DNA of 64,000 nucleotides, taken from assembly GCF_000143415.4 (NCBI RefSeq), contig NW_003314430.1:62001-126000 (forward strand). Reading direction: 5' to 3'. Source of the DNA: Selaginella moellendorffii (lineage: Eukaryota > Plantae > Lycopodiophyta). Below are positions 1-64,000 of the stretch, piece after piece. The notes beneath the pieces were generated by a model, which saw nothing but the letters and a program-made list of their open reading frames with translations, was not told the origin of the DNA and made no database searches. The stretch's first letter is position 1, and every line of letters starts with the position of its first letter. Position numbers and translations under genes: made by a program.

Positions 1-415
1 TGTGGGACCTCTAGATCTCCCGTGAAAGCGCCTGCTAGCAGCAGCCATTGCTTGGAATTCGGGGATGCGGCTGCTCTCCGGCAGTGATAAGGGATCGATC
101 GATGAGGTAAGCGCCCAAAATCTCCAATGCAGGCTGCGAGCTAGCTTCATCCCAGTCTCTTGTCTCCATTGCAGCCGGAAATTTCACCCAAATGCTTAGA
201 GCATGGGTCGTGCTACGCATCGTGCATTGCTGAGCGTCAAGGTACCCGGTTGCCTCAAAGCCAAGTCCGACTCCCGTGAAGATCACCTCAGATCTAGATG
301 CTCCATTCTCAGCTTGCTCCATCTTTTCCCCCTTTTCAGCACCTCTGGCCAAGACCACTCTCCCAAGCCATCCAAAGTCCTTGACAGTGGTCTTTCTGCC
401 TTTTTCAGCTCGATC

Positions 416-2629
416 ATGGGATTTAGTGCTCCCTCTCAGTCTCAGTCTCGTCCTTTGAGTCCACCCTTGTCCTCGGAGTCTGTGAGTCCTGCCCGGATCA
501 GGAGCAGGCTTTTGGTACCTTTCCTCAAGTGTCTAGCTCTTTGCCTCATTAGTATCCTCGTCCTTGTGGCTGTCCTGGGAGGATCCAGGAGCAAGCACCG
601 TGTTTATACCGGCACTTACAGGCGGTACCAAGAGGGGGGAGCTCTTGAAGTGTTGGGCTATGACCCTGGCTTTCAACTTGGACGAGCTCCTAGTCTTAAG
701 AATGTGAAAGGGTGTCCAGACGGTATGGAAGACTTCGTTCCCTGCTACGATGTGGCTGCTAGTATCAAGGCCGGATTCAAGAATGGACAAGAGTTCCAGA
801 GGCAGTGCAAGGTCCAAAAGCAGTGCATCGTCAAGCCTCCCAAAGGATATCGTCTGCCGCCGAGGTGGCCTACTAGCCAAAGAAGTCTTTGGAACAGCAA
901 CCTCAAAGTAACTGAAGAGCGTCTAGAGAGGTGATGATGTTCTTTTCCTTAGAACAAGTTCACTGAATGGGCTGTGCTTGTGCAGGATTCTCATTGAAGA
1001 AAGCGTGATAAGCTTTCCATCTGAAGAATCTCTCATGGAGGGATACGTTCAACAGCTTGAAGAAATGATATCTGCTGGTGGGAACAGAACTCTTACAGAG
1101 ATGGGGGTACGTCATCTTGCATTTTCTTTGTTCTTTATTTTACAAGATTTCCACAGATCCGATTGGCACTGGACATCGGATGTGGAATGGCTGCCTTTTC
1201 TTCGACTCTTCTGTCAAGAAATGTGCTAACAATGTCTATATCCGCCTACGAGGAGCATGGAGCTCCCGTTCAGTTTGCTCAGGAACGCGGCCTGCCAGCC
1301 ATGATCGGCTCCATCTCTTCGATGCAGCTTCCGTTTTCATTGTCTGCCTACGACATGATTCACTGCAAGGACTGCGGAGCTCAATGGCATGATAAAGGTT
1401 TTTGCAGCTCTTTCCTCGCTTAGATTATTATTGACGTGCGCATAGTCTTGTAGGTGGTTTGCTTCTCTTTGAAGTGAATAGATTGCTTCGCCCCGGGGGA
1501 TATTTCGTCTGGACCCTCCCGTTTCTAGACCAGTCATCCAACAGTATCCTGAAAATAATGGGGAAGTTGACATCCAGTATCTGTTGGAGTCAACTTGCTC
1601 ACAACCAGCGGACCGTTATATGGCAGAAAACAACAAAGCAACGATGCTACACCTCAAGGTATAAGCAGTTGTACATTTTTCACTTCTCGATCTAGCTAAA
1701 TGCATCATCCACAGGCGTTCGACTATGTGCGAGAAGAAAAATCCTGCCGATGTGCTGTTGTACCAGCCGTTGCGGCCATGTGTAACTGAGGCACCGAACG
1801 GGAGGTGGCGTACAGTACAACAGCAGCACTTGTGGCCAAACCGGCTTATGCTGACGGCAAGACGTCTTTCGAGATATGGTATGGTTAGTTTGTTTGTCAA
1901 CCGACTGATAAGTGCGAGTGTTTTGCAGGAATGGTTTCCAAAGATTTCAACGAGGATGTACAATCCTGGTTGGCAAAATTGTCCAACTACTGGTCCCTCT
2001 TCACGCCAGTAATCTTTTCGGATCATCCGAAAAGGCCTTCAGATGATGATCCGCCAGCTCCGAAGAATGTTGTGAGGAACATTATGGACATGAACGCGCA
2101 GTACGGTGGATTTAATGCTGCTCTCCTCACAGCGGGAAAGCCGGTTTGGGTGATGAATGTCGTTCCTACTTCCGCACCAAATACTCTCTCTGCGGTGTTC
2201 GACCGAGGACTGCTTGGTGTCCATCACGACTGGTATTGCCTGCATCGGCTTCTTTTCATCTTAACTGAAGAACTTTTCTTGGAACAGGTGCGAGGCTTTT
2301 CCAACATATCCCAGATCATATGACCTGTTGTACGCGAGATCTCTCCTTTCGCAGGAGCTACAAAAGCCCAAGCCATGTACACTAGCTGTCATTGTACTTG
2401 AAATGGATCGAATACTGCGACCCGAGGTAAAATATGCTGATGCTATCTGCCGATGGAGTGTTTAACTTGTCGCATGCAACAGGGATGGGTACTTTTGCAA
2501 GACGAGACGCAAGTTATCGAGACGGCTCGTTCTCTACTCGTCCAGATCCGCTGGGAGGCGCGAATAATTGAAATACCGGGTCATGGCGATCAAAGGCTTT
2601 TGGTGGGCCAGAAAAACTGGCGCAAATAG
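416..2629 (+). CDS. SAM-dependent pectin methyltransferase, PMT/DUF248 family, QUA2/QUL-like clade (multi-exon)
   Basis: Exon ORFs give an N-terminal TM, EDFVPCYD, LDIGCGMAAF, VQFAQERGLPAMIGS, LLFEVNRLLRPGGYFVWT, FSDHPKRPSDDDPP..RNIMDMNAQYGGFNAALL, HDWCEAFPTYPRSYDLL and EMDRILRPEG; ATG 416, TAG 2629. Confidence 0.92.
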
Positions 2630-2658
2630 GCGGTTTGTTCATTCTTTACGATCTCCTA

Positions 2659-4779
2659 CTAACTAATTGTCAGACATTCTTTTGCCTTCCAAGTTTTTTC
2701 CAGCTCTGTCTTCTGCCTGACCGCTGCTAGAGCTCTTTCGTCATCGCCATGACTTCCACAAGTGTACATGACGCTCGTCCATCCGACAACATGAGGTTCA
2801 AAAGGCATGCTCTTGAGCAAGGCATCGGCTTCTTCTATCTTTCCCGTGCGTCCGAGAAGGTCCACCATGCAAACGTAGTGCTCCATGGACGGAGTTATTC
2901 CATAGTCGGCCTCCAACGACAGGAAATAGTCTCGCCCATCTCCGACGAGTCCAGCACTGCCGCAAGCACTGAGAACGCTCGTGAAGACAACGCCGTTGGG
3001 TTCCTCCACACCTTCGACTTGGAGCTGCTGGAAGAGCTCCAGCGCCGGCTTTCCACGACCATTTCGAGAATAAGCAGCAATCATCGCAGCCCAGGCAATG
3101 AGATCCTTGGAGACAATCCGGTGGAAAACTTCTCGAGCTTGGTGGAGGCATCCAGACTTCGCATACAAGTTCACTAGCCCAGTCCCGACGAGAGTGTGTG
3201 ATTCGAGACCACTCTCAGCAACGAAGCAGTGGATCATCCTTGCTTGGGCGAGTGTCAAAGTTGCGGAGTCACATCCACAGGCGTCGAGAACAGTGATAAA
3301 TGTGCTCTCGTTTGGCAGAATCCCTTCTTGTTCCATCCAAGGGAGCGCATGGACACAGGAAGATGCTTGGCCATGCTGAGAATATGCCCGAAGCATCGCA
3401 TTCCATCCCAAAACGTTGCGCTCGGGCGCCTCGTGAAACAGTGCCTCCGCTTCCTCCAGATGCCCGGCGTGGGCATACACAGTCAGCATGGCCGTCCACG
3501 TTACGACGTCCTTGTGCGCCACCTTGTCAAATGCCGCCCTCGCGGCATCCACGCGGCAGCACCGCCCGTACATGCACACGAGCGCCGTACCCACTATCGT
3601 ATCGTTTTCCAGGTCGCCGTGTGCGTTCATGCCGACGTGGACGAGCTGTCCCTCCGCCAGGCTGGACGATTCGGCGCACGCGTCGAATATCCGCGCGTAC
3701 GTCACGCAATCGGGCCGTATGCCCTCCGAGTCCATGTGGCAGAGGAGCCGTACGGCTTGCGTGGCATGCCCGGTTTGGGCATATGCCGCCACCAAGAGGC
3801 TCCACGCGTGAGTGTCTTGATGTGGCATCTCTTGGAAAAAGAAAATGGTGGCTTTGGAGAGATCGTGGTTGTGGAGATAAGCGGCGAGCATCGTTGTCCA
3901 CGCCATGGAGTCGCGATCATCGATCGAATCAAATACTTGCCTTGCTCGCAGCAAATCTCCTCTTTGGGCAAATGCCGAGAGCATGGTGCTGCAAGAGATT
4001 GCGTCGTGCTGTGGCATACAGTCGAAGAGCTGCTTCGTTTGATCCAATTCCATAGCAAAAGATGGCAAAGAAGAAGAACAAGAAGAGAGCATCGTGTTCC
4101 AGGAGATTACATCCTTTCCGGGCATTCGATCAAAGACAACCTTGGCGGATTCACGATCCAGAGCTCTGATCATCACATTCCAAGAGTCCACACCCCTAAA
4201 AGGCATCTTCTCAAAGGAATCTATCAAATCTAGAAGATGCCCCTGTCGGGCATACGCCACGAGCATCACGTTCCATGCGACTGCGCATCGTTCTGGCATC
4301 TCGTCAAAGATCTTCTTCACGGTGCCAAAATCCCCGCTATGGAGTAGAGAAGCCAGGATGCTCGTCCAGGAAACATTGTCCACGCAAGGCATCTTGCGAA
4401 ACACATCTCGCGCTAAATCAGATTGCCCGTTTTGGGCATTTGCCGCGATCATGATATTCCACGAGAAGCTGTTTCGCCGCGACATCCCCTGGAACACCGA
4501 GATTGCATCCGCCAGAGATTTGCAGCTCCCATACATCTGGACCAGTAAATTCCCCAGAAAAGTCTCGTGCCGCCACCGATCGCTCCTCACGATGATTGAA
4601 TGCAATCGCCTCCCTTCCTCCAGAGCCCTGGCGCTGCTGCATCGTCGAATGAGCTCGCCATAGCTCCTGGAATCCAAGTCCCCATGATCCCCAAAATGCT
4701 CTCCCAGATTCTTCCCAATCCACAAAGTACCGCTGTTGATGGTGGCGACGCGCTTGGGATTGTAGCCCCACAGCGCCAT
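2659..4779 (-). CDS. PLS-class pentatricopeptide repeat protein with E domain, intronless (706 aa)
   Basis: Repeated ..VSWN.M..AYA..G motifs; C-terminal HYVCMVDLLGRTGKIEEA..MPFEP..W E-domain; no DYW. Confidence 0.93.
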   Translation of the reverse strand: MALWGYNPKRVATINSGTLWIGKNLGEHFGDHGDLDSRSYGELIRRCSSARALEEGRRLHSIIVRSDRWRHETFLGNLLVQMYGSCKSLADAISVFQGMSRRNSFSWNIMIAANAQNGQSDLARDVFRKMPCVDNVSWTSILASLLHSGDFGTVKKIFDEMPERCAVAWNVMLVAYARQGHLLDLIDSFEKMPFRGVDSWNVMIRALDRESAKVVFDRMPGKDVISWNTMLSSCSSSLPSFAMELDQTKQLFDCMPQHDAISCSTMLSAFAQRGDLLRARQVFDSIDDRDSMAWTTMLAAYLHNHDLSKATIFFFQEMPHQDTHAWSLLVAAYAQTGHATQAVRLLCHMDSEGIRPDCVTYARIFDACAESSSLAEGQLVHVGMNAHGDLENDTIVGTALVCMYGRCCRVDAARAAFDKVAHKDVVTWTAMLTVYAHAGHLEEAEALFHEAPERNVLGWNAMLRAYSQHGQASSCVHALPWMEQEGILPNESTFITVLDACGCDSATLTLAQARMIHCFVAESGLESHTLVGTGLVNLYAKSGCLHQAREVFHRIVSKDLIAWAAMIAAYSRNGRGKPALELFQQLQVEGVEEPNGVVFTSVLSACGSAGLVGDGRDYFLSLEADYGITPSMEHYVCMVDLLGRTGKIEEADALLKSMPFEPHVVGWTSVMYTCGSHGDDERALAAVRQKTELEKTWKAKECLTIS

Positions 4780-4852
4780 GCGCCTCCTTTCACGTCATGG
4801 GTGATCGACTCACAAGGATGGCTGCCATGAGATTTGCTTGAAGATGGCCACT

Positions 4853-5320
4853 CCATTGCAAGAGATGAAATCCCACACGGGCATCCTCATGGCATTATTG
4901 AAGCACGGGATCCTGGCGACGATTTCTTATGCTCTGCCTGTGTCAGGATGATCATGGCCTATGGGGATTCCGGCAAGTGTGTAAGATGGAGGAGGTCTTT
5001 CACGAGATGCAAGAGAGGAACATCGTCATCTGGAATGGGATGATCGCTGGCTATGCCTTCAATGGGGAACTGGAGAAGGCCAGAGTTTTGTTTGATCTCA
5101 TGCCGAGGTGGGATGTCTCGTCCTGAAACGCTCTCCTTGTGGCTTTTGCACAGCAATACGATGCTCACGGGACCAAGACGGTGTTTGATTCGGGCCTCTA
5201 CACAGCTCGGTCTCCTCAAACGCAAAGATTGGAGATGAAAGACTTCTTTCACCAGATTCTAGCCGGATGTGGTCTCCTGGAACTCACGTCGGATGTTCAA
5301 TCAAACAGCGCCAAGAGCAG
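4853..5320 (+). pseudogene. Degraded, partly inverted fragment of the PPR gene at 41122-42993
   Basis: KMEEVFHEMQERNIV.WNGMIAGYAFNGELEKARVLFDLMPRWDVSS is near-identical to the 41-43 kb PPR, then a TGA replaces TGG, with deletions; 4853-4935 matches that gene in the opposite orientation. Confidence 0.85.
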
Positions 5321-7553
5321 AACTATTCACAAACGTTTGCAAACCATCATTCTGAAGCTTATAAGAACTAAAAAATGGCGACATATTCACTCCAACTTGG
5401 AGCTAAAGCAGCTCAAAGTGCCTCTTAAGAGTGCGTGAAGCCATATTGATAAAAGGAATTTTTGTTCTTGTCAGAGATTGAATCCAGGACAAGTTGGAAT
5501 ATTCATTATTATATTTACTCCAAATTATTTTGTTTCATCACTTTGCTTATGAATTTGGCAATGACTTAATCTATATTTGATTCCATTTGTTTAGGAATTA
5601 GAAGTTATTTTGTGAATTTAACCAGATCAAGACTATTATCTTAGGTGGGGAAAGTAGGACAATTTCCTTCTTTGCATGTAAGGGGTTATTCCATGGCAAA
5701 TCTTCATATCTAAAACCAATAGTAGTTATTTATTAATTCAGTTGATTAAAGCTTATAAATTATAAATAAAACATTAATTTAAATGAATAATAATAGTTAA
5801 CTGGTAGAATTTCCCAAATTATCTAAACCATATTCTAAATATATCCAGTATCACCCATAGGTTTGCTTAAGCAAACCAAAAATACATCTTGTATTTCATG
5901 ACAGCTTAACATTTGGGTGTTATGTTATAGCAAACAATAATAAATTAAAAGTCATAAACACTAATTAGAGTATAAAAAATTAACTTTGCATTTAGAAGCA
6001 TCATCCTAAGTCTCAAGACTTTAACATTCAGATATTACATAAGACTAAATAAGTTCTATCTTTATCTTTTTGTATTTTAATTTTTTATCATTAATGCACA
6101 TTCATATACTTAAAATTCGAAATACTCAAGTAATGCCAAACTTATCCTCACTCATGATCTTGATATAAACCTTCTTAGAGATTGAAGAACTAGAATCACT
6201 TTTTTTTTTTCTCATTTTTCGTATATTTGTTTATGTTTAGCTCAAGAGTTACTACAGAAAAACATAAAATCTAAAAAGCAAATCAAACAATAATCAACCA
6301 CTTTTTCCCTCTTTTCTTTTTTTTTTCTTTTATTCTTTCTCTTACTTTCTTATACAATATAGATACACCAAAACATAAGCGTTTTCATTAGTGACCACTA
6401 TGAAAGAGGAGGTATTATAAAACAAAATGAATTTTTGGTAAAAGATTTTAAGAAAAACAAAAAGAAACAACAAAGGCAACAAAATAAAAAAAATCTTGAA
6501 GATTATGAAAAATTTTAACAAAAAAATAACTCAATCCTATCAAAGATGGCAAAAATTTACTCCACAAACCTAAAGCAGTTACAACTAATTCAACAAGAAG
6601 TGAACTAAAACTCAAGATTTTAACAATTAAGAAAAATTTTTGATACTTAAATTTTTTTTGACAAATTTAAGAAAGATTTATTGACACTAAAGAAAGACTT
6701 CAATAAATGTAAAAGATTGATGAAACAACACAGCTGTCTTTTCAGAGATTAAAGATGTACAAGATATGAAAAGTGTCTATTTTGTGGCTTTTAAATTATG
6801 CTAAACTCTACATCAAATGCTACCTAAATAAACAATATAGTTATTGTATTATAAAAAAGATTGTTATAAAAATTAAAGACAAAAAATGAAAAAGTCAACA
6901 AAAAGGAAAACTATAAATAATGGGAATATGTGCAAAGAAAATCATATTTGGTTTGATCATTTTTCAAGAGTTTAAAGCTTGACTTAGATTTATTGAGGTC
7001 ATATTTTCTTTCACACTTTCATTAACTTTTTATTTATACACAAAAAAAGTTTTTTATACCAATCAAATTAGTCTCAATAACAAGCTTTCTCAAGTGCTAG
7101 CTACAAATTAAGATTAAAATCATCAGACCATAAATTTACCAACTCATTATTAGACATAGAAACTTTGGAATACACAATGATATTACTTCAACTATTATAA
7201 GAACCAATAAATGTCACATTTCTAATAACAACATTTATTCAAGTTCATAATTACACATATCAAGCATATAATGCACATAAATGAAACCAGAGATTATACA
7301 CTATACCATTAACTTACACTAACAAGAAATCTTAAGATTAAAAAACTTGTAAAGAATAAACAACCCCAACTTTATTTTCCACCATATTATAAAGAACCAA
7401 CTCACCGAAGCGTTGCAAATTAAAAGATCCCCCGAAATCATAATCAAAATGATAAAAAATTCATTGGATAAGATTAAGTTTGAAATTGAGTCCAAGAGTT
7501 CAAGACCAAATCCATTATCGAGACTGAAACCAAGTCCGAGTACTAATACAAAT

Positions 7554-8596
7554 TGTGGGGTGAAACCCTAAAGCAATCGTCTTTAGGGGGCTTATAGAGG
7601 TTCCAAAAGCATAATAGGATAGTGAGGTTAAGGACTCAATCTTAAAGGAATTGTTTAGTGGTACTTCTAAATTAAGTTAGGGTTAAGATTGAGGGTTAAC
7701 AACCTCGGGTGGGAGTGAATACAACCTTGAGGAGTCCTAAAGAGGCTTTTTAAGGAAATGCTTAAAAGCAATTCCCACTCTTGGAAGGGAAAATTAACTA
7801 TGGTGCTTTTGGCTCAAGTGGAGTGGTACACCACTTGAGTACCATAAGGGTCATTGGTCCTTGCCTTTTTCCAAGGGATTAAGCCTTCTATTTGGGATGG
7901 AGGTGGGGAGTTATTAGACCATTTGGCCACCTTTAGTATCCTGAACTAATAGATGCACGCAGGGCTTGGGATTTAGAGAGTCCCATTAACAAGCTTTGCA
8001 TATCATGGGATGTTATAAACCTAGAAATTTAGTGTGTTTAGTTGCTTATGCATATGGGGAGTGTGACTAAACCTTAAGTATAGTCCAACTTAGAAAGGGG
8101 CAAGGGAAAAAGGGGGGATTATGAGAGAATTTTGGAACTTGTGAAGAGTTAATTAATTTTTTGTTGCTCATGCAATAAATAATTGAACCTCAGTAGAACC
8201 AAGGTATATTATGATTAATGGGAACCTTGGCAAGGGAATTTAGCTAAGGTGTGGTGTGGTGGCCGCTAGTAACTTGGGTTGGGTATTGGGTTTTCTAGGG
8301 GATGCCAATAGACTAGTGCCTGTCGGATCTGGCGAGTGGACGAGAAACGTCCCTGCCAGGGGGCAGTGTGGGCTGTTGTTCCTGGTGGGGAGAGACGGGG
8401 CAGTGTGGGCGGCTGGGGTGCACACCGCCCGAAAGGGCCAAAGTAAAGGTGGTTAGATAAACAAAGTAAACTAGCAAACTAATCAAGGAAATAGCATTTA
8501 AGAATTCTAATGCACTTTAGAGTTTAACCATAGTAAATAAGAGTATCAATTCTATGTCAATTATCATATCCACAAACATAAGAATAAGCTTATACA
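7554..8596 (+). mobile_element. Probable solo LTR (~1043 bp)
   Basis: Starts TGT, ends ACA, flanked by CAAAT on both sides (7549-7553, 8597-8601); composition shifts to G-rich at 7554; 7580-7625 resembles the reverse complement of 11455-11505. Confidence 0.5.
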
Positions 8597-10485
8597 CAAA
8601 TTTGAAGAGCTCAATCTTAATCTTAAGATTTAATTTGGAGCAATTAAGTTCTAATTGTAGTCATTTAGATTGATGAAAAAGATACTAACTCTTGAGTTTA
8701 TAAACAATTTCAATATGTCGATGTTAATGCAACAACACCAATTCAACTCATCATTGAAATTCCCACAACCATACTATACAACCAATCCCAAAAAAAGTTT
8801 GAGAAATCATCAAAGCTTCACAATAACAAACTCAAATAATATAAGACCATAAAGAACAATAATGCAATAAAATCTAAAAAATAAGATATAAAAATTGAAG
8901 AAATCAAAACCATGATATTTATCATTTTTAAATGTAAGATATAAAAAGACTTATGAGGACACTCAAAAATCTGCCTATCAAGATTCAAGAAAGAATCTTC
9001 AACTTAGTTCATAATTAAAAAAATCAAGAAAACCATAAACCAATATACTATGGATCAATATTCACACTAAGAAATTTATAGGAAAATAAGATAAAATAAA
9101 GCTTTACATTGGAGACTCATTATTGAGTTTTTCTAGATCTCCCACATCTACTTAAATCAAAAGCACATTTGCCAAAAAATAAAAATAATATATACAAAAT
9201 AAAGTCAATTCAATCGACAAGAGACTATTAATCTTTATACTTTAAAAAATCAAGAAAATCATTAGACTTGAATTCTTTTAAGGATACATCACACCTATTG
9301 GTGTGGCCATATACAAGTTAACTAATAAAGAAATACAAAATGAAACTTGGGCAAAATAACAATAGAGACACTCACAAATACTTAAACTCTTAACGAAATT
9401 AATTTGCAAAAACTACAAGAATAAAAATTTTGAAAACCTATTTCAACAACAATATCGAGGACAAAAACACTTCAAATACAACCACTATTCATCTCAGATG
9501 TTTTAAATATCACTATTGACTGAAAAACACAAATGTTTATAATGTGGATGCGAAATATTGACACAACACAATTAAAAGTATGCCTTGAATACATTTATAA
9601 CAAGGACTTGCAAAAAGAGTAACTGTAATATGCATTCTTGTTTGATTCTAAAGTTGGTAAACAACAACCTTATTGAAAACTGATCAAATTTATGAAGTTG
9701 AGTATGATATAGCAACAAAAACACCAATATACAAGATTGTGTTATTCTATATTACACAATTTTATAACTATATAACATTTACTCTAGAAGAATAAATATA
9801 CCAAGGACTAAAAGACAAAGTCAAGAAAACAAATTCAAGACATTGAATTCAAGAAAGAAAATACAAGATTTTAATAGAATATTGAATATATACATATAAA
9901 CTAACCCAATCAAGATACAAGAATGAAATTAACGACAACAAAAATGAGAAGATAATAGAGGACTTCATAAAACAAAAAAATACTCAAACTCAAGAAGAAA
10001 TCTTTGAGAATATCATTAACAACTACAACAAAATGAATCAAATAATATAAGTAAGAGGAGAAAGTGGGCCACTGAACAAAGAAATGGTGCCAAACTCCTA
10101 AACATAGAGCTAAGGAGTGATGGAACCGGACCACGAAGCAACTCTCGAGCATATAGCCCAAGGCGCTAAGGGACAGGAGCCCAAAGCGACTTGGAACAGT
10201 CTTAAAGCAACTTGCATCCCATTACCATGACCAATATGCAAAATGGAGCCAAACGGAGTTTAGCACTATTTCGACATACCAATGGCCTAACACAAGGACA
10301 TGGGTACTCCATTAGCTAATATGGAGCTAGTATGGAATGGAACTTGGGATTAGACCCGAGTTGGACATAGAATAAGGACAAGCACGCAAGCGAGAGTTAA
10401 ATTATACCTCAAGTTGGTCAAACATGCCTAACCTACACACTATCCATACTATACATTTATAGCCCCCTATAATGCGCCCCCCCCC

Positions 10486-10519
10486 TTCCCCTTCCCCTTC
10501 CCCTTCCCCTTCCCCTTCC
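10486..10519. repeat. (TTCCCC)n microsatellite
   Basis: About 5.5 hexamer units after a poly-C run. Confidence 0.85.
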
Positions 10520-10849
10520 TTGAGGAACATAGTATTAGGAGTTAGTCTTTGGGACAAACTCGAAAGTTATTAAATATTGAATGTCCTAAGATTGTAAATT
10601 TGGACATGGGACAAACACCATTGTGTTTAGGATTTTACATTCCGTAGATGTGCCAAATAAGCAAATCTAGACACTTTTCATAAATAGTATTTGGGACCGA
10701 AATGAAACTAACACAAAAGGCATGATAGCGAAAGTGTTTGGTAAACACAATAAGTTATCATCTAGCAATATTGAGGGACCAAGTTTAATATCACGGGGGG
10801 TTTTGATATTAGCAAATGCAAGCCAATGACACAAGTTTCTCAAACTAGG

Positions 10850-11043
10850 TGTAAGCAACTAAAGAGAACAACTTGAAAGACAATCCATGAGGTTCAAATA
10901 TATAGGGAAAGGGCCCATGAACAAAAGTGCACCCCTTTTTTTAATCGGTTAAAAGTCTTGGGATATTTAAGGTTAAATGTCCTTGGGTTTGAATAGTACT
11001 GGGTTGGGTGACCTCTTGGGAAGTCCAAACTCATGAACTTACA
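10850..11043 (+). mobile_element. 194-bp solo LTR with a 5S rRNA-derived segment (Cassandra TRIM-like)
   Basis: Termini TGTAAG...CTTACA; 10971-11026 resembles the 5S A-box/IE/C-box region (GTTAAGCGTGCTTGGGCGAGAGTAGTACTAGGATGGGTGACCTCCTGGGAAGTCC); absent from the paralogous arm at ~11860. Confidence 0.8.
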
Positions 11044-11091
11044 CCAAACCGAGTATGCTCAACAAGAAACATATAGAGTTCCTACTTTATG

Positions 11092-11523
11092 TGTATCCAA
11101 TTTAAGTACATGATCATTGACTAGTTTCTCAACTAGCTCAAGTGGGAAACTGATAACAGGTCCAGCAATACCAACTTTCTGCCATTGTGGTAGTAAGGAA
11201 AGAATATCCGAAAGAACTAGCCGACAGAATTAACCGACAGATAACTTTCGATATCCGAAGTCACATTCATAATAACCACCCACACTTGATTGGGAGCATG
11301 GGGGAGCTAGAGCTGGCTCTTGGACACTTAACCAAGCTACCCCGTTTGTCAGTCCGTATTCACTCTAGCCTTGGACTTCCCAGTGGTTATCTCATCACCT
11401 AACAGTTGGGTATAGCCTTCCTAAGCTAAACTCCAAACTAGCTCCACTAGGGTACCCCACACTCTCCCTACTATACTTTTGGAACCCCCTGCAACCCCTT
11501 GCAAGAGTTAATCTCTGGTACAA
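11092..11523 (-). mobile_element. Probable solo LTR (~430 bp)
   Basis: TGTA...TACA(A) termini with TTATG on both flanks (11087-11091, 11524-11528); GC higher than flanks; one end is related to 7580-7625. Confidence 0.5.
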
Positions 11524-11814
11524 TTATGAAAACTTATATATTAAATGGTGTTAGATTGTGAATCTAGAAGCAAAAACACTATTTTGTTCAAAACAATTTC
11601 TACATTCCATCAATATGCCCAACTAGCAGATCTAGACACTTTCTATAAATAGCCAATAGGACCAACACAAGCAAAAATGTTTGTCACAAATGTGATTTCA
11701 AGTATCGAAAAATACTTGTCGACAAGTCCTTACGAACACTCTCTCCTTATTGTTATGATGGTAAGAGGTCAATACAGTTAATTCCCTTTATGGTTCCCAC
11801 TTTATTCGTTAATG

Positions 11815-12345
11815 CATGTGAAGGAACTTCTATATATTTCTTGCTGAGCATACTTGGTTTGGTTTGAGAAACTTGTGTCATTAGCTTGTATTTGCTAATA
11901 TCAAGAACCTTACAATATTGAGTTTCCCTCAATATGATTACATGATAGTTTATTGTATTTATTAGACACCTTCATTATCATACCCCATGTGTTGGTCCCA
12001 TTTTAGTTTTATATGCTATTTATAGTGTTGTTCCTAATGTCATTTTATATTTTGTAAGTTTCATGCTTGTCCTAAAAACTAACTCTTAATACTAAGGGTA
12101 AAAGCCCAAAATATGCATTCCTCAAGGAAAAAGGAGGGGGGCAAGGATATGAGAAGGGTCAAATGTATAGTAGAGATAGTGGTTGGAATGAATAACTAAC
12201 CACTTGAGACATTAGTTTAGCTCCCACTAAATTGTGTTGCTCTTTATTCTACTTTTAGCTTAAGTTTAAGCTCAAATTCTATATTGTTTTAGTTGGTGGG
12301 CCACTAATATGTCAAAATTGTGCCAGACACCATTTTGCATGCAAG
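11815..12345 (-). repeat. Dispersed repeat family, copy B (right arm of the inverted repeat)
   Basis: Reverse complement aligns with 10235-11085, minus the 194-bp insert and other indels. Confidence 0.85.
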
Positions 12346-12381
12346 TGTTGAATACACTATTAGCCTAGTTGATCTTGGGAT

Positions 12382-13890
12382 TCATGAAGGGAGGTAACAC
12401 CTATCTAATTCTGGACAGGCCCATTCGAAATCAGGAAAACACATGTCAACAACACCATCCTTGACATTGATCATCACATTAGCATCCCACATATCCCCAT
12501 GAACACGAAAAGCCACATGGCCAATGCAGTTGCCAACTTTCACCTGTGTGCACCTGCCAATGCCCAGAGCACACACAGCCTCATCCTGTCTACCTCAGGA
12601 TGTCCATGCAGTGGCTTCCATCCGTCCTGCACACTTAGGTACTCCATCGTTCACCTCAAGTGTCGTGAGTAGCTGCCAAGCTTTGGCCCACACTTTATGC
12701 ACATAACAGCCATATCGCTGAGCATACTTGGTGACATACTTCTCGCCATCCTGATCAACAACATAAACCCTTTTGTTATGAATCTTGGTCACTTCAGATT
12801 CCACGTTGAGTTAATGATGCAGAGGATAAGGGACTTCGGGCTTCCACAGCTGGTTCCAGCTCCTGCACATGCCAATCTCTGTACAAGTCCCACAGCCTGA
12901 GCAAGCACCTCTTTACAGCGATGCAGATCGTAACACCCTTCTCTGCCATCGGGCAATGGTGGTCTTGGATTGGCACAAAAACGGTCACCGTTAGCGGTTG
13001 ATAGCAGCAGTGGCCATTCCGCCAACCCGAAAAACCAGCCCAACCTGATCAATGACAAATGCCAGATAGCAAGAGCTTTTACCTTTGGTCGAGCCTTGCA
13101 GTGATAAAGCTTGAGGTTGTCCATGGCTTCAATACTTCTCGTAGAAAAGCCTAGCTTTACTTCGACGAGCCCTAGAAGAACATCCGAGATGCTGTCACGG
13201 ATGCCTAGATCCGTACTTTTCGGAGTATTCCGGGAGAAGTTCCCCGTGGACATCTCCTCCTGGACATAAATACCAATGTATCGGTGCCACAAATCGCGCA
13301 AGATGGAAATCATCTTTGACTCGCTCGAGTAGAAAGAGGACGAGGCCTTGGCAAGCCGGCAGTAGAAGTCATAGTCCTCTTCCTTGCATTGGATCGGAAA
13401 TCGGCCATCCACTATGTCGAGGAACAAGCCGAAGACCGGATTCATGAGCTGCAGTGGCAGAGGTGCCGCTGGTAAAGCAGGGTGGAAGTAGTAAACATCT
13501 GGTATCTTGGCCATCTGGGCCCTTCGGACAAACTCCAGGTTGGTGCTCGAAGGGCGATGCAACTTGCCAATGTGGCATCGCATTCATCTTCATCTACATA
13601 GAGACCAGGAATGATTAACGCTACAACAAAGCAGAAGCCATACCTGCTGCCCTGCGGGAAGGAGATCATCATCTTCCAGAACGAACCGCCTGTTGCGTTC
13701 ACAAGATTGAACTTGGACTCCGGCTTTCCATAGCATTCTTGGGGCTCTTTCAGGATCTCAGCCGCTGAGGACCCAGCGCCGTTGATAAAAATCACCTCCT
13801 CAATCTGTATCGAAATAACGGCATATGCTGAGGACGCATATTCTGGGCATATGCCAAGATTTAATGGTTGAGATATAACTAACCACATTG
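12382..13890 (-). pseudogene. Crinkler(CR)-like restriction-endonuclease-fold + kinase gene, disrupted
   Basis: LPLQLMNPVFGLFLD..EDYDFY..SSFYSSE..TDL..LVEVK (PD-(D/E)xK-like); in other frames KYVTKYAQRYGCYVHKVWA and VHGDMWDANVM..DFEWA (kinase catalytic loop and DF motif); pieces are split across frames. Confidence 0.65.
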
Positions 13891-14476
13891 CATTTGTATT
13901 AGCTTACAGACATATTTTATTAACACTTTGGAGCTTGGCCATTTTCTAAAAGTTTGAAAAAACAAGAACTTTAAGCCTTAGAATTTACCTCAAGCATGAA
14001 TTCAACTATGGCCTACATAGGAGGCTGTTAGTGGCCTAAAGCCATGCAAGTATTGACCATTGATGCTCAATCTTTTGCACCTTATCAGGTTGCATCGTGA
14101 TTCACGTTGCCTAGTGTTGCAGTGGGAGGAATGGCACTCACCCACGTGCACAGAAAACGCCAGGTTCACAGCTCTTCGATTTTCTTGCTGGATTGCTTTT
14201 AGAGTGCCATGATTCTTAGCTCTCCAATCTCTTTCTTGCCCCCAGGACACTCTCACGGGATTCTCTGCTGGCGTGTAGTGGCATCATGGGTTGTTCAGAT
14301 CAATGTAAGCGCAAGGAGCTTCTCAAGGAAAATCCAATCTACATTTTCATCCACAACAGCAAGTCTATCTGTCTTGTCATCGTCAACTACATTAACAGGG
14401 TTCTCACATCCATGCGGGCAGACTTGGTTGACAGTGTCCCTTCTTCCAGGTTGATCAAAACCGGCTTACAGATGAT

Positions 14477-15057
14477 AACCGGCTTCCTGGACAACGGCAC
14501 GGTGATGAAGGACTACACCATGGTGCTACAGATGGTCCTCTGGCTGCATCGGATATGTGATCAGAAAAACAGAAGAAAAACTTTGAACTTCACAGAAGCA
14601 GGACGGAAAGTAACCAGTGCAGAGCTGCTGATAAAATGCTGGCTACGCTGGGCGATGATTTCGACTGTCCGATCTGCCTCGCTCATCCTTCTGGAGCCGT
14701 TATCACATCCTGTGCTCACGTTTTCTGCCGGAGGTGCCTCAAGAAAGCACTGTAAGATGAGGACAAAGCTGAGCGAGGACGATATCTTCGCTAGGGAAAC
14801 CAAAGGAGGAAGCAGATGAAGAGCCGTTCAACAAAAACGATGTAGAGGACGAGGATGACAATCCTCGTGAAGGAGTGAAGCCAAGTGCCAAGATCAACGT
14901 GCTGAAAACGAAAAAAGTCATCAAGGAGCCACTCCAAAGGGCCAGTTTCAAGTTCGTCAAGCTCAAGGTCGGCATGAGCGGAAGAGGAGTGGCTGTTCTT
15001 CTCAGCCTCAAGGTCGCTGGAGTGTGACGGCGTCCAACGTTTTCATGATTGATCCAT
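14477..15057 (+). pseudogene. RAD5/HLTF(SMARCA3)-like SNF2-RING helicase C-terminal fragment
   Basis: YTMVLQMVLWLHRICD, GDDFDCPICLAHPSGAVITSCAHVFCRRCL (RING) then a stop, PSAKINVL, LSLKVAGV..TASNVFMIDP; internal deletions and frameshifts. Confidence 0.8.
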
Positions 15058-15116
15058 CAACGTTAGGACGTGCATTGGCTGGATCCGACGGCCCAAAAAG
15101 TTCGGCAACTTGCGCT

Positions 15117-15443
15117 GGCATACGCCATGCGCAACTGCGCATCGCCCTCAAAGATCTTCTTGACGCTGCAAAACTCCCCGCTATGGAGGAGAGATGCCAG
15201 GATGCTCGTCCGAGCGCGCAAGGCATCGTCATCTTTGAATGCAATCACCTCCCTTCCTCCAGAGCCCTGGCGCTGCTGCGCTGTCGGATGAGCTCGCCAT
15301 AACTCCTGGAATCCAAGCTCCGATCATCCTCACGCTCCAAATGCTCCACTATCTCTCGCAGATTCTTCCCAGTCCACAAAGTGCCCGCTGTTGATGGTGG
15401 CGACCCTGGTATACAGCGCCATCCACCTCCTGTTTCGTGTCAT
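15117..15443 (-). pseudogene. Deleted, degraded duplicate of the 5' end of the PPR gene 2659-4779
   Basis: Colinear match to 4249-4798 (e.g. ctcccttcctccagagccctggcgctgctgc, cgctgttgatggtggcgac) with several internal deletions. Confidence 0.88.
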
Positions 15444-15558
15444 CGTAGCCCCAGATCGATCGATTCACGAGGAGCTCGCGGGCAAGGAGACAGGTAGCGT
15501 TTGGATGGCCGCCGCCAAAGCCCTAAACCCTCTTCCTCGAGGCGAGGGAGGAGTGGGC

Positions 15559-17041
15559 ATGGGCGCCAGCATCAGGAGTGGCGCGAGCTTGGCGGCTACG
15601 GGCTACATTCCGCGGAGCTTGCGATCGCAGCAGTGCTCCAGCGCTAGATTCCGGATGCAGCTCCTCGCTCCCACCAGGAATTTAGGTCTTTCCAGCAACC
15701 TCCAGCAGCAGCACCATCCGCTGGAATTCGCGTCTAGCGGCAAGAAGCAAGGATCCTTGTTCTTGGTTCCAAGCACGGGCGATAACTGGAAAGCTCGCAG
15801 TGATCTTCTTCCTTGCCGAGCCATTGCCGAGGAAGAACAGAGTAAGTGTTCTAGTTTTCTTCTTGAATTCCACGAGGAGCGAGCGAGCGGTTTCTTTTCT
15901 TTGCAGTGGCCGATGCCAAAGAAGCTGACACAGCTGCCAGGATCGATGGCAAGGCAATCTCGCAAGCGATCCGGGACGAGGTTGCGCAAGAGGTGGCCAG
16001 GATGAAGAGCGCGCTGGGAAAAGTTCCCGGCCTCGCTGTTATTCTGGTTGGCAGCCGCAAGGATTCGCTGCTCTACGTGACGAGCAAGGAGAAGGCCTGC
16101 GAGCAGGCTGGAATTCGATCCTACAGCGTCAACTTGCCCGACACCGCCACTGAGGCCGAGATCTTGGAGCACGTTCACAAGTTCAATCGTGATCCCGATG
16201 TTCACGGCATCCTCGTCCAGCTTCCACTCCCAAAGGTAAGCAAACTCTCTCTCCCTCTCTTTCGATCTAGCTTTGTTCCATATCTTTGTTCTTGTTCTTT
16301 GTTCCATAGCTACTGGGGCTTGGATTGATCGAGTTATACCATCTTTGCAGCACGTCCGAGAGCAAGAAATCCTGGGAGCCGTGAGCATGGACAAGGACGT
16401 CGATGGATTCCACCCCACGAACATTGGAAGGCTGGCCATGCAAGGAAGGCAGCCTCTTTTCATCCCGTGCACGCCTCGGGGATGTATAGAGCTGCTACTG
16501 CGAACCGGCGTCCAAATCAGTGGCAAGCATGCTGTTGTCATCGGTCGCAGCAACATCGTAGGAACGCCAGCAGCGATGCTCCTTCAGGTTCCACTCTTTT
16601 TCTCCAGTTTTACTCGTTCGTGATCGATTCTTCTTTTTTTTTTTCGGCAGCGTCACAATGCAACCGTAACGGTGGTTCACTCTTACACTCCAGATCCGGC
16701 CGCGGTGACGAGAACTGCGGATATCGTCATTGCCGCGGCTGGAGTGGCTCATCTGGTGCGGAAAGACTGGCTCAAACCAGGAGCTGTGGTGATTGACGTT
16801 GGTATCAACCCAATCGAGGTATGTTCATCCCCGTTTTGGCTTTGAAGTTGAGCTGCCAATGCAGGATCCTTCCGCAAAGAAAGGCCATCGCACCGTAGGT
16901 GACGTCCACTTCAAAGAAGCGTGTAGTGTGGCGTCGGCCATCACTCCAGTCCCTGGAGGTGTTGGACCCATGACCATCGCCATGCTCCTCCAAAACACTG
17001 TAGAATCGGCCAAGCGGGCCTATGAATTCAATGGAACTTAA
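15559..17041 (+). CDS. FOLD: Bifunctional methylenetetrahydrofolate dehydrogenase/cyclohydrolase, probably organellar (multi-exon)
   Basis: [74 protein letters not shown]; transit-like N-terminus; alternative ATG at 15505. Confidence 0.95.
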
Positions 17042-17115
17042 GCGGCTAGCAAAGTAAGTCTCGAGTCTCGCCAAAAATGAAAGTTTTGGATACAAAGAAA
17101 CGTTTTACATTTATG

Positions 17116-18544
17116 CTATGCAAGGAATCGGCCATCCCGAAACATCACTTTGAGGATTCTCTTGAGATTAGGAAGTACATGCCTGGGACCAGCGCTGGCT
17201 GTCTCAAAGCGATCCAAAATTTGCTCCAGATCCTATGATCAAAACAAAGAGAAGACGAAGAACACTGTCAATGCCAACTTAGTTTGGATGGAAAGAAACG
17301 AGACCTTGTTTAGAAGAAAGACTGCATAAGCCGCCCTCGTAGGCTCTTGGCCATCTGAAAAAAGAGGGAACTCAACTAGCTGATTCTCTACAGCCGGCAA
17401 GACAATGGCACCACCGCTGGTTGACGGCTCGGTCGGAGGTGAAGGATCTTGGATGTAAGATCGAGAGGCTCGGTATCTCACGGGGTAGCGAAGCCGGATG
17501 TCCAGGAAGCGAGACAACAGGGAGAGCATCTGCGAGCAAAGCTCAAACTAGTTTAGAAACTCCCACGAACTTTGTGATCTAGAAGCTTTCACGACCTAGC
17601 TCGTTGCAAATCTCTGAAAAAGGAAGAAAAGAATACTGCTTACATGAGCGACGTGTCCGAGTGCTGTGGCCGATGTTTCGTACTCTCGCTTGTCGGTGAA
17701 GAGCGCGGCTTCCTTTTTGACAGGAGCAATGACGTGCAGACCCGAGATTGTAAGTGGAACGCTGTCACCTTCGCCTGTGCACAAGTCATGAAATCTACGG
17801 AGATCGAGCAAGACTTTTGCGAGTACCTGCATGAGCAAGAGGCGGACACTTCTTCTCGTTTGTGCATGGAATGAGTGGATACAAAGCAGCAACTTGCGCA
17901 GCCATGGCACGCCTTCGAACAGTGAGAAGCCCCTTGAGACGAGCAAGTCTGCCATAGCCACCATCACCAGACAAAAGCTTCTGGGCCTCCTGGAAAAAGA
18001 GAGAAAACTTGTGGACGAACACACGAGCAAGCAAGATAAATACCTGCAATCGAAACTGCGCTGCATTCAAGGATCTAGCTGCGTGAAGCAAAGAATTCCC
18101 CGACAACGCCAACTTGTCCCTGGCATCCTTGAGCTGCTGGTTTTTTTCTTCCAGAGAGGACGTCGAATCCTCCACCGCTTTTCGCCGGAGTTCCACCTTC
18201 TTGTGTAGAGATTCCAACGCGTCGATCCGTTTGAGCTCGACCAAGTTCACAGTCTGTGAGAGTAGAGTACGTCACTACTTGAGAAAAAGAAAAATCTAAG
18301 AACTTACTTCCACAAGAGTCTCGAGCTTGCGAGCGGCGGATTCCTTGGATGCGCGGGCTTTGGAGAGGAGAGTGGCGAGGCCGCAGAGACGAGCGAGGGA
18401 GTTTTCGTATTCTTCCCATTGGAAGAGCTGGGGAGGAGGAGAGGGCTTCTTCTTCTTCTCACCGTCCTCGCTGGCGTCGGCGAGTCCGAGCTCCGAGCAG
18501 CACTGCGTCAGCACGGTGGCCACCGAATCCTCCACCTTGTCCAT
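17116..18544 (-). CDS. VPS38: UVRAG/VPS38-like PI3K complex subunit (multi-exon)
   Basis: Coiled-coil N-half; FTDKREYETSATALGHVAH, LRYPVRYRASRSYIQD, EFPLFSDGQEPTRAAYAVFLLNK|DLEQIL..GPRHVLPNL. Confidence 0.85.
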
Positions 18545-18591
18545 GCGATCCACTCCCGCCTCATCTTTCCAGCATCTGGAATCTGGATCAT

Positions 18592-18599
18592 AAACCCTA
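18592..18599 (+). promoter_or_regulatory. Telo-box AAACCCTA upstream of the VPS38-like gene
   Basis: Exact motif ~50 bp upstream of the ATG; exact copies also at 59233-59240 and 34397-34404. Confidence 0.5.
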
Positions 18600-20353
18600 G
18601 GCTAGGTAGTTACCTAATTCTTTCGTTTTCTACTGCAAGGTAAGCCATCGAGTCTAGAACCGAGAGAAATGATATATTCTGGGCGATTGATTCAGTCGAA
18701 AAAGCACTGGTGCTCGTCTATCTAATTGTTGGGAGAATCCAAGTCTAATAGCCACCGGTCACGTCACCAATCGCACTAGTGTAGTGACTCAAAGCTATGC
18801 ACCAAGGAAGAACTTTGGTTCAGAACTGGAGAGTTTTTTGTGGCAAAAATCCAAGTCCAAAAACATCGAGCTTGTTCTTGATGATCCAGTGATCTAAACA
18901 TGTCAAGGGTGCCAGCAGGATGATAAAAATCAATACACAGGCAGCACAAGTAACATCACAGGTATCAGGTGACCACGTCTAAAGGCAACTTCCACAAGAG
19001 TCGGAGACCTTGCAAACACAATTGGACAAGGGTGATGGCAAAAACTTCCCTTCTGGACAACATGTCTTGGTATTGACTCTGCTCAATGAAAACCCATGTC
19101 CCAACACATTTCAATGGTGGCTCCATGGATCACGATCAAAAGTTCCACTACTACCTTTCCACAGTCAACACTGATTGGACAATTGGGTTGACCGATGTGA
19201 TGGAAACATTGCAGAATTTTAGCAATACAGAACAGGCCAGCACCATTTTCACTCTGAGGTCGGCAATTGGGACACATGTAAAATGCCGTGGGAGGGACGC
19301 ATCTGCTACTTAAGCGTGATTGAAATTGTTTAACACTTCATCCAAGATTGCAACTTCTGCTTCAATGGCAAATAATAACATGCCTCCTCAATGAACTGCT
19401 GGCTGTATTGGAGAAACACTTGAAGTGTGGTTTAATCCACATGGCAGATGATGTGGATAGTAATATCTTAGATGGCAAAATTTAAGAAATCTTTGGGATT
19501 CTGGAAGAGAATCAAGAGCCGGGCAGTTTGTACAACAATGGCATTGCAAAGATTTAAACATTGCAGTTTGTTAGTTCATCCTGAATCAATCATCTCAACA
19601 TCTATTTGGTGAACTACATTGACTTCTATTAACTCGAGCTCAACTTGTGAATTGAGCTCAAAACCAACAACCCCAACAAATAGCCTTTATCATCTTCTCA
19701 AAAGCTAGTGTGAAGTGTGCATTGGATGAAGCCTTTCTTTCTCGAGAATGTGAGCTTGTTCAAACTGTTCAGCCAGTATGCTATTGCCTTCTGTGAGAAC
19801 AATCACAAGAGATAGAGAGCTTTTCTTCCTCCATTAGTTTGTCATAGTCTTCTCTTGGTGCTGCGGCATTTGCATGCTCTCCTGTGCTTGATTTTTGGCA
19901 TTATCTCATCCGTGTCAATGAGATTTCTTGAACGAATGGCCCTATGGCTTGATTGGAACTTGTTGATGGTATCAAATAGATCCTAGTCTAAAGCTGGTAG
20001 TTTGAACTTCTTAACAGTACCCAAATAGACGGTTTTTTGAAGGAAGAAAATGAGAGATGAGAGTTCTAAGCCCGAGTGTCCACAAGGCTGTCACGATTTG
20101 GGGATCACTCTTCTTGTTGAACACTGTTATCCAATGTCCACACACAAAATGAAATCCTCGTTAGAAAGGTTATGTCAGTGCTACTCACTCTCGTCTCTGC
20201 GCTCTCTTTTGTGTTGCAGGCGATTAGCACCTGGCGAGAGAGAGTCCAGGTCGCGACCAAGTTTGGCATCACGAGCCAGGTGTTCATGAATCATCTGGGG
20301 CACCCTATATAATTCCTTAGGGCCAGGGATAATGCGAGACTAGAGTGGAAGGC

Positions 20354-23046
20354 ATGGGTCCGCCGCGCCATGGATCTGGAAAAGAGTCAGGCCTGCAGCT
20401 CCGGAGAGGCGATGAGCAGCGCCTTGTTCCTCAGGAGAAAGCCGCCGCATCTTCAGGGCTGAGAAAGCGGAAAGCGGCTGAAGAATCAGCGGCCGCAAGA
20501 GAAAAGAAAAGGTTGCAATCTATAGTAATCCAAATGGTCCACGAGAAATCTCCTGGCAGGATTATGGACTTGGCCATGAAGATGCTCGAAGGTACGGTTT
20601 GTTTTTCATTCCCAACTTCAAGCTAGTTCTCACGATACAAACAAAAAATAACAGGTCCAAAACCAATGCCACATTCAGAGACTTCTGAAGAGACTGAAGA
20701 TGATCCGGGAATCGTTGAGAGAGCGTTTCAAGGGGAGTATCGGACTGTGGGGGGAGTAGACAACGTTGATCTCTTGCGTCAGAAGATTGAAGAAACAGGA
20801 ACATCCTGGGTTGCAAAGAATCGGATAGCACCTGTCGTTACTCTAGTGCAGTCGAGTGGCTGGGGAAAGTCGAGGACTATCTGCGAGCTTGCAAGTCGAG
20901 GTGTGTTCGTGGTTTACTGCTCCTTTGCATCTGCCACCACTACTTACCCGCCAAGGTCTGCCATTGCGGACTTCTTCTACACAAGCGCCGTCAGGCTGCT
21001 CAGCTCGGGTTCTCGGCTTGTGTCAGAGAGCAGGTTTATGCTCTTCTGCATGCACTACTTCTCGTCGTGCATCGATGTCGCCGTGGACAAGCAGTTGGCG
21101 GCAGAGGACTTCCTGCAGGAACTAATGCTTGGAGAGGAATTCTGGCGTCTAGTGCAGGCCAAGATTGAGAGTCGACAAAAACAGTGGGAACGCCGCTATC
21201 CTGCACTTGAAAAGGTACTGCTGGAGGAGCCTAGTAGAGCGAGCAATGTCTGGGGCGCATGGGAAGATCGGGTACATCGGCGAATGCGGAATACCGACAA
21301 ACTGAAGCAGTTACCGGATCCTCCCAAAGGAAAACTCAAGGTTTTGTTTGTCATGGATGAAGCTGGATGGTTTGGCAGGTGTGATGATCATCGAGCTTTT
21401 GCTGCATTTGATCCTGCAAGAAGGGCTGCCAGGCTGTTTCCAGGGACTGGAGAGGTCGTTGCCTTATATACAGACACCAACGATTTTGCTGGGAGCAATG
21501 TTGCACCTCCGTGTAGGCCGCACAGCAGCGACCGAGTAGCTGCACATGGAACGGCAGTATCACATCCAGCGTACTGCTTTTTCGCGGCACACTCACCGTC
21601 AGACACAGGAACAGGTAGCCTTCCGCTTGGCAAAGTGGAAAATCTTGGTCGTCTGGTCGCTTATGGTCGGCCGCTCTGGCAAGCACTGTTAAAGGCTAAA
21701 GGAGATCCTCAGGAGGTATTAACTCTGGCTGTCGACAAGCTCCTTGGCGGCGCTAATTCGCTCAGCAAGTTTGTGGAGCAAGGTTTTATGTTGGAAGAGG
21801 CTCCTTTGGCCATACTTGGCTGCAGGGTGTGCCTCGACATCAACCCTCAGGCCAGAGTTGTCTCTGGCTTGGTTGCGAGGCACCTGCTTAGCGTGGTGTC
21901 TATCTCTGACGACCGGGAGCATGTTTGGACGGATTGGGCCGTCGAGCCAGTGGTTGCAGCGGCTGCAGCAATGGCTTTGCGTGCGGGGCGAAAGCGGACA
22001 GGGTGGCAATACTGTCTCGAAAAACTTGAGGACGGGCTGATGCGTGGCTGGGTGGTTGATCGAGGTTACCGGGGCGAGCTTGTTGCACGAGTGCTGCTAT
22101 TACTCGCAGTGGACAGTCTGCAGAAAGATGCATGGAGGTGCTTCACTTTTGACGAGCTATGCCGTGGCCTTTGCGGCACGTCGGTGTCGGATCTCAGAAA
22201 AGCAGAGCTGGGAGTGGAGGACGAGGAGAAGGGCCGTAAAAATGTGGGTGACGCCAAGTTCCTTTGCTTGCAGTTCAGGAAAACGGACATTCCACTGAAG
22301 GAGCTCACGGCAGAGAATCTGCTTGCATTTGGAAAGGCGGGTGTTGGCATTATTTGCAGTGGAGGCATAGACATTATCATCGTAGGCTTTTTCGGTGGCA
22401 CGTTCAGCTTGGAGACGATGACCGCCATTCTGGTGAAAGTGAAGAGGACGAAGACGCTAGGCAACTTGGATTTGGCATATGCTAAATGTAGCCCGGAGTT
22501 TTCTGGGATGGTGGCTCTACTCGAGGTACCGTACGTGAGCTTGCTCGTGAATGTTGCTGACAGTTCCAGTGACGAACTTGGAAACTCAGAACGACAAAGC
22601 GTCAGTTTCAAAACTGGGAAACTCGTTAAAGCGGCATTAATGAAGAAGATGCCTGCAAATGTTTCGATGGGAGTGGCACTCCAGGAAACACACCCAAATT
22701 GCGAAGGTGTCGAGCTATGGGGAAAGGAGAAAGGAATGTCGTCCAGGAGCAAAAGACGTTCTTTACGGAATGTCGAGGCATGGAAACGATATTTTACTCC
22801 GGTTGATGACGATCTCCAACACATTGTGGCCATTAAAGGTGCGTTTTCTGTTGTTCTGTTGACAGTCACATTGTTTTTTCCGCAGGTTTGCAGGCATTCT
22901 CATCCAGGGACCAAGTGAAACGCCTGGTTGACATTACTCTGAAATCCACTCCAGGGATGAGGCGGTTAGAGGAGAGGAGTCAGAAGATATGTGCAGAGAT
23001 GATGTTTAGCCTTGTCAGAAAGAGAAAACTGCGAAACAAAAGGTGA
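20354..23046 (+). CDS. Crinkler(CR)-like P-loop NTPase + REase-fold protein (3 exons, apparently intact)
   Basis: TLVQSSGWGKSR (Walker A), VLFVMDEA (Walker B), YGRPLW, EPVVAAAA, GYRGELVARVLLLLAVD, GIDIII..AILVKVK; introns ~20592-20655 and ~22839-22885; basic NLS-like ends. Confidence 0.72.
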
Positions 23047-23805
23047 TGATAGTTGCTCTTACACTACTCTGTAAGGAGTCTATATTTCTCTTGACGATAT
23101 TATTTGTGCAGTGGCTGTCACAATATATACTGCTCCAAATTCTGGAATGTCGCTGGCTTGCATCTTTTTCAAAAGGAGGCAAGAAGAACTTATTTGACTA
23201 ACATAAAAGTTTGTTCTGGCCATGGTCGTCCATGACAAACTTGATCTCCAGTGCACCACAGCAGTGTGAACATAAAGAAGAATCTGTAGTAGAGAAAAAG
23301 AAAAGGAACAAGTTAGCAAAGAACCAACAAAACAATTTTACAAAAAAAATTGTTGTAACACACAATACATGCTTTTTAAATTACTGTCAACCATCGACAG
23401 ATTAATTAGCCCTTACACCCTAAGTCAATTGGCTAAAGATCTTTATTTTATTATCTTAACCTGGTGCTTAATAATCTTCCTTTTGCTAGGGAATAATCTG
23501 CAATCATATTTAAATCACCCTTGGTCACTATAGTCTTTCTCTTATAGTTTACCAAATTTTAGTTCTCCCTCTAGATCCATTATGTTGAATATTTCTTTAA
23601 AATATTTTTGCCCCACTCGTTAGCCATGAGAATCAAATCTAACTTTGATTACACCTTAAGTCAATGGTAATCACTACATTGCAAAGCTTTTTCTTTATTT
23701 TATTATCTTGACCTGATGCCTAATATTGGGGGTGGTGATCTGCTTTACGTCAACACTTTCACAGTAATTCTTCCTTAATCCTTTCTAGCTTTCCATGCGT
23801 ATGTT

Positions 23806-23891
23806 TAAGCCCAGAGGATATTCCGTCGCGGCGCCATTGATTCCAATATTCCAATGGCGCCATTGATTCGACTAAGCCCAGAGGATATTCC
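23806..23891. repeat. A-B-B-A short direct repeat patch
   Basis: taagcccagaggatattcc x2 (23806, 23873) enclosing ggcgccattgattc x2. Confidence 0.85.
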
Positions 23892-25363
23892 AAAGAATAA
23901 ATTAAAATATACAAATTTTAAATGCTGCATATTAAAGATCTAAAGCCCATTTGAAACATTAGATTTGGGCTTAAACATGAATGACTTTAGATCGATTGAC
24001 CGTACACAGAAAGGCTAATCCTTCGAGGCTAAGCTCGAAGAATTCATGATATGAATCGTGAAGTGGATTTAAGAGCCATTCTCGTTTAAATTTCTAGGCA
24101 AAGAAGAGCTTCACCACAATGCAATTGCTCTGTGCGTAAGGATTTGACATTCTTTTCTTCGCGTTTCAGGTCACAAAAACACTGAGCTGAAAGTGTATGG
24201 AGGTGAATACTACAGGTTTGTGATTGCCTTCTCTTGCTCTGGCTAGAACTCACGTTCTACCGATACAACATCGAATGGAAGCTCCTCCGAAGAGGCTAAG
24301 CTATATGCCTTCAATTTCGTTTTTACTTCGTTTCTCGACTAACAAAAGATCTCTTGAGACTAGATTTTAAATCAAAATGTAAGATAAGATGGATATAAGA
24401 TGGATGAACACAGGCTCTTTTGTTCTATTTTCTGGACCTTATTACACGCTGAAGGTTGGCTGTTTGTAGACATCTGTAATAACCTGGTTAAACATTTGTA
24501 TGTTTGCCGTCGCGAGTGGAGTTCCAAAAAACTACCTCATGGTGATCATTGTGGGAGCAGCAGTCCAGGCCATTGTGCTGCTTATTCTACACCATTAAAA
24601 AGTTCGCCCACTTCGTCCAAAACGTTCTATGGTTGTAGAATTAGTGAAAACATAAAGAAAAGCGCATGAAAATGTTACAGTAAAGGCACCCCTTGACCTC
24701 ACCAATGGAAGAAAATAAGTAAGCATTTCGGTAAGGGGAGAGGGAGAATCTGTAATGTAAACTCTAGGCGAGACGCAAAGCACGAAGAACACTGAGAAAG
24801 TTCTCCCACTTAAGGAGATCGCCTGCCCTAGCTAAATCAAAGAGAGAAGAACTCAGATTCGCCTTTTCTCAGCCAAATCGTCGCAAGCTCTCAGTGGTGT
24901 CAACGTATCGGCTATCGCTTGATGCGAAGACCACGATCATCAAACTCACAAGACTTGGATTGCGCTGATTTTTTGTCGAATCATCACCGTTCCTGGGCAA
25001 GAACAAGGGCACTTCCACGGGGGAGAAAACCAAACTCGCTCCTGCCCATACCTCCTCGCCATCGAAATCATCTTTGCTGCGAGATCGCGTCACAAAAAAG
25101 GCAAGACAGGAGGTACCAATCGATCATCCCACGCCGCAAGAACAGGGCATCAGACTTAAACTAATGAGCGTAGAGGAGCCCTACCAGGGACGGCCGAGAT
25201 TAAATCACTGATCCAACGGGCACGATCTCTTATGTCGTTTAGCCCAGATTAACAAAGTTGAGAAGGTTTACCAGCAACACAGTCAATGGCGCTGACTGGA
25301 AATTGAAATTTGACTGCCCAGTCAAATAAATAGTGTGCGAGGATCCGGAGCGTGATCACGAAA

Positions 25364-26047
25364 ATGGCTCATGGAAATCTCTCCTCGCTGCCGCCACTGC
25401 TGCTTATTCTCATTTCTTCCTTGGTGATCTTCTCATCCCGCGCTGCCGATCCCGATCCAGCGCAGGATTATTGCGTCGCAAACGTCGAGCTCCCGCTGCG
25501 AGTGAATGGCTTCACTTGCAAGCCCGAGGTCACTCCGCTCGATTTCGTCTCCTATCTCCTGCGAGAGCCCCCGAATCCCACCGCCCTGGAGAACAATCGA
25601 CTGGGTTCCATCGTCACGCAGGTGAACGTCCAGAGTTTCCCGGGGCTCCACACCCAGGGCCTCTCGATCCAACGCTTCACGTACGCCCCCGGCGGCGTGA
25701 TTCCTCCCCACGTCCATCCCCGGTCCTCGGAGCTGCTCTACGTCCTCCAGGGAACGGTCGTGGCGGGGTTTGTGACCACGGACAACCGGCTGTTCCAGGC
25801 GACGCTGGAGCCCGGCGACCTCTTCATCTATCCCAGAGCTCTCATCCACTTCTCGGTGAACACGGGCGAGACGCCGGCGCTGGCGATCGCGAGCTTCAAC
25901 AGCGCCAATCCGGGCACGGCGCTGCTGCCCAACGCGCTCTTCGCGTCCGTGCCCGTGCTCCCGGCCGCGGTGCTCGCCAAGACGTTTGCGTTGAGCCAGA
26001 GGGTCATGGAGAGCTTACGGCTCGCATTGAGGAGCATTCTAACCTAG
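25364..26047 (+). CDS. Germin-like protein (cupin)
   Basis: Signal peptide, DPDPAQDYCVA, NGFTCK, FPGLHTQGLS, PPHVHPRSSE, PRALIHF, FNSANPG. Confidence 0.95.
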   Translation: MAHGNLSSLPPLLLILISSLVIFSSRAADPDPAQDYCVANVELPLRVNGFTCKPEVTPLDFVSYLLREPPNPTALENNRLGSIVTQVNVQSFPGLHTQGLSIQRFTYAPGGVIPPHVHPRSSELLYVLQGTVVAGFVTTDNRLFQATLEPGDLFIYPRALIHFSVNTGETPALAIASFNSANPGTALLPNALFASVPVLPAAVLAKTFALSQRVMESLRLALRSILT

Positions 26048-26229
26048 CTAGTAGCAGTAGCAGTAGTGATCTATCGATTCTCTGTCGCGATTATCTACAT
26101 CGATCGATCGATCCATTCGTGCTTTGAATTTAAATTTGAAAGGTCTTTTCCTAATAGAATACCCTTGGGTTTGGAAAAGGCTGGCGGATAGGTCGCGCTT
26201 CTTCGAAAGATGCCAATGTTTTGTCTCGC

Positions 26230-28265
26230 AGGGAAATCAGTGTGATCAGGGAATATCTATCCTCATCAGAGGACGTCAAAGATGACATAGTCCACATCGA
26301 AATGACGAACAACGAGGGAGCGCTGAAGGGCACTGTTCAAGTCAGTCGCTGACAAGGCGTTTGAGGTGCTTGAGGCGGCAAGGACGCGTGAGCGTGAGCG
26401 TGAGGCGGAGGCGGCAGCAATAATCAGTAAGTTCCTCTTCTTGCTCGTGTATTTCGGTCTCATGTCGATTCTTCCGCGTGAGCAAAGCTCGTACTTGGAC
26501 TTGGAAAATGCGCATCAGAATGATGGGAGGATTGTGACAGTCCAGCACGCCATCTCTGGGAGCACGAAGCGATACTCAGTGATGCTGAAGTCGGGCCGGT
26601 TGCTGCAAGGAACGTCCGAAAGCTCCTCACGAACCTACGGGCCGACATCGAGCGCCACGCTAACTGCTGGCAAATCCGTCAGTGCGTTCGGGAGCCGGAT
26701 GACTCCTGCAATGATCTCGTCTACCAGGATGCAGCACGACTGGTAGTCGGCCACTGTACCACGCAAAATGTTGACATGCACAACTTCACAAAGTGCTGCC
26801 GGTTCCAAAGGAACAGACTAGCAAGATCAGCGGCAGGCGACAGCACCTTACCTGACTTCGCTATTGGCATCGTCCAGCCGGCCATGGTGGTATCGACTAA
26901 TGCTTACGAGTGGTGCGACATCTACGTGGAGTTCAAAAACGACGAATCCAAGCTTGCTGAGGGGTGTGGCCAGGTTCTGGATAGGGCAGAGAAGCGCTGG
27001 AAAGATGCTTGCGCCAAGAAGAAGGTGGCGTTGGGTGGTGTGTCTACAGGCAAAGATCTATTACCTATGGTCGTATTCACAGATGCAATTGTCGGCTCTC
27101 ATGTTGTCAAAGGTGTCAGGTGGAGCTTGGAAAGTGATGGAGCCGCAGGTGTGACACCAGGAGTGGTGCATGTGGATAGTTTGGCGCTGCCGGAGCTCCT
27201 CTTCCAGATCTTCTGTGCCTTGCACTTTTCCAGCAGATGTTTCACCATGAAACCAGGAGCTGGCATTCCAAAGCTGGAGCCTTCCCACTCATACAAGGAG
27301 AAGTATGTCGTGCGGTCTGATTCAGGCGAGATATGGGAGCTAGAGCTCGTCCACACGTACATGGACTTCCTCTTCCGCGGGGGCTGCTATTTGGTTCGGT
27401 TGGATGGCAGCAAGCAGCAAGTGGTGCTCAAGCGAGGCCCATGCAGTCGGTCAAGTGTGCAGCTGAAGGATTTGGTCTTCCAATTGAGCTCTTCAGCCAG
27501 GTTGAGAATGAGATCCGCGTTCGGGAGGTTCTGGCTGCCAGTGGATGCAAGATCAGGATCCCCGAGATTCTGTAGTCAGGCACGGCTTTACAGCCGTTTG
27601 GCTGGAGAAACTGCCCGATCGTGCTCATGAATTACGTTGGTGAATCGCTACACAGCAAGACGCTTCCTATCCGGGACGCCGCCAAGATGGGAGCTAGCCT
27701 GCCAATCCCAAAGTCGAGAAGGTGGAGCCGCTCCAAACCAACTCCTTGCTCGCGGTAAGCAACGTTCCTGGAGCTGATGTCTCTATGGATTATCTCCCGC
27801 TTGTGCAGATCCAGCACCGTCTCCACCGTGATTTCCTCGGACAATGGTGGTAGCGTGGGAAGCAGCTCTGTCAAGGACCTGGAGTTTGGCTCCATGAACT
27901 CGGTGTTGGGCAACAGCGTTGACGCTTCAGCGGATCTGGAGGGCATTCTGTATACGATGGTAAAGGTGGCCGGGATGGATCTGCCGTGGTCGACTGCTGC
28001 GCAGGAGGAGGACGAGGACTTGGTGGTTACCATCCGGCGCCAGGTGTTGGACCAGGGCTTCCTTGCGAAGCTCAAGGAGCCCCTCTTCAATCAGTTGCAA
28101 CAGGCAGTGTTCAACGTCCGCCCTGATGTTCCTTCACCATATGATCATTTCCATTGTCTAGCCTCTAAATCTCCCGGCTCGCCCCTGCTCGCCAAGACGT
28201 TTGCATCGAGGCAGAGGGTCATGGAGAGCTTGCTGCTTGCATTGAGGAGCATTCTAGTAGAGTAG
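26230..28265 (+). pseudogene. Crinkler(CR)-like REase + protein kinase gene with a premature stop and internal inversion; 3' end fused to a duplicated germin tail
   Basis: PDFAI..DIYVEFK..GCGQV (REase); VVLKRG|VENEIRV; TAG at 27573-27575; HRDISSRN..LLDFG on the minus strand within 27702-27826; DLEGILYTM..LPW on plus. Confidence 0.75.
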
Positions 28266-28317
28266 TGACCAATCGATCCTATCCATTCATGATGCTGTTT
28301 GAATTTAAATTTGAAAG
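28171..28317 (+). repeat. Direct duplicate of the germin 3' end and UTR (25958-26142)
   Basis: tgctcgccaagacgtttgc..cagagggtcatggagagctt..gcattgaggagcattcta..tttgaatttaaatttgaaag present in both. Confidence 0.92.
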
Positions 28318-28545
28318 AACTTTCAACGACTATAGAGAGGAATTAGGGTTCTTGCAATGTCGCAGCTAGAACGACTGTGTCTTTGGCGATGGCGGGCCTT
28401 GGATCGCTCTTTTCAACATCTAGAAGCTGGTGAGGAAGATTCATCGTCGCAGCGCAAATGAATCCCACGCAACAAGCTCGTGAGCGGCCGGCCCTCGCCA
28501 TCATCTTTCTGTGCTCGCCCCAAATTTCGTCGCGGCGAGCTCGAG

Positions 28546-29825
28546 ATGGAAGATCGATCGAGAAATGGGGTGGAGCAGCCGGTGATCGGGCAGGATAGCA
28601 ACAGGAAGCTCCGGATCTTGAGCATCGATGGCGGTGGAATGAGAGGAATCATCCCAGCCCATATGCTGGCCTACTTGGAAACGGCTCTCAAGGAGAAGAG
28701 CCACAATCCAGACGCTCGCATCGCCGATTTCTTCGATCTGGCGGCTGGAACCAGCGTTGGGGGACTCATTGCCGTGATGCTCTTCGCATCATCCGACTGC
28801 CGCGATGATCAAGACGAAGAAATCTCCTCCTCCTCCTCATCGTCCACGGGAGATCATCAAAACCACGGTTCTAAGTCACTACGTCGGCCTCTCTTCACGG
28901 CCGCAGAGGTTTGCACGTTCATCTCGGACAGAGGCAAGGAGATTTTCAAGATCCCATACCCGCAGCGAGTGTTTGCAAAGGTCCGAGGGATCATGACACC
29001 CAGGTACTCCACCAAGTTCTTCGAGAGAATCCTCAAGCAGCACTTGGTCCGAGGTGGTGGCGATGGCAGAGATCTCACACTGGATGACACGCTCAAGCCC
29101 ATCGTCATTCCCTGCTACGATCTCACAAACGCCAGCGCCTTTTGCTTCTCGCGAATCTCCGCCAACTTCAAGCTCTGGGAGGTTTGCCGGGCTACCACGG
29201 CGGTTCCATCGTTCTTCAAGCCCATCCACGTCTCGTCCGTGGATGGAAAGCACGAGTTCACGGCAGTCGACGGTGGCCTGGTGGTGAACAATCCCACCGC
29301 CGCGGCGATCACGCATGCTTTGCACGACAAGGCTCGCTTCCCGGGTGTCCGAGGGGTGGAAGACATGCTCGTTCTATCGCTCGGCACCGGACAGTTTGAT
29401 CAAACTTACCGCTACAACAAAGTGGAGCGGTGGGGAGCTTTCCAGTGGGCCAAACCCATTGCCAAGATCATCATGGACGGAATCTCGGACATGGTGGATC
29501 ACACGGTCAGCATGGCGTTTAGCAAGCACCGAGAGAATTACGTGAGGATTCAGGTGGGTTATCTATCGTTGAGAGTTTGCTTTGACGAACGACTAAAGTT
29601 TGTTTGCTTTGCTTCCAGATGTCTGGCTTGCCGGGCAAAGCTCTCCTCGCAATGGACGATCCAAGCCAGGCCAACGTGAAGACACTAACCGAGATTTCTA
29701 CTCGGCTCTTGGACCAAAAGAGCTCGGAACACATCCCGTTTAACGGGCGAAGAGTTTTGGAAGAGAGTAATAGACAGAAGCTGGACTGGTTTGCCGAGCA
29801 ACTCGTGGCAAACACTCCATCGTGA
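28546..29825 (+). CDS. Patatin-like phospholipase A (pPLAIII-like), 2 exons
   Basis: ILSIDGGGMRG, ARIADFFDLAAGTSVGG, AVDGGLVVNNPT, LSLGTG, DGISDMVDH, NYVRIQ, KLDWFAEQLV. Confidence 0.92.
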
Positions 29826-29894
29826 TCGATTGAATATAGTTTCTTATATACAGGATCTTTCATATGCACAACGATGAGAAGCTTTTTACACAAT

Positions 29895-31864
29895 CTACAG
29901 GGCTTGGGCGGTACTCGAGCATGCCTCCGCGCTAGCAGCAGCCATGCGAGGTACGTCCACTCCTTCGTTGCAAAGATTTGCAAACGCTCTCATGTGTTTC
30001 ATGCCATACTGTCCCAGCAAACCACAGCTCGTCTCGAAAGCTTGCACCTACAAAGTCACATCATAGAGAGAAGATCATCGAAAAGATCACACAAAGTTCT
30101 CGAAGAACACTTGCCAGCGATTTCAGGCACGTCCAATCGTCCACGAGCGCGAGGCCGGAGCCCCGGACGGTGCTTAGAACTTTGGATGCCGCAGCCTTGG
30201 AGCCAAACAGACGCTCGCCAACTTGGTCCACGCTCTCGTCGACGTGCTGTCTGTGAGCCAAGGCGTTCATCATCCTCTCGCGAGCTTCTCGTTTGGCACT
30301 TCCATCCTTGGCTCGGCGATACTACACTCGACGAAACGATGCAATCATCGATCTAGAAAAGAAAAGTTCTTCTCTTCGTACCTTGCTCCACAGGTGTAGC
30401 AAATCCGCATCACGCTGGCTAACACCATTGGCACTGCTCGGGATGATCAAGTCGCCATTGCCATCCGCGATTGCGGGATCAAAGCCCAAGAACATGGAAA
30501 GCGGGTTAGAGTTGAGCTCCACGTCGCCGTATTGCATTACGTGTGATCCGGCCTCGTAAGTGTTGTGATTCGAGGTTCTATCTTTCACCTGCAAGATCGA
30601 AGTAAATACCAAGAGATCCCGATCGATTCAGCAAACTCACGTCTAGATACTGTTGAAGTAGCGTCTCCCTCTTGAGATTGTGAACTTCGCTGTTTGGAAG
30701 AGAGATCTCGTAAGCTCAAACGTCAAGAAAACTTAGAACTTTAGAAGAACCTGTCCTCCATCCAAGCGACGCTGTAGAGATCTCCCAAGCAAGTATCATA
30801 CTCGGGAGGAGCCGAGGGTAGCATTCCAGGGCAGTAAGTTCCCCAGCTGCTCTCGATCGCGTTGGAAGCGGTGGTAACGTAGAGATCCAGTCCCAGTGGA
30901 AGCAATCCCTCGACCATGCTGCCACTCTCGCAAGCCTCGATATATATCACCTAAAGTTGGCAGCTCGAGTAGTAGCATCTTCTTTAGCTCACGACGAACA
31001 AAGAAAGAACAAAGATGAAAAGATCTTTACCATTTCTCTGTAGCCTCCGGATGCGTGCTTCTTCTTGATGACGTCGATGAGATCATTTGCGTAGAGATTC
31101 GACTCTCCGGGCATTCCTGTCAAGCACGACAAGCTAAGTTGTTTGTCTTTCTCGAGTCTAGAACAAAGAAGGAATCACCGAGAACTCCAGGGCCTCCGTG
31201 ATCCGAGTAGAAGAGAAAGACATGATCTTCCGGCCCGCTGCTCACGACTTTGCCAGTTCCGCCGCTGGTGGAATTCTTGTCCCCGAGAAGAACAGCCAGG
31301 AAATTCTCGGCGGTCACGGCAGCGCCCGTGTAATCCTGGCCACAGAACAATCAATCAATAACGTAACTTCCAAGAAATCCGCGAACAAGTCAAAACTCCT
31401 TCACCTTTGGAACTCCGGCATAAACGTCGGATCCTTGGGGATGATTGATGATCGTTCCCGGGCGAGGATTGTCCGTGTTGTTGGCTATGTCGTCGAACAT
31501 CATCACCACAATGTTTTCCTCCTTGAGACCATTGCTGCGCAGCAACTGGTATGCATGGCAAACATCCGCCTAGAGGAAAGCGCAGTTTGGAAGCAAACAA
31601 GAGCAAACGAAGAACTTAGAACAAGAAGGAAGCGAAGAACATAGAGAAAGAAAGCGATGGAAAGACTCCTCTCACCTGGTGCCTGTAGTTGCCAAACCCG
31701 GAAGATCCAGCAACTAGCAGCGCCCACCTCGTCCCGGACGCAACGTCCTCGCTCGAGGGCATGCGAATTGGATTGTGGGCTGCGAAAAAGTCCAGTGGCC
31801 TGGCCACCGCCACCGCCACCGCCACCATCGCTAGAACCAGCCACAGGAAGAATCCCACTCCCAT
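29895..31864 (-). CDS. VPE: Vacuolar processing enzyme / legumain (peptidase C13), multi-exon
   Basis: [75 protein letters not shown]. Confidence 0.95.
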
Positions 31865-31985
31865 GACGACGATCTCTCTCGAGAAAGAAAGAAAGAAAGA
31901 AAACCGAAGGGTTACGAGAGAGCTTGAGTCTCTCTCTCTCCCTTTATCGTGAACAGTAAGAGAGCCCACCTAGACTCCCAAAACT

Positions 31986-32540
31986 CTAGCCAAGACTGTC
32001 GAGGAATCCATCCACGTCGGCCTTGATGGTGCTTAGATCCGCCTCGGCGCTCAAGCTCAGCTTGCCATCGCTCACGCTCACCAGCACCTTGGCCTGGAAC
32101 GCGTTGGCGTAGGCATTGGGATTGCAAAACAGCTCGAATCCCACCTCCTCGCCGCCATCGCCACCATCGCCACCATCGCCAGCGCGGTATGCAAACTCGA
32201 CGCTCTTGAGCCTCTTGGGCCGCCCTCCTTCCTCGTGCGCCTGCTGCTTCTCCCGGAACGTCTGGATCAGTCCTTCCATCGTCCCGCTCAGCGCTCGCGC
32301 CTTGTCCATCGACATCGGCATTGTGATGGACGTCTCGCCAACGTGAAGCGTCAAGCTCTTGGACGCGATCGTCGTCGTCCCCGCGGCTACCAAAACACAC
32401 TAAAAATCCCACCTTTGCCTCGAATTCGACATCTCACCTGCGCTGGGATTGCCGTTGGAGCTCGAGCAAGCGATCGGCAATGCGGTGTGCCTGTGTGACA
32501 AGAACACTCTCGGAAGAGCAACCATGCCCGCCATAGCCAT
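31986..32540 (-). CDS. Small putative plastid protein of unknown function (2 exons)
   Basis: Transit-like exon 1 MAMAGMVALPRVFLS.., intron ~32391-32437, core ELFCNPNAYANAFQAKVLVSVSDGKLSLSAEADL. Confidence 0.7.
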
Positions 32541-32604
32541 TGTTCTTCCGGACCACAAAAACTAACAAAACCCTCGATCTTCTTCCTCTCTATCTTAGCT
32601 CCAA

Positions 32605-32976
32605 ATGGCGGCAGCGATCAAATGGGACGATGGCTTCCCCAAGCTGGATCTCGACTCGTTTAGCTCCAAGAGGAAGCGATCGCTCAAGAGATCCTCCAAG
32701 AACAACTGGCTCCAAAGATCGCTGCAGTGGATCGAGGAGAGGAACCTGGGGCCGGGCGGCGGCGCTGGGATCGGGTGTGGAGTAGGGCTGGGATTGGGCG
32801 TGACGGGATCGCTAGGACTGGGCGCTGGATCCTGGAACGACCTCCGTGTCATCTTCGGAGTAGGCGCCGGGTGTGGCGTTGGAATCGGGTATGGAATCGG
32901 GCATGGGCTTGGCTTTCTCTGGGATAGGCCACCGGGACCATCGCCACCACCACCAAAACGAAATTTTGTCTCGTGA
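32605..32976 (+). CDS. Glycine-rich small membrane protein (TGD5-like Gly-rich family)
   Basis: GPGGGAGIGCGVGLGLG..FGVGAGCGVGIGYGIGHG. Confidence 0.75.
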   Translation: MAAAIKWDDGFPKLDLDSFSSKRKRSLKRSSKNNWLQRSLQWIEERNLGPGGGAGIGCGVGLGLGVTGSLGLGAGSWNDLRVIFGVGAGCGVGIGYGIGHGLGFLWDRPPGPSPPPPKRNFVS

Positions 32977-33051
32977 TTCTTCTTCCTCCCAAGAACAAGA
33001 ATAAGATCTCTTACGTTCGATTTCCATAGCTAAAGCTAGAAGATAGAATCG

Positions 33052-33185
33052 CTCCATAGCTACGTAGAAGAAAGCTACCTAGAAGATAGACTACGTAGAA
33101 GAAATCTAAGAATCTCCATAGCTACGTAGAAGAAAGCTACCTAGAAGATAGACTACGTAGAAGAAATCTAAGAAGCTCCATAGCT
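33052..33185. repeat. 62-bp tandem duplication between convergent 3' ends
   Basis: ctccatagctacgtagaagaaagctacctagaagatagactacgtagaagaaatctaagaa x2 plus a partial copy. Confidence 0.9.
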
Positions 33186-33277
33186 CATATGAATATGGAC
33201 CAAGGTCTCCAAGTATATACAAACCGGGTAAAAATCCCATCTTGCTCGATCTTCCTCCATTTCATCTGTCGCGAGCT

Positions 33278-34501
33278 TCACGATCTTGCCGGGCATGGCC
33301 GGAGGATCGCCCCCATGTCCGTCTTGTACGCCTGGCGGCACCCCGGGCATCGCCCATCATCCGACGCGATCCGGTGGTGGCAAAACAAGCACAGCCGGAA
33401 GCCACACGCGCAAGGCTGGAACGAGGAATCGGTGCTGTCCAGCTCCTCCGTGCAAATCGGGCAGCACGCCGGCCCCGCGCTCGCGGCCGCCGCCGCTACC
33501 GATCTCGCGAAGAAATCCCTGTGCCTGTTCGTCACCCACGCCGCTGGCGGCCGCGGCGGTGGCGACGGTACTCGTCGCTCCACTCCAGTCGGCCTGGGAA
33601 GCAGCGGCGGTAGCGAGCTCGGGGTGATGATCCTGGGAAGGCTGGCCGGACGGAACGTATCCTCAACCTTCCAAGCTGCGACGGCGGCTGGCGGAGAGTT
33701 CCTGGCGTCCTGGTGGCGGATCATCCTGTCGTCCCTGTGCCTGTTCACCACCATCGCCACCTTTTCCTTCTCGGCCGGATCCTTGTTGAGATTCATCTGG
33801 GAGTCGAGAGCGTCGGCCGCGGCCTCCCAATCCTCCTCCTCCTCCTCCTCTCCCCCATCCTTTCCTTTCTCTCCACCGAGAACTTTGTCACAGTCCCCGG
33901 AAGCTTTGTTCTTGCTCTTGCTCTTGCCTTTCCTGCCAGATCTTCTCTTCCCTCCCTTGCTGCTCATGTCGGGAGGATCCAACACCACGCCCCTCTGACT
34001 AGAGCAAGAAATGGATGATTTACTTACACTCGAGTTAAAATTACAGGAGAGGAGGTCGAGCGGCCCACCGTCGCACAGATCGTCGTGGTTGATCACGCAC
34101 GACTCGGCGTCACTGTCGCCTCCGGTGCTCGATCCGTGGAGGTGCTGCTCCTCGCCCAACTTGGGCGATGGGCTCTCAAGCACGGAATTCGGAGACAAGC
34201 TCGCCACAAGCTTCCCTACACAGAAAAAAAAGGGGGAAAAACCATTCACTCCATCCATCCATCGCGGGCGAGAAAGGAAGAAAAAGTCTGTGTCGCCTAC
34301 CTTGAGAGAGCCATTGCTCGCGCCGGGCATCCAGCTTGAACTGCTTGAGCTTGGCGTTCCTGTTCACCTGCGCAGGGAAGGAAGGAGACCATGAATTAGG
34401 GTTTAGAGGAAACCGTGGGAGCGCTGCCAAATCCTTACCCTCTTTCGCTTGCTGGCGTCGCGGGCGAGGAGCGATTCCAAGGGGAGCTGGCTCGCGTCCA
34501 T
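33278..34501 (-). CDS. NOT4-type C4C4 RING-finger protein (3 exons)
   Basis: NRNAKLKQFKLDARREQWLSQ, DWEAAADAL, CPICTEELDSTDSSFQPCACGFRLCLFCHHRI..DGRCPGCRQAY. Confidence 0.9.
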
Positions 34502-34908
34502 GGCGATGGCGATGGAGCTGGAAGAAGAGATTTTCGCGATTTTGTTGGAAAGAGAGAAAGGGTAGGAAGGAAGAAGGAGATATCAAATAGTATAACGAAA
34601 AAGCACGGCCGCGGCGGCGAAGAGCCCACTGATGATTTAACGGAGGAGGAAGACGACACGCCAAACCGGATTGGACGGCCAGGATTGCTTCCGTTTGACC
34701 GAAGCAAGCTCCGAGCCGACGAAGCATTCTCTGACACGTGGCATCATCGTATATGTTCTTTTTCTTGGCGAGTTGGGTGTTCTATACCTGACAGGGGAAG
34801 AAATTAGATTAACGGATATAAAAGAAAGTGCCGTTACTCGCAGGAAAGTCAATACAGGAATATACCTCCTTCACTGGAACTTGAAATTAGGGCTCTAGCG
34901 CAGCAGGC

Positions 34909-36759
34909 ATGGTGATCTTGCGGCGGATGCGCACGCTTCTCTTTCCACCCTTCCTGGCACTCTTGGCGATCATCTTCTGGAGCGCCTCTCTTCAGATCCC
35001 GAGCGCCTCTGTTCTCGATTTGGAGTGTCTCGTGTGTCATGGCGTCAATGTCGTCAAAAATCCATTGTGGCAATTGCGCGCGCTCAGCTTCGACAGGGAT
35101 CCGCCCAAGCAGCGATCCGAGAGCGAGATCGTGGTAGCCAGCGACAGCGTAACAGGGCTGCCAAGTCTAGATGATCAAGATCGCGTCTTTCAGCTGGAAA
35201 TTCCTTCTGCTTCTACGACGGCATCAGCTGATTTGGAAGGCGGCGAAGATGAGATTGACAAACAAAAGGAGATTGGCGAATTCTTCCAGGAGCTCCAAAG
35301 GAATTCATCGTCCACTATAGCCGATCGTAACAGCACTCTTGAAGATTCCAGCCAAGCAGGGGAGAGGCCGCTACAACCGCCCAACGATCCATCAATAGCT
35401 CGAAACGCTTCCATTAATCCCCCTTCTATAAGTTCCTTGACAGCTGATGATCAAGAGGGGAAGCGTGCGATCGAAGAGGTGGAGCGACTTATGCAATTCT
35501 TGCGAAGATCAGGATCAGGCCAGGTAAAGAAGTCTCCACAGGATTGCCAGGGAAGAAACGTCTATGTCTACGATCTTCCACCCAAATTCAACACGGATCT
35601 CCTCAAGCAATGTGAAACTCTGCTGCCATGGATGAGCATGTGTGATTTCGTCCGCAATTCGGGAATGGGTCTTCCAGTTTCGATCGACGCCGCTCGCGAT
35701 TTCCTCACTCCTCGCGGATCTTGGTTCAAGACACACCAGTACGCGCTGGAGATGATCTTCCACGCCCGGATCCTCGACTACTCCTGCCGGGTGCTCGATC
35801 CATCCCTCGCCGACGTGTTCTACGTGCCCTACTACGCCGGCCTGGACGTGATGCGATGGAATTTCGTGCCCAACGTGAGCAGCGCACAGAGCGACGTGTT
35901 GGGCGACGAGCTCATGACATGGCTGATTCAGCAGCCGTCCACGTGGAAAACGGGCGACCGACGTGACCATGTCATAGCCCTGGGAAAAATCTCCTGGGAT
36001 TTTAGGCGTATGACATCGGACGCAAAATGGGGGAGTAATCTCCTCGCGCGCGCGGACATGGCCAACGTCACCAAGCTTCTCATCGAGCGCCACCCCTGGC
36101 ACCCCAATGACGTGGGCGTGCCACATCCCACCTTCTTCCACCCGGGTTCCGACGTGGACATCACGACGTGGCAGGCTCGCGTGCTCAGGGACGACGTCCG
36201 GCCGAGCCTCGTCGCCTTCGCTGGCCAGCCCAGGCCCGGGCAGGGCGGGAGCATCCGTGGGGAGCTGATACGGCAGTGTACGGCTCGCTCGGACCTGTGC
36301 CGGACCTTGGACTGCGGCTCCGGGGCTTGCTTTGGTCCCGAGGCGACTCTAGGTCTGTTTTTAGTCTCGGATTTTTGCCTCCAGCCAGTTGGCGACAGCC
36401 CGACCCGGAGATCGGTGTTTGATTCGCTGCTGGCCGGCTGCATTCCGGTTTTTTTCGACCCCTTCACGGCCTACTACCAGTATCCATGGCATCTTCCGTC
36501 AAATGGTAGCGCATATTCTGTTATGATCGCGGCAGATTCTGTTACCGACGTGGATATCGTGGGCGAGCTCCAGAAGATTCCATTCGCACGGAGGAAGGAG
36601 ATGCGGCATTTCATTGTCCACGAGATTCTCCCCGGGATCGTCTACGCGCAGCCGGGATCCAAACTGGAGAAATTCGAGGACGCCTTCGACGTTGCCATGA
36701 GAAACGTGATTGCCAGGGTCGCTTCGAGAGAGGTTTACGATTCCAGCGAGCTCAGATGA
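34909..36759 (+). CDS. GT47/exostosin family xyloglucan galactosyltransferase-like protein (MUR3/KAM1 clade)
   Basis: TM anchor, VYVYDLPPKFN, WFKTHQYALEMIFH, YVPYYAGLD, GKISWDFRR, FCLQPVGDSPTRRSVFDSLLAGCIPVFF. Confidence 0.93.
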   Translation: MVILRRMRTLLFPPFLALLAIIFWSASLQIPSASVLDLECLVCHGVNVVKNPLWQLRALSFDRDPPKQRSESEIVVASDSVTGLPSLDDQDRVFQLEIPSASTTASADLEGGEDEIDKQKEIGEFFQELQRNSSSTIADRNSTLEDSSQAGERPLQPPNDPSIARNASINPPSISSLTADDQEGKRAIEEVERLMQFLRRSGSGQVKKSPQDCQGRNVYVYDLPPKFNTDLLKQCETLLPWMSMCDFVRNSGMGLPVSIDAARDFLTPRGSWFKTHQYALEMIFHARILDYSCRVLDPSLADVFYVPYYAGLDVMRWNFVPNVSSAQSDVLGDELMTWLIQQPSTWKTGDRRDHVIALGKISWDFRRMTSDAKWGSNLLARADMANVTKLLIERHPWHPNDVGVPHPTFFHPGSDVDITTWQARVLRDDVRPSLVAFAGQPRPGQGGSIRGELIRQCTARSDLCRTLDCGSGACFGPEATLGLFLVSDFCLQPVGDSPTRRSVFDSLLAGCIPVFFDPFTAYYQYPWHLPSNGSAYSVMIAADSVTDVDIVGELQKIPFARRKEMRHFIVHEILPGIVYAQPGSKLEKFEDAFDVAMRNVIARVASREVYDSSELR

Positions 36760-37096
36760 TCGATCACCCAAAGTTTGCTTGTTGTATAGATTTATACACA
36801 CAATTGACACACACACGACACATTCTTTTATATCTCTTTCTTCACGGCAGCAAACGCAAATGGTGTTCCACATAAGACTTATACAAAGAGTTCTTCCGTT
36901 CTCACATCATCTTTGTTTTTGCTATCCATCTTGGACGGCTCATAAATTAATCCTTGAGGACTCGAATGGGAAGTAGAAGAACGATGAACCACGGGTTGAT
37001 CCATCCATCCCTTTGTCGCCTCCATCACTCCCGCAGCCCGAGCTCGAGCTCTAAAGCCAGGCCGCGGTTTGCTGGATGCTACAACTCCCATTCACT

Positions 37097-38068
37097 TCAT
37101 GCCTCGGCCCAGAGCGTGGAGAGGAAGAGCTGTCGAACGAACTTTGATCGAACGCTTGCCTCTTCCAGCTTCTGCTCTCTCTCTTCGGCCGTGAGGGAGC
37201 ATTCAGCACTGTTAAGATCCAAAAAAATCGCAACTTGATCAGCAACTGCTGCGAGAAATCACTTTCGTATACAAAGACATACCTTAGCTCGGCTGGAGCT
37301 GTGGAAGTAGCAAGAGAAACCGAATCCGAGTTATCCAAGCTCAGCTTGGAAGAATCGTCAATCTCGGATATGGGCATGTTACAGACAAGCGTGGACAAGA
37401 AGAGATCCGGAATTCCAGATCCTGTCCTTGCCGGAGAGCACGCTCCCAGGAGAGCCTGCAAGTGTGCTTGATTCATGTCCTTCCCACTGAAGGGAAATCC
37501 GGAATGGGACGTGATTCCCGGCCTCCTAAACTTGCGACGCCTCTGAAAGTAAGCTTCTCGTCAAGGATAATACAAACGAGGAACCGGAACAAAGATAAGA
37601 AAACCAACTTTTTCAAAGGATATCTTGAAGAGATTTCCGTGATGAACTGTGATATGGCTGATCATGTCCTTCCCGACTTTGGCAGCACACACGGGACACA
37701 GCTATAGACACAGAAACGCAAAGAATCAAAATCCACGAAGGAAGAAGAAGAAGAAAAAGAGAATTTTCTTACCACAGGTCTTGATTCGGAGAAATGCTCG
37801 TCCTCCAGGTGAGAACACAGAGAGAGCAAGTCCAATCCCTCGAAACAGTATGGACAAGCAAAATCCGGTCTCAGTTCCTCATCGCCCTCCACATCATCCA
37901 CAGTGAAGTGCTGATCTGCATTGCGAGCGCAGAAAACCAATGTAACACCCACGAAAAAATTCGATAGTGGAAAAGGAGGAGAAGAGAGCTCTATAGCTTA
38001 CCCAGCATCGAATGAACGGCGTACTGGCGCTTAGAGAGCAAGCGAGCTGCCCACATATCGCCCTCCAT
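37097..38068 (-). CDS. DI19: Drought-induced 19 (Di19) zinc-finger protein, multi-exon
   Basis: MEGDMWAARLLSKRQY, DFACPYCFEGLDLLSLCSHLEDEH, CPVCAAKVGKDMISHI, PDLFLSTLV, RSKFVRQLFLSTL. Confidence 0.88.
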
Positions 38069-38390
38069 GCTTGCTTCCACGGCGAATGCGGCCGAACGGC
38101 GACGAGCACCTCAAAACCCTGGTCAATCCCGGCCCGCCGCTGCAACCACACACGATTCTTGCGACGGCCGCGCACACGAGAGGAATCGCGACATACCGGA
38201 GGGGGGAAATCGACAATGCCGCCGCGGCGTCGCTATCTGGGCGCACACAAGCTTCCCTCTTGTGTGGCTATGGCGTCCCCGAACCTGGACTGGGATCCCA
38301 GACCTAGAATCCCGAACCTGCGGTTACCGTGCCACGCGGCCGCGGCGATCTTTCCATTTTGCAACCGCAAAAAATTATAAGGCTATCATA

Positions 38391-38400
38391 GACACGTGGC
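38391..38400. promoter_or_regulatory. G-box/ABRE (GACACGTGGC) upstream of Di19
   Basis: Exact consensus, next to TTATAA (38375-38380) and a GCCACGCGGC element near 38330. Confidence 0.45.
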
Positions 38401-38472
38401 GCAGAGCCATTGGCAGCAGTGGTTGACTTTGCCGTGGGCGAACAGGGTAAAAACGCGGCATTACTTTCTCTT

Positions 38473-39350
38473 TCACTTGGAAATCCAGTAAAGGAACATC
38501 AAGAAAGTGCAAACTGAAATCACGGCTGACAAGATCAATGTGTCCTGGTTTTTTTTTCTTCGAATCGCAACTAGAACATGGTTCACCTGGAAAGCACGCA
38601 TCAAAAAAGGATTTTTTTTTATCCCCACACTGATCGATCTGCGAACTTCTTACCGACGGTAGAATGGATCCTACGTTGTTGATCTTGAATCCGATCGTTC
38701 CAAACAAGCTTCGCTGCGTGGACAGCGCGCTGAGAGCTGCGTGTGCTTGATTCACGACCGAGTCTATCTGAGAACCAAGTCACTGTAAGAAAAAAGAAGT
38801 AACTTTGTCTAGATCTTAGAAGAACCTGAGCAGTAGATCTCTGGATGGAGCTCCTCTCTTGCACAAGGGGATCAACTTCCAATCTTCTCTCCGATGGCGA
38901 TCGAAAAGAGTGGAGCAATTCGGCGTGCTCGCGATTGTCTTTGGCAATAGCTCGTTTCCTCTTAAACTCCTGCGAGAGCTCTCACTATGTCAAAGGAGAA
39001 AAGAAAGTTCTTTCTCATACATTTTCTTACCTGGACGAACTCGTGAGAGATGTTTAGATGGCGTGCCAAGGTATGAGAAACAATGTCAGAACCGATCGCT
39101 GACATCAAAGACTGCATACTCGAATTGATTTGCTGGAGTTGCTTGAGCAGCCTCTCGATCTCCGCTTCACAATCCTCCCCCGACTGATCTGGCCGCCCAA
39201 AACTCGCGAGCTTCGCATCGATCTCGTTCTCCAGCCTTCGCGCCTGGCATTAAACCCTTAGAGAGAATGCTCACGGATCAAGCGCCCATTGCTCACCTGC
39301 TTGCGGAGATCGTCCCATCCGACTCCGGCGAAGCTCGGATCCACCGCCAT
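38473..39350 (-). CDS. GOS11: Golgi SNARE GOS1 family (GOS11-like), multi-exon
   Basis: WDDLRKQ|ARRLENEIDAKL, SHTLARH, REHAELL, IDSVVNQA..QRSLFG, IRRKKNQDTLILSAVISVCTFLMFLYWISK. Confidence 0.88.
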
Positions 39351-39584
39351 TTTCTTTCTTCTTCTTCCTCACGAACCCTAATTGGAAGCCCTAGTCAGTG
39401 ACAAAAAGGAGAAGATACCAAAATTTCAAATTCAAATTCAAACCATTCGCGGCAATCGATCGATCAATGAACGCCTCCAAGAACGAAAAAGATCTCTCTC
39501 CCGTGAAACTCGAGTGGGTCCTCAAATCGATCGTGAGCTTTTTTTTCTCGGAAATTCAACGTGATCCCACGTAGCTCACTCACG

Positions 39585-41040
39585 ATGGGTATATCTTTGA
39601 GCGCTCGCGCGATCTCCCGAAGGATGGCGAGATGGAGCAGCAAAGAAGATTGGGACAAACAACGCCAGCGCCAAATCCAAAACCTGTTCCTCACGGTTCT
39701 GTGCCTCAGCCTCGCGGTTCTTCTCATCGCTGTGCCTCGGGAATACAGAACAACGCAGACCTTCTCGAGTAAGAGCTATAACTTTTGACAGAGATTCTTG
39801 GCTTACTTGTGATCGAGCAGGAGCGAGCGAAAGGATCGAATCCACAGGTAAGTCCGGTGCTACGTCGAAGAAAACCGTGGAGGATGGTGTTGCCTGTGAT
39901 CTTTCAAACTATCGCACAGCAGTGTGTCGCCTCGCTGGTGATCTGAGAATCAGGGGCAGCACGGTGACACTGTTTAGTCCTAGCAACACCGACGAGGAGA
40001 TCCTCGTCCAAAAGATCAAGCCATACCCGAGAAAGTGGCAGAAGCAGCTCCTCGAGAAGATTAGCGAGGTGACGATCAAAGTGAGAAGATCCAGCTCCAG
40101 CGCTCCACAGCACCAGTGTGATGTCAACCACACGCAAGCCGCCATGATCTTCTCGACTGGAGGCTACACCGGAAGTGTCTACCACGACTTTAACGATGGT
40201 CTCATCCCCATCTATATCACCTCGCACGGATTCCAGGGCGAGGTTGTGTTCTTCGTCTCCGAGTTTCAGCCGTGGTGGATGAAGAAGTACGGTAACATTG
40301 TCAAGCAGATGACCAAGTACCCCGTCCAAGACTTTTCCAGCGACTCCGCGCAGCACCGCGTCCACTGCTTCCCCAAAGTCGTGGTCGGTTTGGACATCCA
40401 CGACGAGCTTGCCATCAATGCCGCAAAGATGTCGCATGGAAAGTCCATCCGAGACTTCCAATCCATCCTCAGTACTGCCTTCTCGGCCTCGGCCAGTCGG
40501 ACCAAAGTTCCACGCACCAGGCCGAAGCTCGTCTTCATCACTCGGCGAAGAACTCGGGTTGTCACCAACGAGGAAGAAGTGGTCCAGCTTGCGGAGAGAG
40601 CTGGATTTGACGTCGAGGCTCTGGAACCCGGATTCAACCACGAGATGGCCAATCTTTACGGGATCATACAGTCGGCCGACGTTCTTCTCGGTGTCCATGG
40701 AGCAGCAATGACACACCTGCTGTTTATGCGACCGGGATCACTTCTCCTCCAAATCGTTCCACTTGGAACCAAGAGCCCGTCTCGGTCGTTCTATGGAAAC
40801 CCGGCCATGAAAGCTGGTATGCAGTATATGGAGTATATCGTCGAAGCCAGTGAGAGCAGCCTGTTGAAACGCTTTGGACAGAACCACTCCGTGATAGTGA
40901 GTCCTCCAGAGAATCCAGGATCGTCTTCCGGGTGGAGCGATATGAAGAAGATTTATCTCGACAAGCAGAACGTTACGATCTCGCTTTCGAGGTTCGAGCC
41001 AGTTCTTCGAGAAGCCTTTGAGAAAATCTCATCTCTGTGA
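39585..41040 (+). CDS. GT61 family glycosyltransferase (2 exons)
   Basis: TM anchor, KIKPYPRKW, FSTGGYTGSVYHDFNDGLIPIYITS, LLGVHGAAMTHLLFMRPG. Confidence 0.92.
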
Positions 41041-41121
41041 CCGACGTGGATCCGGCAGCGCAGCATGTAAAGAAAGTTCTTCCCCTCGGAGTGGTTTGTG
41101 ATGAGTTTTCGTTTCTTCCAG

Positions 41122-42993
41122 CTAGCCAGCGTTGATGATCCCAGCTAGAACAACATACGGAGCTGCCTTCTGCGGATTGAGATGAGAGACCAACTTCGTT
41201 CCTCGGCCCCGATCACTCTGGAGCTTGCAAGAACTCAGCAGAGCTGTCCACTGGCCGGTACCGGGAATGAACGGCATGCTTCCGATGAGATCTTCCGCCT
41301 CGTTGAGCTCTCCTGCTCGTCCCAAAATGTCGATCATCAGACCGTAATGCTCCCTCGCGGGATTCACTCCATGGTCGCCAACCATGGAGCTAAAGCACCA
41401 CAACGCGTCTCTCAGCACCCCAGAGTGAGTGAAACCACTCAGTGTACTCATCATCGTCATGTCGTCGGGGTGGAACCCTTCCACCACCATTTGCAGCTCC
41501 AGATCTAGCGCCAACTTCCCTCTGCCCGAGTTTGAAAACACCGAGATGATCGTGTTCCAGGATGCCGTGTTCTTCGCAGGCGTTCGATCAAATATGAGCT
41601 TTGATGATCCGACATGGCCGTTGTGAGCGTAGGCAGCAGCCAGAGCGTTCCAGGAGACCACATCCGGCTCTGGAATCTGGTGAAAGAACTCCATCGTCTC
41701 CTTGAGGAACAATCCTTGAGAGAATCCCGTGAGCATCGCGTTCCAGGAGACCAAGCTGTGTAGAGGCATCGAATCAAACACCGTCTTGGCGCCGAGAGCA
41801 TCGTAGTGCTGTGCGAAAGCCGCGAGAAGAGCGTTCCAGGACGAGACATCCCACCTCGGCATGAGATCAAACAAAACTCTTGCCTTTTCCAGTTCCCCAT
41901 TGAAGGCATAGCCAGCGATCATCCCATTCCAGCTGACGATGTTCCTCTCTTGCATCTCGTGAAAGACCTCCTCCATCTTCCTCACTCGCCGAAAGCTCCC
42001 ATAGGCCGTGATGATCCCATTGCAAGAGATCACATCCCAAACAGGCATCCTCCAGAAGAGCTCCTCGGCGGAATCCAGATGCCCATTTTGGGCATACGCT
42101 GCGATCATCGCATTGAGCGCCACGACGTTGAAGCACGGGATCCTGGCGAAGATTTCTTCTGCCCTGGCGAGATTACCTCTGTCGGAGTAGGCGCTGAGCA
42201 CGGCACTGCTGGAGCACACATCCCACTCCGGCATCGCCTCGAAAGCCGCGATGGCGTCATCGATCTGGCCGCTGTGAGCGTAGCACCCGATTAGGGTATT
42301 CCAAGACACGATGTTCTTGAGCGGCATTGCATCGAACAGAGCCCTGGCGGCGTCGATCTCCCCGTTCCTGGCCAGCGCCTGGAACATCGCGGTGCTGGAC
42401 ACGACATTCCACTCGGGCATCGCATCGAAGAGCTCCTTGGCGAGGACGAATTGCCCGCTCTCCGAGTAGCCCTGGAGCAGCGATGTCCACGAGATGATGC
42501 TCCGGCACGGCATTCCGGAATCGAACAGGCCCTTGGCCTCGCCCAGATGGCCGTTGGATGCGAGCGCGTGGAGCATCGCATCGCGCGCCACGCTATTCCG
42601 GAATGCCATGGAATCGAAGAGATCCCTGGCCTCCTGCAAATGCCCAGCCTGGGAATATGCGACTAGCAGCGCGGTATCGGCCATCACATTCCTCTCCGGA
42701 ATCCTCTCCAGCAAATCCCGCGCTTCATCGACATGCCCATTCCGGGCATATGCGGTGATCATCATCGTCCACGAGAACTCGTTTGGGTTGTCAATGCCAT
42801 CGAAAACCCGGCGAGCGTTGGCCACACTCCCGCATTTGCCGAACATTTCAATGGCGAGATTGCGAAGGTAAGTGCTGCTGCGGCATCTGCTGGAGAGAAT
42901 CGAGGCAAAGATTGCATTTGCCCGGACGGGGTCATTTTCCACACCGCATTTCCTCAGTAGCAGCGCATACTTATCCTCGTCAACCAGGGACAT
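41122..42993 (-). CDS. PLS-class PPR protein with E domain, intronless
   Basis: Many short F..MP..N.VSW repeats, HYGLMIDILGRAGELNEAEDLI..MPF.P..W.ALL; first in-frame ATG at 42993. Confidence 0.93.
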   Translation of the reverse strand: MSLVDEDKYALLLRKCGVENDPVRANAIFASILSSRCRSSTYLRNLAIEMFGKCGSVANARRVFDGIDNPNEFSWTMMITAYARNGHVDEARDLLERIPERNVMADTALLVAYSQAGHLQEARDLFDSMAFRNSVARDAMLHALASNGHLGEAKGLFDSGMPCRSIISWTSLLQGYSESGQFVLAKELFDAMPEWNVVSSTAMFQALARNGEIDAARALFDAMPLKNIVSWNTLIGCYAHSGQIDDAIAAFEAMPEWDVCSSSAVLSAYSDRGNLARAEEIFARIPCFNVVALNAMIAAYAQNGHLDSAEELFWRMPVWDVISCNGIITAYGSFRRVRKMEEVFHEMQERNIVSWNGMIAGYAFNGELEKARVLFDLMPRWDVSSWNALLAAFAQHYDALGAKTVFDSMPLHSLVSWNAMLTGFSQGLFLKETMEFFHQIPEPDVVSWNALAAAYAHNGHVGSSKLIFDRTPAKNTASWNTIISVFSNSGRGKLALDLELQMVVEGFHPDDMTMMSTLSGFTHSGVLRDALWCFSSMVGDHGVNPAREHYGLMIDILGRAGELNEAEDLIGSMPFIPGTGQWTALLSSCKLQSDRGRGTKLVSHLNPQKAAPYVVLAGIINAG

Positions 42994-44330
42994 GAGAGTT
43001 CTAAACCGTGTTCCTTTTGCAAGTGGCAAATATGCCAAAAATTGTATAAATGTTAATATGTTCTGTTTTAGATCTTAGGGCGCCCACCTTGCTAGATTTA
43101 TTGCTGACCTTGTCAAAGGTCTAGCAAATGTACGAAGAACAACTTACTCGTGAACAGTCGTGTAAACAGTGGAGTGATAATGGAGAGATTTGGAATGATC
43201 CCAGCTCGGGGATCTTGGATCTTGGACCTTGGTGTTACGTACACGACAAGCGATGGGAATTTGTGGGCTTGGCCGTGCGTACGGAAGCAAAAGCAAAGTG
43301 TTTGATGCCTAATCGAAGATGATTCTTTCAATAGCCGAGCAAGGTGGCGGGGATCCATAAGTTGGCGCAAGTTTCCGAGGCGCGCAAGCTAGCATCGACG
43401 CTTCGTGGACACATGGACCGTATCAAACACTGCTCAAGATTTTTTTCCTCGCGAGTTACGTGGCACCACTCAAGCGCAGCACATCTAGATCTTCTGGAAG
43501 TTTAATTAACTCAGACACGAGCCATAGTTAATCTTTTATTAACGAACTAGAAATTAAACTAGAGGCTCGGGCATTTGGATTGGCCGCGACTGTGTTGCCA
43601 TTGCTCGAGTGACTTGATCAGAGTTTTCAAGGTTTTGTCGCGCTGATTATAGACGAGGTCTTTGTGTGGTGCTCACGGGTGACGTGACGTGACGGGCGGG
43701 ATCCTTGGGTTGCGACGGGCCACAAGCGCGTCAACGCTTCACAAGCACAGTGCCACCCGTCAATCTCCCAGCCACTCTACCTATATGGGCACGCATCACC
43801 CCCACCATTTCTCTTCGTCTCTCTCTCTCTCCTCTCTCGCGCTAGTTCTTCCTTGGCTTTTCTCGCGATCGGTGCCTTCTCTGGGCGATTCTCTTGAATC
43901 TGGCAGCTTAATGCTGCCGCGGGGACGATTCGCGAGCGCGCGAGCTTCCCGAAGATTCCACTCTAGGTCTGGCGGCGCTTTTCTTTCTTCGATCGAGCAT
44001 TGAGGTATGAATACCTTCTTGTGCTTGGATTTCTTCTCTCTTTCTCTCTCTCTCGTGCTAATTCTTGCTTTGGCTTTGTTTTCCAGAAGTTTTGTACCAG
44101 CGGCTAGCTTAGAGCTACATTATTTTTCTCCGCGTCCCGCGAAAACAGTGTTTTTTTCTTCTTCTTCTTCTTCTTCCTCTATTGCCTCTTTTGTGGAAAA
44201 TAACAAAAGAGTCCGTTTTGTGGGTGCGACTTTGTGGATCATTGACTCTGGGTGGAGATCAAACTTATCCCTTGTGCAAGTGTCTTACATTTTCTTTCCC
44301 AAAAAGGCTTCCAAGTTCCAAGCACACACC

Positions 44331-46537
44331 ATGGGCTGTGCGCTCACCAAAACCGAGGACGAGCACAACTCGGTGCAAGCTCCCGTCCAGACCGAGGAAC
44401 TCTGCGTCTTCTCGCCCGGCTTGCGCCTCCCAAAGTCACTGGAACTCGCAAACTCGGATCATCTCCTCCAAGCCTCCGCGAGAAATTTGCTGGAGAGATT
44501 GATGAGCGTCCACTCGAGACTTGCCGCCGCGGCGCAAGAGCTCGTCTCTACAAAGAAACTCAAGAAAAAGAGGTCTTCGCTAACTGGTAACCCGTGCATT
44601 CTCTGCAGATTCTCTCGATCATCAACCTGACTGTTTGTTTGTCCATTGTGATCGTGTTAGTCTCGAACATAACACAGCTTAAGGAGGCGATTGACGACTA
44701 CTTACCAGTTCTTCTCAAGCTCATCCGGAAAGGTACGCTTAAGTTACGCGAAAAGCTTTCGGTCTTCTTAGGATTGTCCTCTAGAGCCACGGTTGGCCGA
44801 CCAAGTTCTGTTCACTTGGACAAACCAAGAGGACGAGATAAAGGTGGGGGAAGAACTGTGCTTGTTTGCATCTCCTCGTCTTTTGTCTAACTTTTGGGAA
44901 ATCTCTCTTTTGTACGTCGTTGATTGCAGGAAACGACGCTGCAAAGCCCGTATTACGAAGTGCTGTCTGTGCTACAGCTCCTGGCGACGCTCTCGCTACT
45001 GGAAGCGAACAGGGCTCTCTTGTTTAAACCTGTAAACTTGGAAGCCAGCCATCACAGGCAGATCATGGACGGTAAGAGCCTTGAATGCGTTCCTTTATGT
45101 TGTAGAGCGCGACCTTTAACTCTTTCTCCGTTTCCAACAGAAACCAAGAAGTCTGCCATGGATGTTCTATTCAAAGCTGCAGAGATATTGGAATGCGCGC
45201 TTAAATCTGTCCTCCCTGAAGCTCCTCGTGAAGTAAGGTGAGTTTAAAGTCTGCTAAATTGGTGTTCCAGAGCTCGTTCGTTGTCTGATCTTGTTTTTCT
45301 TGTTTAAAAACTAGCAGGAATCAGCTGCCAGTGGACTTAAAGGAGGGCACGCTGCAGGCAATGCAGCTCCAAGCGCTAGGACAGGTGAGAGACAGCAAAA
45401 AAAACTCTTTTCTCCTTTAGTTTTTTGTCGTAGCAGTGCAGTGATATTTACTTTTCTCTGGACTGCTTTTGCTCAGACTGTTGAGATCCAACTGGGCCTG
45501 GCAGTCGACAATCCGAAAGCAACCATGGCAGTGAAGCGTCGATTAGCATGCGAGGAGCTCAAGTACTGGCAACAGGCTTGTTTCTTTGCTCGATCTCTCT
45601 CGCTCAACTCCAAAAACTAAACTTTTTCCTTCATTGTCTTTTGCAGGCCTACGAGAACTTGCAAGCTGTAAACCTGGGAAATGGATGGGGTGACAAGCAT
45701 TTACTTTTCATCAGATGGAAACGAGCCGAGGCCAAGGTAAGCAATCTAAGCAAAGTTGATCCCAGCAATCTAAGCAAGAGTTTTTGCCTTTCGTGGATCA
45801 AAGGTCGCAGCTTATTACTTCCACGGCCTGATCTTAAACGAGAGCAGTGACAGCCAAGGCGCAGCAGCCTGCCTGCGGGCGTCGGCACACTTCTTCAAGG
45901 AAAGCGAGAGAATCTGTGGCGACTTTTGTGCAACAGCGCCCATGACAACGAAGTACGTAGCAAGCAAAACCGTTTGATGGTTTGTGCATGGTTGTGGTCC
46001 TACGTTTATCTGCGTGCTTTGGCCTTTCTCTCTTGATTCCTCTGCCAGTCCTCGCTAGACTTTCCATTTTCTCATTCCGCTTTTCTCTTTCCTTGATCTA
46101 ATGGGAATGAAACTAAACTCCAAGGGGCGCCGTGTGTGCAGCAGGACACTGGTTGGCAAATCGCCATCATGGGGTCCAATGAAGCACCTCTCGGAGAAAA
46201 TTTCCAAGGACGCAGTAACATCAACACAACAGGACTTCTTGGAAGACAACAAGTAAGTTCTCGTGCTTTGGTGTAGGTGGTGTTTGGTTTGCTCCAAACA
46301 CACAGGGCTTTAGATTCTTGCTCTTGCTCGCCCGCCAAGTTTCTAAATTCTCGGCTTCTTTCTACTGCCATTTCCAGAGACAGGATCGTGGAGCTACCAG
46401 ATTTCGCATTGGCGCTGCAAGTAGACGCGTACCAAATGCCGGAGGCCGACGAGGAAGGAGAAATCGACGAGAAAAACTCCGCCGTGGAGCTTGGGATTCA
46501 AAGCGGGACAGAAGAACAAAGTACACTATACGCATAG
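44331..46537 (+). CDS. BRO1-domain (BROX-like) protein, multi-exon
   Basis: MGC start, VFSPGLRLPK, DDYLPVLL, FTWTNQED, YYEVLSVLQLLA, LAVKRRLACE-like motif, KHLLFIRWKRAEAK, AAAYYFHGLIL, LPDFALALQ. Confidence 0.88.
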
Positions 46538-47093
46538 GGTCAAGTCAAGTAAGGGGGAAATTTTTTGACTGCGCAGAGACGGCATAGAAGTTCCACAAAA
46601 AGAGAAAAGGTGGTAGAAATGCGTGGTAGCGACGCAAGCAAATCGCTAGCGCTAGACGATGGGCTATCGACGTCCATCGCGACTGTATATTAAATGTGCG
46701 TGTGCTTGACAAAATTTCAACGCAAACAAAGCGAGGGATGGTTTGGTAAAATTCTAGAAGGGAGTCGTGCCGGGTGGGAATCGAGCCGGGGATGTGCCGG
46801 CGTGGCCACGTTGTCTGCCAGCTGGAGCGCGTGGGCTCGAACTGGCACCAGTGCCGTCCAGGCTCAACTGGGACCGCCCTCCAGCTCATGCCCAGCCATG
46901 CCCATCATGGCCATCATGCCCATAAATACCATCCCATCCAATGGAAAGAGAGAGAGAGTAGCGGCCAGCCCTATCTTCCATTCTTTGTTCTTGGAGCTTT
47001 TTGACAAGAGAGAGAGAGAGAGAGAAGAGGGAGAGCAGTCGATCGATCGGCATTCTTGCGAGATTTCTCTCGTCTCCTCCTCCAGCTCTCGAA

Positions 47094-47270
47094 ATGGCGA
47101 GCAGATCCGCGTTCTTGATCGTGGCGGCGGTGGTAGCCGTGGCCTCCATGGCCGACATTGCCATGGCGCAGGCGCCCAGCCCCGCTCCAGAGGCCGGCGC
47201 CGGCACGGCATTGGCGATTCCAGTGCTGGCCGCGGGATTCCTGGCAGCGCTCGCCAGTTTCTTCCTTTGA
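47094..47270 (+). CDS. Arabinogalactan peptide (GPI-anchored AG peptide)
   Basis: Signal peptide + QAPSPAPEAG + hydrophobic GPI tail, 58 aa. Confidence 0.85.
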   Translation: MASRSAFLIVAAVVAVASMADIAMAQAPSPAPEAGAGTALAIPVLAAGFLAALASFFL

Positions 47271-59529: not shown

Positions 59530-62500
59530 ATGGCGGATGAATCGGCGACGGTGCGCGACAGCATTCTCTACCTGCTGAGGGATTTCCACGCCCAGATTCC
59601 TGCCGATTTCCTGGGCGTCGTCCCGTCGGGGCAGCCGCGCGTCGAGAATTCTTTCACAGAATCGGAATGGCTGGCGCATCTGGAGCTCAACTTCGTTTGC
59701 CTGGCGCTGCGCATGGAGCTGCTGCGATCTCTTGGCCGGTGCGTTGGGGCAATCGGATCGGATGCGGCGGTTCCAGCGCCCTCATCGTCCATAGCAGTGT
59801 GAGTTTTTTCTCCTTTAAACTTCTTTACACGCGGCTAAGTTGGAGAGACTTTGCAGGAGAGAAGCTCTTTCGTTGGTTGAGAAGCTGCTGCAAGAACTCG
59901 CAACCAGAGAGAGGGAACGACTTCCCAAGGATCCAAACAAGCATCCCCTCGTTTTGAAGCTAGCACAGAGATATGGACTGTCACCCGCCGAGACGTGTTT
60001 GTTTCAGCTTCTCTTCGTCCGGGGTGCATCCAAAGCTCCTGCTGTTCGTGCCGCTCTAGGTGATCTCTAAAGTTCCTTGTGGGCATGCTTATGGATGTTT
60101 TTGTAGGAGGGAGACAGGAAGACAAGGAAATGGCGATGGATCTCTGTGGTATGAGCTTGATGGAACTAGAAGAATTTCTTGACGACAAACGCACTCATAT
60201 GGTTGAAGGCATCATAATGGGACAGGTTCTCACTTAAGTTGTTCTTCAAGCTTGATGGTGTATACCTTTCCTCTACATTTCTCAGGACGATTACGATGGA
60301 AAGACTTTCCGTATGGTGAAGGAAGCTGTCTCTGTGCTGCTTTTACGGCCAATAAAAACTGAGCAGTGGCTAAAGCTGAGCAAGACGGAGGTCTTGAACG
60401 TCGTCGACAGTAGTCACGTAAGTTTGCTTACATTCGTCCTATTGAAAATGAGTTGCTTGTTTTACAGCTCGAAGGCAAGGGGGATGCCCTTGTAGCTGCA
60501 GAAGATCCTGAAAATGAGGTGGCCGTTTCAGCTGTGTCAGGCCAAGGAGCAAACAAAAAACGGAAGTTTGAAGATATTGAGAGTATAACTGGCCTTTCCG
60601 GCCAGCAAGTTGACGAACTGTTGGCTGGTACCGAGCCAGTAAAATCGTCCAAGAAAGTCTCGCTACCTGCTGAGCAAGAAAGCGAGATGATTCCCGCGGT
60701 AGAGACCAGTGATGCTCAGACAACCGTCGAGAAGGCATCCAAGGGAGATCTTCAAGCTTATGCCTCGAGTCTTGAATACCTGGATGACGCATTTCAAATG
60801 CTAGCTTTGATGCTGAGGGTCGCAAAGGCTAGACACAAGGAAGATATGAAGGAAGCTTTCAATGATGAACGCTCTTGGTATGATTCTTATAGGTCTACAA
60901 AGGTAATACTCTCCTGTCTTTGCCAAACATTTCGTTCTTACACTGTATCCAGCAGGCTGCAAGCATCCGTGAGCTACAGGCGAAGCTTAGATTTGCCAAG
61001 AATCGGCTGCAAGAAAGAATGAGACTTACTGAAGAAGCTGTCAAGCAAGACAAAGGACAATTGCCACGACTCGAGGTGTTGTTCTGTCGATGCTCTTTCT
61101 GCTGATAACTGAACTTTTCTACCAGGCTTTAGCTCTCAAGCTTGGACTGGACGAGTTTGAAAAGGGGGTCGTTTTAATGCTTACAGGTACTATGATTTGC
61201 ACTAGGAACTTTCTCAATAATCGTCTTACACTGCAGCTGTGTCCATCTCGCCTGTTGTTAAAAGCATTTTCGAAGGAGACAACGGTGACACTGGCTTTCG
61301 GCGCAGCAGCGACTACGTTCAAGTTAGTCTATTTTTCTTTTCTTGTTTTTATTGCATCCACCAGCGTGGGTTGTCTGGTTTGCAGGTGCAAGACATCCTT
61401 ACTGTCTATTTCAATTCGTTCAAAGAACAGGTAAGTCATGTTATTTCCAGCTAGGTTAGTGACTAACTGTTTTCGACAGGTTCTAGCAAGGACATATTTC
61501 TATAAGTCCAGCAGGCTTGTGTCAAGAGGCCTGATCAAACTGAGAAATGCAGTGTACAACAGAGCAAGGTGTGATTTGATGGATCAGCAAGTTGAGCTTG
61601 ACCGCAGAATGCTTGACTGGATTGTTGGTCTCGACACTGAAATGAACGAGCTTGTCGATGGGAGCTATTTATATACGCCAAAGGTGATCTAACGTTTATG
61701 CACTTTGTCGTCCGAGTACAGTACTTATATCTGGCGTTACGCGTAGATTCCTATGGATCAAGTCGTTCTTCCTGAGGAACAGAAAAATATGCTTTTAAAA
61801 ACAGTCGAGAATTTCTCTAAATTTAAGGATTTTCGGAAATCGGCAGGTCTCGAGGACATTATGAGCTATGCTGCGGGACTTGTAATTCTCTTATGTGGTG
61901 CGTCAGGGACCGGGAAAACTATGACGGTAAATGCAGTCGCTCATCACCTTGGTACGTTCTCACCGGCACCTGTTTAGCTGACCACATCCTTCTTTCTTTT
62001 ATTTTTGTTTCTGCTACAGGTAAACGCGTTCTCCTTGTGGACTTCCGTGCGCTCCACTTATCCGGTCGTGAAGACAATTCTGGTGATATTCGTGGTTTGT
62101 TTCGGGATGCCGACATGAACGATGCCGTGATATTTTTTGATGAGTGCGAAGCGATTTTTGCTCAGGTACAGTCTTGTTATAGAAGATTGGTAATATTTTG
62201 GTTATTTTAGAGAGAGCATGGAGGCGACAAAATGCTAAATGCTCTATTGACGGAAATGGAAAGGCACGAGGGCATCGTTATGCTTGCAACTAATCGTCCT
62301 CAAGATCTCGATGAAGCTATGCACAGGCGAATTACGTATGATATCAGCTAGTTATTCAGCGGTCACTAATTTTGCCTTTTTATACAGTTGTGTTAGCGAG
62401 TTTCATCCGCCAGATCACACACAACGCCGGGAAATATGGAAGTTATCATGTTCCCGGTTACCTATGACAAGTAACATTGACTGGGATAGAATATCATTAA

Positions 62501-63899
62501 GGTACGAAACCTTGTCAAAACAACTCTCATCGAAGTGTGTTTACAGATACGAGCTTACCGGAGGCTATATTAAAAATGCAGTTGTTAGTTCTTTGCTTAT
62601 TGCCATTTCAAGAGATAGTGCGAATCCTATAGTTTCCGAGGAAGATATCGTCGAAGGCTGCCGCTTGCAGATGCGTGGCAGCTTGCAGGTAGCTTTGTGT
62701 TTTAGTTTGTGTTAGTGCACTAATGCCTGAATCCACAGATGAAGTCGTTCACACACAGGGTTGTCCCAAAAGCCGGAGTAGACGACCTTGTTCTTTGTAC
62801 AGCGATGCGAGAAAGGATCGAAGGAATTCTTAAGTTTGAAAAAGCGAGAGCGATTTTACAAGGACAATGGGGATTTCAACAAGAGCGCTTAGGAACTGCA
62901 TGTTTGTTTTACGGTTCCCACGGCACCGGGAAATCTGCTGTTGCAGAGGTATATGAACCGTGGTTGTTGATTTCGTTGAGCTCTGTTTTGCGTTTGTTGC
63001 AGGCAATAGGATTTGAGTTAGGACGCCCTTTGAAGGTTAGCACATGTCTTTCCTTGAGATACTGATATTGAGCTTTGGTTTGCAGGTTATCAATTGTTCC
63101 CAGTTGATTTCGCGTGAGAGCAGTGCCAAAACTAGCGCCAATATCACCAGTGTCTTCAAGGATGCAAGGTTGATGGACGCGGTTCTCGTGCTTGAAGATT
63201 TTCAGGTCTGCCATTCCAACTTATCCACTCTACTTTAACTTCCATGGAACAGATTATGGGAAGTGAAGAGGAAGGCATTGGCAACGGTCTAACTAGCATT
63301 TCTGCTTGGTCCCATGTAGCAATAGGATTGCTATTGCACGAGCTAGAACGATTTCCTGGAATATGTCTCCTTATCGCTAACGTTTCCAAGGTGCGCACAA
63401 CATTCATTTCTTTCTCTTTGTTACACAAGTGTTTTGCGTGTTATAGGGAAGCGCCATTGTCAGACTTGATCCCGAGCTTGTTCGAAGGCTCAGGTTTGTC
63501 GTGGAGTTTAAAATGCCCGATCAGTCTATCCGTGCCGCAATGTGGAAGAAGATGCTACCTGCAAAGGTAAATCCCATAGTGTTTTTTCAAGCACTTTGAC
63601 CTTAAGTTGATTCCACTGCAGGCACCTCTGGCCGCTGACATAGATTTTGACGAGCTGAGCAAGCGATTCAACTTTACCAGCGGAGCTATAAGCAGTGCTA
63701 CAGTTAGAGCGGCCGCGAAGGTTGTATTTTTCTCCCTTTGTCCACCTTGCTGAGAAACTTTCTTGGCTGCTTTCAGGCTGCGTTACGCTCTGGTGATGCG
63801 TCTAGAATTGGACAGAAGGATCTAGTGGAAGCTGCCGAAGCTGAAAAGGAACACCTCCGGGATGAATCGCGTGAGATCATGATGAGAGCCTTCATCTAA
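59530..63899 (+). CDS. Intron-rich AAA+ ATPase with two AAA domains, function unknown
   Basis: D1 GASGTGKT / VIFFDECE / LATNRPQDLDEAMHRRI / ELTGGYIKN; D2 GSHGTGKS / VLVLEDF; many short GT-AG introns; TAA at 63897-63899. Confidence 0.88.
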
Positions 63900-64000
63900 A
63901 TGCGGTAACGCTCTCGCCACGCAGTTTCAACTCTTTCTTTTGTCGCAGAGAGAGTCGACGAGCAGTCGTACCATGACTACTTGTCTGTTTTTGACGTGGT

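Follow-up and report, generated by a model that had tools for sequence, protein, structure and literature searches.

Why should three genes that resemble the toxin modules of pathogen effectors lie within 16 kb of one another in a lycophyte genome? The question arises from a stretch of 64 kb of Selaginella moellendorffii scaffold GL377734.1, referred to here as the window, whose gene order is PPR, gene 1, MTHFD, ATG14, gene 2, germin, gene 3, patatin and legumain. The original prediction placed three non-housekeeping genes among conserved plant genes, read them as Crinkler-like combinations of nuclease, kinase and NTPase domains, and proposed that they spread as cargo-bearing mobile or defence units whose integration leaves long flanking duplications. 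The three genes lie at these places with conserved plant genes between them, and the 16-kb stretch consists of one working, expressed ATPase-nuclease gene and two decayed nuclease-kinase relics. As to their history, the evidence points to old passive insertions rather than an active mobile system, and the most likely origin is the repair of breaks with copied filler DNA and subsequent decay.

According to the summaries of Zhang et al. (2016) in PMC5289972 and PMC12957317, CR (Crinkler-RHS) toxin modules combine a P-loop NTPase with a restriction endonuclease (REase) or a REase with a kinase. CR-like proteins of land plants were reported earlier (PMC5289972, PMC12957317); published work already includes Crinkler-type modules from land plants, and no new mobile system is revealed here. 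Both CR C-terminal architectures appear to occur in the window. The NTPase architecture is that of gene 2, which has three exons and encodes a coiled-coil/basic N-terminus, then a P-loop NTPase and then a PD-(D/E)xK-like nuclease.

20354 to 23046, plus strand: gene 2, SELMODRAFT_431787 (P0001, 860 aa), from the annotated gene at that place, a family alignment, an AF2 model and an intact allele
20852 to 20875, plus strand: Walker A of gene 2, SSGWGKSR (P0001 residues 146 to 153), G150 and K151 invariant
21341 to 21364, plus strand: Walker B of gene 2, VLFVMDEA (P0001 residues 309 to 316), D314 and E315 invariant
22064 to 22447, plus strand: nuclease-like core of gene 2, with E554 (GYRGELVARVLL), D652 (GGIDIIIVGF) and ILVKVKR, from the family alignment and the model
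22837 to 22883, plus strand: GT..AG intron of gene 2, 47 nt, spliced out in RNA

Gene 2 has the features of a P-loop NTPase (AAA+/STAND-like), namely a Walker A of the form GxxGK[ST] and a Walker B of the form hhhhDE on a central sheet; the invariance of the Walker residues was judged across 20 and 36 family members. The AF2 model (pLDDT 79, pTM 0.80) is of low confidence in residues 1 to 94, which contain one long helix, and its C-terminus follows the order helix-strand-strand-strand-helix-strand, as in the alpha-beta-beta-beta-alpha-beta core. E554 and D652 are nearly invariant in the family alignment. The nuclease motif has the family consensus IQVK and reads K-V-K in gene 2 and its allele; because the catalytic Q is replaced by K, the nuclease activity of gene 2 appears uncertain.

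The nearest solved folds are Avs3, ORC, RFC and NLR NTPases (Z 7 to 8.7), and the whole model gives a weak, low-TM full-length match to AddB in the PDB (E 6e-3). Among solved structures, Avs3, a prokaryotic STAND/AAA+ immune protein, matches the NTPase region best (Z 8.7, 286 residues). Avs proteins likewise pair an NTPase with a nuclease effector, but the Z score is middling, the domain order is different, no sensor repeats are seen, and Avs3 has no sequence similarity to gene 2. By analogy, gene 2 may act as a nucleotide-switched nuclease or DNA-binding protein with a role in genome conflict or immunity.

Matches among AFDB models reach E 1e-20 to 1e-28, and one of them is a Crinkler-header protein; residues 231 to 685 of A0A2N1MAR9 ('Crinkler effector protein N-terminal domain-containing protein') match gene 2 with E 2.7e-20. 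In the embedding-based Atlas, gene 2 scores 0.99 against Basidiomycota clusters and 0.89 (201 of 256 features) against a cluster with PF20147 in 19% of its members. The domain-level reading is supported in that the gene 2 module is homologous, in sequence and predicted fold, to proteins bearing a Crinkler header ahead of the same NTPase module. Compared to CR effectors, however, gene 2 differs in several respects. First, the ubiquitin-like Crinkler header (PF20147) gave no Pfam hit at E<=0.1 in gene 2 or 19 relatives. Second, direct reading of the N-terminal 110 residues of P0001, which are basic and charged, found no hydrophobic leader of a secretion signal and no LFLAK-like motif. Third, its nuclease motif carries K for Q. 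Furthermore, the three genes are the plant's own, contain introns and are intracellular, whereas CR effectors are secreted by pathogens.

Gene 2 is a living plant gene, expressed and selectively constrained, since spliced RNA is found in two runs and the ORF is intact in both haplotypes, with a dN/dS of 0.42 for the allele in the other haplotype. The splice joint 22836>22884 is present in RNA contigs X6 and X7, from two runs of different studies. Its family has at least 20 Selaginella paralogues at 50-60% identity and relatives in ferns, fungi and chytrids (3744 representatives at E<=1e-3). In a quick tree Selaginella and Adiantum form a group, in which Adiantum nelumboides is the sister of one Selaginella subfamily. 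Gene 2 thus belongs to a lycophyte and fern clade within a large, mainly fungal family, some members of which have a Crinkler header; the same family supplies the NTPase-REase toxin module of Crinkler/CR effectors. Tandem and segmental duplication in gypsy-rich, transposon-rich DNA has multiplied the NTPase-REase paralogues, as seen in one 7-kb tandem unit and in units common to several scaffolds beside gypsy integrase-LTR pieces. Self-BLAST of the window found no repeat flanking gene 2.

The second architecture would be that of gene 3, which lies next to the germin gene.

26237 to 28180, plus strand: gene 3 unit, a pseudogene with nuclease motif and kinase, limits from homology to paralogue L002, with stops and frame changes
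26776 to 27630, plus strand: gene 3 ORF of 284 codons with LPD...(20 aa)...EFK, a PD-(D/E)xK-type motif, from sequence reading
27086 to 27273, plus strand: about 187 bp of gene 3 missing in the other haplotype, from blastn of the window against L004
27703 to 27825, minus strand: 123-bp segment of gene 3 with the kinase catalytic loop (HRD...DFG), opposite in orientation to the other haplotype and L002
25958 to 26165, plus strand: copy A, the last ~90 bp of the germin CDS and the 3' UTR, from self-BLAST
28171 to 28330, plus strand: copy A', a degraded direct copy of A, from self-BLAST, present in both haplotypes

The limits of the unit were set by blastn against L002 9554 to 11436 and by alignments of the ends. 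The LPD...EFK motif is kept in paralogues P0023 and P0024, and the Atlas leads of its ORF are Pkinase_fungal, DUF6826 and SPOK2_N clusters (score 0.86 to 0.90); the PD-(D/E)xK region gave no Pfam or profile hit in the window ORF or the other haplotype. Profile matches show a true protein-kinase domain in gene 3: the 324-aa ORF of the other haplotype scores 31.2 bits for Pkinase, whose cut-off is 31.7 (E 1.8e-7), and matches TTBK1 at 5e-7, PknB at 8e-6 and Pkinase_fungal at E 0.0014, below its cut-off, and the inverted piece in the window matches Pkinase at 7e-5.

Gene 3 is a pseudogene in both haplotypes and is broken differently in each; it decayed independently in the two, by frameshifts, the 187-bp deletion and the 123-bp inversion. 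The micro-inversion noted in the original prediction is real, as an independent DNA contig (27480 to 28118, 2 mismatches) crosses both of its breakpoints. The unit is multi-copy in unrelated contexts (the window, L002 and L003), raised depth in DNA runs suggests a few further copies at >=90% identity, and every copy seen is broken. Paralogue L002 has further micro-inversions and a cupin gene 10 kb away.

The germin ORF (25352 to 26047) matches Cupin_1 at 2e-42. Copies A and A' are 88-92% identical (self-BLAST E 1.9e-22); A' starts no more than 10 bp from the right end of the gene 3 unit and A ends ~70 bp before its left end. The direct duplication of the germin 3' end is real and adjoins the unit, and gene 3 is the only clean case here of a unit bracketed by a target duplication. 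Comparison of the unit ends with L002 found no terminal repeats and no poly(A), and its ORFs contain no transposase, RT or recombinase.

These features suggest how gene 3 may have arrived. A copy of the gene would have entered the germin 3' end where the DNA was broken; the break was presumably staggered, and its repair may have filled ~150-200 bp on each side, with the copied gene as filler DNA, and the outcome would be a gene 3 unit bracketed by a direct duplication of its target. We infer this from the geometry of one clean bracketed insertion. Plants are known to move genes by filler-DNA/SDSA repair (Wicker et al. 2010, as cited in PMC3445842), and staggered breaks are known to give rise to tandem duplications in them (Vaughn & Bennetzen 2014, as cited in PMC7407515). 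As in filler-DNA repair, a foreign gene copy stands in a non-collinear place, without transposon hallmarks and bracketed by a direct target duplication, and scraps in its neighbourhood are copies, in both orientations, of a gene close by. Compared to the documented cases, however, gene 3 combines a 150-200 bp duplication with a 2-kb insert, and the event is old. The model leaves the 123-bp inversion and the L002 micro-inversions without explanation.

Gene 1 may have the same layout in a more damaged form.

12385 to 13903, minus strand: gene 1 relic, partly SELMODRAFT_431784, from motif reading, stops in three frames and a broken allele
4304 to 4798, plus strand: left copy of the PPR 5'-end repeat, from self-BLAST; the PPR ORF is at 2659 to 4779 on the minus strand
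15148 to 15443, plus strand: right copy of the PPR 5'-end repeat, ~460 bp upstream of the MTHFD start codon, from self-BLAST, also in the other haplotype
4898 to 5283, two pieces in opposite orientation: PPR scrap from the PPR gene at 41122 to 43038, from self-BLAST

A nuclease-motif ORF (12792 to 13583, TD...EVK) is joined by a kinase-like N-lobe and catalytic loop (12385 to 12810, HGD...N...DFE); the kinase is truncated after the DFG-like motif, and the C-lobe is absent. Stops interrupt the gene, whose coding sequence falls into three frames, and its allele in the other haplotype is broken as well. The call of a REase plus kinase rests on these motifs, on Atlas leads to fungal clusters (score 0.97) that have a restriction-endonuclease-like fold and whose model resembles HSDR_N and the N-termini of Pkinase_fungal proteins, and on matches of the kinase part to kinase-clan families that stay below threshold (E 0.012 to 0.12). 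The AF2 model has a pLDDT of 29.

In the SPOK proteins of Podospora, the PD-(D/E)XK nuclease is responsible for killing and the kinase for resistance (PMC6660238). As in SPOK and FunK1 (PF17667), a nuclease motif in genes 1 and 3 precedes a divergent protein kinase read in the same direction, and SPOK2_N and Pkinase_fungal clusters are among the Atlas neighbours of both relics; the layout matches the CR/FunK1/SPOK type. The relics differ in having no Pfam hit to SPOK2_N and a Pkinase_fungal match below its cut-off, and, compared to SPOK, in being broken and in a plant host, with no sign of drive. Genes 1 and 3 are probably dead copies of nuclease-kinase genes of this type.

The segment holding gene 1 had also been said to end in a copy of the host gene. 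The repeat exists, but its copies are 10.8 kb apart and its link to gene 1 is loose, because they bound a 10-kb composite island of transposon pieces and PPR scraps beside PPR genes. Gene 1 lies in this island, whose filler scraps and transposons probably accumulated between the PPR and MTHFD genes. Self-BLAST of the 64 kb found only two non-transposon direct repeats, each surrounding a nuclease-kinase relic, which is odd under pure chance. Collectively, the three genes, the germin duplication, the micro-inversion and the PPR scrap of the original prediction stand, whereas the domain calls and the repeat of gene 1 are weaker.

The second haplotype carries all three genes, both duplications and the gene 1 island, and comparison with it revealed no empty site for any of the three; genes 1 and 3 are pseudogenes in both. 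Differences between the haplotypes comprise an indel of 972 bp, ~55 kb of extra DNA and a 5-kb insertion that holds an intron-reduced gene scrap and has no long duplication. With no termini, transposase or empty site, no flanking duplication at L002 and no such cluster of the three genes at five other paralogue loci, the proposed mobile or defence unit with integration-made long duplications is unsupported.

Other histories were considered. It is unlikely, if conceivable, that ordinary local tandem duplications (a second germin, extra PPR copies) gave rise to the flanking repeats and were later mostly deleted or overwritten by unrelated insertions, so that the repeats had no part in the arrival of the nuclease-kinase DNA. 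Tandem duplicates are many in S. moellendorffii (PMC5750206), PPR genes are abundant here and the gene 1 island opens with PPR scraps beside a PPR gene, and the cupin gene near L002 fits as well; however, both ends of the duplicated segments coincide with the ends of the gene 3 unit, a coincidence that this account needs, and self-BLAST found no other germin-like sequence between A and A'.

Less probable still are self-mobilising selfish elements, present or former, comprising the nuclease-kinase units and perhaps the NTPase-REase genes, whose own nuclease makes widely staggered cuts and hence target duplications of 100-500 bp. The copies in unrelated contexts, the raised DNA depth, the 150-200-bp duplication around gene 3 and the pairing of both direct repeats with a relic would agree with such elements, as would the SPOK genes, selfish drivers carried on a giant transposon in Podospora (PMC6660238, PMC8092012). 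Yet there are no termini, recombinase or empty site, L002 and gene 2 have no flanking repeats, all copies seen are broken, the gene 1 repeat surrounds a composite island, and genes 1 and 3 have no detectable similarity to each other. A wider version is very improbable: in the Selaginella lineage, nuclease-kinase genes (SPOK/FunK1/CR type) would have been active in the past as selfish elements of a toxin-antidote or homing-like kind, spreading through provoked breaks repaired with a copy of the element and leaving long target duplications, with the expanded NTPase-nuclease family, expressed to this day, as plant immune or genome defence from the same conflict and the micro-inversions as a specific inactivation or repair process. 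Finally, one functional, co-inherited defence or effector system, like a defence island, is scarcely credible: three conflict-type architectures within 16 kb are unlikely under random placement, but two of the three genes are pseudogenes in both haplotypes, which largely refutes it, genes 1 and 2 are ~62 kb apart in the other haplotype, and no co-occurrence within 10 kb was found at six other loci (L002, L003, L006-L009).

The closeness of the trio probably stems from a region that is structurally unstable and prone to insertions; the three do not make up a working system. Taken as a whole, it is reasonably probable that the window holds members of two eukaryotic 'conflict' gene families, both old, whose fates have diverged widely, with gene 2 alive, genes 1 and 3 dead, gene 3 introduced by break repair and the three brought close by regional instability.

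Crinkler-type toxin modules have mainly been studied as weapons of oomycete and fungal pathogens; here an NTPase-nuclease of that type has been retained by a vascular plant, in which it is expressed and under selective constraint. The locus offers a dated, haplotype-resolved view of the death of such genes through frameshifts, one deletion and an exact inversion of 123 bp, and also a clear case in which a long target duplication brackets a gene copy. Since the gene 2 clade is common to Selaginella and ferns, plants hold their own old Crinkler-type copies, and a functional test in a plant is possible for gene 2.

The annotated gene order runs PPR, a 161-aa model inside gene 1, MTHFD, ATG14, an 860-aa gene 2, patatin and legumain, with a germin gene lying between the last-named gene 2 and patatin. 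The window corresponds to positions 62001–126000 of scaffold GL377734.1, as located through an exact match to the gene 2 protein. The original prediction was thus correct in placing three odd genes amid conserved plant genes, and its observation on the locus is largely real. Since the S. moellendorffii genome is gene-dense, any gene would sit between conserved genes. The features are as follows.

2659–4779, minus strand: ORF of the PPR gene, the left neighbour
12385–13903, minus strand: gene 1, a nuclease-kinase-like relic
20354–23046, plus strand: gene 2 (SELMODRAFT_431787), NTPase-REase
between gene 2 and patatin, unannotated: germin ORF (Cupin_1, 2e-42)
26237–28180, plus strand: gene 3, a nuclease-motif and kinase pseudogene
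27703–27825, minus strand: kinase catalytic loop (HRD...DFG), a 123-bp piece within gene 3

An exact-protein look-up found no identical record for the germin ORF or for protein P0016. Scaffold GL377649.1 carries a second copy of the region (loci L004 and L005), and L004, collinear with the window over more than 30 kb at 91–98% identity, is most likely the other haplotype. The v1 assembly of S. moellendorffii (Banks et al. 2011) reportedly contains both haplotypes.

Gene 2 contains a 750-codon ORF (20666–22918) with 100% identity to SELMODRAFT_431787, and its Selaginella relatives comprise at least 20 gene models of 50–60% identity, several per scaffold. In the family alignment, Walker A (SSGWGKSR) and Walker B (VLFVMDEA) are invariant and a YGRPLW block is present. 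The C-terminal set consists of E554 (GYRGELVAR) and D652 (GIDIIIVGF) followed by a strand with IQVK as the family sequence versus ILVKVKR in gene 2 and its allele. A profile search of 1.84 billion representatives returned 3744 relatives at E<=1e-3, the named ones coming from Adiantum ferns, Selaginella, Basidiomycota (Imleria, Laetiporus) and the chytrid-grade Sorochytrium, and many others from unnamed metagenomic eukaryotes. Pfam gave no match for gene 2 and 19 relatives except a sub-threshold AAA_22.

The AF2 model of gene 2, built on a 36-sequence alignment, is confident (pLDDT 79, pTM 0.80). Against the PDB, Foldseek gave matches at E>1e-3 only, and comparison of the NTPase part with solved structures gave middling matches, led by Avs3 (Z 8.7) and followed by RFC, ORC, AAA+ proteins and plant NLRs; these matches put the NTPase into the AAA+/STAND-like class. 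AlphaFold-DB clusters matched the model at 1e-20 to 1e-28, among them a "Crinkler effector protein N-terminal domain-containing" protein; residues 231–685 of this protein align with the NTPase part of gene 2. In the Atlas, an embedding-based map of protein clusters, the score of gene 2 was 0.99 against Basidiomycota clusters; a Mucoromycota cluster scored 0.89, and PF20147, the Crinkler header, is found in 19% of its members. Collectively, the sequence, AlphaFold-DB and Atlas matches indicate that the module of gene 2 is the one used in CR (Crinkler-RHS) effectors, and the Crinkler-header protein and the PF20147 cluster bear out the CR-type reading of this gene. The header itself is absent from gene 2, whose N-terminus is basic and helical in both sequence and model; thus gene 2 falls within the module family of CR effectors but, for want of the header, outside the effectors themselves.

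Gene 2 is expressed: among RNA and DNA read contigs examined over 6 kb of the window, RNA contigs from two runs of different studies lie on it, with a 47-nt GT..AG intron (22837–22883) spliced out in agreement with the annotation. Its allele in the second haplotype is intact (dS 0.0475, dN 0.0198, dN/dS 0.42). In a quick ML tree with long branches, Selaginella and Adiantum form one group (SH-aLRT 89; inner group 100) and the sequences of Adiantum nelumboides are the sister group of a second Selaginella subfamily (99), which is suggestive of at least two lineages of the family that may predate the lycophyte–fern split.

The best-covered RNA in the same 6 kb is an unannotated transcript at 24417–25150, matched by a 615-nt RNA contig with 0 mismatches and carrying a 62-nt intron (24474–24535, GT..AG on the minus strand). 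None of its ORFs exceeds 90 codons, so the transcript could be non-coding or come from a small-ORF gene.

Gene 3 and gene 1 are in a different state. The domain reading of the original prediction was right for gene 2 and is good for gene 3; for gene 1 it is tentative. On the plus strand, gene 3 has a 284-codon ORF with LPD...(20 aa)...EFK, then a kinase N-lobe in another frame and later a C-lobe running into a copy of the germin 3' end. The paralogous locus L002 (GL377673.1) is collinear with it save for the opposite orientation of the 123-bp piece, and L004 also carries these 123 bp in the orientation opposite to the window, with base-precise breakpoints. A contig of a 2024 DNA run spans 27480–28118 with two mismatches to the window; this independent contig rules out an assembly artefact and so establishes the inversion for the haplotype of the window. 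L003 does not share it: the 63-bp fragment there stands alone between unrelated flanks. The L004 kinase is a single 324-codon ORF (Pkinase 1.8e-7, 31.2 bits versus a cut-off of 31.7; Pkinase_fungal 0.0014; TTBK1 5e-7), with HRN for HRD and EFI for EFK of the window; this allele lacks 187 bp (window 27086–27273) and has the nuclease-motif part in a different frame. With separate lesions in the window and L004, both gene-3 alleles are pseudogenes, differently broken. RNA over gene 3 amounts to a few short low-depth contigs from one run. A word-index homology search found only two Selaginella fragments, and the DNA-run depth of 3–6x baseline over 26.8–27.4 kb suggests that a few more near copies exist.

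Gene 1 is likely a nuclease and kinase relic. A 264-codon ORF with TD...(15 aa)...EVK continues through two frame changes into a kinase-like stretch (VYVVDQDGEKYVTKY ... HGDMWDANVMI ... DFEWA) that is interrupted by a stop and breaks off before any C-lobe. Pfam gave kinase-clan families at E 0.012–0.12 only. The Atlas placed gene 1 at 0.97 to unnamed fungal clusters, and a model from one of these resembles an HSDR_N restriction-enzyme domain as well as Pkinase_fungal/Crinkler-header N-termini. The AF2 model of gene 1, with the allele as the only alignment, reached a pLDDT of 28.7. That allele (P0202, in L005) is fragmented too, at a DNA identity of just 85%. The word-index search found only gene 1 itself, and neither profile comparison (probability 0.7%) nor BLASTP detected similarity between genes 1 and 3.

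The original prediction held that both kinase-gene segments end in a degraded direct copy of the host gene on their left. This stands for gene 3, where the germin 3' end (last ~90 bp of CDS and ~120 bp of 3' UTR, 25958–26165) is repeated at 28171–28330 with 88–92% identity and two deletions in the latter copy. The right copy abuts the unit, starting at most 10 bp from the end of the homology between gene 3 and L002, and the left one stops ~70 bp before that homology starts. The geometry looks like that of a target duplication around an insert; a decayed germin tandem would less easily produce it. For gene 1 no such link can be made: the repeated 5' end of the PPR gene (4304–4798 and 15148–15443, 77–91% identity) has its copies 10.8 kb apart. 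They enclose a composite island in which gene 1 is accompanied by AT-rich transposon DNA, a solo LTR and a scrap of another PPR gene; the source of this scrap is 41.6–42.2 kb, and its two pieces point in opposite directions. The 194-bp element at 10850–11044, previously noted as a solo LTR, recurs as several copies in L003, L005 and L007 (74–88% identity) and is thus a dispersed repeat.

The reading of the locus as a mobile effector system found no support in tests of mobility and clustering. First, the other haplotype offers no empty site, as all three genes, both copies of the germin 3' end and the island around gene 1 with its repeats are present there. Second, the ends of the gene-3 unit show neither poly(A) nor terminal repeats of any orientation, and its interior holds no transposase or RT. 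L002 has no flanking direct repeat and is surrounded by gag and protease ORFs of retroelements, gene-3 sequence in L003 consists of two partial pieces in altered order, and every nuclease-kinase copy examined is broken. Third, the clustering is not repeated elsewhere: four other NTPase-REase loci have no relic related to gene 1 or 3 within 10 kb, nor does any NTPase-REase gene lie that close to other nuclease-kinase relic loci, and ~62 kb separate genes 1 and 2 in the other haplotype.

The NTPase-REase paralogues grow by tandem and segmental duplication. Their loci (L006–L009) are gene-poor DNA full of Ty3/gypsy pieces, and L009 holds a 7-kb tandem unit (94.6% identity) with two NTPase-REase genes (9670–13307 and 16675–20276). 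A gypsy integrase piece and LTR lie just upstream of each L009 gene, and units on other scaffolds share this arrangement, L008 in full and L006 in part; thus the duplicated unit includes transposon DNA. A 440-bp element flanking these paralogues was rejected as a target duplication, being a gypsy LTR after integrase ORFs.

The region is structurally unstable. The other haplotype lacks a 972-bp insertion (23269–24240) whose junction is clean and shows no obvious duplication of the target; the 23440–23723 part of the insertion is a genome-wide repeat (DNA-run depth 10–30x baseline) with a copy in L008 (14688–14996), 1.4 kb downstream of an NTPase-REase paralogue. L004 has a 5-kb haplotype-specific insertion (4599–9635) 325 bp upstream of gene 2, with neither LTRs nor a long flanking duplication. 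From the gene at window 62257–63857 it holds five exon-like pieces, their introns shortened or removed, which are annotated as a 153-aa gene. Furthermore, the interval from ATG14 to gene 2 is ~55 kb longer on GL377649.1 than in the window (18.6–20.0 kb), and inter-haplotype identity is 85% in the gene-1 segment versus 97–98% further right. Large haplotype-specific differences are known in the genus Selaginella (PMC5750206).

The best fit to these structures is filler-DNA repair with fill-in of staggered ends, which is known plant biology. Repair of a break would bring in a foreign fragment as filler DNA, copied by a synthesis-dependent route, and fill-in of long staggered break ends would produce the target duplication; the former is described by Wicker et al. 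2010, as cited in PMC3445842, and the latter by Vaughn & Bennetzen 2014, as cited in PMC7407515. Such repair would account for the bracketed gene-3 unit, the two-orientation PPR scraps at the island edge and the lack of transposon hallmarks. Beyond its reach are the later micro-inversions, namely the 123-bp one of the window, one of ~70 bp in the kinase alpha-C region of L002 (10773–10837, breakpoints at the short palindromes CAATTG and GATC) and, likewise in L002, an inverted duplication of the hairpin type (10348–10432, 38-nt arms). The two inversions indicate that small inversions recur in the gene-3 relic family, and template switching is the default guess for their origin.

Among experimentally studied nuclease and kinase proteins, the SPOK spore killers come closest: their nuclease does the killing, their kinase gives protection (PMC6660238), and their genes can ride on a giant transposon (PMC8092012). 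CR C-termini of the NTPase+REase and REase+kinase types are described in two papers (PMC5289972, PMC12957317), which also report CR-like proteins in land plants.

Follow-up and report, generated by a model that had tools for sequence, protein, structure and literature searches.

A 123-bp in-place inversion on one haplotype of a decayed nuclease-like/kinase gene in Selaginella moellendorffii

Within a decayed gene of Selaginella moellendorffii, a 123-bp tract that encodes the catalytic loop and DFG motif of a protein-kinase-like domain lies reversed in place on one haplotype relative to the other. The tract belongs to a stretch of 64,000 nucleotides, hereafter the window (GL377734.1:62001-126000, assembly GCA_000143415.2), in which an initial annotation, made from the letters alone, had drawn attention to it. 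We regard it as highly probable that the inversion is real, derived and neutral. To judge from the alignments, it would be a young, haplotype-specific and heterozygous variant in a pseudogene of the plant nuclear genome. As to its origin, the best overall explanation, which we hold with moderate confidence, is that a template switch during DNA synthesis inverted the tract in place, on this haplotype only, in a gene that was already dead.

The inverted tract and its unflipped counterpart

The unflipped arrangement is found on scaffold GL377649.1 (our loci L005, L006 and L007), which we read as the other haplotype of the region because its gene order matches that of the window (germin, kinase, patatin, legumain, RING, exostosin, Di19) and because its SNP divergence, 1.51% in the 10.4-kb stretch right of the tract, fits the similarity of about 98.5% that a passage of PMC7801247, citing the genome paper, gives for the haplotypes of this assembly. 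The aligned span corresponds to window positions 20029-48114 (28 kb). In BLASTN, window 27703-27825 is the in-place reverse complement of L005 11141-11263 (123 bp, 95.1% identity, E ~1e-50), a match far beyond chance. The flanks are collinear to the base, with window 27702 pairing with L005 11140 and window 27826 with L005 11264, and both junctions are flush: 0 bp were lost, 0 bp were gained and there are 0 bp of microhomology, the last because the bases beside the breakpoints permit no other placement of the tract. The initial annotation had described a precise inversion of 125 bp (27702-27826), whose reversal restores the reading frame, with 1 bp of inverted homology at its breakpoints. The alignment to L005 upholds the precision, trims the extent to 123 bp (27703-27825, i.e. 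41 codons), the frame being kept at either length, and removes the base of homology. This is the single piece of opposite-strand alignment between the haplotypes in 28 kb, and a scan of the same span for reverse-complement words (k=12) found no second in-place flip. Three clusters of SNPs (26582-26603, 28104-28118 and 28289-28296) had been considered as tiny inversions and are actually offset indels between the haplotypes.

The consequence for the reading frame is simple. The plus-strand frame runs to 27701 as ..MNYVGESLHSKTLPIRDAAKMGASL, turns into unrelated residues that end at a TAA within the tract (Table 1), and picks up again at 27828. The minus strand from 27826 to 27701 reads VETVLDLHKREIIHRDISSRNVAYREQGVGLERLHLLDFGIG, a kinase catalytic core in which HRD (27787-27779), the downstream N (27766-27764) and DFG (27715-27707) follow one another in order; the VVLK lysine and the alphaC glutamate region lie upstream on the plus strand. 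Searched on its own, the 42-residue minus-strand piece matches positions 111-144 of the Pfam Pkinase profile (23.7 bits, E 3.6e-5), and the plus-strand pieces on both sides of the tract gave no Pfam match. These results bear out the earlier reading, according to which the catalytic core is coded on the minus strand only and the forward frame hits a stop in the present orientation before resuming with VISSDNGG.

Table 1. Coordinates of the pseudogene and of the features within it, in window positions
Feature	Position	Strand	Basis or remark
Pseudogene of a Selaginella-restricted family	26462..28265	+	tblastn of P0002, P0124 and P0123 onto the window; ORFs
Shared 1-bp deletion after 26548	site 26543..26554	+	Alignment of window, L005, L002, L001 and L004
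PD ... D-x-x-x-E-x-K motif (LPDFAIG ... CDIYVEFK)	26851..26937	+	Translation; family alignment
C run with window-specific 1-bp deletion	27437..27439	+	3 C in the window vs 4 C in the allele
In-frame TAG, window-specific	27573..27575	+	TGG in the allele; polarised as window-derived
Left flank, kinase hinge and alphaD-alphaE (..CPIVLMNYVGESLHSKTLPIRDAAKMGASL)	27576..27702	+	Collinear with the allele up to 27702
Inverted tract, catalytic loop and DFG	27703..27825	-	BLASTN vs L005 11263-11141; Pfam Pkinase 111-144
TAA met by the plus frame inside the tract, present orientation	27756..27758	+	
Right flank, kinase C-lobe and tail (VISSDNGG .. DLEGILYTM .. LPW ..)	27826..28265	+	Collinear with the allele from 27826
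Germin 3'-end copy	28171..28256	+	88% identical to 25958-26041; gives the last residues of the open frame

The flip is the derived state and arose on the window haplotype, since the other haplotype, the paralogues and the order of the kinase domain are all unflipped. First, the gene model of the unflipped allele (P0124, SELMODRAFT_426568, on GL377649.1) reads through the junction positions unbroken (..GASLLETVLELHKRGIIHRNISPRNVAYREQGVGLERFHLLDFGIAAISSDNGG..). Its match to Pfam Pkinase (PF00069) forms one stretch, residues 208-326 against profile positions 92-204, that spans both junction positions, with a score of 31.0 bits (E 2.3e-7), slightly below the gathering threshold of 31.7 bits. Second, P0124 is collinear (..GASLLETV..HR.IS..DF..) with P0126, a further member of the family, and with P0001 and P0123, the annotated proteins of a paralogous locus represented by L001 and L004. 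Third, the paralogues L001 and L004 are themselves collinear with L005 across the tract. The pieces of the window copy were searched apart and never re-inverted or joined in silico, the natural unflipped allele being used instead. This allele provides what the initial annotation had expected of the unflipped order, a kinase core in frame and continuous across both junctions, and the comparison with the other allele and with paralogues that it had proposed finds both collinear and unflipped.

A third copy of the gene, the badly decayed L002, was considered as a possible carrier of the same flip and is ambiguous, as its flanks are AT-rich unrelated DNA and neither junction can be matched. At L002:8358-8932, a fragment of the N-lobe lies on the plus strand and a fragment of the HRD region (IIDKDITPRNIAYHE) on the minus strand, with AT-rich unrelated DNA between them.

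A lineage-restricted gene and its decay on both haplotypes

The pseudogene consists, in this order, of a short N-terminal part, a restriction-endonuclease-like region and a protein-kinase-like domain, and it stops at TAG TGA (28263-28268). The kinase remnant carries no annotated gene in the gene list of the GenBank record that covers it (L003, the locus of the neighbouring patatin gene, GL377734.1:80546-101825, which is window 18546-39825 at 100% identity), and no paralogue of it was found elsewhere inside the 64-kb window. The best-conserved block of the family, LPDF..CDIYVEFKNDESKLAEGCGQVLDRAEK, with the invariant alignment columns C131, D132, V135 and E136, looks like a PD-(D/E)xK nuclease motif. 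It is this motif that designates the putative nuclease, the nuclease-like region having no Pfam match; nor have the N-terminal 60 residues. A phmmer search of window 26524-27435, which covers the nuclease-like region and the kinase N-lobe, against 1.84 billion representatives returned five matches, every one in S. moellendorffii; the upstream ORF, used in a word search, likewise matched proteins of this species only. At the sensitivity of phmmer, the nuclease-kinase family would thus seem to be restricted to this lineage. All five relatives are short or patchwork gene models.

The family has two distant look-alikes. One is the fungal FunK1 (PF17667) or Spok type of nuclease-kinase. An HRDIS.RN catalytic loop, weak matches to PF17667 (E 0.0014-0.006) and look-alikes proposed by a language model point in this direction, but every score of the S. 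moellendorffii gene lies under the curated thresholds, and the protein atlas gave weak look-alikes only (FunK1-type kinases, the Spok N-terminal family and a rotifer DUF), whose scores of 0.86-0.90 are to be taken as leads. The other is the Crinkler-type module exemplified by CRN8, in which a PD..ExK nuclease-like motif is likewise followed by a protein-kinase-like domain. Unlike Crinkler modules, the S. moellendorffii gene has no identified header domain and no Pfam nuclease match; and while Crinkler effectors are secreted, this gene is a pseudogene of the host. CR-like proteins are present in land plants too (review in PMC5289972). The phmmer search among 1.84 billion representatives, with its matches in S. 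moellendorffii only, found no homology to the CR proteins of other eukaryotes, and the Crinkler likeness may accordingly be described as one of architecture.

The gene was broken before the flip arose. A 1-bp deletion after 26548, found in both haplotypes and in none of the three paralogous copies (L002, L001 and L004), puts the N-terminal part out of frame with the remainder. Being common to both haplotypes, it predates their split, so that the gene was dead before the flip and had no function left for the flip to destroy. Decay then went on separately on each side. Three lesions are private to the window haplotype: 1) a 1-bp deletion in a run of C, which puts the kinase N-lobe (..VVLKRGP) and the alphaC region in different frames, at a point that L002 crosses in one frame; 2) an in-frame TAG shortly before the tract; and 3) the flip. 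The allele has its own set. It shows an 11-bp deletion and a 1-bp insertion, it lacks much of the kinase N-lobe through a deletion of 188 bp (window 27085-27272) and a further 40 bp close to the C-terminus, and it reads HRN instead of HRD. In the catalytic loop it is the flipped copy that retains HRD, the unflipped allele (L005:11141-11263) having HRN. The initial annotation had rightly reported the TAG as disrupting the gene; both the C-run deletion and the shared deletion after 26548 had escaped it.

An 86-bp copy of a germin 3' end (25958-26041 and 28171-28256) brackets the nuclease-kinase unit on both haplotypes, and the latter seems to have been inserted into or beside the end of the germin gene. 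Further away, two stretches of the window (6001-10000 and 48001-50000) have about 29-30% G+C, against about 50% elsewhere in it. Repeats in L001, L002 and L004 match window 7498-8247 and 10849-11044, for which reason the low-G+C stretches are probably transposon remnants.

Origin of the inversion

The process that we favour would be an error made once during DNA synthesis, in which the growing strand jumps to the complementary strand at one breakpoint, copies 123 bases backwards on it, and returns at the other breakpoint. Such an event could take the route of an inter-strand template switch, as in the 'inversion only' case of the four-point model, or that of break-induced replication, and copying of low fidelity would leave extra substitutions in the tract. 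The main rival is a cut-and-flip, in which two double-strand breaks 123 bp apart are followed by religation of the fragment in reverse by non-homologous end joining, blunt and without loss. If the flip is taken as real, a template switch appears the likelier of the two and end joining a credible second; with all readings considered together, the cut-and-flip remains a serious possibility of lesser probability. Copying is thus favoured over rejoining only weakly, and the lean comes from two observations, an excess of derived substitutions in the tract and hairpin duplications in a paralogue.

The first observation concerns divergence. The tract differs between the haplotypes by 4.9%, against 1.5-3% around it. 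When polarised with L001 and L004 as outgroups, five of its six differences turn out to be changes of the flipped haplotype and the sixth a change of the allele, and the flanks contain 13 window-derived changes in 1153 bp. The five changes compare with about 1.4 expected (Fisher p=0.024, Poisson p=0.014), in a post-hoc test on small counts. Religation of an existing fragment leaves this excess unexplained. The possibility that the extra substitutions had been copied from a sampled paralogue was rejected, as they are not shared with L001, L004, L002 or P0126.

The second observation comes from the paralogous locus. L001, and also L004, contains two inverted duplications of hairpin form, the first at 9926-9968/9982-10024 (arms of 43 nt, loop of 13 nt) and the second at 10348-10385/10395-10432 (arms of 38 nt, loop of 9 nt). 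Each consists of a coding stretch with its own reverse complement before or after it; both are absent from the window and from its allele, and the annotated proteins P0001 and P0123 translate directly across the inverted arms. Such duplications argue for copying because only copying can make them, and a cut-and-flip cannot. The same locus also has an alphaC-coding segment inverted in place over about 66 bp (L001:10773-10840, L004:14653-14717, corresponding to window 27480-27556). This inversion is independent of the flip in the window. Its junctions bear a 5-bp inverted duplication (CCAAT..ATTGG) and two filler bases, which are also what filled-in staggered cuts would be expected to leave, and they therefore speak for a cut-and-flip as well. 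We observed CAAT/ATTG at the breakpoint or centre of three inversion or fold-back events (GGGATTG|CC at window 27825|27826, CCAAT|TG and GCAATTGC at L001 ~10770 and ~10390), a coincidence that is probably due to chance.

The junctions of the window flip do not separate the two processes. Symmetrical switch points that lack microhomology are not specifically predicted by template switching, and a blunt cut-and-flip fits them equally: they are flush, no base was lost or gained, and no inverted repeats flank the tract. Against the cut-and-flip, it is uncommon in plant end joining for four natural DNA ends to be joined without the loss of any base.

The definite microinversions between human and chimpanzee are 17-33 nt long, and every one of them lies between inverted repeats that are perfect or nearly so (Potapova, Kondrashov, Mirkin 2022, PMC8755829). 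They resemble the flip in being the precise in-place reverse complement of a short tract, seen between near-identical sequences; the flip differs from them by its 123 bp and by having neither flanking repeat nor microhomology. Its length and its lack of flanking repeats count against a template switch, as does the absence of hairpin potential in the ancestral sequence. Among mutations caused by short-range template switches, the four-point model includes a case in which a fragment is inverted and nothing else changes, and inter-strand switching is the favoured form (Loytynoja and Goldman 2017, PMC5453318). The hairpin duplications of the paralogue are classic products of this kind. The mutations described there typically concern tens of bases and create or perfect inverted repeats, whereas the S. 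moellendorffii flip would be a pure inversion with symmetrical switch points, its mechanism being inferred.

An assembly or cloning artefact, such that the plant itself lacks the flip and only a clone or a low-coverage Sanger consensus shows it, is unlikely. The genome project reportedly had few-fold Sanger coverage per haplotype, which leaves some room for such an error, and eight ORF variants, of which five cross one junction or both, were looked up in the records without an exact match. However, a flip of 123 bp fits inside single Sanger reads and cannot result from reads that were joined wrongly. Six sites distinguish the tract from its counterpart on the other haplotype, and it is therefore not a misplaced piece of that haplotype; a mis-join with the latter was rejected for the same reason, the tract bearing its own SNPs. 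Both junctions are, moreover, exact. For an artefact at the level of the clone, we retain a very small probability.

It is less likely still that selection favoured the flip for inactivating a harmful kinase or toxin gene, an idea close to the initial annotation's suggestion of a toxic kinase that had been disarmed. All the copies that we examined are damaged, by differing lesions, and the architecture may recall the toxic nuclease-kinase modules of Crinkler type, both of which would suit this account. Yet the frameshift common to both haplotypes is older than the flip, and the two other lesions of the flipped haplotype, together with the independent degradation of the allele, are what neutrality would lead one to expect. 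Furthermore, the cell death caused by CRN8 requires the nuclease domain and not kinase activity, according to Zhang et al. 2016 as reviewed in PMC5289972, and this weakens the idea of a toxic kinase further. Neutral decay of an already dead gene would be the simplest reading, with nothing for the flip to disarm.

A programmed switch, inverted by a site-specific recombinase, would suit a conservative inversion that is exactly in frame, and is scarcely credible: the ends have no inverted-repeat core sites, the flipped haplotype carries other lesions that break the gene, and a tract so diverged from its allele has not been flipping back and forth with it. No inverted repeats were found at or across the breakpoints, whether in the window or in the ancestral arrangement, and this excludes both the recombinase and a route mediated by inverted repeats; the hairpin potential of the ancestral sequence is unremarkable (z +1.1). 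The initial annotation's preference for an accident over a recombinase switch agrees with these results and with the apparent status of the flip as a derived, heterozygous variant in a pseudogene.

Significance of a repeat-free microinversion

The flip is an ordinary one-off error of replication or repair, and it is not what killed the gene. By itself it is of little weight, as a lone neutral structural variant of a gene that is dead and restricted to one lineage. What gives it value is its cleanness as a specimen: the assembly also contains the ancestral allele, paralogues fix the polarity, the junctions are exact to the base, and no repeats flank it. At 123 bp it is much longer than the human-chimpanzee cases of 17-33 nt (PMC8755829). 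It also illustrates that reading-frame logic alone is able to detect small inversions.

The flip is not the only event of its kind in this family. About 1.8 kb of gene, over three loci, contains the 123-bp flip, the inversion of about 66 bp, both hairpin duplications and a further inverted fragment. One may speculate that scarless small inversions and fold-back duplications are far commoner in S. moellendorffii, or in the nuclease-kinase family, than in other genomes that have been studied. We consider this doubtful, and the 28-kb comparison of haplotypes, with its one flip, does not show a high local background rate. If the rate were nevertheless high, the assembly, with both haplotypes in it, would offer ready examples from which to learn how repeat-free inversions form. 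Taken together with the sister events of the paralogue, the flip could in any case help to decide whether microinversions that arise without repeats stem from template switching or from end joining.
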